Assembly (NCBI GenBank): GCA_026023565.1
Contig: JAPETS010000012.1
Location: forward strand, 558,001-622,000
DNA length: 64,000 nt
Reading direction: 5' to 3'
DNA from: Cirrosporium novae-zelandiae
Lineage: Eukaryota
Part shown: positions 1 through 64,000 of the stretch, piece after piece
How positions within the stretch are numbered: the first letter of the stretch is position 1
How the letters are laid out: each line of letters opens with the position of its first letter
Notes under the pieces: model-generated
Database searches by the model: none
Told to the model about the DNA's origin: nothing
The model's input: only the letters and a program-made list of their open reading frames with translations
Translations under genes and position numbers: made by a program

Positions 1-240
1 TGGTGATTGTTCGGCAACGTAGATATAGGGCTGTGCACCAAACCCGGAATAGTAAATACGTGTGGGCGTTTCAAGCACCGAGGTTAATCCAAAGTCCAAG
101 AGAAAGCGATGAGTTTTGGCAAGGTCAGGATGCTGGTAGTGGACATGCGCCACATGATCGAGCTGGACTTTGTGGGAGAAGTTGTTGTTGTCATTGTTGT
201 GAATGTTGTTAGTAGACGAGTGCCCCGGGTCTGCATTCAT
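1..240 (-). CDS. VOC/glyoxalase-fold extradiol ring-cleavage dioxygenase (trihydroxytoluene oxygenase-like), 5' part only; runs off the window
   Basis: Manual translation from cacc-ATG at 240 gives MNADPGHSSTNNIHNNDNNNFSHKVQLDHVAHVHYQHPDLAKTHRFLLDFGLTSVLETPTRIYYSGFGAQPYIYVAEQSP, open to base 1. The AHVxYxHPDL...FLLDFG...IYYxGxG pattern is typical of this fungal family. Confidence 0.8.
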   Translation of the reverse strand, partial: MNADPGHSSTNNIHNNDNNNFSHKVQLDHVAHVHYQHPDLAKTHRFLLDFGLTSVLETPTRIYYSGFGAQPYIYVAEQSP

Positions 241-819
241 GGTGTCAGATTAAGGAGTACCTATGTGTGCAAACAAAGCAAACTGGGGGTTTAGTAAGTG
301 GTCTCTCAGAAGAAGGTCCAATTTCTGCTGTTATTTCTTCTTTGCTCCTTCATCATCTTCTTAATAGTGCCCTTTAATACCAATGTATTAATATTATCGC
401 CCCTGTGACCCTGAATAATGGTATGATTAGCTTGTCCGTATACTTGTATCCTCCGCCTCTGAGTTTCAAATAATCTACTCAGAACGGCATTCCACGGCCT
501 CCGATCTTCGCTAAAAGCCATCCCCCTCATTCTACTGAGGAGGATTCAGAGGTTCATATTAGATTGTATCACCAAGTGCGTCCAGGGAGATAAACTCTAA
601 AATTAAAGGGTTTTGAGACCCGTGGTACATAGGCCTAGAACGTATCGGTGATACAATGATACCGGGGACAAGCTTCCTAGATAGCAATAAAGCTTCAGTG
701 TATCTGGTTTGGACTGTGTATGAGGATTGCCCTACTTACATATCGTCTCATTGACCTGTATGCGCCTATTAATCACGACCCCTCCTATTATGGCTAGGCT
801 AACCTTGAATAGATTCAGA

Positions 820-1680
820 GATAATGGTCTGTATTGGCGAGCAGTGCTTGGCTGTACGTCGTTGGCTTATACATCTACCACCATACCTTCTTCCATTGGC
901 GAAATTTCCAGGCTCTAGATTTGCAGTTGTGTCAATATGATACAAATTCCACTTCGACGGCATCAAGAGGGGTCAGTATATATTAAAAATTAGGGAATTG
1001 CATGAATGATATGGCCTGATTATTCGAATCGCTCCTAATAAACTTCATGTCGACGATTCCAGGTTCATCCCGGAACTTTTTTTCGGTCGGTGGTAGGCGT
1101 CGAGATAAACATTGCAGAACTATACAGGTCTTTAGATTCACAGAAGCAGCAATTTCTATCGTTGAATATGATCTGCATCTTGTCCCGACGGGCGTCATGG
1201 GGGTCATAGCTCATATGATTTCAAAAGGGTTCCGTCCGACTCCTAAAGCCTATTGTGCAAAATAACTTGCGGAGATTTTTGGCCGGGGAGGTGAGTGGCA
1301 AGAGATGGGGAGGGGAGACCCCCGAAAATGCTACTTGTGTACAAGTGTATTTGAAAATGAAAATAATCGAAGCGGCAATTCCGTTTGGTTTATATCATGA
1401 AATTTAATTCCGGAATTTACTCGTTCAGAAAGTTCAAAAGATGTACGTAAGCCTGCAAGCTCTCAAGAAAGAATACAACAACCCACTTATCATAGTTTAG
1501 GAACTAATGATGATGATGCAGATTCACAGTGTCATTTAGCGATGTCGAGAAGGAAAACACAATAAGACAACCCTTGATAAGATTTTGGATGGCAAGTCGC
1601 CCGACCATGAAAAAGATGCCGGGACGTTCATTCGAAGATGCTCGGAAAATTGCTGTTACGGGTACGAAAACCACTGTCTG
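820..1680 (+). pseudogene. Cytochrome P450 pseudogene
   Basis: A TM anchor (SVLASSAWLYVVGLYIY) is followed by PLAKFPGSRFAVVSI*YKFHFDGIKRGQYILKIRELHE*YGLIIRIAPNKLHVDD...RRDK, with stops at 938-940 and 1007-1009 and frameshifts. An I-helix remnant VTGTKTT (canonical AGTETT) lies at about 1655-1676. Confidence 0.85.
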
Positions 1681-2027
1681 TTAGTATGACTCAACGTGTA
1701 GGAGCCGTGAAATAAAACAAAACTTATATTGCATATATAGGCGATTACTTATTATCGTCAATCATGTGAGCTATAAACCGCGATGCTAGATATTAAGTAT
1801 ACAACCTTCGAAGAACATCTGCTTGTACTGTATCCAACGGCTATAATCACTGAGGGGTCTCTGGATCGGAATGGATGGGAACCAGTAAATCGTCCAAATA
1901 CGTGTTGGCTTCAGAGGAGGTAATAAAGTCGAACGATGGAAAAAAATGAATAAATAAATAATTCCTCCTGGAGGTACGTTGATTCAACACCACACACAGA
2001 CATGAATGAATGAGTACCCCCCTTTAA

Positions 2028-2375
2028 TCAATCTTCAACCCGATAACATTCATCCCCCCTCGCTTGTCCAAGTTCCAAATCAGGAGCATTTGCCTCCATG
2101 TCCTCCTTCTTCTCGAAGGTTGCGACAGTATCTAGGTATAAAATGAGTATTGTTGTACTGTACAGTACCGAGAGAAACTCCCTATTCTTGTCTAATACTT
2201 TTAGGCAGGAATATACCAGTACAGTACAAACCACCAGTTTCATCGTGATCGTCCCCGAATAGGGGTGCCAGGGCTTAAATCCGAAGTCCGTCATTCCAAC
2301 CAAGCTCATTTTGAAACGACGGATAAGAGATGGGGGATAAGGGATATAATATAGAGATAAATGCACCACAATCAC
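2028..2375 (-). CDS. Possible small hypothetical membrane protein or gene remnant
   Basis: 115-aa ORF with hydrophobic stretches; no family recognised. Confidence 0.2.
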   Translation of the reverse strand: MIVVHLSLYYIPYPPSLIRRFKMSLVGMTDFGFKPWHPYSGTITMKLVVCTVLVYSCLKVLDKNREFLSVLYSTTILILYLDTVATFEKKEDMEANAPDLELGQARGDECYRVED

Positions 2376-3079
2376 AATCTATCCATATCATATGGCAAGA
2401 AATAAAGAAATAAAGAAATATTCCCCCCTTGGAAGAAGATAGCATAACTATAACTATAGCTACATGCAGTTATAAGAAAGAAAGGAGTACTCCAGAGTAG
2501 TAATTGTTAACATGGCTCATAACTTCCTATTGTAGAGCTTATATATCTAATTCTAACTACTAACTATATAACTACTTCTAACCATGTATATAACCTCCCC
2601 CCGGCCCCAAGAACAACGACATCAATATCTTCAATTATTATTATTTTTTTAGAAAAAAAAAGGACGACCTAACGATTCATACGATTCGATTCCATAGATA
2701 GGATAGGATATATATTTATAACCTCACCCTTTCTTTTTTTTTTTTTCTGGCTCTCTCCCATTAATCCTCTGAATAGAACAAGAATAAGAACAAGAACAAG
2801 AACAAGTAGGCATTTGTTATACGTACATGTACAAGTTATATCAGGCTCGTAAGAAAAAGTACTATGGTACTATAGGGACCTCTCATACAGTCAAAGTAAA
2901 GAAAAATACACAATACAAAAATCATTATTTTATCTTTATCTTGGTTAAAGTCTGGCATAGATATCTAACTCAACTCACTGGATCAACAAAGCGGCAGTAA
3001 TTAACCAAAAAAGGGAACTCCCCCTCCCTCCCCCTGTACACACCTGGTAAATCTTACGCGATGATGATGATTCGGCTAT

Positions 3080-3265
3080 TATTTTATCTCCCCTCCCTTA
3101 TCCCCTTATCGACAATCAACAAAAACAACAAAGCCAATTTCTGATAACAGCGCACGGGGGTTGAAGACCGCAAAACCCGCAAAAATCGCAAAAAAAAAAA
3201 AAACGCTTATCAAGATGTTACTTACTATTGTGTTAATCTCGGGTTTTATTCATCTGTTTATCGGC
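3080..3265. promoter_or_regulatory. Cluster of GATA (HGATAR) sites upstream of the MFS permease; putative AreA/Nit2 nitrogen control
   Basis: Several TTATC/GATAA motifs at about 3084, 3098, 3106, 3143, 3207 and 3258, all within 360 bp of the ATG. Confidence 0.4.
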
Positions 3266-3440
3266 CAAGTATTTTTTTTTTTCTTTGGGAGGTGTAATCA
3301 GTAAATCTGTATGTGTATATATACCTCTTTGACTATAGAATTTTAAATAATAATTCCTCTTCTTAAACTTTTTGGGGGGAATTTTAGACTTACGAGCTTC
3401 CTTTTTGTAGTCTCTGACATACTTTACCCTATCCCTCAAC

Positions 3441-5124
3441 ATGGCAGACTCCAAGCAGCCCCCCCCGGTTATCGCATCCTCGCCTCCGACTTACGATATT
3501 ACCAAAGAAGCCATCTGGTCCAAAAACGAAGCGGAGGCCGAATCCGGCAGTATTGACGCTCTCCCTTCTTCGGTGGTTGGGGAGCTAGATCCCCACAAGG
3601 AGCGAAAGCTGCTCATCAAGCTGGACCTGTTCTTCGTGCCCGTCATCATGCTGGTGTACCTGACTTGTTACCTGGACCGCTCGAACATCGGCAACGTGAA
3701 GGTGGCTGGGATGCCCGAGGACATCGGTGCATCCTCGACGCAGTTCTCCACCGCCGTGTCCATCTTCTACGCTACATATGTCTCCTTCGAGACGCCGGCC
3801 GCGCTTCTGATGAAGAAAATTGGCCCGCGGAATCTGCTCACCGTGCTGTCGACCGTGTGGTCGCTTACGACCATCTTCACGGGATTTATTGAGAATGTTG
3901 GCGGGCTTTATGCGACCAGGCTGATTTTGGGTGCATGTGAGGCCGGGTTATTTCCGAGTTTGAACCTTTACTTGACTATGGTCTATAAGCGGGAGGAGCA
4001 GGCAAAGAGGGTGTCTTACCTTTTTAGCTGTACGGCGCTTTCCGGTGCGTTCGGTGGTTTGCTTGCCTATGGACTCCTTCAGATGGATGGGGTTGGAGGC
4101 AAGGCCGGTTGGAGGTCAGTCCTTGTCTTATCTCGTTTCAGTTTTGAATTGGGGAGAGTAGGCTAAATTCTTTCTTCATTAGATGGGTATACATTATCGA
4201 AGGGATTTTGAGTGTTGTTGCCGGGTTAGCAGTTTGGTTCGGCCTTCCGAATGATCCTCTCAAAGCCTATTTTCTCAACGAAGAGGAAAAGGAGATGATG
4301 CAAATCCGCTATGCTCAGGGCAAGAGGTATATGGGAAGCGAGGAGTTCGACTGGAAAGAAGTCAAATGGGCATTCAAAGACCCAAAGCTTTATTTCAGGC
4401 ATGTATCCTCGGACCTTGTAACTCGAGGCAACATCTAACATGGATATCATATAGTGGTGCCGTCCAGTTCTGCCAAGACATCGTCTTGTATGGATTCAGT
4501 ACTTTCCTACCTTCTATTCTGAAGAGCATGGACTACGATACTCTCGAGAGCAATGCCCTAACAATCCCGGTGTATATATTTGGTGCATTGGTATTCTGGT
4601 GTACCGCCTTTGCTTCAGACCGTTTCTCCATTCGTGGACCCGTAAGCATAGACCTACCACTATCATGTTTTGTATGCTGATCGCTCTCGAAGTTTGTGTT
4701 TTTTGCCAATTTTTTCGGTATTGCTGGCTACGGGCTACTCATCGGTAATACCTCCGAGGCCGTCAAGTATTTCGCCACTTTCTTGATAGCAATCACCTGC
4801 TATATCGGTCCGGGTCTCAACCTGACTTGGCTCAATGTAAACGTAGCGCCTCACTATCGGCGCGCAGCTGCCATTGGCTTCCAGCAAACCATCGGAAACT
4901 GTGCTGGTATCGTTGCGGGCCAAATTTATCGAGAGAGTCCCTATAAGCTTGGGAATGGCTTCTCGTTGGGTGCCGTATGCGTATCGAATTTTTTTATCGT
5001 GGGACACGCCGTATACCTAATTCGATGGAACAGGTTCAAGGCAATGATTGCAAGTGGTGAGGCCGAAGATACAAGACTTAACAAGACTGGTGATAGGGAG
5101 TTGGACTTCAAGTATAATATTTAA
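3441..5124 (+). CDS. MFS transporter, anion:cation symporter (allantoate/nicotinate permease-like) family
   Basis: Motifs KLDLFF...LDRSNIGN, EAGLFP, GWRW and FKDPK. Introns at 4115-4182, 4399-4454 (GC-AG) and about 4642-4692 join the three ORFs. Confidence 0.93.
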
Positions 5125-6216
5125 TTAGCTTTGGTTTTGAATTTGTCCGAAACCTTCATCTGAAGACAAAAACATTTGATGGTTGGGCATGTCAGGGAAC
5201 CATGGTCTTCTCGATTTCGAGGTGGATGACCAAACTTTAACTGTTCAATGAAGGAGCTCTATTAACGACCGTGAAATCAATAGAACGCCTAAAGATCATC
5301 TCATGTGTTCACCCAGCGACAGTAGCTCTGTATGACGTCTTGATATTTTATCCCGACCTCGGGGTGAGGATGACAAGGGATGACGTGAGAGTGTATCGGG
5401 GGTAACGGGCAGCAGGGGAGCTCCGATTGTGATGATGTTATGGTTGTTGGGGGTTGGGAGAAATTGCCAACGTAGGTTCTGAGACTTACAGAGCAGAAGC
5501 AGGTGAAATTGAAATTAGAAATTTCCGACGAAATTCTACCAGTAGGTGATGAATCAAGAACGTGTTTGAATCAAGACACCAATTGATGTTTTAGGTCTGA
5601 TCCTGTTTGAAGGTCCGTTGGATGGGAATGATTGATAGTCACTGCGGTCTCAGATTCTCCGTTCTACCGATCGTGGACAAAAGACTCAGGCCATATCGTG
5701 CATATCTACATCTGTACATGACGACGGTGGACGTGTATTCGAGTACATTGTGGCTTCTGAGGAACTCGGGCGGATCGGGTGAATTGTACCAAGTAGCATC
5801 GGTCCATCGGTCCATCGGTCCATCGGAGGTCCGATATAAATCTGGTGGCCTGAGGCAAAGCTGATGTACTCGAGTACTGTACCCTGTACTCTGTACGCTG
5901 TACTCTGTACTGTACTCTGTACTTAGTAAGACGAGAACGGCGCTAAAAGCTGCTTGGCTTATTTAAGTTAAACCTGCAGTAAGTTTAAGTTTAATTAATT
6001 GCGGACCAGGCGGCCGAATATTGTGGGGTATCTCCCCGAGAGCCTCTAAAGTCCGCAGGCATTTAGGCATCTATCAACCAACTAAGCTGACTACTTTTTT
6101 TTATTGAAGTTTAGTATTTATATTTATATGTCTCCAGCTCTATTAGAATTATATCGACACCTCACCTAAACCATAGATTAATTTCCAAAAATATCATTCA
6201 CTTCATTACCGTGAAC

Positions 6217-7037
6217 ATGCATCTCATTCTCACAGGAGCGACAGGTTTGGTCGGGTCTGGCGTTCTGAATCATATGCTGTCCCTCCCAGCCGAGCAACTT
6301 TCTCGTCTGTCGATACTCAGTCGCAAGCCAGTTCCCATGGCTGAAGGTCACTCAAATGTCAATGTTATTCTGCACCAAGATTTCACTTCATATCCGCCGG
6401 AACTCCTGGAGAAGCTCAAAGGAGCGGAAGGCTGCGTCTGGGCGTTAGGCGTTTCAGCCACTGCAGTTAGCAAAGAGTATGCTTCGCTCAACTCTACCCG
6501 CGTGCGATGGCGATGATCGTCTGGAACTGATGGTTGTGTGTTGATAGAGAGTACGTTAAAATAACAACCGATTATCCCCTTGCCGCCGCCAGCGCCTTCG
6601 CTACCCTCTCGTCTCCATTCAAATTCGTTTACGTCTCGGGTGAAGGTGCAACAACCAGCCCCGGCCTCCTGACTCCGTACTTTGGCCACATCAAAGGCCA
6701 GTGTGAAGCAGCGCTCCTGTCTCTCATGAGTAAATATCCATCTCTGAGACCTTACTCCCTCCGTCCTGCTATGGTCGATTCATTTGGTGACCCCAAGGTT
6801 GCGGAGGTTGCCGGAGGACGGAGGAAGGGGATACTAAAGGTGGTGGAATATACGTTAAAACCAGCAATAAGAACGGTTTGGTCCAGTGGGGTAAGTCCGA
6901 CGCAAGATTTGGGCCGCGTATTAACGGATCTGGCGATGGGGGATGGGGAAAGGTTGGAGGGTTCCGGTATGTCAGGCGATGGTAGGACTTTGAGTAACAA
7001 AGCCATGAGACGAATTGCGGGCTTAGACAAATGTTGA
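6217..7037 (+). CDS. NAD(P)-binding Rossmann protein (epimerase/dehydratase-like atypical SDR)
   Basis: MHLILTGATGLVGSGVL, GCVWALG and FVYVSGEGA motifs; intron 6477-6547. Confidence 0.9.
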
Positions 7038-7684
7038 AACCTATGTTTTTGCCGTACGACTGAGCATGGGCAGAGTGTTTCAGGCGCTGTGATACAAAAA
7101 ACGACATGTAACATATCATTAATCCTTAATACAAGCATCTTCCCAATTACCTCTGTTAGATGTTTTATCAAAGGGGCAAACGGGGGAAAGCCCCACACCC
7201 ACACCATTAATCGCCGGGGGGGGGGGATGATTCGGAACCACAGACCTTATCAAACGAAAAAAAAAAAAGTCTACGATCCAATTAGATACATAATCACCAC
7301 TGCGTGTTTTTGGTTCTGGAATTCCGAAATCTAAATAATGTTGAGATAGACAAGATCCCTTTGGAAACAATTCGACGAGAAACACAGTCATCACATGAAT
7401 TATCAACATGGAGAAAAAGGAGATTGGATCAAGTTAGCGAGATATAAATGAGGCTTTTTTCAATTGAATGGGTTAGCCAACGTCCAGCCCTTTTCGGAAT
7501 TTGTTATAATTCTTCGCTTCCTTTAGCTATTTTAGAAAAAGGAGGGGAGGAGGAGGAGGACAAAAAAAATCACTGACCAACCGTGGCGGGTTGGATGAGG
7601 CGTCGAGAGGGCACTCGCATATATCCTTATAAGATAAGTTAGATAAGCCAAAAAAAATAAAAAATCTCGACATGTTAAGGATAT

Positions 7685-7766
7685 GTGTGTGTGTGTGTGT
7701 GTGTGGTGGTGGTTTTTTTAGTGTTCATGATTGTCGGAGAAAGTAGAGTGTGTGTGTGTGTGTGTG
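7685..7766. repeat. Two (TG)n microsatellites
   Basis: TG runs at about 7685-7704 and 7748-7766. Confidence 0.85.
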
Positions 7767-8608
7767 ACGAGTCCCCGGGAAGGGGACCTCGAATGATGAT
7801 AGGCGCTATAATTCCTGTGGGATCATGTCCCATGGAAACTTACATGTAATTTTTTTTTATTTCTTGTTGCGTTCGAAAAATCATCAGCTTATGGGTCCAT
7901 GTGATAGCTCAATCCTTGCACGCGTCGTTTTGAGTGGAAAATGTATAGCTGGGGTTTCCATGGGCGCCACACGGGCTGATTCTTTTTTACCACTTTACAC
8001 CCGGGGTTGACGGGGGGACGAAAAAGGACGAATGAGGGCTGGAAGTTTGAAAGAGGGTTTATTCTTTTCTTTTCTTTTGCTCTGGACTTTTTGTTTTGTT
8101 TTTGCTTTTGGGACTGGCCGACCGACCGGTTTGCTTAGACGCCTCCCCCCAATGATTCGGGGGATGAACCTTTAGAGTTCTTCGATTTGCTCTGTCTGTG
8201 AGCTTGAACATTGGTCTCGGTTGTTCCTGGCATAAGCACTACGTACTGCTACGTACCACCGTCCCAGGTGTCGACGCCTTTCATCTAAACTTCCTCAGCT
8301 ATGATAGGACCCTTTTGGATAAGGGAAAGGCTGGAAGGGTAGATGACAGTGTCATCGACGAATCGTGTGCAAATCGTGTCAGTACGACTCAGGCGGGCCC
8401 CTTGACAAAAAAAGACTACAAAGAGGCCTCGAAATCCCACAATCTCATCCGAACTACATCAGATCATTTTTCTACATCAAGCTTGCTCTTGAAGCCTCAC
8501 CATCATCAATTCTGCAAGTCAAACACTTTATTTACTTTTCCATATCAAATCAATCACTCAATCGCCTCTTCTTCAAAACCCCTCCGTAAAAAAAACAAAT
8601 CTTTCACA

Positions 8609-9049
8609 ATGGCCGCACAACGACGCAAGCTATCACTCACCTGCACTTTCCCCTCCTCCACGACCGAGGACTCTTTCGACTACGATGTCGAAGTTGCCGC
8701 CTCCGCCCTTTCGAATCTTGGCATTCCAATTCGAGAGATCTCGCGGTCTGAGGATGGCAAGAAGGTCGAATGGGAATCGCCCACCTCCGAAGCCGGTGAG
8801 AAGGGCTGGGAATGGAAGACTGCCGAAAAGGCTTTGAAGGACATGAAGTATGGAGATTGGATTGAGGGATACAAGGTTGAGGTAAATTAGCTCATTACTC
8901 TACTAGGTACCCTTTCATGCCAGTGACTCGAGATCCAAAAAAAAAATGAATTGTTTACTTCTTTGACATGAAGAGTTTGCTAACTATGTGCGGATCGACA
9001 GTGTACCAAGGAGAATTGCGAAGAATGTGCCATCGGCATCAAACACTAG
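8609..9049 (+). CDS. Small hypothetical protein (about 106 aa) with a C-terminal Cys/His motif
   Basis: acaATG at 8609. Exon 1 is MAAQRRKLSLTCTF...GYKVE. Intron 8882-9001 (GTAAAT...GCTAAC...ACAG). Exon 2 is CTKENCEECAIGIKH*. Confidence 0.7.
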
Positions 9050-10959
9050 GACTCTAAATGTCCTACTTGATTTAACCACTCTTTGGTACTGGTTAGCTGG
9101 TTAGGAGCGCAGAATCGACTCCAGGGATGGGCGTTTCGTGCGAATGGTTATGTAAGACTGGGATAGGCCCCTTTTGGCTGCTGGACACACATTGTGGGCT
9201 TCAGCCAGGCGCCGTGGCGAACAATTCTTTTTGATAATGACTGAATCTGTGTATTATGTATTCCGCCTGAGCATTGGCTCCGCGTTAGATGAACCTACTT
9301 TTCAATGAAACATATATGATGATGACAAGACATGTCCAAGTGTTAGTAAGCGATTGCATCGGCTGAGCTGTGGCAAAAGCATGTCATATTCCACTGTAGT
9401 TTTGGCTCCTCACATCTATTGCCCCAAGTGTAAATAAGACGACGTCAAGGGGTTACGCAACTGTTGAAGTTTGACGTTGGGGCGTTGCTGAGAAAAAGCT
9501 CAGAAGCTAAAGATAATAAAATAAGCATAATGGCTCGCACACAACCGTCGGGCGTCCTGTGCAAATCGCTTGGTGCTACAAAACCTTACATAGCACGACG
9601 GCTAACGGCGTCAACAGGGTCCGGCTTACCGGCCAATCGATATTTTACTGGCCGTATTACCCCACGTGTCGTGTCCCCCTCCCATATACTCGAGTATGCG
9701 CGTGGTATCAAGATTTCTCCCGTCATCCATCATTTTTCGACAATGATTAACCGTAGTAAGATTTGCAAAAATAAAAACTTATCTCAAAATGCGGGGTAGT
9801 ACTCATCAGCACCATGGCACGCGCGTAGGTTAGGTAGGGCTGGACCAATTGAATTTACAAAACGATGGGGGCTTGTTGATGGAGTTGCGGTTGTTGCGTC
9901 TACTCTGGCCCTTGGATCTGGTGGGGTTGTTGCTAGCGGGGTTGGTACTCGAGCAATGGGTTTGCTGATGCAGAAATTATGGCTGGAAAGACTGGCTGCG
10001 TATGTGGTGGCGGCGGCGGAGGCTTGGCGCTAGCGAGTGGAGTAAGATTGCATGTCATGCACATATATGCTTGATAGACGGTAGTTGAAATTGAGCTTGG
10101 ACTAGACGTTGCACCTGGCGTATTTCTAACTAGGAGTCTGCATAGCGGTAGGCAGGTGGACGCGTGGATGTTTGCTGTTGTCGCTGTAGGTTTTGTTGAG
10201 GGTGTGGAGCTGGAAGCAAGCAGGCGCCATGGAAGGGGACTATAGAAGTGGATTGTTGAGGTTGTTGAAATGAAGGTGGGCGGTTCCTGGAAATAGAACT
10301 TAATGTTCAAGGGGGTTACCAAACACGCTAGTGAATTTCACGGAGGACTGTTACGACATCCGAGTATGGATATCGATGGGAGAATCACTGGCCCTGATGT
10401 TTACATTGGGTGCAGAGATAAGTGCATGACCCTAGAGGAAAAGCTAGTTTTGTAGATGGTCGGGGACAACGGCGATGAGCTTGCGATTGGGCGTGATGTC
10501 GTGCTCTCCAAACAACGAAGGATGAATGATTAATTAGTTTAATTGATATTAGTCGATAATCTGGTAGCTGTGGCTCGGGATAGAAAGATTGAACGGAGGA
10601 GACATTCCGAGATATGAAGAGATGCTATGTCTGGGATACGAGGATGGAGGTAAGGATCCAATGCGGTAGTCGATCCTTGATCCTATCATCGCACGTAAAA
10701 CTAGTCTACTTGAGGCTAATAAAGTGGAGATAGATATCCAACATAATCCGAGGGAGCATGGATAGATCGACAACCGTTCACAAATTAGACAAGCATTTTC
10801 TACCTTGACAAGCTGATAAAAATCGGAACTGCAGAGTGGAAGTGCATCAAGTAAAGTAGAAATGAATATTGTCGATGCCCTCTTGAGAAATTCTAGAGAA
10901 TATTCTTGGCAGGGAATGACCTCTCAAAAAGAGCAGAGAACTTTTTATTTTGGTAGTAA

Positions 10960-11574
10960 TCAATTGCCAACTTGAAGGCATTCAAGAATAATCTTGGTCT
11001 GCTCCTCCTCTCCGTTGACATCGCCCATGTACATCAAATACCCTTCCCCAATTTTCTTGCCAGCAACTGCTGCTTGACCATTCTGAGACTGGTAGAGCCG
11101 TTCCCCAACTGGAATATTGGAGACCTGAAGAGCTTTTGCATTGTATGTCAAGGGTAGTTTCGTGTGAGATATTGAAGGCGGTAGGTAACATTCAGACCGC
11201 CGAGAAAAATATTCTCGATGATAATGCCCAGTTTTCCAAGAGATTCCGGAATTTCTGAACATGGCATCGAAGTCACTCGGTTTAGTAAATGACGGAAAAA
11301 GGAGCCCAATCACGACTAATCCACCATTTAGAAGGTAGTTTCGTACTCGGATGAAGAATTCAGGTTGTGCTTCCGATGCAAACCCTCCATCTACAACCAG
11401 AATTGCTTTGGGATTCTTCTGGTCAAGGTAACGAAGGAACCCTGGAGCGGTTCTCGCACGCTTTAGCCGAAAGTGCTGTAACAGCTTGTCGAACAAACGA
11501 CCATACATCTCATCCAACATGCCTCGATCGTCAAGAGAGATCAGCAGGATCTCCTCTGGGGCGTCGGTTGGCAT
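10960..11574 (-). CDS. Conserved fungal hypothetical protein, alpha/beta fold (possibly class I glutamine amidotransferase-like)
   Basis: Intact 204-aa ORF with ILLISL, PKAILVVD, GGLVV and GYLMYMGDVNGE, resembling a widespread fungal hypothetical family. Confidence 0.7.
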   Translation of the reverse strand: MPTDAPEEILLISLDDRGMLDEMYGRLFDKLLQHFRLKRARTAPGFLRYLDQKNPKAILVVDGGFASEAQPEFFIRVRNYLLNGGLVVIGLLFPSFTKPSDFDAMFRNSGISWKTGHYHREYFSRRSECYLPPSISHTKLPLTYNAKALQVSNIPVGERLYQSQNGQAAVAGKKIGEGYLMYMGDVNGEEEQTKIILECLQVGN

Positions 11575-11948
11575 AGTGGGTGACGATCTGCGAACTAGTA
11601 GTAGATGGCGAAGAAACGTTCGATGACGTTAACTTGACCCTAGTTTCATGGTAGGCTATTAGAGATGTAATTGTCCTGTGTAGGAACAAGACCTTGGGGG
11701 ACTCACCAGCGTCCAGCTGTTGTGGTGTGGGTCTTCTATACTCTTGGTGTTTTACTTAAAGCTTAAAATCAACCTTTGTTGGCTTCTGAGTTCTGTAGAA
11801 TTGCTTATACCAAAATCATATTTGTGTGTGTGTGCTCTAAAACATAAATCTCAATCCGAGTTTTCTCCGAAAGACTTGACGAGATAATTTGTTCTATTTG
11901 TAGCTAGGTGGTATTTCTTTATCCGACATACTCGATAGGTCACAACGT

Positions 11949-12908
11949 TTAATGGCCAGCAATTATTGACGCAATTAAGTCCTCAACCTCCTTCTCTGTC
12001 ATCTCTGGTATGCCTAATAGCTTGTTATCAAGCTTTTGAAAGTGTCCGCCATGCCCAGCTCCCCAGATAGCTCGTCTGATGTAATTATAAAATACTCCAT
12101 CATTTATATCCCCCTTTGCTAGTGCAGCGTCTGACTCTGCTGTTAATTTCGCTGTGTCGGCCTGTGTAACCTGCCACGCCTTCCCTGGTGTGAGCTTCTT
12201 CGAAATTTCAAGTAACTTGTTCTGCGAGGTAGCTATATCGTTGACATAGACGGCTCGGTTGACCGTCTCATCAGGATGCTCCAGAACACCCACCACGGCC
12301 TTCCCAACAGTAGAAAGACGACTGGCCGAGAATAACTGATCTCCTCCGTCATAAATTTCCGCTTTTTGAGCTGCGGGAGCAAGAACAAAGCCGACTCGGA
12401 GACCCCAATCGAGGAAGGCGCCATTAACAACGTAGGTGTAGGTAATTGAGGATGTGCGAGCCTTGTCCTCCAAATAGCGCTGTACTTGAACCTTTCCTCC
12501 AAAGACAGGCAATTTCTGGTTGCTTGGAAGTTTCGTGTCAGAACCAAATTCGGATGGAATGAAACGTTTCACATTCGCCGCTATAGCAGCATCGATAATG
12601 AGCTTTTGTCCTTCAAAAGCTGGTGTTCCAACAGTTGAGACTACGGCATCTTGACCCTGCAGTGCATTTTTGAGCGAGTCAAGGGAATTGTAGTCTACAA
12701 CAATTGATTTGACAGATGCTGGAATGGTTCCTGTGGACGAGGCCCGCTTGAGGACTGTGATATTGAATTTTCTAGAACTGATGAGCTCATTGAGAACTGC
12801 TGGTCCCAAGTTGCCAGTGGCCTGAGTATCAGATTGTCAGTATTAAACATAGTACTCATAAGGTTGCGAACATACTCCTGCAATAGCGACGTTTTTAATG
12901 ACAGTCAT
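11949..12908 (-). CDS. NmrA / isoflavone reductase-like oxidoreductase (CipA-like)
   Basis: MTVIKNVAIAG|ATGNLG (intron 12822-12875), VKRFIPSEFG and GAFLDW. Confidence 0.92.
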
Positions 12909-13469
12909 TGTGAATGTATTGTAAGATCTGCTTGGAGCGTAGGTATGTTATGAAAGAACAACTGTTGCTAAATGAAATGTTTGGGGGCTGATGCTGTTGA
13001 ATTGATACATGGGAACGATCTGGAGATATATATACATAATGTATCCAGTGAGAATCAGTTATGTTTACGGTAAGGATGGATATATTTCTGAGTCTATGGC
13101 ATTACCATCCATCTTCTGACAAATACTTAGAAACCACATAGCGGAATTGATGAAAGGGTAACTCATACAAAGTTCTCTTGAACATCAGCCCATGATCAAT
13201 GGATCAATGGGAGGACTTAGAAAGAGTATATTGGTAAGAGAGAATGATTGATAATATGCAAATGTTGGTGTTGAGTGAAAATATGTCTTGGCATCCCGCC
13301 GGGTGGATTTGGGGAGATTTGGTATATCCCACCGGCAACCCCTTTCTGGTACTTAGTATTGTGTAGTGAACTTTGCTTACGCCTATGCTTCCCCATCGTA
13401 CTATCACTGCATTCGTGTTATCCCACTTTGCCGTTGTGTCCCATATTTTTTGTGTCACATCATTTTTGA

Positions 13470-16128
13470 ATGGCCAATAATGACGGGGCTGGCCGTGGTA
13501 GAGAAGCCACAAGTAACACAGCAGGAAGCGCATACAGTTGCAACTTTGCCGGTTGTAAACGTTCCTATCACCGAAAAGAGCATCTAACTCGTCATCAACT
13601 TAGCCATTCAGGAGCTCGTCTTCATATTTGTCATATCTGTCAACGCTCTTTCACTCGCAAGTAAGTTATGCTTCCAATAATACGCTTAGTTTGCTTGGCC
13701 TACTTTAAGACTAAATGTGAATAGTGATCTCCTCAGACGTCATGCAAGTCTTCACGCTCGAGACTCTGGATTTGCCAACCGTGTCCTTATCGCTTGTGAT
13801 CGATGCCACGCCCGTAAAACTAAATGCAACGGTCTGATCCCTTGTGATATATGTATCAAAAGTCAGGTTCAATGCAAACTTGAACGGAATGCACAAAGAA
13901 TCGCATCGCTTGATAGCTCAGAGACGAGCAGCGAAAACCAATCAATAAATATACCTATTCCATCTCATTCGGAGAACCCGAATAGCGAGGTCCCCCAGAG
14001 CCATAGCAAATATGTCCTCAAGCAAAATATGGCCACCACGGTCTCTACCGTACATGCAATTGGTTCTCAGATGCAGCAGCCGATACGAAACTCAGTGATA
14101 GATTGCTCTTTACTCAATATGGATATCCTAGCCAATTCACTTCCCAGTGTAGACTCGGTGGGTTCTTGGCCATTTGAGGAAGCGTGGAAGGTACAGCAAC
14201 TGTTATCGAACAGCCAGAGTGATAGGACTACAATCAATAGCAGCAGCTCGGTCTTTTCGAAGGCCGACATATCTGGAATCCGATCAACAACGTCGACATT
14301 GGATGGAGAATCCACCATACAAGGTAATAGTGCTTCAGCTAACCCAATGCCAGGCATGCAATTATCAACCTTGTTTTCTGAAGGCTTCAAGAACCCGGCA
14401 TTCGTGGACAAATGTCATCTTAAAGATATGCCATTTCTAGGAAAAAGCCTCACAGCCATTGATAATTATATCACCAATTTCTTCACTGAACTACACCCAC
14501 TATGGCCAATTATTCACAAACCTAGGTTTAGACGGGAAAGTCAACCTTGTGTGTTGGTCTGCTCTATGATCACGTTAGGGGCCTGGCTTAATGGATCACA
14601 CCAATCCAAAATGCTATCCAAGGCACTCCATGCATGGACTATGAACATCTTGCATTCGGAGATTGTGCGTATTTAGCTACTTCTAACCATCTAATTGCGT
14701 TATACTAATTTAGGAGAAATTCGTAGTATGCTCGAATGTCAACTGTCGGTGAAAACAAACGGCCATGGCCACTGGCTACTTATGAGGCATTGTTATTGAA
14801 TATCATCTTTGCCATATATTGTGGAGTACTGCTCGTTACCTGATCTAGTCAAGTTCGCCCTAATATAAGCATTTAGGAAGAATCGATTTTGTCGAGAGCA
14901 TTCGCCATGCAAGGAATGCTAATAAACGTACTTCGGAATATTGGAATATTTGAGAAGGATCGGATTTTTGTTCAGTACGGCAACGTTGAAGATGCCATCC
15001 TAAGTTGGGTTTGGAAGGAAGAAGCAAAAGCGTAAGTAGCCCAGATGGATCCTAGTCAGTGGAATGGCTGACCTTGCTCGATTATTATCCAATAGATTAG
15101 CTGTTGTTACCTTTAAGGCGGACTGCTATATCTGCATACTTCGAAATCGCCCACCTTCTATTCGCTACGACGAGCTTAACATCTCATTGCCCTTTTCCTA
15201 CTCACTTTGGAACGCTCCAAGTGTCGGGGCTTATTATCGCCGGAAGGACAGAGAGCCTCAAGAGCGACTGGAGATGAGTATTTCAGATCTATTCCGCGAC
15301 CCTCTCGTTTATGATAAATGGGAGCAACGATTGTCAGATCTCGTGGAAGAGGACTATTTTCTGGCAATCTGTGCCATACAACCAGCTTTGTGGGAGGAGA
15401 AGCTACAGCGCTCTCATGATCCCGACCTGAACTTGGCAGCTTCGAGCATCCGAGAGAACCTCTGCTACAAACTCGAGCGCTGGAAATCTTACGTGGAAGT
15501 AGACCGCATAGATCAACTGGAAAGCCCAAATCTGGACCGCCAAAAGAGAACGCAAGCTAACACGCTCATATTCATCCACTTATCAATGCTCAAATTATAT
15601 ACCCCTATGAATTCGCTTGAAGTCCTCGCTTCTTGGAAACGGGGTAACGCCAACCTTTCTGTCACTATGCAACATGAACATGCCTCTCGCATTAAAGATT
15701 GGGTTTCTTCAAAGTCTGCTCGCCAAGCGGTATGGCATGCCGCATACATTTACAGGTTAACCGTGGAACAAGCTGGGGCTAGCTGGGCCTCCCCAGTTAT
15801 CGATCCGATTACAAACATCGCTCTACAGAAGGGTGCCTTAGTAACGTGGGGCTACGCGCAAGCGATACGAGCCTGTGAGCTGTGTGTTGTCCCATCAGAT
15901 CTCTCTTTGTCCTCTACTCCGCCCGAAAATCGCCTTTTGGACCTTGCAAAGCGTGCTAATGATGACCAATACACCAAAGTATGGGTTAACCACGGTGGAG
16001 TTGTGTCTTTGGATGGAATCCCGTTATGTGAGTGTTTGCAAGAAGAGTTTTTTTACAAATTTGAAACCCTTCTCAAGGGGCAAGAACTACATCAGTATGG
16101 GTTAACCAAGGTGGAATTGTGTCATTAG
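13470..16128 (+). CDS. Transcription factor with two C2H2 fingers, a Zn(II)2Cys6 cluster and a fungal TF middle-homology domain
   Basis: CNFAGCKRSYHRKEHLTRHQLSH and CHICQRSFTR.DLLRRHASLH; ACDRCHARKTKCNGLIPCDICIKSQVQC; FFTELHPLWPIIHKP. Introns near 13660, 14666, 14826 and 15032. Confidence 0.92.
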
Positions 16129-16827
16129 ATAGAATTCCACCATGTGAGTATTGGTAAGAGCTCTTTTCACTATCCTACTGGGAGGTTCATTCGGTGTTAA
16201 GGTTAAGGGACCAAATTCATGTTAATGGAAGGAGATTATCTTTATCTTTAAAGCTCCAAGGTTTTAATATTAAGGTCTGGCGTTTTATCGCTATTAACTC
16301 TCAGGCACCATTTTATCTGGCTGGCTTGGTCTAACCATGCTGAACCATGTATCTTTTGTAGATGCAGAGAGGAGTAGATGGTACTCAGACTACCTTACTT
16401 CTAAGGAGAATTAATACCCTTTGGGAATCGGGCACGCAGTAATTCTCGCCTAAACTGAAGTTTGAGTTCTTACAAACCAACCAGGCAATGTCAGGGTAAA
16501 TCAAGGTTCTTTGTCACTCCCGCTTGATTTTGAGTTCTTATTAAGAACGTTATATGAAGGAGTCGGCCTGGGAGGTTTCGGCTCCGCTGGTCTCCCGATT
16601 GACATCAACACGCCCGTCTATAGCTAGAAGCAATGTAAACAAAGGTCACTTGATGGTTGGATTAGAAATATAAATATCAGTATTGTCATAAAATTGGGTA
16701 TATATAGATCAATGTTGTTGGCAGCAATGTGCTCGATAACGAATTACACTAGGCCATTGATTTCCCTGATATTGGCACTCATTTTTATATTGTTAAGCCC
16801 ACGGAGTTTGCCATCGATTGGATACAA

Positions 16828-17757
16828 ATGGCGTCCTTGTTCCCTTCTCTCACCAAGACCAAACATAGTGATAGCTATGCCAGCATTGACCCCTCCAGAC
16901 CGGAGCTCTCCGCCAAAGGAAAAGCTGTCGTGGTCACTGGTGGAGGGTCAGGTATTGGACCTGCCATAGTTTTCGCGTTCGCGAGGGCGGGAGCTTCAGA
17001 TATTGCAGTCTTTGGACGTACCGAGAGGACCTTGCTCGCAACGAAGAAAGCGGTGGAAGGGAAATACCCACATATTCATGTCTTTGCTGCCATAGCCGAT
17101 ATCGTCGACGAGAACGCCGTCAATAAAGCTTTCTCTGATTTCAAGGCAGTTGCTGGGCACATTGATATCCTTGTAAGCGCCGCAGGATATCAGCCAGATC
17201 TCTTGCCGGTCAAGGACATCCCAGTGGACGAATATTTCCGCGGGTTCGAAATTAATGTTAAAGGCAGTCTGATCCTCGCCCAAGCATTTTGCCGCACTGC
17301 AGCTAGCGACGCCATCCTCATCAACATTTCATCACTTGCTACTGTCATGTCGCCGATGCCAATGATGTCTGGATACAACAATTCCAAGATGGGAGCTTTA
17401 AGGATGTTTGATAGCTTTCAGCTAGAAAATCCTAACTTCCGTGTGCACCACATCCACCCTGGGGTTATTCGCACTGATATGGCCAAGAAGACTGAAGCAG
17501 CTGGTATCATCATGCCCTACGACAATGGTAAGGCCTGAGCTGTACTTAGTGTTGACCACCACTCTCGCTGACAAGTTTTAGTTGAGTTGCCTGCATCTTT
17601 TGCCGTTTGGATCGCAAGCCCTGAAGCAGCATTCTTGAAGGGAAAGTTTGTTGCATCCTATTGGGATGTGGGCGAGATGAAGGCTCGCGCAAAGGAAATC
17701 GAGGACAGTGACATGTTGACGTTGGTTCTTAAGGGGTGGTCTTTCAATAGCCGATAG
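16828..17757 (+). CDS. Short-chain dehydrogenase/reductase
   Basis: TGGGSGIG, YNNSK (YxxxK) and HPGVIRT; intron 17528-17581; last exon ELPASFAVWIASPEAAFLKGKF. Confidence 0.92.
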
Positions 17758-18549
17758 TGATGTCTACTGAAGAGGTACCTGTTCAGTCAGCTGTGCCGAG
17801 AATTTCCAGAATGAACCGTTTTTATCCCTGATTTGGTATAGCGCATAGGTACTTGGTTTCTTGGCGGGAAATACTTACTCCCGGCTTTGATCTTTGGCAA
17901 CAGAGGAGAAAGAGTAATTACGACCGTGGTTATAAGCACCGTATGTGCCGAATTCAAACTTTGAACCATTGATTCATTCATGATTTAGTGTCTGGCTCCC
18001 CCACGATCATCACCATTACTTATTACCTGGTTCGTCACATTCAGTCCCTAGAACATGGGTTTCCACATCCTTTAGCACTTTCTCGTTGTAAAAGATCAAC
18101 AGTGAACCTCCTTATGCTTTAAATCTATAATGCTTACGCCTGTCAATCTGTGGGGTAGGGCTATATATTCACAAGCTTTGCGGGGTAAATAACTCCCCCA
18201 GAATTAGCCATGTTTCCAAATTGGTAGAACATCCCCTTGTTTCCCGTCAACGGATTCCCGACAAGAAACGGGGAGAAGGCTAGGGGACATGGTAAAAGTA
18301 ATCTCGGTAGCTAGGCCGCCTTGATTTATCCCGAGGGTGATGATGATTACTGCTTCAGAAACCCGGCGTTTGACTTCTGCTTCTGGAGGCATTGAATATA
18401 TAAACTCTCCTCTTTCCCTATTTTCCGAAGAATATTCAGCAGATATTCTCTCTCCTCTATTTGCCACCTTGGTTTTCTATTGCTATTTGACTGGCCATTG
18501 CTGTACCACCTTTTGTACCAAATAATTGTCTTTTTATGTTACTGTCAAT

Positions 18550-20429
18550 ATGTCAACAGATAAACGTGACACGGATCATATCGAAAATGTGGGAAAGGAG
18601 ATAAATGGAGGATATGCCGAGCACCATGAAGACCTGGACATGGTGAAAGTGACTGAGGGAGATATTCCGGACTGCCTGGTTGAAGAAGTTTCCTATGGAC
18701 CAGGTGGTATCAAGGGGATCATAAGCTCCCCCTACGTTGTTGGTGCCGCGTTTCTTGCTTCCCTTGGTGGCTTCTCCTTTGGCTATGATCAAGGAGTCAT
18801 CTCAGTCATCAACGTCATGCCTCAGTTCCACAAGCAATTTCCGGAGACAAATCCCGATAATAGCGGGTCTGGTTTCTATACCGGATTTATGACTGCCATG
18901 CTTGAGCTTGGAGCTTTTCTGGGATGCTTCTTTATGCCTAAGCTCGCAGACAAGATCTCTAGAAAATGGGCACTCACCGTGGTCGTCATCATCTTTAATA
19001 TTGGTGCCATTATTCAAACATGTGCTTTTAGCTACGGCCAATTGGTTGCTGGTCGCACAATCGGTGGTATTGGTGTTGGGACGTTGGCATTGGTGAGTTT
19101 ATTCATGTCTATTTTAGCCATTCACAACTGACTTTGTAGGGTGCACCATTATATATATCAGAAATTTCTCCACCACAGCTTCGCGGCGCACTCCTTGTTC
19201 TTGAGTCAATCTCCATTGTCTCTGGGGTTGTTATCGCCTACTGGATAACCTATGGCACACGTTACATTGACAGCGAAGTCTCCTTTCGTCTGCCATTTGG
19301 ACTGCAGATACTCTCCGCAGCGCTACTAGGGACATGCATCCATTTCTTTCCGTACTCCCCACGATGGCTTTGTCTTGCCGGACGTGACGACGATGCCCTA
19401 AAAAGCCTCTCAAAGCTAAGACGACTTCCTCCCACAGATGAAAGAGTACAGACAGAATGGCGAGGCATCATGGCAGAAGTTGAATTCCAGAGAGTTGTCC
19501 TGGAAAATGTGCATCCCGGCAAAAGCGGGCTGAAGCTCGAACTCCTGACCTGGTTTGATCTTTTCAGAAAGAAGAACATCAGGAGGACAATTGTCGGATG
19601 CGGAGTTGCATTCTTCCAACAGGTAACACTCCAGCCCCCTTTAACCGAGATAAAAAGTTAAGTCTTCTTTAGTTCTCTGGCATCAACGCCTTCATCTACT
19701 ACGCGCCTATTCTATTCCAGTCAATCGGCAACAGTTACGACACGTCGCTAATTCTATCCGGAGTCCTCAACATCATGCAGCTAGTAGCGGTAATACTCTG
19801 CTTCTTCGTCATTGATCGCGTCGGCAGACGCCCCCTGGCAATATGGGGCGGATTTGCATCAACGGTCCCATACATCATCATTGCCATCCTCGTCAGTCTC
19901 TATTCCAGCGACTGGCTTAGCCACAAACCCGCCGGCTGGGCCTGCGTCGCCATGGCCTGTAAGCTCTCAACCCCACCCCCAACCACCCTAACCAACCAAC
20001 CACTCACTAACCCCCCCTCTTTACCTAGTCCTCTACATCCTCACCTACGGAATCTCCTACGCCCCCCTAGGCTGGTGTCTTCCCTCAGAAGTCTTCTCAA
20101 ACGCCACCCGCGCCAAAGGCGTCGCCCTCTCCACCTCCACCGTCTGGCTCTGCAACTTCATAATCGGCGTTGCCGTGCCCCCCATGCTGGAGTCCGCGGG
20201 CTTCGGCACCTACGTCTTCTTCGCCTGCTGGTGCTTCCTGGCGGGCGTGTGGGCATTTTTCTTGGTTCCCGAGACTAAGGGGAGGTCGTTGGAGGAAATG
20301 GATTTGGTCTTTGGGGACGCGACGGGGGTGAGGGAGATGGAGATTATGAGGGTGGCGGTTGAGGAGGTGAGGGTGAGGGTGAGGGGGATGGATGGGGGTA
20401 AGGGGGAGGTTGGTGATGGTGATGTATGA
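18550..20429 (+). CDS. MFS sugar porter
   Basis: GGFSFGYDQG, ADKISRK, PLYISEISP, PYSPRWL, QQ|FSGINAFIYY, DRVGRR and PETKGRSLEEM; three introns. Confidence 0.93.
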
Positions 20430-20957
20430 TATAGTATGATAAGATAAGGATGAGATAGGATGAGGTGATTGAACTAACTAACCGACCGACAATACAAGTC
20501 TGTTCGTGCGCGGGAGAATAAATTGTATTACATATAGTATATAATACAATAAGATGAGATATAAATGAGATGATTGAACCAAACCAACCAACAATACAAT
20601 ACAATACAATACAATACAAACCTCCCAACTCCTGCGCGGTCGAATTTTGGATAGTCCCATGACCTGCATTCACTCAACTCATTCACAAAATGATATTACC
20701 ATCTCCTCTATCTCTATCTCTCATCTCAATATACATTAATGACAAAGGAAAAAAAGGAAGAGGTGTAAAAAAAAAAAAAAACTAAAAAATTTTTATTTGT
20801 TTTTTTAATCTATAATTTTTTTTTTTAGATTTTTTTTCTCTTGAAATGTCCGACCTTCTGGAAACTAGCTAGCCACGAAGCCAAGATAACTACAATATTC
20901 AAACCTCCATCACATCACTGTAACAAAACCAACATCCCTTTTACTTAACCCCCCCTC

Positions 20958-23123
20958 TCAATCAATCCCCTCCATAATAGCCCCCGCCCCCCCCTCCATC
21001 GCCACCAACGAAAAATGTCCTCCAACCGTCGGCCTCGCCCGAAAATTCTCCCCCGTCTTCCCCGCATTCACCCCACCCACAAACCACCGATCCGAAAACG
21101 GCACATCATTCAATCCATTCCCCAAATAATTCACAATATCCTCAATCCAAATCTCTTTGACAGTCTCATCCGAGACCGCGGCGACATAGAGGCCGAGGTC
21201 TGAGCGGGTCCAGAGGACGCGGCTGTCGAGGGGGATACCCTTTTCGAGGCGGACGGTGGGGAGGTAGTGGGATTGCATGGTGTAGGATTGTGGGGGGAAG
21301 AGGGCGGGGGTGAAGGAGAAGAGGGAGGTGGGGAAGAGGTTGTAGTTGCTGAGCCAGGTGGAGTCGGAGTGGTATTTTAGGTCCCAGTGGGTTCGGTTTG
21401 AGTCGGTGCCGAGGTGGGTGGGGGAGGTGTAGAGGAGGTTTGCGAGGGCGGTGGCATTGGCTGTGTAGAAGGATTCGGAGAAGAGGGTGCCGAAGCAATT
21501 CATGCCTAGGGCGGCCTTTGTGGCGAGGACGGTTTGGTTGGCTAGGTAGCCCGCGCCGTCCGTGGTGGAGAGTTGGCGCACAGGGTACCACCCGTTGTTG
21601 GCGAGGTAATCGGCGTAACCGCGGAGGAGGGACTTGTAGGGGAGGGACCAGCTGGTGTCGCCTGTGGCGTGGTAGTAGGCGTATGTAAGGAGATTTATGT
21701 TGCCGCTGTCTTCGACGGGCATGAGCTCTGCGGTGCCGTCGTCGTGGCCCGTCGCGTTTGGGTAGTTGCTGCCGATGTCGTGGATCGCGAATGCGTGGGG
21801 CCAGCGACCGGAGTCGAGGTATTTCAGGATTGGCGTTAGGAGGAGTCGGAGGATGTCTGGGTTGGCGACGTAGTGGAGGGCGAAGTGGCTGAAGATCACC
21901 CCAAACGTGTTTACGTTGCCGTCGCTGGAGATCTCTTTTACGAATGCCATTGCGTCCGTGGTGCTGAGGTTGGAGTAGGGGATCACGATTTCGGTTCCCG
22001 CAAAGGATTGGCGGAGGGCGAGGCTTAGAATCGTGTAGTAGTCTGAGGCGTTGTGGTTCGAGTCGTATGCCTTTTTGGCTTGTTCCTTGATGTTACTGTC
22101 TAGGGTTTTTGCTTCTGCGAGAGCATCTGAATAGTCGTCAAGGAAATGCACGATGGCGGATCCGATAGAGGGGTATTTGGAACGGTAGTAGCCGGTCATG
22201 GGGATGCCTAGATAGTTCACGGCCATGTCGCGTTGTTGTCCAACGGCGAAGCGTACCGAAGATCCTTGCGAGCTGAGTTTGTGGGCGAAGCCGACGACAC
22301 TGTCCGAGGTCCAGGTGCTGTTGGAGACTGTGGTTCCAAGAGTGCCATATACTGAAAATCGGTTTCGAACTGTTGTGCGAGGCCCGACTTGGGCTGTGAC
22401 GTCGGAGCCGGTACTAGCTCTTGTAGCATAGACAATTTGACCCCAGCAGGGCATGTCCTTGTTTTCCGAATAGAGGAGCTCAGTATCTGGCTTAAGAAGG
22501 TAGAATTGGGTGTCGTCATCTGCCGTGAGGGTCCAACTCATGGATGAACCGGTATCGCCCATCCAGGAGGCATCGACATCGCTATATATCTCTATATCCT
22601 GAGAGGAAGATTCAGCAGATATTGTTAAATAGCTAAATGGTAGAGATTGTCTGATATAGTTACTTGGCGAAACCGGAGAGAAAAAATCCAGGGTAAATGT
22701 CGACTCTCCGGCTGCAAGTTTGAAAATCGTTTGGGTTGACGTGTATTGGGCACTGATGAGTTCGGTTTCTTCACCAATGCCTGGGTTTCCAAAGAGACTG
22801 TACGATTGATTTCCAACCCGAGCTGCAACGGTCCAGCCAAGGGATTGACCATACCAAAACTGGGCGGGACTGGTGGCAAGAGAAGTCACATTGGAACCAG
22901 GTATCCAAGCTTTGTCTCTGATGAGCAAAGTGTTTTTTTTTTTTCATTCACTAAAGGCGGGTGTTTTACCTGAAAGATATGGAGAGCGGACAGCTAATGG
23001 GAATGACGGTGGGTTGATGGGTGTAAATGTCGCTGCCGATGCTGCTGACCTAGACTTGTCCCAGAGTGACAAATATGTTTGATACCCAAACAGCATCAAA
23101 AGCATCTGAGTGATTACGATCAT
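20958..23123 (-). CDS. gtaA: Glutaminase A (GtaA)-like secreted protein (DUF5127/DUF4965/DUF1793 architecture)
   Basis: TFTPINPPSFPLAVRSPYLS, RQSLPFSYL, KEISSDGNVNT, AIHDIGSNYPNATGH and FRARPTVGGHF. The start codon is uncertain (23123 or 23096). Confidence 0.85.
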
Positions 23124-23977
23124 GGTTATGAGCACTAATGATCGAATCCTAGATGAGCATATAAACAATGTTCAAGATAAAGTGTCAAGAATGCCTGTAC
23201 AAAAGAGCGACGATTGGTTTCAAAAGAGTGTTTTAGACAATAGTCCAGGTGGTAAACAAACCAGCGAATAGACTGAACACACGAGGAATACTTCTAAAGG
23301 GGCGGAGATGCTTAAATACCAGACTTCTTGCTTCTTATCACGGCTTTCTCTGGACCAAACCCCATCAGAGGCTGCTTCGGTTTGTTGCCCGTGTTGAGGT
23401 GCAACCTAGTGGAATCCATCATCCACGTCACCTTTAGGGAATTGCAGGCTTCAAAATGAGATAAAACTGGTCCAAATGTGCAGCAATTATTTGAATTCGT
23501 TATAATATCCTTGATAAATTGGTCCTTAAGATGGACAGGTATATATTGGATAATATGCAGCTAGAATTGCGGGATATGTCTTTATAAGTGCGAGTGAGGG
23601 GAAGGGATCCGCTTAAAGGTGGGGGTTAAAATGGTATCAGCATCATCTGATAGGCTGATCAGCAATATTGAAAAGGATTGACCGAGTAACCCAATTTTTA
23701 TAGGACCTCGATTAAAAACAATAAAACAAACAATTTCCCCCTTTTTGCTGTTGGCATGGAGTATGTTTTGGTGCCTGGGGCTAATAATTGTGCCTTGCAG
23801 CCTGTGGATCCCTGCATCTTGAGATATTAGGCATTCATCCGATTGCTCGCTTATCACTATGTTCCATTCTTATATTCTCAGTCTAAACCTTTCATGATAT
23901 GGTATCTATAACGCTAATAGACATCAAAACTAAAAGTATAACGCCGTAATATATTCTAAATTCATATCATGCCCCCC

Positions 23978-25968
23978 CTAAAGTCTCGCCCGAGGTCGCC
24001 ACTCCAACTTTTCCAGCTCCATCTTTGCCTGTTCTCTCAATATTTTCTTTAGAATTTTCCCACTAGCATTCTTCGGGATTATATCCACAAATCTCACACC
24101 TCCCGTCAGGTTCTTATACCTTGCCAGCTTTGACGACGCGAATTTCTTCAGTTCGTCTTCTGTTGGTCGCGTATCCTTGTTCTTCGTAACGACATATGCA
24201 CGTGGACGCTCGCTATCATCCCCAGGAAACTTTACACCAATAACAGCTGCATCAATAACCTCAGGATGCTCAAGCAGGACAGCTTCAAGCTCAGGCGGCG
24301 CGACTTGGAAGCCTCGAACCTTGATCAAGTCCTTTTTCCGGTCGACGACATACCACTTTTTTGAGTCTCGGGCACAGTAGGCGATATCGCCAGTCTTAAA
24401 CCAGCCGTCTCGATCAAATGATTCAGCATTCGCCTGGTCATTTTCAAAGTAGCCGGGAGTGATACTGGGGCCGCGGAGGCAGAGTTCGCCGCAGACTTCG
24501 TAGCCACTGATGTCATTACCAGTTTCGTCGATTAATCTAGTTAAGGAGGTTAGTTTGAGTGCCGCGGGAAAAGGATAGTAGATATAAATAACATCTACGG
24601 TCGGGTATTTCAACGAACTTCGCTTCAAGGCCTGGTATCAGTCTCCCTACAGATCCAGTATCATCGTCCTCTGGATAGGGCGTAAGAAGAGCAAGAGAAT
24701 TGGCCTCGGTCATTCCGAATCCTTGAGTGAAAGGAACACCAGGCGGAAGCTTTTCGCGGAACCGGGCCTGAGTAATTTTGTTCATAGGTGCGGCACCAAC
24801 AAGCCCGTATTTAACGGACTTTAGGTATGGGCCATCTAGCAGGGGCGAGTTGATAAGTGCGACCGCGATGGGAGGAACAATGAGCATGTCTGTCACTTTG
24901 TATTGTTGCATATATTCCAGATATTTCTGCAGATGGAATCGCCGCATGATATATGTCGGTACTCCAGCACGGAGAGCACTTGTGTGGGTTACAGGGGCGA
25001 CTGCGGCGTGAAAAATGGGGACAGGAATGAGACGGATCATCTACGACAACGATAGGATGGTGAATTTCTTCTTCAATCAAGAAATAGTCCTTTTTGGAAA
25101 TAAATACCTGGTACGGCCTTGGATTTGCTTCATAGACCAGCGTATGTTGCGCCACTAGGTTATAGTGGCTTAGGATGGCTGCCTTTGGCAATCCCGTCGT
25201 GCCACTGCTGAACAGTAGTGCCGCAGGTGTCCGTCTCGACGTTTCCAGGTCATCAAATCTGATCCAGTCTTCCTCTTCATTGTCCAAGAGCGTTCTCCAT
25301 GACTTCATGCCTTGAGGAACATTGTGCTCAAAACTGTCGAAGATCCATATCTTTGACCTGGGAATTCCCGTCGCATCCGCCGCCGCGATCAAAGGCTTCA
25401 GATTCCCCGGCTCGGAGATCAAGAATTTGGATTTGGATGTTTTAATATGATGTGAAAGTTCAAACTGTGAGTACGATGGATTGGTACCAGTGAAGACACC
25501 ACCAGCGGCGATAATACCCAGGAAGAGAATGGAATAGTAAACCTAGTGTTGGTGGTTACTATTTAGCCATTCATGTATCTACTCATCCATTAAGAAGCAG
25601 CGGCGCACATAGGGAGAGAATATATTCATACATCATTGAATGAGTGAATGAGAACACCATCGCCTCTCTTTAATCCAGCCTTCCTAAATCCAGCCGCCAA
25701 CTTGCGGACAAGTACTCTGGCCTGATTATAAGATATTGACCTCAAAGGGTTGGAAGGATCAATATAGATCTAAAAGAAAAGCAAATTCATTGGTCAATAA
25801 ACCGGAACCTTTTCACAATAGAAACGACGATATATATATATATATATAGATTTTGTGAACAAATGAATTACTGACAGGTTTTTCGCCATCATATACCGGA
25901 CCATCAAAAACCCAGGAGATGAGGTCCTGGGTGGGAATTGGGGGGTGGTGTGAATTGCAGAAAAACAT
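23978..25968 (-). CDS. Peroxisomal 4-coumarate/phenylacetate-CoA ligase-like AMP-binding enzyme
   Basis: FSSGTTGLPK, QGFGMTE, GWFKTGD, KDLIKVRGFQVAPPELE and PKNASGKIL; C-terminal PTS1 -ARL; several introns. Confidence 0.92.
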
Positions 25969-26462
25969 TATAAGAGATCTACCTGTAGAAATCTGAGAAG
26001 GGAAAAACAATGTAGAGATACGAATATACCTGGGAAGATGTAAAGGAAATGCTTGGATAGTTCTATAGGTACTGTCGGTCATGTAACTAACCACTTCGGG
26101 CCGCCAAGATTTGACACGTTTAATAGGTCGGACCGTCTAGCGATAGACTCGGAGCAAGGACTCTATCTTGAACCGAGGAAGCCGGAGCCGTGGCCTAACT
26201 AACCCGATAGTCCGATCTTTAGTTCTCCCGCCCCTTGCCGGCTTGGCACTTTTATTTTTCCAAAAGATTGACTTTTAACAGAAATTACTCCGGCTCTCCA
26301 TGGAACTATTCCCCCAATATTCCACATATAAAACCCAATCAGATCCAACCCTTTTTTTTCGTTAAATGCCTATGCAAGTCCCCACCGCCTTTATCCAGAT
26401 ATCTGGGACTACCTTCTGATCTTTGTCTAGTCGGTATCCTGACACTCGGGAGGATTCCTGTC

Positions 26463-27450
26463 CATGGCTGGCCCCGCAGACTTCTCCATGTGCCGTCTAT
26501 GACACCCAGAAATGGATCCCGGTGATAAGTTCGGTGGCCGTACCAAGCCTCCATACTTTGCTATTTCATACGCTTGAGGTCAATGGCGCCTCAAGCATAT
26601 CCAACCTGAGCATTTTACTGTCGCCGAGTTTGAGCATGTAATGAAAAATATTTTCAATGTTCGCCAGACTATCATCGACAAAGGTGCTACAGTAATCCAT
26701 ATACATCTTCATCAGGAAAACCCTCGCCTGACTTTACCCTACCTACAGTCGCAGATGCTTGGCTTGACGTCGCCTGCATTGACCAAACCCTAGGGTCTGC
26801 AGAAATGTCGGTAGAGGTAGGAAGACAGGGAAAATATTCTGCGGTGCGCTCGAGACATTTGTCTAGCTGAATCACTAAATTATAGATTCCTTACAGGTCT
26901 ATTGCGATGACGCTGGGCCCTTCTCGGAGCTCTAGTCACCGGAAACCGACAACAACGACGAACTCGCCTAGATTGCTTGCACCATCAAGTTCTTCTCCGA
27001 GGACTCTTGGTTTTCCTCGCTCTGGACACTCTAAGAAGCGTTCCTGTGATCCGCCATAACCTAAAGGCGACTTGCGGATAATAAAATGAATCAGCATTAG
27101 AAGTGTTACTGTGCTCCAAGGCCCTTCTACTCACCAAAGATGGCTAAATCTGGGGATTCAAAGACGACTCCCTCCTGATACTTTTCGAAATCACCCAGCA
27201 CCACCAAACCAGCCTCTCGAACCAGGAGGATCGCGTATACGGCATCATACAGGTCTTCAACTTCCAGCTAGGCAAGTCCAACAACCCCCAACGCTGATCC
27301 AAATCATCATATTATCCCATCCTCGCAGAGCTGGAAGACCAACTCCAAGCTGCCTTGCTCGAAAAAACACCCAATGCTAAGCCAGCTACATGTCCACACA
27401 CAATCCCCAGCACCCGGAAAGATTTGGAGAATAAGCTCGTATATTCCATT
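26463..27450 (+). pseudogene. HET (heterokaryon incompatibility) domain pseudogene
   Basis: Colinear HET motifs: HGWPRRLLHVPSMT; PPYFAISYA*GQW (TGA 26575); WLDVACIDQ...EVGRQ (about 26760); FV*L (TAG 26864); DSWFSSLWTL*EAFL (TAA 27032); DRVYGIIQVF; ELEDQLQAALLEKHPMLSQLHVH. Frameshifts and deletions are also present. Confidence 0.9.
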
Positions 27451-28133
27451 AACCCCTCACACCTAACCTTGTTTGATGAATCCTGAATCCAAAAAACCTC
27501 CACCGGGGACTCGTGGAGGATTTTATTTCGAGGAAGGGGTCTAGAAACTCCCACTCGCGTTCCTCTCCACCACCACCGCCACCCCAACTACTTCAACCAA
27601 CAACTCCACATGGGGCAAATTCTCCTGCCTCCACCTATCCATCCACTATCAGATCTCTCTCTCACCTGGAACTCTCATTCATACATAGCCACTCCATCCA
27701 TCCATCCATCCATAAATCGATTCAGAACCCTAGTCCCTCATCTCACTAGTGTAACGCGCTATCTAACGAAAATATACCCCACAGCTTCGGGTTCAAATAT
27801 ATAGATATATATAATCCTAAGACTTGGACTTGATTGTGAATTTTGAATTTTGTTTTGGTTTGTTTATTTTACTAATAGCGGCTAGGTTTGCAACTTTATT
27901 ATCGTTGTCGTAGTGATGATGGCGATGATGATAATGAAGATTGAGTAAAAGACTTTAGGGAAAAAAAAAGGGTTATTAGCATAAAGATAAGATGAGACTA
28001 GACACGGCCTCTCCGCTAGAGAGAGACAAAAAGACATATCTTTCTCATCCTCCTCGCCGTCCCCAACCATCCATCCAACATCGCCCAGCCAACACACCAA
28101 CAAAACCACAATCCCCCCCCCAACCCTCAACCT

Positions 28134-31100
28134 TCACCTCCAAGTCCTAGGTCCAAAAGTCCCATTCCCCGGTATAGCCTTCCACGGCGTACCCTTCCCA
28201 TCCACAGTCGTACTGCTAACATTATTCCCCCACCAACTCAACGACCCTCCAGGGAAAATAACGGTGAAGAAGATGACGATGGCTGAGACTGCGACGCCGG
28301 AGTCTAGGGCTGCGGAGAGGACGTAGTTGTATTTGGCCCACCAGTGAGTGAAGTGGGTTTTTATGTACTAGTTGGTAGATGGGTATGGGTTAGTATTTTT
28401 TTTGAGCTTTTGATGGATGTGGTATGCGTGTTTTTTTGTAGAACCAAAAGCAAGGGAGGCCATAATTTTTTCTTTTTTTTTTTTACTCACCTTATTGAAG
28501 ATAAAACTCGCCACAAAAGCTGTCGTATAATTAATCCCAGTCTTTCCTCAAAAGTCAGTAGTTATTAAATGGCTATTGGGGCCTAGCACACTTACTGCCG
28601 GAGGAAGATTTCCCGTTCCAGCGAAGAAGATAGGCCAGTGAATCGCTTTCAACAAAGCATTATCCGGAAACCATTTTTTCAGCATAAATGTGATGACCGG
28701 AAGCAAGGCGCCCAGCCAGAAAAGGTGAAGCAACCCGGAGTACATCTTTCCGATGCTATAAAGTCTCGAAGGTCCAATGGCTGTCGAGAAATAACAACAA
28801 CAGTGGCAGTTTGTCAGCACAAATTGACTGATTGACACCACGCTTTTCAATGAGGTATGCTACTAGACAAGGGAAGAGAATAAAACTCACCACCCCATAC
28901 TACCGAGCTGGTAAAGTTTACCCGGCCTTGAGGACAGGTATATCTATCCGGTTGGTCGCTATCGCAGATACCATTGATATGACCGAGCATCCAGATCAGA
29001 ACGCCGTCTAGAAGAATAGAGTCAGTTGAATATTCTCTCTCTCTCTCTCTCTCTCTAGGAGGAATCACGACGAACTTTGACTCAAGCTTCCAAGGATACA
29101 GCCAACCAGCTGTGCAACAAACAGAGTGCGCCGGGGAACCTTCATATATAAACCGAGCTACACGTTTTGCATTTAGCAACACAACACATTGTGCATAGTC
29201 ATAATCAACCTCAAAGAGCACACAAACCTTCATGTCAGAGCAGTAATTCATGGCTTGACTCAAAGCCGTGTATGCATAAAATTTGAAAATGAGCATCGCA
29301 ATCGGGCGTCCAGGAAGCAGGTAGCCAGAGATTATTTCACCCAGAACGGTTAGGACGTTGCTGTTTAGATTCGCCACTGCGTAAACGGTTCCAACCGGGA
29401 TGATGTAGACGCATGCCATCCCAAACGCAATTAGGACTCCCCAGAATGGCATCCCGGTATCCCACACATACATTGTCATTATGCTTAGTGCGAGGACGAT
29501 GACCTGCACTCAAATATTAGTCTGATTTGTATACTTCTGTTAACAAAATTTGAATAGTCCGCCTTGCTGAATCGAAGCACTCTCACAATCTGCAAGGATG
29601 CCCCTGAGAATTTTATATATGATAATTTATTCCATTAGGTTCAACCTTTCTTTCCAGGTTTGTTTTGTTTGAGAGCCTCCCGGATGCAAATAGCAGAAGT
29701 CCCAGGTGTACGAGGGTTATGGGCGACTTACTGTGAGCGCAGCATACCACCACCAGGCAATATCTTTATATTTCTGTATCAAACGAGCATGTATATCCTT
29801 CTTGTTCGTCCCCTTGAATGCTTGGAGGATATCTTGGGAGTGATACAGGAAGATATGAACAGGCAAGCAAGCCATTGTGGCAAATGAGATCCCATATCCT
29901 AGTGCAAAGGTCACTGGCATGAAGACTGGACTATACTCGGCATACTTGTCTTGGAGAAAATTTCCGTGACTATCGACAATCCGCGTACCGTTGTATTCTG
30001 CACCGGTATTGTCGTAAGAGTTGCTAGATGAAAATGGAAGATATGCCGTATACCAGGTGTTAGTGTAATATAGGATGGGCGATACCAAAGCAAAGAAACA
30101 CAGCCAACCGGCAAAAACATTCGCTTGTGCCCAAAAGGGTACAACCAATGGTGAACCATTGTAGGCGATTTGACTCCAATCAAATGTCGTGGGCAACAGC
30201 CCAAGCCCGGTTGACATCCCGAACAAATTGTTCACGATGATATTATCTAATATCAGTTAATCACTAAACCAAACATTCCTTGCCTTTTCCTGACTTACTA
30301 GGCGCAGCCCAGCAAATAAAAGCGAATGTACTGAGACCAGTGAAGATGAAACTTGGGAACCAATACCAAGAAAAGGAACCTATGAATACGTACAGGAAGA
30401 ATCGATATCTTGAGATCTTCCAGCCATTGGCAGTTGGGTTCATTCTGCTATGTAATGTCTCGAACAAGGCTGCATTAGCAAGGGTAGATGGCCAAATCTG
30501 CAAATTGGGTCAGCCGGTTTATAGCCATAACAGGCGTTAGGTATCCGCATACCATCTGTGGTGGCTCGACAATGAATCGATAGGCCAATCCTGCAATGCC
30601 AAGGCCAAAAAGTTGCATTGTCAAACCAAGGAGCAGTTGATATCCCACAGGAGTATCCAGCCCGTAAAAAGCCTTCTGGGCTTGGATAATATCAGTTGCC
30701 TAATACGGTCAGCCTCATAGAGGTAGAATTGGGTTTAATATGGGATACCCAAGATGTTCCAAAGCTGAGATTGGACATGATCGTAATGACGGTGTGCTCC
30801 TTTATATTAAATCTCCTATCAGGATTGAGCGTGAAACTCCATCCGAAAAGATGGAACGTTCTGACAGGCAGGATACTAGCAAGGAGGCAACCACAAGGGA
30901 AACTGAGAAGCTGGGTAACGAGAGATGTAATTGTGACAGAAGGATAATGGGCCGAGAAGAATGAGTTGATCCCAGAGCCGATCTGGATGTTGTCAATCGT
31001 ATAAACATTATAGCTCGGAAGGGAGCTAATACCAGAGCAAACACACATCCCAAAAACCACATACGGAAAGTATTTACAGGCAAGCTAACATCGTCCGTAT

Positions 31101-31320
31101 TGGGGACGTTTGCCCTAACTTCGGGGAATGGAGAGTTGTCTGAATCGATGGTATACTCTCCTTCGATATCATTGATAGCCTCTTCAGCAGCCTCACCAAT
31201 GATATCAACTTTGCCAGGTTCAAGATCATTGTTCTCATCATCCTCTCGAATGTCGGGATCAACGTCAGCTTTCGAATTTCCCGGCGCTTTCGATTGCCAT
31301 TGTTCCTGGTGGGACTCCAT
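28134..31320 (-). CDS. OPT-family small oligopeptide transporter
   Basis: DNSPFPEVRANV, NTFRMWFLG, FNIKEHTVITIMSN, IWPSTL, FDWSQIAY, DIHARL, KYNYVLSAALDSG and WWGNNV; multi-intron. Confidence 0.94.
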
Positions 31321-31880
31321 TGTAAATATTACGGAGGATGGCGAAAGCCACGGGTATGGAGTTGGACCCCATCTTATACTACTTAGAGGTTTTGCAATCT
31401 TTGAAGACGATTGACAGTTCCAGGATGTGATTTATTAGTGGTTTATTAGTTTCAGATGTTGTCAAAGATAGCGGCAATTGATGATGGCGACGAGGTTAAA
31501 AGGTAGATAAAGTGATGATTGGTGTTTTGGACAGGATAGGCGGGGGTTAGTCCCGGAGTTTTACTCGAGTCGGCCACCGGATGACGGACCCAGACGTTTC
31601 TCCGATAGACGGCCCAACCGTTGGAAGGTCTAGCCGAAGCTTGATTGTCATAGAGATACGCATTGGCTTTTTCTATTACTACAACCACCTACAACCACCC
31701 ACTCAACGGCAATATATCAACCTGGAAGCTCTAGGGACCAGGGGATCTAGATTTAAGTTCATCTACTGATTCTAACCAAAATGGATCCCTCCACACTATA
31801 TCTACTATCCATATGTACAAGACACTTTTTATGACCATTAACTGTGCTTGCATTCTCCTGGCCTGGCATAATCATTCACC

Positions 31881-33506
31881 ATGGATCACAACGCTTCTAT
31901 TCTAATCATCGGCAGGTATGTCTGTGTAGTTTTTGCGCCAATCTTTATACGCAGGCTGAAGAATTTCTAGTGGCACTTTTGGCCTCTCGACGGCCTATCA
32001 CTTGGCAAAGCGAGGATATACAAACATCACCGCAATCGACAAGCATCCCTGTACGGCTGCTTTCTAATGCGAATTTGATATTATTTTCTTAACTGTTGTA
32101 GGCCCTAGCTTGGATAGTGCTGGCAACGACCTCAACAAGATTATTCGAACAGAATATGACGAGCCGCTATATGCCGAAATGGGTATACCTCCTGAAGTAT
32201 CTGAATCATGGGGAAATTTAAAACGCTAATCATCTATAAAGCATTAGAGGCAATGGAAGCCTGGCGCGAACCCCTTTTCGATGGTATATTCCATGAAACC
32301 GGTATGGCACCCCACATACACCAGCTATTCCCTTTCTCTGTGCTTATCAAAAATCAAAAAGGTTGGATCGTCACCACCTGCGGTGAACCCAAGGCGGCAG
32401 CACATCTCCGCCAATCCTACCAAAATCTCATCGAGAAGCACGGGGCCTCAGGCATTGAGATGGTGGAGACGCCAGAGGATATCATCCGTCACGTTCCCCA
32501 GCTGAAAGATACAAAAACCCTGTCTAATTGGAAAGGGCTGTGGAATCAGCATGCCGGATGGGCGCATGCAAGCAAGGCTATGGAAAAGGTTGCATCGGAA
32601 GTACGTTTCCTCAATCACAGGCCTTTTCTTAAAAAAAAAAGAAAGAAAGAAAGAAAGAAAAAGAGCAGAAAATTAACCATCATATATCCTCCCCCTTAGG
32701 CCCAGAAGCTCGGCGTAACTTTCGTATCCGGCCCAGACGGCGAAATGGTAAGCCTCGAAACAACCACCTCCCCCAACAAAATTACCGGCATCAAAACCGC
32801 CTCCGGCAAGATCTGGACCGCATCCCACTACATCCTCTGCACGGGCGCCGCCTCCCCCGCCCTCCTCCCCGAACTATCCCCCCAACTCTGGTCCAAATGC
32901 TGGACCGCCGCCCACATCTCCCTCACCCCCTCCGAACTCTCCCAATTCCAAAACATGCCCGTAGTCGACAACCACGAGCTAGGATTCTTCTTCGAACCGG
33001 ACCCAGAAACCAGCTTACTAAAAATCTGCAACGCGACTCCGGGCTACCAAAACAAAGTGGGCTCTTACAACGGAGTTCCCTACTCCATCCCCCATTACCT
33101 AAGCTCCCATCCGGACGAGGGAATCCCCACCGAGGCCCTCGCCGCCATAAACAACTTCATCGACAACGTAATTCCCCAATTCAGCGGAAGGCCGCTGGTA
33201 GGGGCCCGCTACTGCTGGTGCACAGATACGCCCGATCAGCATTTCCTGCTCACCCCGCACCCGAAATATGAGGGGAGCCAGCTCATTCTCGCGACGGGGG
33301 ATAGCGGCCACGCGTTCAAGTTCCTGCCGACGATTGGGGCGTATATTGCGGATTGCTTAGAGGGGAAACCGAATGGGAATAGGGACGTTTGGGGGTGGAG
33401 GGAGAGGGGGGAGTGGAAGGCGGATCCGACGAGGCCTGGGGATGTGGTTAAGGATCTTAGGGATGTGGAGATGGGGATGGGGATGATAGAGGGGTCGAGA
33501 GGGTAG
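31881..33506 (+). CDS. FAD-dependent amino-acid oxidase (fructosyl-amino acid / saccharopine / pipecolate / sarcosine oxidase family)
   Basis: Spliced N-terminus MDHNASILIIGSGTFGLSTAYHLAKRGY...SAGNDLNKIIRTEY; CWCTDTPDQHF; ATGDSGHAFKFLPTIG. Confidence 0.92.
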
Positions 33507-34134
33507 AGGGTAGAATAGGGCTGGACTATGTTAAATATATATATATCCTAGGTGTGGAGATATCCACCGTACTCGTTGTATACCCGACACTACTACTGAA
33601 AGAAAGAAAGAAATCCTACTTCCAAATCCCAAGCATGGAAATTCCCCGTACTATATCTATATCTATATCTACTGTATATCCATATCCATACCCTCAACCC
33701 CTCCCCTCTCGGAAAAAGAAATACCACCACCAACCACCAACCTTAGAACTAAGATCTACTATACATACTACCAAACTCAATCAATCAATCATCCCCCCCC
33801 CGGCCCCTCCAGCGTCGTCGTCGTCGGTGGCGTTGTGAGATGGGTTTAGACATTTGAAAATCATATCTCGAATAATTAATTACTTATAATATGAATGATG
33901 ATGATAACAACAATAATTAAAAATTTCCGCTTTTTTGGTATTGGTATTGGGTTTCTCTTTTTTTTTTTTGGTAAAGGAATTTGTGTGAATATATATATTC
34001 AGATTTGAAATGATGACGATGACAACGATAACGATAACGACAAACCCCCTTCCTTTTTCGAGAGAGAGAGAGAGAGAGCCTCCACCCCAGATCCAAGACC
34101 GTTGATACCCACACCCACACCCACATCCACATCC

Positions 34135-36045
34135 CTACCCCCCCCTACCCCCCCTCCTAAAAAGCCTCGAAAACGACTCCTTAACCACCCCCCCCCTCCT
34201 AACCCCCCTAACAAAAACCGCAAAATCCCACCCCCCCAAACACACCTGCGGCGGCTGCGGATGCTCAACCTCACACCCCGCCGCACCCCGTGGCGGCGTA
34301 ACCTCTCTCCAATCCTCACAAATTTCCACACCCGAGGCGGCACACCGGACCTGCTCTGGGGAAAAATTAATGGCAATGAAGAACTGTTCGGTTTTTCCTG
34401 TGCGGAGGAATAGGATTAGGCTGGGGTTGCCGGTGGGTTTGTGCCATTTTGTGGGGCCGGTGCGGAGGGCGGAGTGGGTGCGGCGGAGGAGGGCGAGGGA
34501 GGTGTAGAAGGGGTGGAAGCGCGGGGATAGGGGGGCGTTCCAGTTTATGGGGGTGTGGGTGTTGTGGCCGCTGTGGTCGTTTCCGATTTCTTGGCCGGCG
34601 AAGAGGAGGGGGATTCCTTCGGTGGTGAAGTTGAAGAGGGCCGTTGCTAGGGTGGCGTCGGGGCCGTTGTAGGTGCTTAGGTCGGAGTCGGTGTCCCAGT
34701 TTTGGGTCAGCGAGAGGTGGTGCATCCCCGGCGGGTGGTGTTTTTGTTTTTCGAAGATGTTGATGAGGGGGGTGGCATTGTGGGTGGTGGTGACTTTGGA
34801 GAGGGCCGGCTGGAAGTCCCAGTGGTAGTCGAGATTGAAGGGTTTGAGCGAGAGGGAGGGGTTGTTGAGTTCGCCGAGGAGAATGACGTTGGGGTTTAGG
34901 TTGCGGAGGCTTTTGCCGAGAGAGGACCATACCCAGGCTGGAATCATGCGGTCGTCGCCGTAGGGGTTGTCGACCATATCGAAGCGGAAGCCATCGATGT
35001 TGAAGTTTTCCATCCACCAGGTTAGCATCTGGGTCATGTATTGTAGGACGGCTTTGCCGTTTTTGCTCTTGTAGTCTAGCTGCGCCACGTCAGAGTATGT
35101 GAAGGCTTGAGAGATTGATTGGGGATTGTTGGGGTTGCCGTCTGTGTGTACGTAGTACTCCGGGTGTTGGGAGATGAGTGGATTTGTCCAGGCAGTATGG
35201 TTCAGGACGGCGTCCATCATGATTTTCATGCCTAGACCATGTGCCTGCTGGATGAGATTACTGAAATCAGAATTCTGCCCTAGTGAAGGGTCTATGCTGT
35301 AGTGGTCAGCCACAGCATAAGGACTGTTGCAGGCGGGGTGGTCCCCGCATGGCACGCCGATGGGATGAATTGGCATAAGCAGGATGGTGGAAAATCCCAT
35401 GCTGGCTATATGCGGTAGCGCTCGTGTAACGCCTTCTAGATTTCCGGTGGAAGAGAAAATAGGCGTATAAATGTTATATATCATTTCATCTGCCAATGTA
35501 GATATCTTGATATGCGCACCTAAACCAGGGAGGGGATCGTGGGGGGTTGGGATGGGTTTAGGGACTGGAATAGACTGTGCGTTCATAGCCTCGGGAGTAT
35601 CATCATTAATAACCTCCCACTGAGCAAGGTCATCTTCTGTCGAAGCAAGCTGAACAACCGTTGAACCTGAAGAGCAGCTCATCTCAGCAGCACCAACAGC
35701 CAGCCCACTATTCTTGTTAATGAGGTTGAAAACCCCTCGGCCGGAAAGACTCAATGTCCATAGCTCGCTGGCACCGCCATTGCAAGACCATTGCTGGAGA
35801 CCAGCACCAGCTTCAGTACTCTCGTAGGAAACATTTAAACACATCTCTTTCGCTGATTCATTAATCAGATAATGAGAGTCTTGGTATTTTTGCAAAGACC
35901 ATCGCAACGCTTCTGATGCGGTCGTAGATTCCAACACAACTGGGGCGCCGGCATAGGTCTCACGACCGGCAACACTGAGAAACATGCCAGTTGCGACATT
36001 GCGAATCACAAAGGGCGATTGGGGGGGGGGCATATTGGTAGACAT
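34135..36045 (-). CDS. Ricin-B (CBM13-like) lectin fused to a GH13 alpha-amylase-family catalytic domain; intronless
   Basis: N-terminal beta-trefoil repeats (LRW, LQQW, ELW, AQW) and a Pro linker. GH13 motifs LMPIHPIG, SPYAVADHY, DAVLNHT, DGFRFDMV, LGE, QNWD and GIPLLFAGQEIG. No signal peptide. Confidence 0.9.
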   Translation of the reverse strand: MSTNMPPPQSPFVIRNVATGMFLSVAGRETYAGAPVVLESTTASEALRWSLQKYQDSHYLINESAKEMCLNVSYESTEAGAGLQQWSCNGGASELWTLSLSGRGVFNLINKNSGLAVGAAEMSCSSGSTVVQLASTEDDLAQWEVINDDTPEAMNAQSIPVPKPIPTPHDPLPGLGAHIKISTLADEMIYNIYTPIFSSTGNLEGVTRALPHIASMGFSTILLMPIHPIGVPCGDHPACNSPYAVADHYSIDPSLGQNSDFSNLIQQAHGLGMKIMMDAVLNHTAWTNPLISQHPEYYVHTDGNPNNPQSISQAFTYSDVAQLDYKSKNGKAVLQYMTQMLTWWMENFNIDGFRFDMVDNPYGDDRMIPAWVWSSLGKSLRNLNPNVILLGELNNPSLSLKPFNLDYHWDFQPALSKVTTTHNATPLINIFEKQKHHPPGMHHLSLTQNWDTDSDLSTYNGPDATLATALFNFTTEGIPLLFAGQEIGNDHSGHNTHTPINWNAPLSPRFHPFYTSLALLRRTHSALRTGPTKWHKPTGNPSLILFLRTGKTEQFFIAINFSPEQVRCAASGVEICEDWREVTPPRGAAGCEVEHPQPPQVCLGGWDFAVFVRGVRRGGVVKESFSRLFRRGGRGG

Positions 36046-36437
36046 GAACGGGTTATGTTGGCTGTGAATAAGATAACACATCCAACTGACAGGGATCTCC
36101 CCACCAGGATTTGACGTAAATGGTATTTGTCGAAGCCTCAGGCAGCGACAAATATGCCCAGGCGCTACTTTACTCTTCTCACTTTCATTTCACGCCCACT
36201 CCCATTCATTTGCTGGGGTGAGCTGTAGACTTCCTTTGCCATCAAGGCCGGTATTTTATGCTCCCTTGGCGTGTTTGTATGGAACATCAAAAGATATTAT
36301 TTTCAGAATATAATCCACCACAAATCATTCACCATTATATTAGCAAAGATTTCTAGTATTTAATATTTTTATATAGGGTATTAATATTCGACTATGTCAC
36401 CTAGTTCTTCATTGCATACCAAGGAAGAAGCTCCAGG

Positions 36438-37938
36438 TCATGCAACCTGCCCTATCTGGAACCACTGAGTCCCATCTTCCTCAACCTCATACTCCTCAAT
36501 CACTCCATCTTCAAGAGCATAAGCCCTCCTCCCTGCATTTGTCGCAAGGTGTGTGTGTGTATCTACACTACTCATCGTTTCCGGATTCTGTGTCTCCCAA
36601 TTGTCGGTTACGCCAGTCCACCACACATCGGTAACACCGTGATTTCCTGATGACAGGATGCCCATCAATATTGGTTGGCTGGTGTTAGTGAAGCCCCATG
36701 TAAAGGCCGCGATAGACACGTTGAAGGCAATTACCTGCAGTGAGCGGTCTGAGGCTTCCCGGTTTTGCCAATTACCATTCTTAGCTATAGATTCAGCACG
36801 TCAGCTAGATGACTGAACCAAAGCGCGAAACGAAAAACGCAAACACCTACCAGCGATAGAGTCAAATGCAGGGTCCCCCCACAACAGGTTACACAGATTG
36901 CCTGCTTCGATCTGATAGTATAATCTAAGACCCGTTGTGACACCGTCTTGACCCCAACGAAGTATCAATGAGATGCCAGATCCAGGTATAGGGTTGGCGT
37001 TAAGCGTCGACCATTCCCACCCAGAACCCGTGAAATTTCCCTGATTGAATTTATACGTGTTGTCCTGATAGACTAATAGCAAAGTGTTTGGGCATCCTAC
37101 ACAACCATCCTGGCGATGCCAGACGGTGCTAAGGCCGCTCGCCGAGAATGGGACAATCTCTTGTGATGTTAATGTGCCAGAAAGCCATTTGGTCCCATCT
37201 TCGGTATAATACTCGACAAGATTGCCACTTTCATTTATCCAATATATATTTATTTGCTTTCAAACCAATTAGTATGCTTCTTTCTGGGGCCTGAGGAACT
37301 GAATATGGATTACTTACAAAGTCCCAGCCCTGAGGTCCTGTCACCGCAGCAGCGATTGGTGAAGCCGTCTTTGCCTTTCCGATAGACTTGTTGGAGACAT
37401 ACCATTTATTGCTGGTAGTATTCCATGCTGACTCTCTAATATTGTTGCTCTCATCCTGATAGTAGATCCGATATTGCATGACATCACTGCTGTCATTCCA
37501 GGCGATTGATGCAAGCTGGGTGTTACTGAGAGTCGCTGTTGACTGAGCATTTGTTGAACTATCGGACGAGGCTGCAGTTGAATTATTGGCTGAAGTAGCG
37601 GTTGGGTTATTGGTCGAAGCAGTGGTAGATTCTTGCGATTGCTTTCTAGTAACTGCAACTCCAACCCCTACACCTACAGCAACTGCGACAATTGCCACCG
37701 CAGCAATCAACGCTATGATCCAGGGCCGTCCGATGCGTTTCTGTTTCCACTGACTTGGGCTCTGGGATACAACCTCCTTCTCATAATTTCCCACCTTTTC
37801 ATATTGGGATACTCCAACCGAGGCGGGTGGTGGTGTATCTGTGTTTACGGCTTCCTTTTGGGCATTGCCCATGGAGTGCCTAACTTCGAGGGTGCTGTAG
37901 TTTTCCATCCCATGCGTCTCTGCACCAGGCTGTGCCAT
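36438..37938 (-). CDS. Single-pass membrane protein with a fungal fucose-specific lectin-like beta-propeller
   Basis: TM helix (WIIALIAAVAIVAVAVGVGVGVAV), Ser/Thr stalk, then repeats YRIYYQDESNNIRESAW, LLVYQD and LRLYYQ. Introns near 37317-37258 and 36849-36776. Confidence 0.75.
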
Positions 37939-38449
37939 TTTGGCACATGTGCTTGAACATTCACAACAACAGCAAAAACGGTTAACAATAGTTCATGTCT
38001 AGAGACAAAGGTCGAAAAGCAGGCGGGAGAAGAACTGGAACTGAAAAGTAAAAATGAAAGACATAACGAAATGAAATTAGCCAAGACCCCTTAGAGGTTC
38101 CTTACAAAACTCAGTTAAAGGGCCTTGGAGTTGCAAAAGACCTGCATAAGAAGTAACACAAAAAGTCGTGGTTTGTGACGGGCGATTCAAGCAGAGCCAA
38201 CCAACTGTCCTTGAAGATAATAGCAGGATTCATATCCTGGGTTAGGAGGATCTTGGTATTACAATCATAATAAGGCTGAAACGTAGAAAAGTCAAAATAT
38301 TAACCTCCGCTAAGGGGAATATTCTCTGTTGTAATCTCCTTGTTTGGTTAGTATTATCTATTATTTCGCAAATTGACGTGCGCCAAATAAAGCTATCTTA
38401 TAGACTAGAAATACTTTCGTCTATTCTTTATCATTGTTTACTTCCCTAC

Positions 38450-39220
38450 TCACCAAGGCAATTGCACTGGCCCCTCCTTTGCCGTTTTCTTTCCCATAAC
38501 TGCATCCCAATTCCCAATATCTTGAGTACCTCTCGGTGCCCAGTATTGCCCGGTTTTCTCAAGAGAGAATTCTGTATCTACCCATTCACCCATTATCTTT
38601 GCAGCTTCGTCGGGAGTCAATGCACCCCCGTCATCCCAAAATTTGTCGAACCCGACGTTCTTTGTCATTTCGGTACGCATGAAACTTGGATGTGTAATTG
38701 CTACCGCAATATTTTTATCCTTGAGATCAAATGAGAGTTGTTTCCCAATCATATTCAAGGCTGCCTTGGACCCATGATGACCAAAGTTTCCACCACCTTC
38801 CTGTTCGTGTCGAAGCGATATGGACCCGGATTCAGAGGATACGAGGATGACTTTACTGCCCTTTACAAGAACATTGGATTGGACGAGCGAATGGACGATG
38901 AAAATGGGAGCGATAGCAGAGGTGGTATACATCTTGAGCTCATCTTCCCAATTTGGACCCTCCTTGAAATTTTCTGTGGCAAAATAGCCGGCTGTGATGT
39001 ATATAATATCAATGTGCTTGGTTTTAAGGGACGATACGAGGTCAGAACCACACGTTGGTTCCATAAGATCGACACCTGTTATCCAGGTAGCATCAAGGTT
39101 ATCAGGCGCTTGTTGGGAGCGACAAGTGGCATAGACTGTTGTAGAAGATTGTGAGGCATAGTAAGAAACAAGAGAGGCCCCAAGGCCGCGCGTGGCGCCT
39201 ATGATAAGAATTGATGGCAT
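38450..39220 (-). CDS. CsgA/C-factor-like short-chain dehydrogenase
   Basis: IIGATRGLG, VSSESGSI, GHHGSKAALNM (His in place of the catalytic Tyr) and HPSFMRTEM. Confidence 0.88.
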   Translation of the reverse strand: MPSILIIGATRGLGASLVSYYASQSSTTVYATCRSQQAPDNLDATWITGVDLMEPTCGSDLVSSLKTKHIDIIYITAGYFATENFKEGPNWEDELKMYTTSAIAPIFIVHSLVQSNVLVKGSKVILVSSESGSISLRHEQEGGGNFGHHGSKAALNMIGKQLSFDLKDKNIAVAITHPSFMRTEMTKNVGFDKFWDDGGALTPDEAAKIMGEWVDTEFSLEKTGQYWAPRGTQDIGNWDAVMGKKTAKEGPVQLPW

Positions 39221-39252
39221 AGCTGTATGATTATGGAAGAAAGAGATGTAGT

Positions 39253-39289
39253 TTTAGACGTAGGTTTAGACGTAGGTTTAGACGTAGGT
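39253..39289. repeat. 12-bp tandem repeat x3 (TTTAGACGTAGG) just upstream of the SDR start
   Basis: Directly visible in the sequence. Confidence 0.85.
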
Positions 39290-40076
39290 GTAAAAAGTAG
39301 TTGGAAAGGAAAGTATACTTTCGACAGCAACAAGATAGAGATAAGTGGTGACGTCATTGTAACCCTCAAAACGCGCCACGTTCGCGTAGGATCAAATAGG
39401 TCTAGCGTATTCATATAAGTATTACTTTCATTAATATTATGTACAGTACAGTACAAGACATCTGTCCAATTTAACTTGACTTGAGTTTTTATTATTTGGG
39501 GAACAAGTTCACACAATCCAATGCCAGAGACAGTGGGATCAACGATGAATCAGAAAGTAAAGAAAGAAAAAAAGATAAGAAGGTGTACACTTGTAATTAT
39601 CCCCTTTGTTCCGTTGTTAACTTCAAGATTTCCGAAAGCATCTTTTTTATTCCAGTACAGTGGTCTAAAGGAACTCTGTAGGTGACTTTTCCGTCTTTGA
39701 TATTTTATTTTGATTGTTATCGTTCTATCGGAAAAGATGGCTCTTTATTAGATATCACAATATCTAAATCGGAGCTCATCAAGGATATACATACATACCA
39801 CAAGCTACCAGCAGCCAGTGACATCTGGTTCAGATCAAGTTTGAGTCTGTCGTCAACTGATGGATATGCCCCGCCATCTCTGAAATAATCAAAATCCATT
39901 CTATCATATCTTTCAGATCTCAAAAACATTTATTTTTATCATTTCTTTCCTTGACCTCTCTTTTATCATCCAAACCTTGTTGGAGGCAATCCAGGAGCCT
40001 TCTTCTATAGGGCATTCGCGGTCGATCTAATCCTTCATACTCTCCTATTTACCACATTCAACCTTTTTCGCTTATC

Positions 40077-41429
40077 ATGCCTCCGCGGAAAAGCAGCCCC
40101 AGAAAAAAGCCACTTGAGGTGGAGGTGCAACCCGGGGTAAAGCAATGCAACAAGAAAACTAGATTCATGGAACAAATGCCCGCTGAGGAATGGGGCGATA
40201 GTGATGTGGATGGTGAGTTTTATATTATCGAGAGGGACTATAGCGCAGGCACGGTTGGCATAATCACTTTTATCACAATGCTCGGCTTTGCCGGTTTTTC
40301 CATTTGGATAGCCACCCTCATCACCTGCTCCCTCCCTTCATTCGCCCCCTACTGCTCCGCTAGCCCCCTAGGCCGGTCCTCGGACATGGACTTCCCCCAA
40401 GAAATGGCCGAAGCCCACGTTCAATTCGGCGAACTCATCCGTCAAACCATCAATTTCCCCCAAGTATCAGCCGATCTGATCGCAGCGGAGCAGCAGCTCC
40501 GACAAACACACCTCCACATAATGGCGAGCGATCTCCCCAACAAAAACAAGCTGCAACTATATGCCCAATCGCTACTGAAACAGCTCGATAAGACCCGCAA
40601 AGCTCTCATCGGCTTCAACATTTTCGCCCAGGGGTTCGCCGGATCCATGGCCTCGCGCCTTGAATATATCGGCCAGCGCATAGATGCTGTCGAGGACATC
40701 ACCTATATCGATCTCTTCAACTACTGGGTTCTTGAAAATTCCACCGCCACCACCAGGCACGAGCGGGCCGTCGAAGCCCTTTACGAGCACATGGGTCTAT
40801 TCCAAACGGAGGCCCAGCAATTCATCACCGGGGCCGACGGCTGCTACCGGGCCCTCAAATCCCTCTCAAAGGACGGATTCCGCATGGATGCGCAGATCGT
40901 GGTGGCCAAAACCCACCTCGACGAAACGCTAGACGCGCTCAGTAAATCTTGGGCGAAGTACTGGACCTGGGACACCAGCACCAAAGATCTCAACAAAAAA
41001 CTAGCCCTATATGATCATCTCACAGCCGTCAACGTCAACAGCCCCCTAAAAACCACCAACAAGATCGTCGATGAATCCAAACAACTCATGTCGCAACTAA
41101 GACAGATGAAAAAGGAGAGGGGGGAACCGGGGACGAGAAGACTTAATAAGATATTGCTGAAGGGACAGGTGAAGAGTCTGACGTTTGCGTTGAAGGATTT
41201 TAGGGTCATAGAAAGGGACTTGCATGATGCGAGGAACAGAGCCCATGAGAAGATGCAGGGCCGGTGGCGTGGTGAGGTGGTGGATCAGGAGCCCGCAGCT
41301 GTGGATAAGCCAGCGGCAGCAACTAAGTCCAAGTCTAGGTATAAGCCTACGCCTGTGCTGACGCCGAAGCCGAGGCCAATTTCCCTTGAGAAAAAGGATA
41401 TTGTTAAAAGTCGGTTGTATTTGATCTAG
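40077..41429 (+). CDS. Hypothetical protein with one TM helix followed by a long helical/coiled-coil region; intronless
   Basis: 450-aa ORF with TM segment TVGIITFITMLGFAGFSIWIATLI and heptad-rich helices. Confidence 0.7.
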   Translation: MPPRKSSPRKKPLEVEVQPGVKQCNKKTRFMEQMPAEEWGDSDVDGEFYIIERDYSAGTVGIITFITMLGFAGFSIWIATLITCSLPSFAPYCSASPLGRSSDMDFPQEMAEAHVQFGELIRQTINFPQVSADLIAAEQQLRQTHLHIMASDLPNKNKLQLYAQSLLKQLDKTRKALIGFNIFAQGFAGSMASRLEYIGQRIDAVEDITYIDLFNYWVLENSTATTRHERAVEALYEHMGLFQTEAQQFITGADGCYRALKSLSKDGFRMDAQIVVAKTHLDETLDALSKSWAKYWTWDTSTKDLNKKLALYDHLTAVNVNSPLKTTNKIVDESKQLMSQLRQMKKERGEPGTRRLNKILLKGQVKSLTFALKDFRVIERDLHDARNRAHEKMQGRWRGEVVDQEPAAVDKPAAATKSKSRYKPTPVLTPKPRPISLEKKDIVKSRLYLI

Positions 41430-42118
41430 AATTTAAATTTATATAGCAATTCAATTCATAGGGATTTTCTTTTGTTCATGTTGAATAATGTGTTTTACCC
41501 CCCCCCCCCCCGACTCCCTGAATTTCATAACATCAAAAGCGAAGCTTTTCAACCAATTTATTGTAAAAAAACACCTATCTTCCGATACCCCCCCCCCCTA
41601 AACTCCTAAACTCAAAGCCCCTACTAAGCTTTAGTCCTCGAAAGGAAAAAAACCTGTTATCTGTTAATCTCTTAGCCTAGCACTACTTTACTATTGTCGG
41701 GGGTTTTTTTTTTTTGGTCGCGATGATCTCCTGAACCACAGCGATCGATAGAGAGAAGAAGTCGACGCATACTCATTTCTTCGTCTGAGTTGGTCTTTAG
41801 GGTTACCCTTCCAATTTCATCACCCTTGCCCTTAATTCTCCGCTTGCAAAAGAGAGATCCCCCCTTACCAACTACTAGTTAAGACGCCAGTCTTCATCAT
41901 TATAAACTACTGGCTGTCCTCCTCGAGCATCAATAACGAGTGTACCATGTGTATGTGCAGGAGTGCGCTCCTCCCACGAATACAAGGACAAAATGGAGGA
42001 GGTTGCTGGGTAAAAAATACAGAGAGGACTAGGATTCTAGTGTTGAGATATGGGACTTTTTTTTTTGAATGATTTAGAGATTCCTTGGTAAAGGGCTTTT
42101 TTGGCTTGAGATTAAATC

Positions 42119-45100
42119 TTAGACCTGTGTAGGGGTTCCCCAATCCTCAACATCGATTGAATTTCTAGCCTTCCGACTCTTAGGCTTCTGGCTATTACTT
42201 CTTCTAGCCTTCTTGATATTATGCCATTTATCCTGGATGAACTTGAAGGCTCTGCTCTCCTGCCACTTTTCCTGAAAGGCCTTAGAGTCTCCACCCTCTT
42301 GGGACTTATCACGCATTTTGATCCACTTCCCCAAGCTAAAAGCAAGACCATAGGTAATCACGACAAAGACAAAGATAAGTCCTATGAACAGACCGAGGCT
42401 GGGTTGGTTGGGGAGGATACCATCGTTTACGGAGAAGAGACCGGCTACGAACCCCAGGGGGAGGTAGACGATGGTGATGAGGGTGAGGATGCGGATGTTT
42501 TCCCCCTGGGCAGTGGCGATGTGGCTTTCCTGTAGGGAAACAATGCTTTGCTGGACGTTGGTGATGGCCGTGATGCTGTCGCGGTACTGGGAGATCTGGT
42601 CGATCTTTTGTTGCATGTCGCTTTCGACGCGGGAGAGATCTTTGAAGCGCTTTTTGAATTCGTCGATGACTTGTTCGTATTTGGTGTTGAGTTCGTAGTG
42701 CATGCGGCTTCGTTCCTAGGATAAGAGTTGATTAGGTTTTGATAACTCACAGTTCGAATAGTGGAAACATACTTCCTTGAATGTCTGATTTGCAGTATCT
42801 TGTACTTTGTCGATTACTGAAATGGACTGAACGAGTGTACCGTACCACACGCGGAGCGCCTCAAACCCCCAAACAATGCGGTGGAGATCACGTAATCCCC
42901 CCTCGGAATTGGATACCTCCATACCTTCAAAAATGAGCCGAGACTGTGCTGCAGTTAGATCAAGAGTTATATACAGAATATATATAAGACTTACCGACAG
43001 CCCCACCCGATCCTCGAGATCATTCACAAGTACCGTATAGTCTTCAGCCAATTTATGGCAGAAATGCCCTAGCAGGATAAGAAATGACAATAACCTTCCA
43101 CTCGCCTGCCTATATATAAATAACCGCGAAACATCCTGTACTTCCAAGACGTATTTGTCCATATGCCTCTTGTCGATGATAGATGACACCATGGAGCAGG
43201 TCCAGAAGTGGCCAAGAGGATCACCTGTAAAGACTATGGAGGACGAGCGCTTCTCCAGCTGCGTGCCCTTTTCCTGTTCGTCATCCTTCTGTGTACTGTT
43301 CTCCGTACTTTTAGTAGAAGTCTTGTCGTTTGACCCCTTTAGGCTGCTGCTTTTAGAACTAGGCCCTGGCAGCTTTTCCGGAGGATATGGACCTGTATCC
43401 CTCTGTTCGCTAAACTGTTCAGATAATTCTTCGGGAAAATCTTTGGATTTGAAGCCCCAGTGAGATATTGTGATAGATGTCGTCCATATACTTGAATCGC
43501 TCTCAGGTTTAGTATCCGTGAATCGAGATCTAGAGCCGAAATATTCATCAAAGGTGTCCAAAGCATCAGGATGCCAGACATATATGAAGGCTTGGGCCAT
43601 AGAGGGTGAAAACCTTTGAGCAAATCTATTCAGAAGCAGCAAATCAGCCAAGTCGATATTGGTAAGCATATAAACTCACAGGATTCGATGCTTAATATTG
43701 AGATCTATCAACTACAATGGGTCAGTGTACAACCTTGTGTATAAGAGAGTTCAACTTACGCTATCTTTCAAACGGTCTAATAACTTGTTTTGGTGTTTCA
43801 CTTCAAGCTCATTCTCATTTGATGGCTCCGATAGCTCATTTATTTTGATTGTATAAGGTTTCCTGTTCAAGTCCACAGTGATATCAAATACACTCATGAA
43901 CAGGAGTTGATTTGGAGGAACACATTTAGCAATAGTTTCGGTAGAAAAGTCGAGAATAGTCTCTGTTGACGAAGAATTATCCTTTCCATTTCTTTCTTTA
44001 TTGGTTCTTACATATTTTTTAATTTGGCTTCTTAGATTCACCTTTTGAAGTTGCTCCGTCTGGAAGTTCTGGGGTGTATCATCCAAAGACTGAACCATAA
44101 AGGTGGGATAATACGCTCTTGGAGGTTTAAATTCTATCCACTCAATATTCTTGGGGTCATCGGGCTGTGGCATCCTCCTGATCGCCTTCTGAAGCATTTC
44201 CATCATGTTGTCCTCTTCTGGTCCCCGATGGCTTGAAGTTTGTGGCTGTGATACTGATTCCACCGGGGCTGGTAGAGTAGCCTTTGAAATTAAATCGAGA
44301 AGTGTGGAGCACACTATGCTGGAGGCTTCAATGCCCCACCATCCTTTGAGGGCTTCTTCTGTGCTCCAGTCCCAAGAAGATACAAAGCTATAATCCGATT
44401 GTAGAAATTGGAAACAATCTTGTTTCTTCGATGATATCATTTCAGACTCTTCATTCGTAACGAAAGCTGCCATAAGACGGGTATGATGGTTTAAGCAAGT
44501 TAGTTCCCATGGTGCTCGAACCAAATCGCTTTTTAAGGACTCTTTCTTGGAAGACCCGGGACTGAATATTGTTGTTGGCTTCCTAGATTTGAGCCTCTTA
44601 AACGTTTGGCTTATATAAGGACCATCCGCGAATTTCAATTCGTGAGAAAGAAGAGCCAAGCGGTCAGCCTCTTCGTCCTCTGTGACGTACTTTTCGGCAT
44701 TCTTATCTTGCTCTTTTCTCAAGAACCTCAAATATTTTTCCGAGGCAAGTTTCCAAGTCTTTTCCTGACTCTCGATTTTGGAAATAGAGTCACAGTCCCC
44801 GGCTTTAGCATTTGAATTGCCTAAATTTATTTTTTCGTGGATCTCACGGGCGCAATGAAAATGGTACCGCCAATAAAAGGCATGTTGTAACTTGTCTAGC
44901 GTTGATTTGCTCCGATCAGCTTCGGGCCTGGCGCCCATTTCAAGAAACTTGGAGTGGCCGAATGGGTATAATTTCACTTGTAGTATGTCCCAGAAATGGT
45001 TATCGATGGCGTCGCTGCAGTATTCCATAACATACCAAATAGATATGGTCCGAAAAGGGATTCCAGTCGTGTTTTCATTTCGGCCTCTATTTGTATAAAG

Positions 45101-46933
45101 ACTGATTGAGGATAAAGGTAACGAAGATCTGCCTTTTATTAATTCGTCATCTATGCATGTTAGCCATACTAGAGCACTACGAATGCACAACTTGATTCTT
45201 TTGAGATACTCCTCCTGTGTATCAATCGTACTTTGATCGATAGAAGAGCCTGAGGAGTTTCCCAACTGTGGTGAGGGTCGAGATTCTTTAACATATCTGT
45301 ACACTTTGACGAGAAACCGAATTTGCCAACTAGAATCACGTCAAAAGGTGCTAGATGAAGGAGGACACAGAGTATCCATACAATGTGCTTTGAAAATCCA
45401 CGAACTGAGAAGTCATGATATTGGTGATAAGTGCGGTACCCAAATCGCTTATAGCTTCATCTATATCCATCGAGGCAGCCATAGCGGTCTCATCCGCTTT
45501 ACTCTGGTTATGTAGACTTTGATCCCTTTCATGGTCTCCATTGGTAAGTTTCGGAGACGTTGCGTCTGTGATAGTTGTCTGCTCCATATAATTAGTGGTT
45601 ACTTCGGAATTGTCGGCAGATTCCTTAGTGTCAGCCGACGGTTCTAACAATATTGGACCTGATGAAGGGTGCGAAGTTGCGTCTTCGTCTGTCGTTGAAT
45701 CCAACACCCCCTTTCCTGTTAGTTTCTCGTTGCTTTTTTCAGTGTGCTCGTGGAGAGACAAGAGAGGATCAGTCATATGTATGGGGACAGAGGAGACTCC
45801 CATAATCCGTTCCACACATCTTGCAATAGCGCTCAATTCAACATCGAGGTTAGAATCAGCGTTCTTGTTTTCAAGAGTAGACCACAGCTTTCCCGTAGAG
45901 TAACTTTTGTCCGTAACTCCCAAGTACTCTTCTACATCTCTAGACGACGGAGCAGAAACCAGAAAATTGCTTTTAGAGCCCACTTTCAGATCCGTTCTCA
46001 AAGAGAACGCCACCATGATTATCAAACGATTCCCTTTAGAAAGTTGCTGTAGGTACTCGGCCGAAATATCTATTTGACCTGGTTTTTCTCGTTCACTATT
46101 AACACGAGTCGAGTCCTGAAGCACTCCATTAACGAATAGTCGAACCTCAAGTCGAACATCGTCGTATTTTGAACACCTATAAGATCTCCCCTTGCCGTCT
46201 TGAGCTGATGTAAGAGAACATGGCCTATTAAGATGGTCGTAGCGAATTTGTTCATGGCGGCTGTGCCCAAATCGAATCGGTCCCCCAAACTGGAATCTGA
46301 CCTCATATTTCTTATTTTCGTCATCGTTCCCTGGAGCGTACAGTTGTAGACGTACGAGTTGGAAAACCGTGTGATCCTTGACGAATGAGCATACATCATA
46401 GTTTCCAAGGCTATTTTTAGCTGTCTGATCTGAATTTTCGACAATTTCATAGTTCATATAAGGCCAACGATAGTTGATCAAGCCTTGCGCAAAGCAACCT
46501 CCTAGCCGCAAATCCGGTCCCGCCCGTAAGTGTACACCCCAGCTTCCACCCATTTCAATCCTAGTTTTGGATCTTGCGAGTATCGCTCCAGCATTGTCAG
46601 AGAAGTCTCCCCGAACGTATACGATACCGTATTTCGGATGTGGGGCAGTTATCTGAAGCAATTTATGCCAGTCTGTCACAGACCCGGTATAGCCGTCGGC
46701 TCCGAAATCTATTGCATTTGGGGATCGGTCCCAGTCAAGAGGCTTGAAGTAGTCTTCTATAATTGCGGTTCTAAATGTTAATTCTGGCTACCGCTAAAAC
46801 AAACGACAAGAAATAGGAATACCGGTATTGAATGGAAGGGGATTTCACCAGAGACAATGCGATCGTTACTGAGCCAACTAAAGTCGTCTTCTGCCTCTGG
46901 ACTTGAATCCTCCGACGAGGTGCTAACTGACAT
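42119..46933 (-). CDS. Large multi-exon protein with a C-terminal CorA-like two-TM module
   Basis: ATG at 46933 (MSVSTSSEDS...), spliced through four large ORFs. It ends in a coiled coil plus QGENIRILTLITIVYLPLGFVAGLFSVN and a second TM helix. Confidence 0.8.
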
Positions 46934-47706
46934 GATATATATTTGCTGAACAGACTATGGTTCAATAGGTAACTCGTAAGAATTGAGAAGCTTAGACTTT
47001 CCGGACAGACGTGCAAGGCTGCTACTCTTATTTTATCTGACCTCCTGTATCACGGATTTATTCCCTGCATTTATTAATTCTGAATGTGTCCTCTCTTAAT
47101 AATTTCAAATGCCGAGGAGAAATATTGAGAACCATGGCTGAAAGGCGACATTCCGGGATCCTTGGAGATACTGCCCTTCAATTTGCCCATGCAAGTGAGC
47201 TAATGCAGCCTTGCAGCCCTCCCGTAGGCTTTATTACTTTAACTCCCTATTTCGATTACCTCGTAGTCCTTTTTAAATAAATTGTGGTAAGCTGAAGCAT
47301 GCTAAGGCTCTGCCTAGTCTTGTGTTCTGACCAGATCATCAGTGAAAGGAATACACTAGGCCGACTAGACTAGGCTTTTGATCAATTAGTTAGAACATGA
47401 TTACTTCAGGATTATTTTGGCTTAGATGCATATGAATTTTATGGTGGTTGAGTGGATTTTCGTGGTGTTGAGGTTTGCTGGGGGAGGGGAGCTGTGTGGC
47501 TAGGAAGTACTTATCGCCTAATTAAGACAATGGCGCATTTTTAACTATTCTTAGCTACTCTCCACCCCTTTATTTTCGAATAATTTAAGGATTGATTAAA
47601 TACAATGGTTATTCCTGTCTACGAAGCTACGATTCACGACACTATAGAAATCATGTTCTTAAACTATAAATTAATTTGTATATAATTATATATCTAGAGC
47701 TCAGCT

Positions 47707-49044
47707 CTAGTTGACCACGCCAGGACGAGAACCCCAAGCGACGGTGGAAACGGTAAACAATGCATACAATTTCAACAAAGAATGGTAATAGCCAAAAAGA
47801 ATATACATCGGAAGATAAAGCAAATCCCTGGGATGCCTGCAGAAGTGTGGGAAAGGCTTAACTAACTTCGAGAGAAGGATCCAGAGGCCCAGCACACTCG
47901 AGCAGAAATCGACACTGTATCCGGTCTCCAGCGCTGCAGCTCTGCATAGGTAGATGAGGCCCGCGTCCGTGAATAGTGCAAAATTGAAGAACGAGGTGAT
48001 GTAGACGGCATAGACGCACCACGGTTGCGATTTCCAGACCGTCCGATCGGCGAACAGACTTGTAGAGTTTGATCGCCATGTCGTGCGGACCCATCGCAGG
48101 CACTGGAGGTTGAATTTCTTGAAACCTGAGACCCCCAAGGTAGTTTCCATGAGCGCTTCGGACGAGGACTGGAACTTGATCCCCCAGTTGCGGCTCACTA
48201 GCCAACGGGTGATGAAGTTGTCGTCGTCTGCGTTGAGGGGTCCGATGTTGAAAAGGCCGGGAGCAAACATCTCATTCATGAAAGCGGATTGGAAGTCATC
48301 ACGACAGACAATCTCACTGCGGTATGCTGCCGTGCGGCCAGAGATGACAAAGACGCCACCGTCCATCTTGTTGCTAGATGCGAGGTCGAAGTTGTGGCGC
48401 TCGAGGTATAGACATCCGATGAAGTTCCAGAAATCTTTAGGTGAGAAGAGGGAGCTCGTCGCACGACGAACACGCTTTCCGCAGGCAACACCACCAATGC
48501 TGGGGTCTTCGAATGGAGAAAGCATAGCCCTAAGAAATTTAGCAGGCCAAAAGACATGGTCATCGGCAAAAACGACAATCTTTGTTTTGACCTTTTCAAG
48601 ACCACGACAGAGTTGAATCCTTTTGTTAGCGGTCTCAGCAACAATAAGGGACACCCGGGGACCTATCTTTGTGCAAAAATCCTGAGCTTTTAGGAGATTT
48701 TTCTGACCGACGGTAGCCACTAGGATTTCTGAACAACCAGTCGCGAGAGCTGAGCGGACTGTGTCTTCAAACTCCTGGCCGTAGGGCTCAACGGTTGGGA
48801 TAATCACCGTGACATCTAACGGAGAGTAAGTGGGGCTTCTAGGAATGGGATTAGGGGTATAACCTTGGTAAGCAAACATCCCTATCACAAGTCGGAGGTA
48901 GCGAAAAACGAAGAGCCCGAGAAAGATTTTGGCATAAAGTGTGTTTGGATAGACCACTGCACCAAGTAAGATTGTGATGACAGCAATGAGGAGATAGTAG
49001 GACCGGCCTACTAAACCTTTTGGCGTGTTTAGCATCTGGGGCAT
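47707..49044 (-). CDS. GT2 processive polysaccharide synthase (Cps1 / hyaluronan synthase-like)
   Basis: DVTVIIPT, ANKR, FADDHVFWP, ISGRTAAYR, ADDDNFITRW, QCLRW (QxxRW), TM helices and terminal WGSR. The start is uncertain. Confidence 0.9.
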   Translation of the reverse strand: MPQMLNTPKGLVGRSYYLLIAVITILLGAVVYPNTLYAKIFLGLFVFRYLRLVIGMFAYQGYTPNPIPRSPTYSPLDVTVIIPTVEPYGQEFEDTVRSALATGCSEILVATVGQKNLLKAQDFCTKIGPRVSLIVAETANKRIQLCRGLEKVKTKIVVFADDHVFWPAKFLRAMLSPFEDPSIGGVACGKRVRRATSSLFSPKDFWNFIGCLYLERHNFDLASSNKMDGGVFVISGRTAAYRSEIVCRDDFQSAFMNEMFAPGLFNIGPLNADDDNFITRWLVSRNWGIKFQSSSEALMETTLGVSGFKKFNLQCLRWVRTTWRSNSTSLFADRTVWKSQPWCVYAVYITSFFNFALFTDAGLIYLCRAAALETGYSVDFCSSVLGLWILLSKLVKPFPHFCRHPRDLLYLPMYILFGYYHSLLKLYALFTVSTVAWGSRPGVVN

Positions 49045-49188
49045 TCTTACCTTGTCGTTTTTTTGTAGTTGGCGAGGAGTCAACGTCAATTGGTATCAAT
49101 ACCGTTGATCCGTGGGATATAAACCTGTATAGTAGTTATAATGAAGAATGAAACTAAAAACCTGAGGCATCCTTCTCGCTGATATACA

Positions 49189-49374
49189 TTATCTAGACAA
49201 AGAACACCTCAAAGACAAAGAACACCTCAAAGACAAAGAACACCTCAAAGACAAAGAACACCTCAAAGACAAAGAACACCTCAAAGACAAAGAACACCTC
49301 AAAGACAAAGAACACCTCAAAGACAAAGAACTGAGCTCTCTCGGGGCCGAGGTGAAAGAATCAAACAAAGGCAT
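49189..49374 (-). CDS. Putative 61-aa repeat peptide MPLFDSFTSAPRELS-(SLSLRC)x7-SLSR; either a uORF of the GT2 gene or a small gene
   Basis: True ATG in acaATG context; the frame stays open across the minisatellite. No expression evidence. Confidence 0.3.
   Translation of the reverse strand: MPLFDSFTSAPRELSSLSLRCSLSLRCSLSLRCSLSLRCSLSLRCSLSLRCSLSLRCSLSR
49195..49331. repeat. Perfect 18-bp minisatellite AGACAAAGAACACCTCAA x7.6
   Basis: Units start at 49195, 49213, 49231, 49249, 49267, 49285 and 49303, with a partial unit at 49321. Confidence 0.97.
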
Positions 49375-49563
49375 TGTAAATAGAAGGGGTATCTAAATAA
49401 GGAGGACATGTACAAAAAAAAATACAGTAGAACAGTGCCCTTGTTCCATACACAAAGGCATTGTGAAGAATCGAAATGGCGCAAATATATATACCGGTGA
49501 TAACTCCCCAGCAATGTTATTCTCTCCATCAGTCCAAACCATCACACAAAAGCTCACACAATC

Positions 49564-50142
49564 ATGGCAGATCGCAAAGACCCACCAATCGCTTCAAAAG
49601 CGTCCATTCCCGCACTCCCCCACTCCAAACCCCTCCCCCCGGCCCCTCCCTCAGTCCCCAGCCAGCGCACATTGCCGCTCTTGTCTTCCTCAGCCCCCCC
49701 CCTCCTTTCCACCACCCCAGCCTCCGCCTCTTTCTGTCGGCCCCAAGCCGCAGCTCATCCTTCTCCCCTCACCACCTCTCCCTCTCCCCTCCAGCCCTCA
49801 GCCCCCATCCCCATCCCTCATTCCACCCGCCCAAAGACTCCGGCTTCTTCTCCTTCCTTAATTCCCCCCTCAAGGAAGAAGCGAGTCACCTTTGGACAGA
49901 CCGAGGTGAAGGTGGTGGAGCGATGGATAAAGCCGGACGGGGCTATGCGGAAGAGGTTTGAGGAGAATAAGAGACAGGTGGCGAAGGAGAAGAGGGCGGC
50001 CCGCGAGGAGCTCTTGCAAAGCATAGGGAGAGCGAGGCAGGTGACGGGGAGTGGAAGAGGCGATGGAGGACCGAAGGTGAAGGTGAGGATGATGCGGAGA
50101 GCTCATAAAGATGAGCTTTGTTCCTCTTCTTTTTCCTTTTGA
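49564..50142 (+). CDS. Pro/Ser-rich disordered protein with an RVxF (KKRVTF) motif and a basic helix
   Basis: atcATGG start; 192-aa ORF containing SRKKRVTFGQTEVKVVERW. Confidence 0.55.
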   Translation: MADRKDPPIASKASIPALPHSKPLPPAPPSVPSQRTLPLLSSSAPPLLSTTPASASFCRPQAAAHPSPLTTSPSPLQPSAPIPIPHSTRPKTPASSPSLIPPSRKKRVTFGQTEVKVVERWIKPDGAMRKRFEENKRQVAKEKRAAREELLQSIGRARQVTGSGRGDGGPKVKVRMMRRAHKDELCSSSFSF

Positions 50143-50581
50143 GTGGATTCATCCGATGGTATTGGATTGATCTATTTTGTCTTTCTCTTTTCTTTTGCTC
50201 AAAAGCCTGCTTTTGAGTTTTCCTATGTCACTGTCATACACATATATATCAAAAAACCAAAATCCAATAAACCAAAAAATTGTTCCCAGCAATAACCAAT
50301 GATCCAAGCCTGTGCAATACAAGTTCCCAAGCTGAATTAGTAAACTTCACCTCCATTGATAAATGAAAGGTCCTAGTAACTAGTATAAAAAAATAAAATG
50401 ATGTAAATTTTCTGCTTATAGTTATAAATCTTCTTTGTCAAACAATAGGTGGATTCATCAATTGATCCATTGTTTGTTGCTGTTGCCGTTGGCAGAAGGA
50501 CTCCTTTGTTTAGTGGAGTTGGGTTGAATGGTTTAGACTTATGGCCGCAATGTTATGCCGAGGCAAAATATCCAAGCGAGC

Positions 50582-50722
50582 CAGCATACAGCATACAGTA
50601 CATACAGCATACAGTACATACAGCATACAGTACATACATACATACATACATACATACATACATACATACATACATACATACATACATACATACATACATA
50701 CATACATACATACATACATACA
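50582..50722. repeat. 16-bp repeat (CAGCATACAGTACATA) x3 followed by a (TACA)n microsatellite
   Basis: Directly visible; the TACA tract spans about 50631-50722. Confidence 0.95.
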
Positions 50723-51122
50723 GCCAAACTGCGCCGTACCGTAAACTCACTACTTGGGCGTATAGTTTCCGTCATTAATTATTATTCATGTCATTTAAGT
50801 CCCAACACAATAAGCCATTCGTATAAATCCCCAATCATACAGATCTTATAAAGATCCTTCCTCGTTGGACTAATGTAAGTAGTTTCTGCGATGTGATCGA
50901 TGCGACGCGATACGATTCGATGCTATACGACACGGAAACCTGCTTACTATGATTATACCCAAGTTAAATTACCCCCATCCAAGTTCGTGATATTTGCATG
51001 CATGCATCAGCTTATCAGCCAAGCCTCGGAGGTCTTGCAATCCGAGTACCAATCTACACTATAAGATCATCCATCCAAGCTTACACCAAAAAGAGTGCCC
51101 AGAAATAAACCACCTTGTTTGT

Positions 51123-51620
51123 ATGGCGCCCCTCCCAGCCTTTCGCCATTAGGATGTTTCTAAAAGATGCGAAAATCCTCTAGAAATTCCGAGGTATCCA
51201 GCACGAAAATGTCGTCTGCTTTGGAATGCTTTCGATACAAGGAATCGATCTATATCTCTCATGAGCGTCTACCCGTCGCTTTGGATCACCTTGTTGCCTG
51301 TCCAGTCTACCCTAGTGAAATCTAGTTGGCCTCAGTTCTAGCCTAGGTGATCTGTCCACGATGAACGATCAGCGATACCGCTAATGGCCAGTGGATTCTC
51401 AATAGTTTATGGTACCTTTCAGCAAAGGGCTTCGAGCACCCATCCTTGACTTGCTTGAATATCCTTGTGAGCTCATGGAGAGGTCAAAATCAGTATGAAA
51501 CCATTATCTGCATTGAGTGGACGGACCATGACTGATCAAATATCACAGCGAGCTTAAAATGCTGCTGTACACGGCACACAGATCAGGTCCGACATCAAGA
51601 CATCAAAGCATTATGAGTTT
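51123..51620 (+). pseudogene. Protein kinase-like pseudogene with RIP-like mutations
   Basis: FAIRMF..KIL*KFRGIQHENV / SALECFRYKESIYISHERLPVALDHLVACPVYPSEI*LASVLA* | intron | ILNSLWYLSAKGFEHPSLTCLNILVS / GEVKI | intron. TAG stops at 51181, 51323 and 51344. Confidence 0.75.
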
Positions 51621-51710
51621 TATCAAGGCGTAATACATATATATGGAGATCTCAAGCGACAGAATATCTATTTACATGAATCTATCACGGCAGTCATTTA
51701 CTATAAAATC

Positions 51711-53074
51711 TTATGGGATGACCTCCACCGAGTTATTGTATTTGGGATACTTTAACTGTTTCCTATCGACCAAACCCGCTTTCAACGCGCGCTTCACGTC
51801 AGGCAAAAGGGCTTTCATCTCGTCGATCAGGAACCTGACCGTCACGCACACCGCCTTGAACCCTTCCTCCCCCCACCACAGGGTTTCGTTTGCGTACAGA
51901 CACCTCCCACCACAGGTGTCGAGCACATCACACCCCTTACATAGCCCTCCAATGTGGACTGCGTCCCGGATGTTCTTAGATACGTCCAGGTTGTTGAGGT
52001 TGGCCACGCTACGGTACTCTGGCGCGATGGGGCACACGGTGATGTCGCCACCTTCGCTAACGGTAAAGCTGTTGAGGCCCGAGCTGCATCGGAGTCTGCT
52101 AGGGCGTTTGTCCAGCATGGTATCTAGTATGCCGAGGAAAGGCACGATACCCAGGACGCGACCCCGTGCCAGCTCGGTGCGAAACCATTCGGCTAGCCGG
52201 TGGATGCCCGGGTTATATACCTCGTCGCGCCAGCGGAAGAAGTCGTCGTAGCCGCTGTAAGCGGGAGTGGTCCACTGAACGTCCAGCTGCCAATGCACGT
52301 GGTCGAAGAGGTCCATCTCGATGAGGTCCCGGACGTCGCGGTAGATATCAGACATGCTATGGCAGGTCATACGAGCGATGAGGTCGCCCTTGTAACCGGC
52401 TTCCTCGCGCAGCATGCGGACGTTGGTGATAGCCTTGTCGAAGGTTCCTATGCCGCGAGACCTGTCGGTGATGGCCTCATCGCCGTCGATGGAGATGAGA
52501 ATGCTATCCATGCGGTTCAGCACTTCGTAGTTGTCGCGGGTGAGGATGCGCTGATTGAGGAGGGTGCCGTTGGTTTGCAGGCAGAAGGTAGCTTTGGACA
52601 AAAGGTTCATGGTCTTGACGATGACACGAGGCTTGAGTAGGGGCTCACCGCCGTAAAAGCAAATGACCAGGCCCTTGTTAGTTGCCATTAGCAAAACAGA
52701 CACAGCAATTACTTGGATGGCATGTTACGGGAGTAATAATAAACGGAAGCGAAAGCGAGTTCAAAAGTGAAAAAAAGCGAAGTTAAAAACGGTCAAAACA
52801 CCATAAACAAGCACATAATTAATACAGAGGACGTATGACCGCACAAATAGATAGCCAACCACGCATGGATCCTCACCTCTGGGTCCGGCTTGCGCGTGCC
52901 AGGCATAGGGAGAGCCGCCAACTTCTCCAGCTTACGAAGATCCTGCACGGAATATTTAAGCGTCTTTGGGTGGAGGGCCAGCAGGGAGAGATCCTCGATG
53001 TCGACATTCTCAATAGACCCGCAGTAGGTGCAGGCTAAGTTGCACTGCTGCGTAAGCGTCAGGAAGAAGAGCAT
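51711..53074 (-). CDS. Radical SAM/SPASM enzyme, AF0577 (TIGR04084)-like putative peptide-modifying family; 2 exons
   Basis: Exon 1 (53074-52877) carries CNLACTYC (CxxxCxxC). Intron 52876-52674 (GTGAGG...GCTAAT...AAG, phase 0). Exon 2 carries FYGGEP, QTNG, SIDG, HWQLD and the SPASM cysteines RCSSG...VCP...CKGCDVLDTCGGRC...VC (CxxCx5Cx3C). The family assignment is from memory. Confidence 0.9.
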
Positions 53075-53346
53075 GGCCGGCGAAGTTCAACAAGGGTCTT
53101 GAAGGGAAACAGGGGGGAGGGGTGGGTGGGTAGGTAGGTAGGGATTACCAATGAATCGGGATGCGGGAAAAAAAAAAGAAAAAAAAATGATAAGCCGCTT
53201 GCTGCACGACCGTTGTGCAACACACACTACTTTAGATGATATTCAAGTTTGAAGGAAAAAAGAAAAGGATCCTTCGCGTTTTAAGCGAAATGTGTTGTCT
53301 TTTCAAAATTCCTTTTCAAAAAATAATTAAACTAAAGAAAACCTCG

Positions 53347-53478
53347 TGTTACAATTCCCACAGTGGCATTACCTGGTTAGGCTAGGACTGTTAGGGCATA
53401 TGCCTTGACATCATTTGATTTCTACGTATAGCTAGAGCTACAGCTAGAACTCCCGCAACCTTATTAGGTATTCTAACA
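53347..53478. mobile_element. Possible degenerate solo LTR or short transposon relic
   Basis: TGTTACAAT...ATTCTAACA terminal inverted repeat (8/9 match, TG...CA ends) in AT-rich DNA; no target-site duplication found. Confidence 0.3.
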
Positions 53479-55073
53479 ACGCAGTTTCATAAGTTAAGCA
53501 CCCTTAGATTTTTGTGTGGTTTATTAAGCTTATATTTTTAAAGCGTTGGTAAATAGATTAGTTCAGTGGTATGATTTATGTTTGGAATGCCAAGATATAT
53601 GCACGTGATGTCAGTCATGGGATCTAGGTGTCACATGACGTCACTTTGTATGGATGTGTGATGTTCCGGTAATTATATCTATTAGACTAAGTCTAATTAA
53701 TTTATTCCATGCCAAGACTAGCTAATTAGTATATATATATCTATGGCATAACCTTCATAAGAATTTATTCTACACTGGCATGCATCCTTAACAACACAAC
53801 AAAAATAACAGATGGGATATTTTATTTCCTTAGTTTCACGGCTTAACTTACTTAGATCCTAAAGCCCACCACATAAGTTCCATCAATTTCTGAAAAAAAA
53901 AATTTATATTTAGTTAAGTATACACTCTAGATCTAAGCCCCCCCCCCCCCCCTATCGAGCCCTAATTATATCCTAGTCGTCTTTGACAAAAAAAAAAAAA
54001 AAGACTTAACTTTTATAGAGACTTCTGTGTACTACTACGGCTAGCTCTATTTATATTGAAATTTTGCTTTATATATATATATATATATACTTGTACGAGC
54101 TCTTAAACTAGTTTGCGGTGATATATATATATATCAACCCCCACCCCACATCAGCCGTCGCTGTTTTCGAGGTTTGTGGGAATATAGTATCATTTGACTT
54201 GGTTGATTAGGAGAATAACTTGAGCGAAACTTGAACCTGGATGGTGGGTGGGTGGGTGTTCTTTACCCTCCTCCCCTCTCCCCCCCGGTTGGAAGGAAAG
54301 GGGGAAGAGAGCAGCTTAGATTTCTTCGCACAAACGAATGGCTGATATTCGTTCGTTCTTCCATCTACTAGAGCGGTGTTGCGTCCCCCTTTTAAGGTGT
54401 CTATTAAATACGTCTTTTACGAGGCCACAACTATGCTTAGGCTTAACGGCATCTTTCGACTATGCAGGAGGAGCCTTGCAGAGGGGTTAGAAGATTAGGA
54501 GTTTTTCTTCTTTTTCTTCTTCTTCTTCTTCTTCTGGTGCCTGACCTTAGTAGCCCCCAGATCCCAACTAGTTCGGGAAATCGATTGGTAATTAAAGGGT
54601 TGATTGAGGTGGTCCGGGACAGAGTAGCAAGCTTGGACTCTAGATTGTAGGTTATGTCATCTCTGATCTTTATTCTGGTGATGAAAAGATTTGAAGTGGA
54701 CTATTCCTTGATATTTAGCTACTGGTAGTACCAGTTCTCTGGCGGCGGGAGAGGGACTCGGAAAGGTTTGTAGAAGATGGTGGAGCTCGTTATTTGTCGC
54801 TGGTCATGGGCATTCATGCTCGATCTGGGGTTGGGATATAGCTTAGTCCGCGCCACTGCCTACCTATTTAGGTTGTGTCACGCACAATACTATTCTACGG
54901 TTGTCTCGTTACCCGCTCTAACAATGGTATCGACTTTCATAACTGTGTACGCTGGATAGCAATATATTTTCCCGTTATGCCTAGCTCCCACAATGGATTT
55001 CGCCTTAGTTCTATGCTATTTGCGCCTAACACTCTAAAAGGTATCGCTGCTATCTTGTCTGCGACATATGCAA

Positions 55074-58000
55074 CTATGTCCAACAGTTTAAAACCTTCCT
55101 ATCTGTCCATTCGCAACCTGACCTTACTGGTATCGAAAATGACTCTTCACTAGCCTCATAGAATTCAAATAATTTTCGCTCCTCTGCAGGGGTAAAGTCC
55201 ACTCCTTCCTGGCCCACTTCTTCCCAATTGAAGTTTTCCACGAGTATCACCGCTGGGGGATCGAAGTTCCCGTATTCAGGAACCAGGTAGGCACTGTTGT
55301 CTCGTATGGGGTGGTAACGAAAACAGACTTCCCTTGCAGAGGCAGGGAGATACATCGTTTGCATTAAGTGCAAAGTCCAGCTCTGTTTGGGCGCGGACTT
55401 AGCCATCGGGAGAGCAACTTTGAGAACACTAAGCGTGAGGTTGCTAAATGACACATAAACCGTATCGGTGGCCCAGGTGAACGCATGGAGAAGGCAGTAC
55501 GGCCGCAGAAAGCGTCGTGAAGGTTGTGATAATTTCCACGGCACTGATGTTGATGACAAAATCGCTTTTCCATCTAGAAGGCTTCCATGCTTTTGAGGTG
55601 ATGATAATTTTCGACTCGTCACTATGAGAACCCCAGCCGAGCAGTGCTCAGTTTTGCAGCATATCGATGCGGTATGGAGATAGTCTCCGTCCGGAGAGAA
55701 TCTAATATCTTCGCCCATATTAGCAAGAGCAATCGGGGATAATAAAAAGGTATTTACCACAGCTGATAATCTTCTCCTCGTCCGGTTTGACATCAGCACT
55801 AAGATCGAATTGTTCAAAATTGCGGTCTGTAGTTGCGTAGGACATTAGAACGACCCTACCTGATCCTGCATACCAGGCCACCAACTTCTGCTGTGGGTGC
55901 AACACAGGTGTACCTGGAAGTCCTATGCCAATGTTCGATGCGTGGAACGTTGCCTCTTTCCGAGTCTTCTTCTTTTTTGTGTCGTAGATAGTCAACTTGT
56001 AGCAAATTGGAACACTTTCTACCTCTTTCCCTGCCGCTACTTGTCCGGTATCATCATCATCGCTTTCATTATCATTATCGCTATCTTCACTGGAAAAGGA
56101 CGGTGAGGAACGATCGGCACTAGGAGCCTCTGGACCACTGGCGCCATCCCTGCTCCGCCTTTGACGTTGAATTTTCTTGATGGCTTTTTGTATAGCCTCC
56201 GTGAATACTGCTTTAACCTCATCTTTACATTCTTTCAGCATCTTCTCCAGCTCTTCAACGTCTACGTCCGTAAGACTAGTAGTGCTTGCACGGGAGATAT
56301 GCGCTAAATCTTGTTTTGTGCATTCCCAGCGCCTAGCAACTGCAAGCACATTTCCGTAAGTCGCAAGTCTGATAACAGAATTATCCTTGGTGAATTTGGC
56401 TAGCGCGGGGTGGCTTTTATGCTGCAAATACTTCAAAAGCCCATCACGGAAACGGTGATTAGAATTCCTTTTCGAGCTTATACTGAAGGAGCATACTCTG
56501 TCCCGAATCATTAGGACGATCGTCTCAGCGCATCCTGAAATTAATGGGCGAGTAGATATGCAAGATGTTTGGTGCTCTTTGCAAGAAATATCAGACCTTA
56601 TGGACATCGAGGAGTCAATATCAACCTCGAAAACTCGCGCCCCTGATAGGCTTGGTTGCTGCGCAGAGCCCAGACTCCATTGAGTGAGGACAAGGCAAGT
56701 GTTTTTGTTTGAACTAAAGGTGTGGGTCAAACTTGCGGTTCTGGGTAATTTAGAGTGAAGTGAGACTTACAGCTCATCAATCTTTGGTGGCAGAAGACAG
56801 CTGACAACCAAAATACCGAGCTCTTGACCTATGCAAATGATTGTTCGTGTGGGCTTTTGCATCGAATCGACCTGCCCATTAGGCTCTTTAGTCTTGATTG
56901 CGCGATTCTCATACAAGATTAACTCTTTTCCGAGAAGAACTGATGAAGATTCTTCCTTGGCAATACCCCCGCAAAAGTCTTCGTCGCCGATAAGCCCAAT
57001 TATGCATCCTTCCAGCCGGCCTGGATGACTCTTCAAATAGTAACCCCATTCCTTGACGAAACGGAAGTAGGTATAAGCAGCCGCCCTCCCCTGGTCGTTA
57101 TAAGTCCCAAACCATCCAGGCAAAGCGTCCGCATAGCTGATTTCATGTTCGGAGGAAAAAAGCGACTCGCCAACGAACTGAGAAAAGTGGTACGGAGCGT
57201 AGAGACTTTGCATCTGTATACATGTGCGGAAATTCTTCGACCTCCAGAACCTGTAGGTCTCCTTGAATAGACCTTCAGTTACATCATTCAGTTCTATAGG
57301 CTCCAAATGCTTGTACCAGAAGATCGAAGCATACTTCAAAAATGCGTGTTCCTGCTGGAATTTGGGATCTTGCAATTCTTCCGCAGATCTAGGACTCAAA
57401 AAGCTCGAGCTTTTAAGGTATTTCAAACAAAGCTCTCCCAAGCGTTTATTTCCTGTAGTCTTGGTGAAGAAATCTTGTCTATCCAAAACATAGTCTTTCA
57501 CTTTGGAATGTGTTAGAAGAAAGATTGGATCATTTTCACTTCCTGAGGTGTCGACAAATGGACCGCAAAGATTCTGTAAGGCTCCCTTAATCGGTTTGTT
57601 GATTTCATGCCGTAAGAAAGGTATAATGGTGTTGTCACTACTGTCCCGGTCTGCTTGAAAGGCGTCTTCAAGCTCAGAAAGCCGCAGAGGTTTCATTGAA
57701 AAGACGACTAAAGTCAGCAGTAACTTGAAATTTTCACCAATGCACGCTTTCTCAGTGCACCTATCCCAGGCTGCGTTGTAAAGATTTTGGAGGCCCTCAT
57801 ATCCCTTACCCCAACCCTGCTCGAGGGAGTCAAAAATCTCTTTCCAGGTTATCTTGGATTTTATTTGATTAACCAAAAGGGAAGCATATAGAAAACACCC
57901 TTCTGATTTCTCAACAATAGTGTTGATGAATTTGTCGATGTTTATCTCAGCTGTCCTTAGTTTTTCCGAAAGCTCTGAGGCGGCGAACGTTGCGATATCT

Positions 58001-60003
58001 TGATCAATCCTCGAACTCCGGTGTTCGTTCATGCGAAGTTCTCGGAGCTCTAGGAAACCTTGGAAGACGACTTTGATGTCCTGAGTGACACGGCTAGTGA
58101 AAATCCACTTCGTCTTTCTTAACACTCCGGGACAGTAGTTGTATAATGTTTCAAGACGCTTCAGGATCGCGACAGGCTCTGGATGTTCATCTAAACCATC
58201 GACAATGATATAGACCTCGAACAGATTGTAGAGGGTCATTTTTATTAGCTCTAAAATATCGGTCACGCGTTTTTCAGGGTTTATTGGTACCCCACAACGT
58301 TCCCACTGCTTAAACATTTTAGTTTGGTCGCTTGTCATGTGCGTTTGCATGGCAAGGAGCTGAATAGCTAGACTGCTGAGGACCGCACAGTTGTCTTGAC
58401 TCTTGCAGAAGAAGAACGCAACGTGCTTCGCCTTCTCCGGTATTCTCTGATCGTTGCGGAATTTACTGATGATCTTTGAGCAGAGGGTAGATTTCCCGAC
58501 GCCAAAGCTACCATTCACCCATAATGCTGCGTTATGCGATGCATTTATCCACCATTGATACTCGGCATCTGAGAAAATCCAGTCCATGGTCTTATCACAC
58601 CTTTTCTCCAAAGCTTGTTCAAGATCGACTTCTACATCATGCTGATTTGCGGAGGCCAAAATCTTGCGAAGGCCATCTCTTGTTTCCTTTTCAACGAGCT
58701 CACGTTCATTGCGGACACTTTCTTCTGCTTGAGCATTTATAGACTTGAGTTCTTCGACTTTTAAATGCAGTATTGATTCTTTAATATAGAAATATAAAGA
58801 GTTAGCAACACTTTCTACGTAGCTGATGAGTACATGTGATTAACAACCTTGACGCTCCCGAATTCCATTGGTCCATTTGTTCAAAACAAGTCTCACGTCC
58901 TCATATCCATTAGATCTATGGTGGGAGAACTTTGTCATCGTAACATGGTTTGCTTGGATTCCAATGGCATCTTTGCCCTTAATGATCGAGGATCCATCCG
59001 CAACAATCTAGGGGGAATGAAATTAGTTTATCTCGAGAATAAAAGAGAATATGAGAAACACTACCTTCCCGAATTGCCTATATTCGAACTCTTCGTAAAA
59101 GGAGATGATCTCCCATGGATTCTTGTCAATAATAATGTCGTGAAACTTGTTCTCGATAGCAAATAGAATTTCGGACTCTTGACCCAGCGCTGATAGGAGC
59201 TGCGTATTGTTGTTGAATGGCTTTGCAAGTATTGCGAGCTTTTTAGCATAATCTGCCTTCGAGGAACCTGCGTGCGGTGTTGAAAAGAAGGCAATGCCGT
59301 AGGTAACCTCCTTGATATACGAAAATTTCTTGGGCAGCATATCACTGACAACCTGATTTGATGAATAAATACATTGCTACATAAGGTGGTGATAGAAAGC
59401 TTACGCATTCCACTAGCAGGCCACCAAGGCTATGGCAAACGAATATTAACGGACGCTTAGACTGTGGTTTTGATCTGTTAGCGACTAGTACATAGTGGTG
59501 GATTAAAGCCATACAGTTCCATCTTCACCTCGGAACAAATCTAATCTTGTTGCAAGGGCTTGTGCGTGCTGGTACAAGGTGTTCTTGCTAACACCACCCT
59601 TCAAACTCACTATGGCCGAGTTGTAACCGAAGGACAGGATCCGCACAGATTTTAGATTTGGCTGAAGCAGCTTCGTGGGCCAAAATTTGCCCTTTTCCGC
59701 TGACCAAGTATCAAGCGCGTCGCCTGTGAGCCCATGGACGAACACAATACTATAAAGATGTCAGTGGTATGTAATCTTCGATTCTACTGTGTTGACTGAC
59801 TCGACTATCTCTGTCCCATCAACAGGTCCCCTCACCATTAAACCATCGTTGGAACAGTCAAATTCCCCCGTTCTAGGATAATAATATTAGGTTCAAAGTT
59901 ATGACAGGACGGCGCTAAGGCGCAAGCATCGCCAAGCAAGTACGTACCCGTCCTCCGTATTCCCGTTGGGCGAGGTAGAAGTCTTCTTAAAAAACCACGT
60001 CAT
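55074..60003 (-). CDS. Fungal NLR-like protein: SesB-like alpha/beta hydrolase + NACHT + C-terminal beta-rich domain
   Basis: ATG at 60003 (MTWFFKK). Hydrolase motifs IVFVHGLTG, FWP, RILSFGYNS, RPLIFVCHSLGGLL, FFSTPHAGS and SFYE. NACHT Walker A GSFGVGKS, Walker B IIVDGLDE, WIFTSR and EGCFLYA. Multi-intron, e.g. 56770-56714. Confidence 0.9.
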
Positions 60004-60730
60004 CACTAGATTGACGCTTCGAGGGAGAAATCTTAAGGGGAAAAGGTGTACTCTGTAGAACTAATGGAAGAGGGTGGTCGATTAATACTGAAACTTCTGA
60101 TGAGGCTGAAAATGGACGAGGGTTGCAAAGTGCTTACACTTGAATCACCTAGAAGGAAGGCAACCGTCTGCGAACCGCCAAGAAGGCTGGATCAAGTCAC
60201 TCATCAATGTGGGGTTGGCGTATTCGCGGACAAAAAAGGCCAGCCTCTCCCTTTGGTGGTGGAGGGAAAGCGACTTTCGATGACATCGATCCAGAAAGCA
60301 TAAAATAACTAAATTATGAGGCGATAACCTCAAATCAAGTAAGGAGGAGAATGGAAACCATGCGTTAGTAGAGAGAGGAAGATTCCAATTGGATTCCATT
60401 CTCTGTGCCTGGCTAGAATAGTTGGCCCTTAGGCTTCCACAACAGCATGCCATGAAGCTGTCACTCGTGTAAAATAAAACTGCATAACGTGCAGCCTTAG
60501 GATTGGAGCTGCACTGTAGCAGCAGACAGATTGCAATGCTGAATACTTCGCCTATTAGCAGCAACTCCTTTAATAAAGCAGAGCATTGCTGCCAACTAAA
60601 TTTATGATACTTTAAAGAGAAAGCCTTGGGTATATCATCGAAACTTGGATGTCATTTTCCATCTATTTTTGATCCTTCTACTCAATCGGAACCCATCATA
60701 CGCAATTCCAGAACTCAGCGAGAAGAATTC

Positions 60731-62947
60731 ATGGAAAGTTCCGACAGCGAAGAAAACACCAAGGTGAGACTTGGTTTTCGATTGAGAATCTCGGAGGGAT
60801 GGAAAGGAGTATTCAGCAAGAAAAATCCGCCTAAGCACCCATCCGAGATATTTGCCGGTACAGGGCTCAAAACTCTGAAGAAGCCAGGAGCAGCAAAAAA
60901 TGAGGAAAATGGCACGGCTGAGCCTCACGAGGAAACTCCTAGATCAGGACTCTCGGATATGCATCGCCCCCCGCCACCTCTTTGTCAACCCACCAGTCCA
61001 CCCTTCAAAAATGAGCGTCTTGCCCGAGGGACAAGGAATGAGTGCAAAACCCTCGATGCCCGATACACCAAGAAGGGGGATTATGAACTCAATGAGAGCA
61101 CCCGACCTTTTCATTATGCCGCTCACCGAGATGCGTACTCAATATTTGATGAATACTGCATGGTCATTACTCGTCGTTTTGATCAGGATAATAAGCTCAT
61201 CTCGACAACCCTGAAAATCCAGTCTCCGTTTCTCCTCAAAGCATTCCGCACCATTGTCAAATACTATCCTGATAACCCCGTGAATATCGGCAATACTGTC
61301 AATGTTAAAGATCCTCCAGCCTTAATTTACCACTATCGCCATGAATTGGCTGAATATGCAAGCCAGGAGGATGTAGATGACCAGACAAAATTGCACATTG
61401 ACTACGTCTTGGAGCATCTTCAGATATATATCGGTGAAGATATACAACAGTGTGACAAGTACCTTGCCAAAGGCCTAATCAAATTCGAATGGCTATGGAT
61501 GATATTCCGCTCAGGAGGTCTTGTCTATTCATCCAAATCCGACCAGCTTTACTTTTTTCAACGTGGTGAACTTACCCAAACTCAAAGCGGGGAACTGGTG
61601 TACAAGCTTCACTGCAATATTGTTAACTACGACGGGAAAGATGTTGGCAAGGAAGAAGTTCAATTGTTTATTCCAGCCTATGAGAGCGCTCGTGAGCTTA
61701 CCGCATTGGTGATCATGCCGCTTGAACACTGTGTTGATGTAGAAGGGTTGAAGAATAAGCTTATCAAACGTGCCAACACTTTCCTGGAGCTTCGAGGTGT
61801 CCATGCTCGGAATCATGACGTAAGCTGGATTCCAATCCCCGTGAAACGCCAGAGCCTGATACTCATCCTAATAGACCATCGGTCGCGTCATGATAGACTG
61901 CAAAATCTTCCAGGAGCGTCAGGGCGAAAATATCGCCTTGAGCAAGAAGTGCGCCTGTACCTGCCGAGTCTGCAAGAAAGAGGACGAGGAAAAGCCGGAA
62001 GATTACGATCACGAACTACGTGAGCTCTCGGAGCAGGACATGCTCATTACTTCTTCCATTGTTCTCGGGTTCTCATTGTCGAAGCACAACTGGATGTCTT
62101 TTCGAATCAGTGACCTGTCACAAATTAAATGGTCCGACAATGCGATCGAGAGTTTGGTAATGGATACATCTCAGAAAAAGGTTATCCTCAGTTTAGTCAC
62201 ATCTCCAATCTTTCTTAAGGGCCTTTCTACCGACGTAATTGGATGGAAAGCCAAAGGGCTCGTAGTTCTTCTTCACGGGTCGCCAGGTACTGGAAAAACG
62301 TTGACAGCGGAGTGTGTCTGCGAGAAATTACATCGCCCGCTCTATAACGCGAGCGGTGGAGAACTAGGGTCTACTCCGGCCGGTCTAGAAGCGGCTCTCA
62401 AAGACATCCTTGAGTTGTCGGCTCGCTGGAATGCCATTATCTTAATCGACGAGGCCGATGTCTTTTTAGAGCAACGGACTGCAGCTGATATTCACCGGAA
62501 CAGTCTAGTGTCAAGTATGTAAGCTCAACATCAAAGTATTGAATAGTATATGCTAATCCTGGAATGTTAGTCTTTCTACGTCAGCTAGAGTACTTTGAAG
62601 GAATGTTATTCCTTACCACGAACCGAGTAGAGCGATTTGACAAGGCGTTTACTTCTCGAATACACCTTGCCCTGAATTTTCCTGATCTTAGTCCGGATAT
62701 GAGGCGGGAGATCTGGGTTAATTCACTTAAGCGCCTACCAGCGGAGGATGTTGACATCGACTATGACGAACTATCATCCCCGTTGAATTCCCTAGTCGAA
62801 GCAAAGCTAAACGGTCGTGTTATAACCTACGCTGTCCGGACAGCAAAGGCGTTGGCGGAAGCGGATAAAGAAAAGTTGACGGTCAAACATTTGCGGGACG
62901 TAGTTGATGTGTATCAAAAGTTCTTGGCGACTCTTCCGTATCGATGA
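60731..62947 (+). CDS. Fungal AAA+ ATPase (DUF7025-type N-domain plus AAA)
   Basis: LKIQSPFL and IKFEWLWMIFRSG; Walker A GSPGTGKT; Walker B ILIDEAD; LEYFEGMLFLTTNR...SRIH. Introns at about 61820-61874 and 62516-62570. Confidence 0.92.
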
Positions 62948-63978
62948 ATTTTCCGACAAAAAATGGTTAGAAAAAAAGCTCAATACAAGTCATGTAGAAG
63001 GTAATACTTGATAAGATAGTTCATTAAATCCACCTCACTATTCCTTTAAGACTACATACAAAAATAAGCGATCCATTTAACCGCCTACACTAAAATATCT
63101 AACCTTAATCGATCCCACATAAGCGCAAGCAACACCCGCTTACTTTATAACCCTTATCCCCAACAAGAAGGTAGTTAGTTTTTATTAATTATGTATACAT
63201 AGGCTAGGCTAGTTCCGGATTCGTGTACTGTACTCGAGTAAGAAAGAAAGAAGGATGGTTTGGTTTGGTTTGGTTTGGTTTTATTTATTCATCCTCTACT
63301 CGCTTATATTATGCAAGCGGTAAAAACTCTAACTTGCATAATTAATTACTCGAGTAGTACGTACGGTCAGGGCTTTGGACCAAAACTGCAATGGTGTACA
63401 AGTAGCTTTCTTATCTTCTCTCCCTTATCCATGGTTTATCTTCTCCGCCTTGTCACACCTTACCTTACTTACACTACCCTACTGTTTGGGCCTGAAGGCT
63501 ACTATGTACTTGTATGGCTTAGCCGTTCCTTTCTCCTATACTACGCTTATCCAATCTCTGGTTTCATTGCAAGATACCTAGGTAGATAGGAAGTAAGCAC
63601 TGTGAACCCCGATGCTTATTCCGATGGCCTTTTCTATATGACTGTAAGGTACCTAGGTAAGGTAGGACTTTGGGGACTTGGGGGGGGGGGGGATTGTGTT
63701 GTTATCGATTCATTTGATAGGGTAGGATACGATGGGATGGGATGTGTGATATGATGATTGATGCTGCTGATGATGATGATTAACTGTGATTATTGTTATA
63801 TATGTATATGTATATATAATAATAGCTTCTACTTTTTTTCTTTCTTTCTCTTCTTAATTAATTTATACCTTCCTTGGTCCCTTTTCTCTCCTCCTCTCTC
63901 TTCGTCCTCCTTTGATTAATTAATTATCTCCCCCCCCCCCCTAAATCGCGGACATCCATCCTTATCACCACCACCATC

Positions 63979-64000
63979 ATGTCCGAAGAAAAAGAAAAAT
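63979..64000 (+). CDS. Probable start of the next gene (MSEEKEN...)
   Basis: caccatcATG after a pyrimidine-rich promoter-like stretch; truncated by the window end. Confidence 0.35.

Follow-up and report, generated by a model that had tools for sequence, protein, structure and literature searches.

A TIGR04084-family radical SAM/SPASM gene in an ascomycete and its probable place in a eukaryotic branch of an archaeal family

Introduction

The structurally described enzymes closest to the protein studied here are of two kinds. The anaerobic sulfatase-maturating enzyme anSMEcpe (PDB 4k36-4k39) joins a radical SAM and a SPASM domain in a compact protein of about 370 residues, without an N-terminal peptide-recognition domain. 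The maturases of RiPPs, such as PapB, CteB, ChlB, and SuiB, have a three-cluster architecture. To our knowledge, SPASM-type radical SAM enzymes have no assigned role in fungi, and the enzyme analyzed here lies outside the usual fungal set. It belongs to NCBIfam family TIGR04084 (rSAM_AF0577), on which our literature search found no publication; those matches to "AF0577" in the literature that were examined, mainly by title, are accession or catalogue numbers and not the family. The archaeal lipid enzyme Gms, the GMGT synthase, likewise combines the radical SAM and SPASM parts and carries three clusters. Its description gives it more than 420 aa, an N-terminal six-helix domain, and a distribution restricted to obligate anaerobes, with absence from Sulfolobus acidocaldarius (PMC11186832).

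We analyzed a stretch of 64,000 nucleotides (hereafter, the window) from the ascomycete Cirrosporium novae-zelandiae. An earlier, sequence-only reading had noticed in it an intact, intron-bearing radical SAM/SPASM gene of prokaryotic type, and this observation as a whole is confirmed below. Taking origin and function as one joint reading, we consider it fairly probable that a Pezizomycotina fungus has here a functional nuclear gene, which encodes a TIGR04084 enzyme with a conserved cellular substrate and stems from a eukaryotic branch of the family.

Gene structure and predicted product

The gene runs on the minus strand from 53074 to 51711. It has two exons, and its spliced translation equals the deposited protein P0003 (386 aa) letter for letter. 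Its features, in positions of the window, are the following:

51711..53074, minus strand: whole gene, ATG through stop codon, with an intron between two exons; 386-aa product whose translation matches P0003
52877..53074, minus strand: exon 1, residues 1-66 (66 aa), start codon 53074-53072
53021..53044, minus strand: CNLACTYC, with C11, C15, and C18 as predicted radical SAM [4Fe-4S] ligands, from the motif and invariant columns
52674..52876, minus strand: putative spliceosomal intron of 203 nt, phase 0, GTGAGG...GCTAAT...CTAACAAG
51714..52673, minus strand: exon 2, residues 67-386, stop codon 51711-51713
52641..52655, minus strand: YGGEP, residues 73-77 (Y73, G74, G75, and P77 invariant), which we take to be the glycine-rich SAM-binding motif
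51846..52088, minus strand: SPASM region with C262, C280, C311-x2-C314-x5-C320-x3-C324, and C342, from conserved columns and fold
51941-51900, minus strand: CKGCDVLDTCGGRC, part of the SPASM cysteine set, from the motif
51714..51749, minus strand: C-terminal tail YPKYNNSVEVIP, typical of the family (E383 and P386 invariant)

The intron, which the sequence-only reading had already proposed, is sited by protein comparison with three relatives. In P0216, DPEGLIICFYGG runs uninterrupted across the intron site, P0123 has a 27-aa in-frame insert located exactly between PDPE and GLVICF, and P0247 is 89% identical to the window protein over residues 1-66 and diverges directly after ...DPE. About 11 residues (AALPMPGTRKP), inserted in this lineage and also present in P0123 and P0247, immediately precede the splice site. 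The gene is presumably expressed and spliced. The GC content is 0.40 in the intron, 0.56-0.57 in the exons, and 0.37-0.43 in the flanks. The codons had been described as preferentially ending in C or G and indeed the GC3 of the two exons (0.74 and 0.75) is at the top of the window, where 26 other ORF pieces were measured (0.42-0.74).

The product is predicted to be a cytosolic radical SAM/SPASM enzyme with three [4Fe-4S] clusters. The lack of a targeting peptide, also part of the earlier reading, holds: strand 1 of the structural model comprises residues 2-6 and CxxxCxxC begins at residue 11, which leaves no presequence. The motif begins at the same position in most archaeal homologues.

Family assignment and predicted structure

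The full protein covers positions 3-347 of the 347 in the TIGR04084 model and scores 309.3 bits (E 2.9e-92), above the curated whole-protein cut-off of 225 bits, and exon 2 by itself reaches 294.7 bits. The match is far past chance level and bears out the assignment to the AF0577 family made from the sequence. In an alignment of 34 sequences, the window protein retains all 34 columns that are invariant in the 33 other members and all 19 columns whose conservation is at least 90%. The cluster-binding cysteines are complete, as had been claimed: C11, C15, and C18 are invariant, together with Y17, and so are six of the seven SPASM cysteines, the seventh (C342) being present in at least 90% of the 34 sequences. 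The seven SPASM cysteines are predicted to bind two auxiliary [4Fe-4S] clusters. The Pfam SPASM profile PF13186, which had been suggested for a check, gave no match to the window protein at E<=0.01. The C-terminus is IIP or VIP in 116 of the 120 homologous proteins listed (P0003-P0122), and TIP or IVP in the remaining four (P0016, P0071, P0078, P0108). No fused forms were found among proteins of 677-2000 aa. One representative of 692 aa, P0174, carries an APH kinase domain at its N-terminus.

The AF2 model of the window protein has a pLDDT of 90.4 and a pTM of 0.91. Searched with Foldseek, its best fold in the PDB is anSMEcpe (4k39, E 7e-15, TM 0.68/0.72), other top folds are ChlB (9gm3) and CteB (5why), and the list also holds SkfB and SuiB. 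The predicted fold aligns with anSME and CteB along the whole length. The protein opens with the first strand of the radical SAM barrel and so lacks a recognition domain at the N-terminus.

Archaeal family and the likely substrate

By record title, 79 of the 80 best genome loci are archaeal. The family passes the TIGR04084 cut-off in 91 of 201 genomes of Thermoproteota and in 17 of 61 genomes from the phylum to which the Candidatus Methanoperedens MAG G004 belongs, nearly all with one match; Methanocellaceae and Methanoregulaceae MAGs are among the rows of the tree, which largely tracks archaeal groups. Of four archaeal control genomes, that of the aerobic S. acidocaldarius exceeds the cut-off, and those of H. 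volcanii, M. jannaschii, and M. acetivorans do not. When neighbouring ORFs of at least 70 aa were clustered, the commonest cluster was present in just 9 of the 80 archaeal loci, and no widely recurrent Pfam family was found among 134 of the 147 adjacent ORFs (the other 13 being 12 ORFs of 72-104 aa and L045:9360-10091). For 50 out of 71 loci, neither intergenic gap reaches 150 nt. The archaeal family is therefore mostly single-copy, stand-alone, and operon-less.

An anSME-like build without a leader-recognition domain, encoded in archaea by a lone gene with no fixed neighbour, points to a conserved cellular substrate. Such a molecule, and not a dedicated RiPP precursor, is most likely what the enzyme acts on, and it is probably a protein side chain. 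From the family and the fold, the CxxxCxxC cluster would cleave S-adenosylmethionine reductively, the resulting 5'-deoxyadenosyl radical would abstract a hydrogen atom at an unactivated C-H bond in the substrate, and the two SPASM clusters would remove an electron, so that the substrate would be oxidized or cross-linked.

The main alternative is a peptide maturase whose target would be a ribosomal precursor peptide with its gene elsewhere in the genome, into which it would introduce thioether or carbon-carbon cross-links. After TIGR04084, the top NCBIfam matches are all RiPP maturases (PapB with 72.5 bits, YhhB, CcpM), so a peptide substrate is still conceivable; ChlB, CteB, SkfB, and SuiB recur among the structural matches, and several homologues carry the JGI name "putative peptide-modifying radical SAM enzyme". 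However, these scores are far under the cut-offs of the maturase models themselves (340-720 bits), and the early strand 1 and cluster motif leave no N-terminal recognition element. The archaeal loci lack a recurrent neighbour and their short gaps offer little space for a precursor, the mostly single copies and the tree running largely along archaeal groups are unlike RiPP cassettes, and nothing peptide-like was seen in the window adjoining the fungal gene. We regard this alternative as unlikely, and the peptide maturase of the sequence-only reading, which lacks an RRE domain and, in the archaeal loci, a linked precursor, is not upheld.

A more specific proposal concerns the translation factor a/eIF5A. 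The hydroxylase DOHH depends on O2, and archaea and anaerobic eukaryotes lack it. The substrate of TIGR04084 must be common to archaea and eukaryotes, and the family might be an oxygen-independent deoxyhypusine hydroxylase, or catalyze another step on the a/eIF5A residue, in archaea and anaerobic eukaryotes. It would then have been inherited from an Asgard-like ancestor and lost in eukaryotes where DOHH sufficed, and the ascomycete copy would serve as a low-oxygen back-up. According to published work, no archaeal genome has a DOHH orthologue and the aIF5A of Sulfolobus is nonetheless hypusinated. Of the four control genomes, that of S. acidocaldarius alone exceeds the TIGR04084 cut-off, which we also take as a basis for the proposal. 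Deoxyhypusine synthase directly adjoins the family gene in a single one of the 80 archaeal loci (L062; 1.04 Mb in all); about 0.5 occurrences within the flanks are expected by chance, and immediate adjacency is rarer (p ~0.07, a rough estimate).

We also compared the aIF5A loop, which reads T-G-K-H-G in 11 of 12 TIGR04084-holding genomes and P-G-K-H-G in 13 of 15 genomes without the family, a count without two genomes whose status is not known and three loci in which no ORF was found. In the phylum of G004, where 12 of 30 genomes had an aIF5A match, the P is found in all six holders and in all six non-holders. The first pattern hence reflects shared ancestry, and we rejected this co-variation as a functional link because it fails outside Thermoproteota. 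Two published observations count against the proposal: methanogens are reported to contain mainly deoxyhypusine, given that the family occurs in Methanocellaceae, Methanoregulaceae, and the phylum of G004, and an aIF5A pull-down lists no TIGR04084-type protein. Among the papers listed in the literature search, judged mainly by title, no work links deoxyhypusine with radical SAM enzymes. We hold this proposal to be quite improbable.

Maturation of sulfatases by formylglycine formation is a very improbable function, even if anSMEcpe is the top structural match and one Phytophthora record is automatically named so: the model of these maturases (TIGR03942) gives 40.9 bits, far short of its cut-off of 349, and the Pfam Sulfatase family (PF00884) occurs in two of five TIGR04084-holding archaeal genomes, both partial, these being incomplete MAGs and hence weak evidence.

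Phylogeny and origin

The eukaryotic members form one clade in both trees that we built, with 33 rows and a support of 99 in FastTree (113 rows) and with a support of 98 in IQ-TREE (LG+C20+F+G4, 76 rows). Most rows of this clade are metagenome proteins. No row identified as archaeal through its record title or source label lies within the clade in either tree. It branches among Asgard lineages, and its branching relative to them is a polytomy in IQ-TREE. Its named members come from Archamoebae, parabasalids, Anaeramoeba, Blastocystis, Euglena, Phytophthora, and Neocallimastigomycota. The last two hold the nearest named kin of the window protein, which groups with P0123 (support 100; 77-78% identity) and lies in a clade of 8 rows that also holds Neocallimastigomycota, Phytophthora, and P0006 (support 99). 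Fungal monophyly is not rejected (p-AU 0.375), and the free tree joins Phytophthora with Neocallimastigomycota. Among the best 120 of 3296 matches, the window's own protein is the only row with a fungal source name, and Neocallimastigomycota are a second fungal cluster, named via cluster look-up only. Broad conservation in Ascomycota is thus not seen, in line with the earlier reading, and the gene appears to be rare in this phylum and very rare in Dikarya.

The sequence-only reading took the gene for a horizontally acquired prokaryotic one. A recent direct transfer from an archaeon or a bacterium into the ascomycete, followed by domestication, would fit a family that is overwhelmingly archaeal, the rarity in Dikarya, and the highest GC3 of the window. 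But the window protein nests within the eukaryote-only clade, and forcing it outside the other 31 clade rows is rejected (dlnL 64.6, p-AU 0.0008). Its identity is 57-58% to Neocallimastigomycota versus 44-46% to Asgard proteins, its putative intron is common to diverged kin, and its GC3 of 0.75 is matched by a DAO-domain ORF resident in the window (0.74). We therefore give direct transfer almost no credence. As judged from the trees, the gene is a member of a eukaryotic branch in a basically archaeal family and was very probably not acquired directly from a prokaryote. Membership in this branch suggests that the ascomycete copy arrived via eukaryotic ancestors, whether it was kept since early times amid many losses or was transferred between eukaryotes, and it has probably been resident long enough for the intron to be common to relatives of 75-89% identity. 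A metagenome scan for the DNA of such kin found none, the best match being 55% identical. We also considered a viral vector and rejected it: 80 relatives kept of the 99 from viral contigs are at most 31% identical and mostly partial, and they do not bear out the label "Viruses 94%" of an Atlas cluster.

Genomic setting

The neighbours of the gene carry fungal domains (Zn2Cys6 with Fungal_trans, a sugar transporter, GtaA, NACHT/NPHP3_N), in agreement with the nuclear location proposed before. They had been called decayed, which our analysis contradicts: the GT2 gene at 47710-49095 has an open frame of 462 aa, and in the NACHT gene the stop at 56767, which is in frame, falls within a GTAAGT intron donor. 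The flanking genes are fungal and intact. We looked for the borders of a mobile element at the contig breaks (50599-50742, 49159-49367, 53162-53194), which proved to be microsatellites or homopolymers and not terminal repeats.

An assembly or binning artefact, in which the gene of another organism of the sample, e.g. a protist, was joined to a fungal contig, is hardly credible. In its favour, the deposited source record is labelled a MAG of C. novae-zelandiae, and the Logan contig of the gene (50732-53952) has microsatellites at both ends; equal depth and the deposited contig of 763 kb are its only connections to the fungal flanks. Against it, the k-mer depth in run X1 is 344 for the gene piece versus 334-363 for neighbouring pieces over 17 kb, evidence that is not independent since X1 is possibly the source of the window's DNA; moreover, the composition of intron and flanks agrees with the remainder of the window, and at least four other sequences are 75-89% identical to the protein, both of those covering the site (P0123, P0247) having the same exon boundary.

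Significance

The interpretation given in the sequence-only reading stands for the family, the cysteines, the intron, the N-terminus, the codons, the context, and the rarity, and does not stand for prokaryotic transfer, decayed neighbours, an anaerobic niche, and a peptide maturase. The anaerobic niche had been deduced from the O2 sensitivity of such enzymes, and this claim is weakened because a member of the family occurs in an aerobe, S. acidocaldarius. Of greater interest than this one gene is the pattern to which it belongs: a family that looks like a housekeeping one in archaea has its eukaryotic members in one clade beside Asgard lineages, where they persist mainly in anaerobes and in a few aerobes (Phytophthora, Euglena, and the ascomycete of the window). 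This distribution suggests that the gene either is left over from the archaeal parent of eukaryotes or was handed on between eukaryotes, and in both cases it points to a conserved substrate. As S. acidocaldarius is genetically tractable as well as aerobic, the function of the family is directly testable.

Comparison with known systems

We rejected identity with Gms, with which the length of the window protein (386 aa), its missing N-terminal domain, and the presence of TIGR04084 in S. acidocaldarius all disagree. The RiPP maturases share with the window enzyme the three-cluster architecture and a detectable sequence similarity; they differ in the RRE domain, linked precursor, and cassette that the window enzyme and its family lack. 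The likeness to anSMEcpe lies in the compact build described above, whereas the sequence identity is 17-19%, the score with the anSME family model is far under the cut-off, and no link to sulfatases was seen.

The members of TIGR04084 in Neocallimastigomycota and Phytophthora are 53-58% identical to the window protein, with which they share the well-supported 8-row clade, and differ from it in their hosts, anaerobic gut fungi and oomycetes. In L002 and L004, which encode the Neocallimastix-type protein, the reading frame is uninterrupted, and these contigs may be transcripts. Our literature search found no published function for these members. Databases name them "radical SAM enzyme" or "Radical SAM core domain-containing protein". 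With TIGR04084 at large, the invariant residues, the length class, the tail ...YPxYNNxxE[IV]IP, and the position inside the family tree all agree, and what distinguishes the member in the window is its Pezizomycotina host, its putative spliceosomal intron, and the AALPMPGTRKP insert.

Gene structure and family assignment

The window contains a genuine enzyme gene, intact and rare, of a filamentous ascomycete, Cirrosporium novae-zelandiae (Pezizomycotina, class Xylobotryomycetes); it adds a new member to an already known family, TIGR04084 (rSAM_AF0577). We read it from window 51300-53500 by translating the minus strand. The script-joined exons give a product of 386 aa that is identical at every residue to P0003, annotated in the protein database as a hypothetical protein of a C. 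novae-zelandiae MAG and encoded on a 763-kb contig. The coordinates and motifs of the sequence-only reading are thus correct.

53074-52877, minus: exon 1 (66 aa, from translation)
53044-53021, minus: radical SAM motif CNLACTYC (from sequence)
52876-52674, minus: intron (203 nt; 5' end GTGAGG, 3' end CTAACAAG)
52673-51714, minus: exon 2, stop codon directly after
51941-51900, minus: SPASM core CKGCDVLDTCGGRC (from sequence)

Comparison with three relatives indicates that 52876-52674 is probably a spliceosomal intron, as first proposed. The spliced junction ...DPEGLIICFYGG... is read uninterrupted in P0216 (61% identity, residues 1-148). P0123, which shares a 90% cluster with P0004 and has 77-78% identity with the window protein, carries a 27-residue in-frame insert precisely between PDPE and GLVICF, which looks like an 81-nt intron left unspliced at the same site. 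The similarity of P0247, 89% identical across exon 1, ends immediately past ...DPE. The GC content of the intron (0.40) also fits, being that of the flanks (0.37-0.43) and not of the exons (0.56-0.57).

Against TIGR04084 the full-length protein reaches 309.3 bits (cut-off 225 bits; model positions 3-347 of 347), and exon 2 alone 294.7 bits, which confirms the family named in the first reading. In Pfam, PF04055 is the sole match, and PF13186 (SPASM) gave none at E<=0.01. In a 34-sequence alignment, C262, C280 and C342, all conserved, complete the seven-Cys set; the window protein keeps all 34 columns that are invariant among the other 33 sequences and 19 of 19 columns with at least 90% conservation. 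It also has the ...YPxYNNxxE[IV]IP tail, within which 116 of 120 homologues (P0003-P0122) end in IIP or VIP.

Some relatives vary in architecture. In the 692-aa representative P0174 the radical SAM/SPASM part is preceded by a fused APH-type phosphotransferase domain (PF01636, E 8.6e-18), and no further long fusion was found among family proteins of 677-2000 aa. The exact CxxCx5Cx3C is missing from four full-length proteins, two of Entamoeba and two of other relatives (P0049, P0058, P0094, P0104). Many eukaryote-clade members (P0011, P0023, P0032, P0035, P0047 and similar) have N-terminal extensions, their cluster motif starting at 36-78 and not at 11; these could be organelle-targeting sequences.

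Genomic setting

The window carries typical ascomycete genes, including a Zn2Cys6 and Fungal_trans regulator, sugar transporter genes interrupted by introns, a GtaA glutaminase, a NACHT/NPHP3_N protein and a DUF7025-AAA protein.

47710-49095: GT2 gene, 462-aa open frame
49159-49367: 18-nt tandem repeat, about 9 copies of AGACAAAGAACACCTCAA; Logan contig break
49504-50139, plus: proline-rich 212-aa open frame between the GT2 and radical SAM genes
50599-50742: (TACA)n microsatellite; Logan contig break
near 53162-53194 and 53980-54100: A-runs; Logan contig breaks
55077-58839, minus: NACHT/NPHP3_N (fungal NLR-like) gene, three open pieces

The neighbours had been described as decayed, which does not hold: GT2 is an open frame, and the NACHT gene looks intact because the in-frame stop that splits it (56767-56769) falls within a GTAAGT...TTTAG intron, in its GTAAGT donor. 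The 49504-50139 frame has no Pfam match. No piece measured in the window exceeds the gene in GC3 (0.74-0.75), in agreement with the C/G-ending codons noticed earlier, though a resident DAO-domain ORF equals it at 0.74.

Logan contigs of the sequencing run X1 over 45000-62000 have an even depth, 344 on the gene piece and 334-363 on the others, evidence that is not independent since X1 may be the source of the window DNA. The pieces break at the microsatellite, the tandem repeat and the A-runs, and hence do not physically join the gene to its neighbours. One X1 contig has an extra C behind 53937 (depth 291 of 635), which suggests that the non-coding DNA 5' of the gene varies in length.

Distribution of the family

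The exon 2 protein search returned 3296 proteins at E<=0.001. Among the best 120 of these, the window's own protein is the only one with a fungal source name, in line with rarity in Ascomycota. Four of its kin (P0004, P0123, P0124, P0247) are 75-89% identical to it and extend the gene to a few related organisms at the least. Cluster look-up assigned a 57%-identity cluster to Neocallimastigomycota (Neocallimastix, Anaeromyces, Piromyces, Pecoramyces), 53%-identity clusters to many Phytophthora species, and P0160 to a transcript of Euglena gracilis. The reading frame is uninterrupted in two contigs for the Neocallimastix-type protein (L002, L004), both of which may be transcripts. The best 120 matches further include Anaeramoeba, Histomonas, Tritrichomonas, Trichomonas, Pelomyxa, Entamoeba invadens, E. 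marina and Blastocystis (46-50% identity), followed by Asgard archaea (44-46%); E. histolytica is not among the proteins named there. An exhaustive representative search gave only 79 clusters at E<=1e-30.

In prokaryote genomes, at least 558 relatives were confirmed among at least 601 matched stretches, and 79 of the best 80 loci are archaeal by record title. The archaeal holders comprise Asgard, Bathyarchaeia, Nitrososphaeria, Thermoproteota, Thermoplasmatota, Archaeoglobi, Methanoperedens and others. Of 201 genomes sampled from Thermoproteota, to which the Saccharolobus MAG G002 belongs, 91 exceeded the TIGR04084 cut-off; so did 17 of 61 from the phylum of the Candidatus Methanoperedens MAG G004, nearly always with one match per holder. 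Among 14 control genomes only the aerobic Sulfolobus acidocaldarius did so; Haloferax, M. jannaschii and M. acetivorans had no match over cut-off.

By language-model features, a 366-aa Atlas cluster at rank 25 is similar to the query (score 0.97); its label is 'Viruses 94%, Uroviricota'. Of 99 relatives in IMG/VR, the 80 kept are at most 31% identical, and misassigned metagenome contigs may explain the viral label.

Origin of the gene

We built trees with FastTree (119 and 113 rows) and IQ-TREE (LG+C20+F+G4, quick search, 76 rows). Both place every named eukaryote in one clade of 33 rows (support 99 with FastTree on 113 rows, 98 with IQ-TREE), which contains no prokaryote named by title or source label. 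The window protein pairs with P0123 (support 100) inside an eight-row clade with Neocallimastigomycota, Phytophthora and P0006 (support 99). Judging by these placements, the window gene stems from the eukaryotic lineage of TIGR04084. In the IQ-TREE tree, the eukaryote clade, a TACK/Euryarchaeota clade and the rows of Odin-, Njord-, Hod- and Atabey-archaea all meet in one polytomy, with the Heimdall rows branching next; an Asgard affinity is therefore suggested at most.

The gene may reflect old fungal ancestry with many losses or a transfer between eukaryotes. Grouping the five fungal rows cost only 2.6 log-likelihood units (p-AU 0.375). Direct transfer from a prokaryote to the ascomycete, the origin claimed by the sequence-only reading, is rejected on present sampling, since the protein is nested in a eukaryote-only clade (support 98-99) and grouping the other 31 rows of that clade without the window pair, a constraint chosen after the tree was seen, cost 64.6 units (p-AU 0.0008).

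Candidate substrates

In archaea, the surroundings of the gene speak for a housekeeping substrate. When 930 ORFs around 80 loci were clustered, the family's own cluster was present at 75 loci, that of the most common neighbour at only 9. Of the 147 adjacent ORFs, 134 were scanned with Pfam, and no widely recurrent partner emerged: the most frequent, a VTT-domain protein, occurs at 7 loci, and translation-related neighbours (aEF2, S26e, RpoD, Nop5, class I tRNA synthetase, Taw1) are isolated. Both intergenic gaps are below 150 nt at 50 of 71 loci. Given these short gaps and the lack of a recurrent partner, a conserved protein or other cellular molecule is favoured over a RiPP precursor, which weakens the earlier view of a peptide maturase. 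At one Nanobdellota locus (L071:6359-10840), genes with a BpsA_C (branched-chain polyamine synthase) domain lie on both sides of the family gene, one of them fused to a radical SAM domain.

The spread of TIGR04084 over many archaea including Sulfolobus and anaerobic eukaryotes such as Entamoeba species and Trichomonas, and its lack at the cut-off in Haloferax, M. jannaschii and M. acetivorans, recalls the last step of hypusine synthesis. We consider it improbable that the family performs this step. According to one article, archaeal genomes have no known DOHH orthologue, hypusine is present in Sulfolobus, Pyrodictium, Thermoproteus and Acidianus, and deoxyhypusine predominates in Halobacteria, methanogens, Thermococcales and Thermoplasmatales (PMC5178350). 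Another describes, in S. solfataricus, a hypusinated aIF5A, a DHS yielding deoxyhypusine only and an unknown second enzyme (PMC6105217). Scanning opposite-strand neighbours, we found deoxyhypusine synthase (PF01916, 329 bits) next to the family gene at one of 80 loci, convergent and directly abutting (L062:8001-9970, a Nitrososphaerales MAG); this adjacency surfaced after the hypusine idea had been formed, and the aIF5A gene of that genome sits on a different contig. The published list of an aIF5A pull-down names no radical SAM protein.

Among Thermoproteota, 11 of 12 holders have T-G-K-H-G in the aIF5A loop, and 13 of 15 non-holders have P-G-K-H-G. Co-variation with TIGR04084 failed in the phylum of G004, where all 12 genomes read have P (6 of 6 holders and 6 of 6 non-holders with an aIF5A match), so the Thermoproteota pattern is one of shared ancestry. 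Two positions ahead of the hypusine lysine, the aIF5A loci L166-L210 have T in some Thermoproteota and an Asgard genome, and P in other Thermoproteota.

Mechanism and comparison with known enzymes

The importance of the gene rests on the eukaryote-wide, Asgard-adjacent pattern of TIGR04084 and on a testable substrate question. The chemistry of radical SAM/SPASM enzymes is established and is the basis of the mechanism proposed here. The window protein has the three cluster-binding cysteine sets and the SAM motif; by analogy, SAM would be cleaved reductively, the resulting 5'-deoxyadenosyl radical would abstract a hydrogen, and the auxiliary clusters would accept the electron.

The AlphaFold2 model from the 34-sequence alignment (pLDDT 90.4, pTM 0.91) starts strand 1 at residues 2-6, hence a presequence is absent, as had been read from the sequence. 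Foldseek recovers an anSME-like fold without recognition domain, with anSMEcpe (4k39) as top match (E 7e-15, TM 0.68/0.72) before ChlB, CteB, TigE, SkfB and SuiB. All remaining NCBIfam families score far under their own cut-offs (PapB, 72.5 against 340 bits; anSME, 40.9 against 349 bits).
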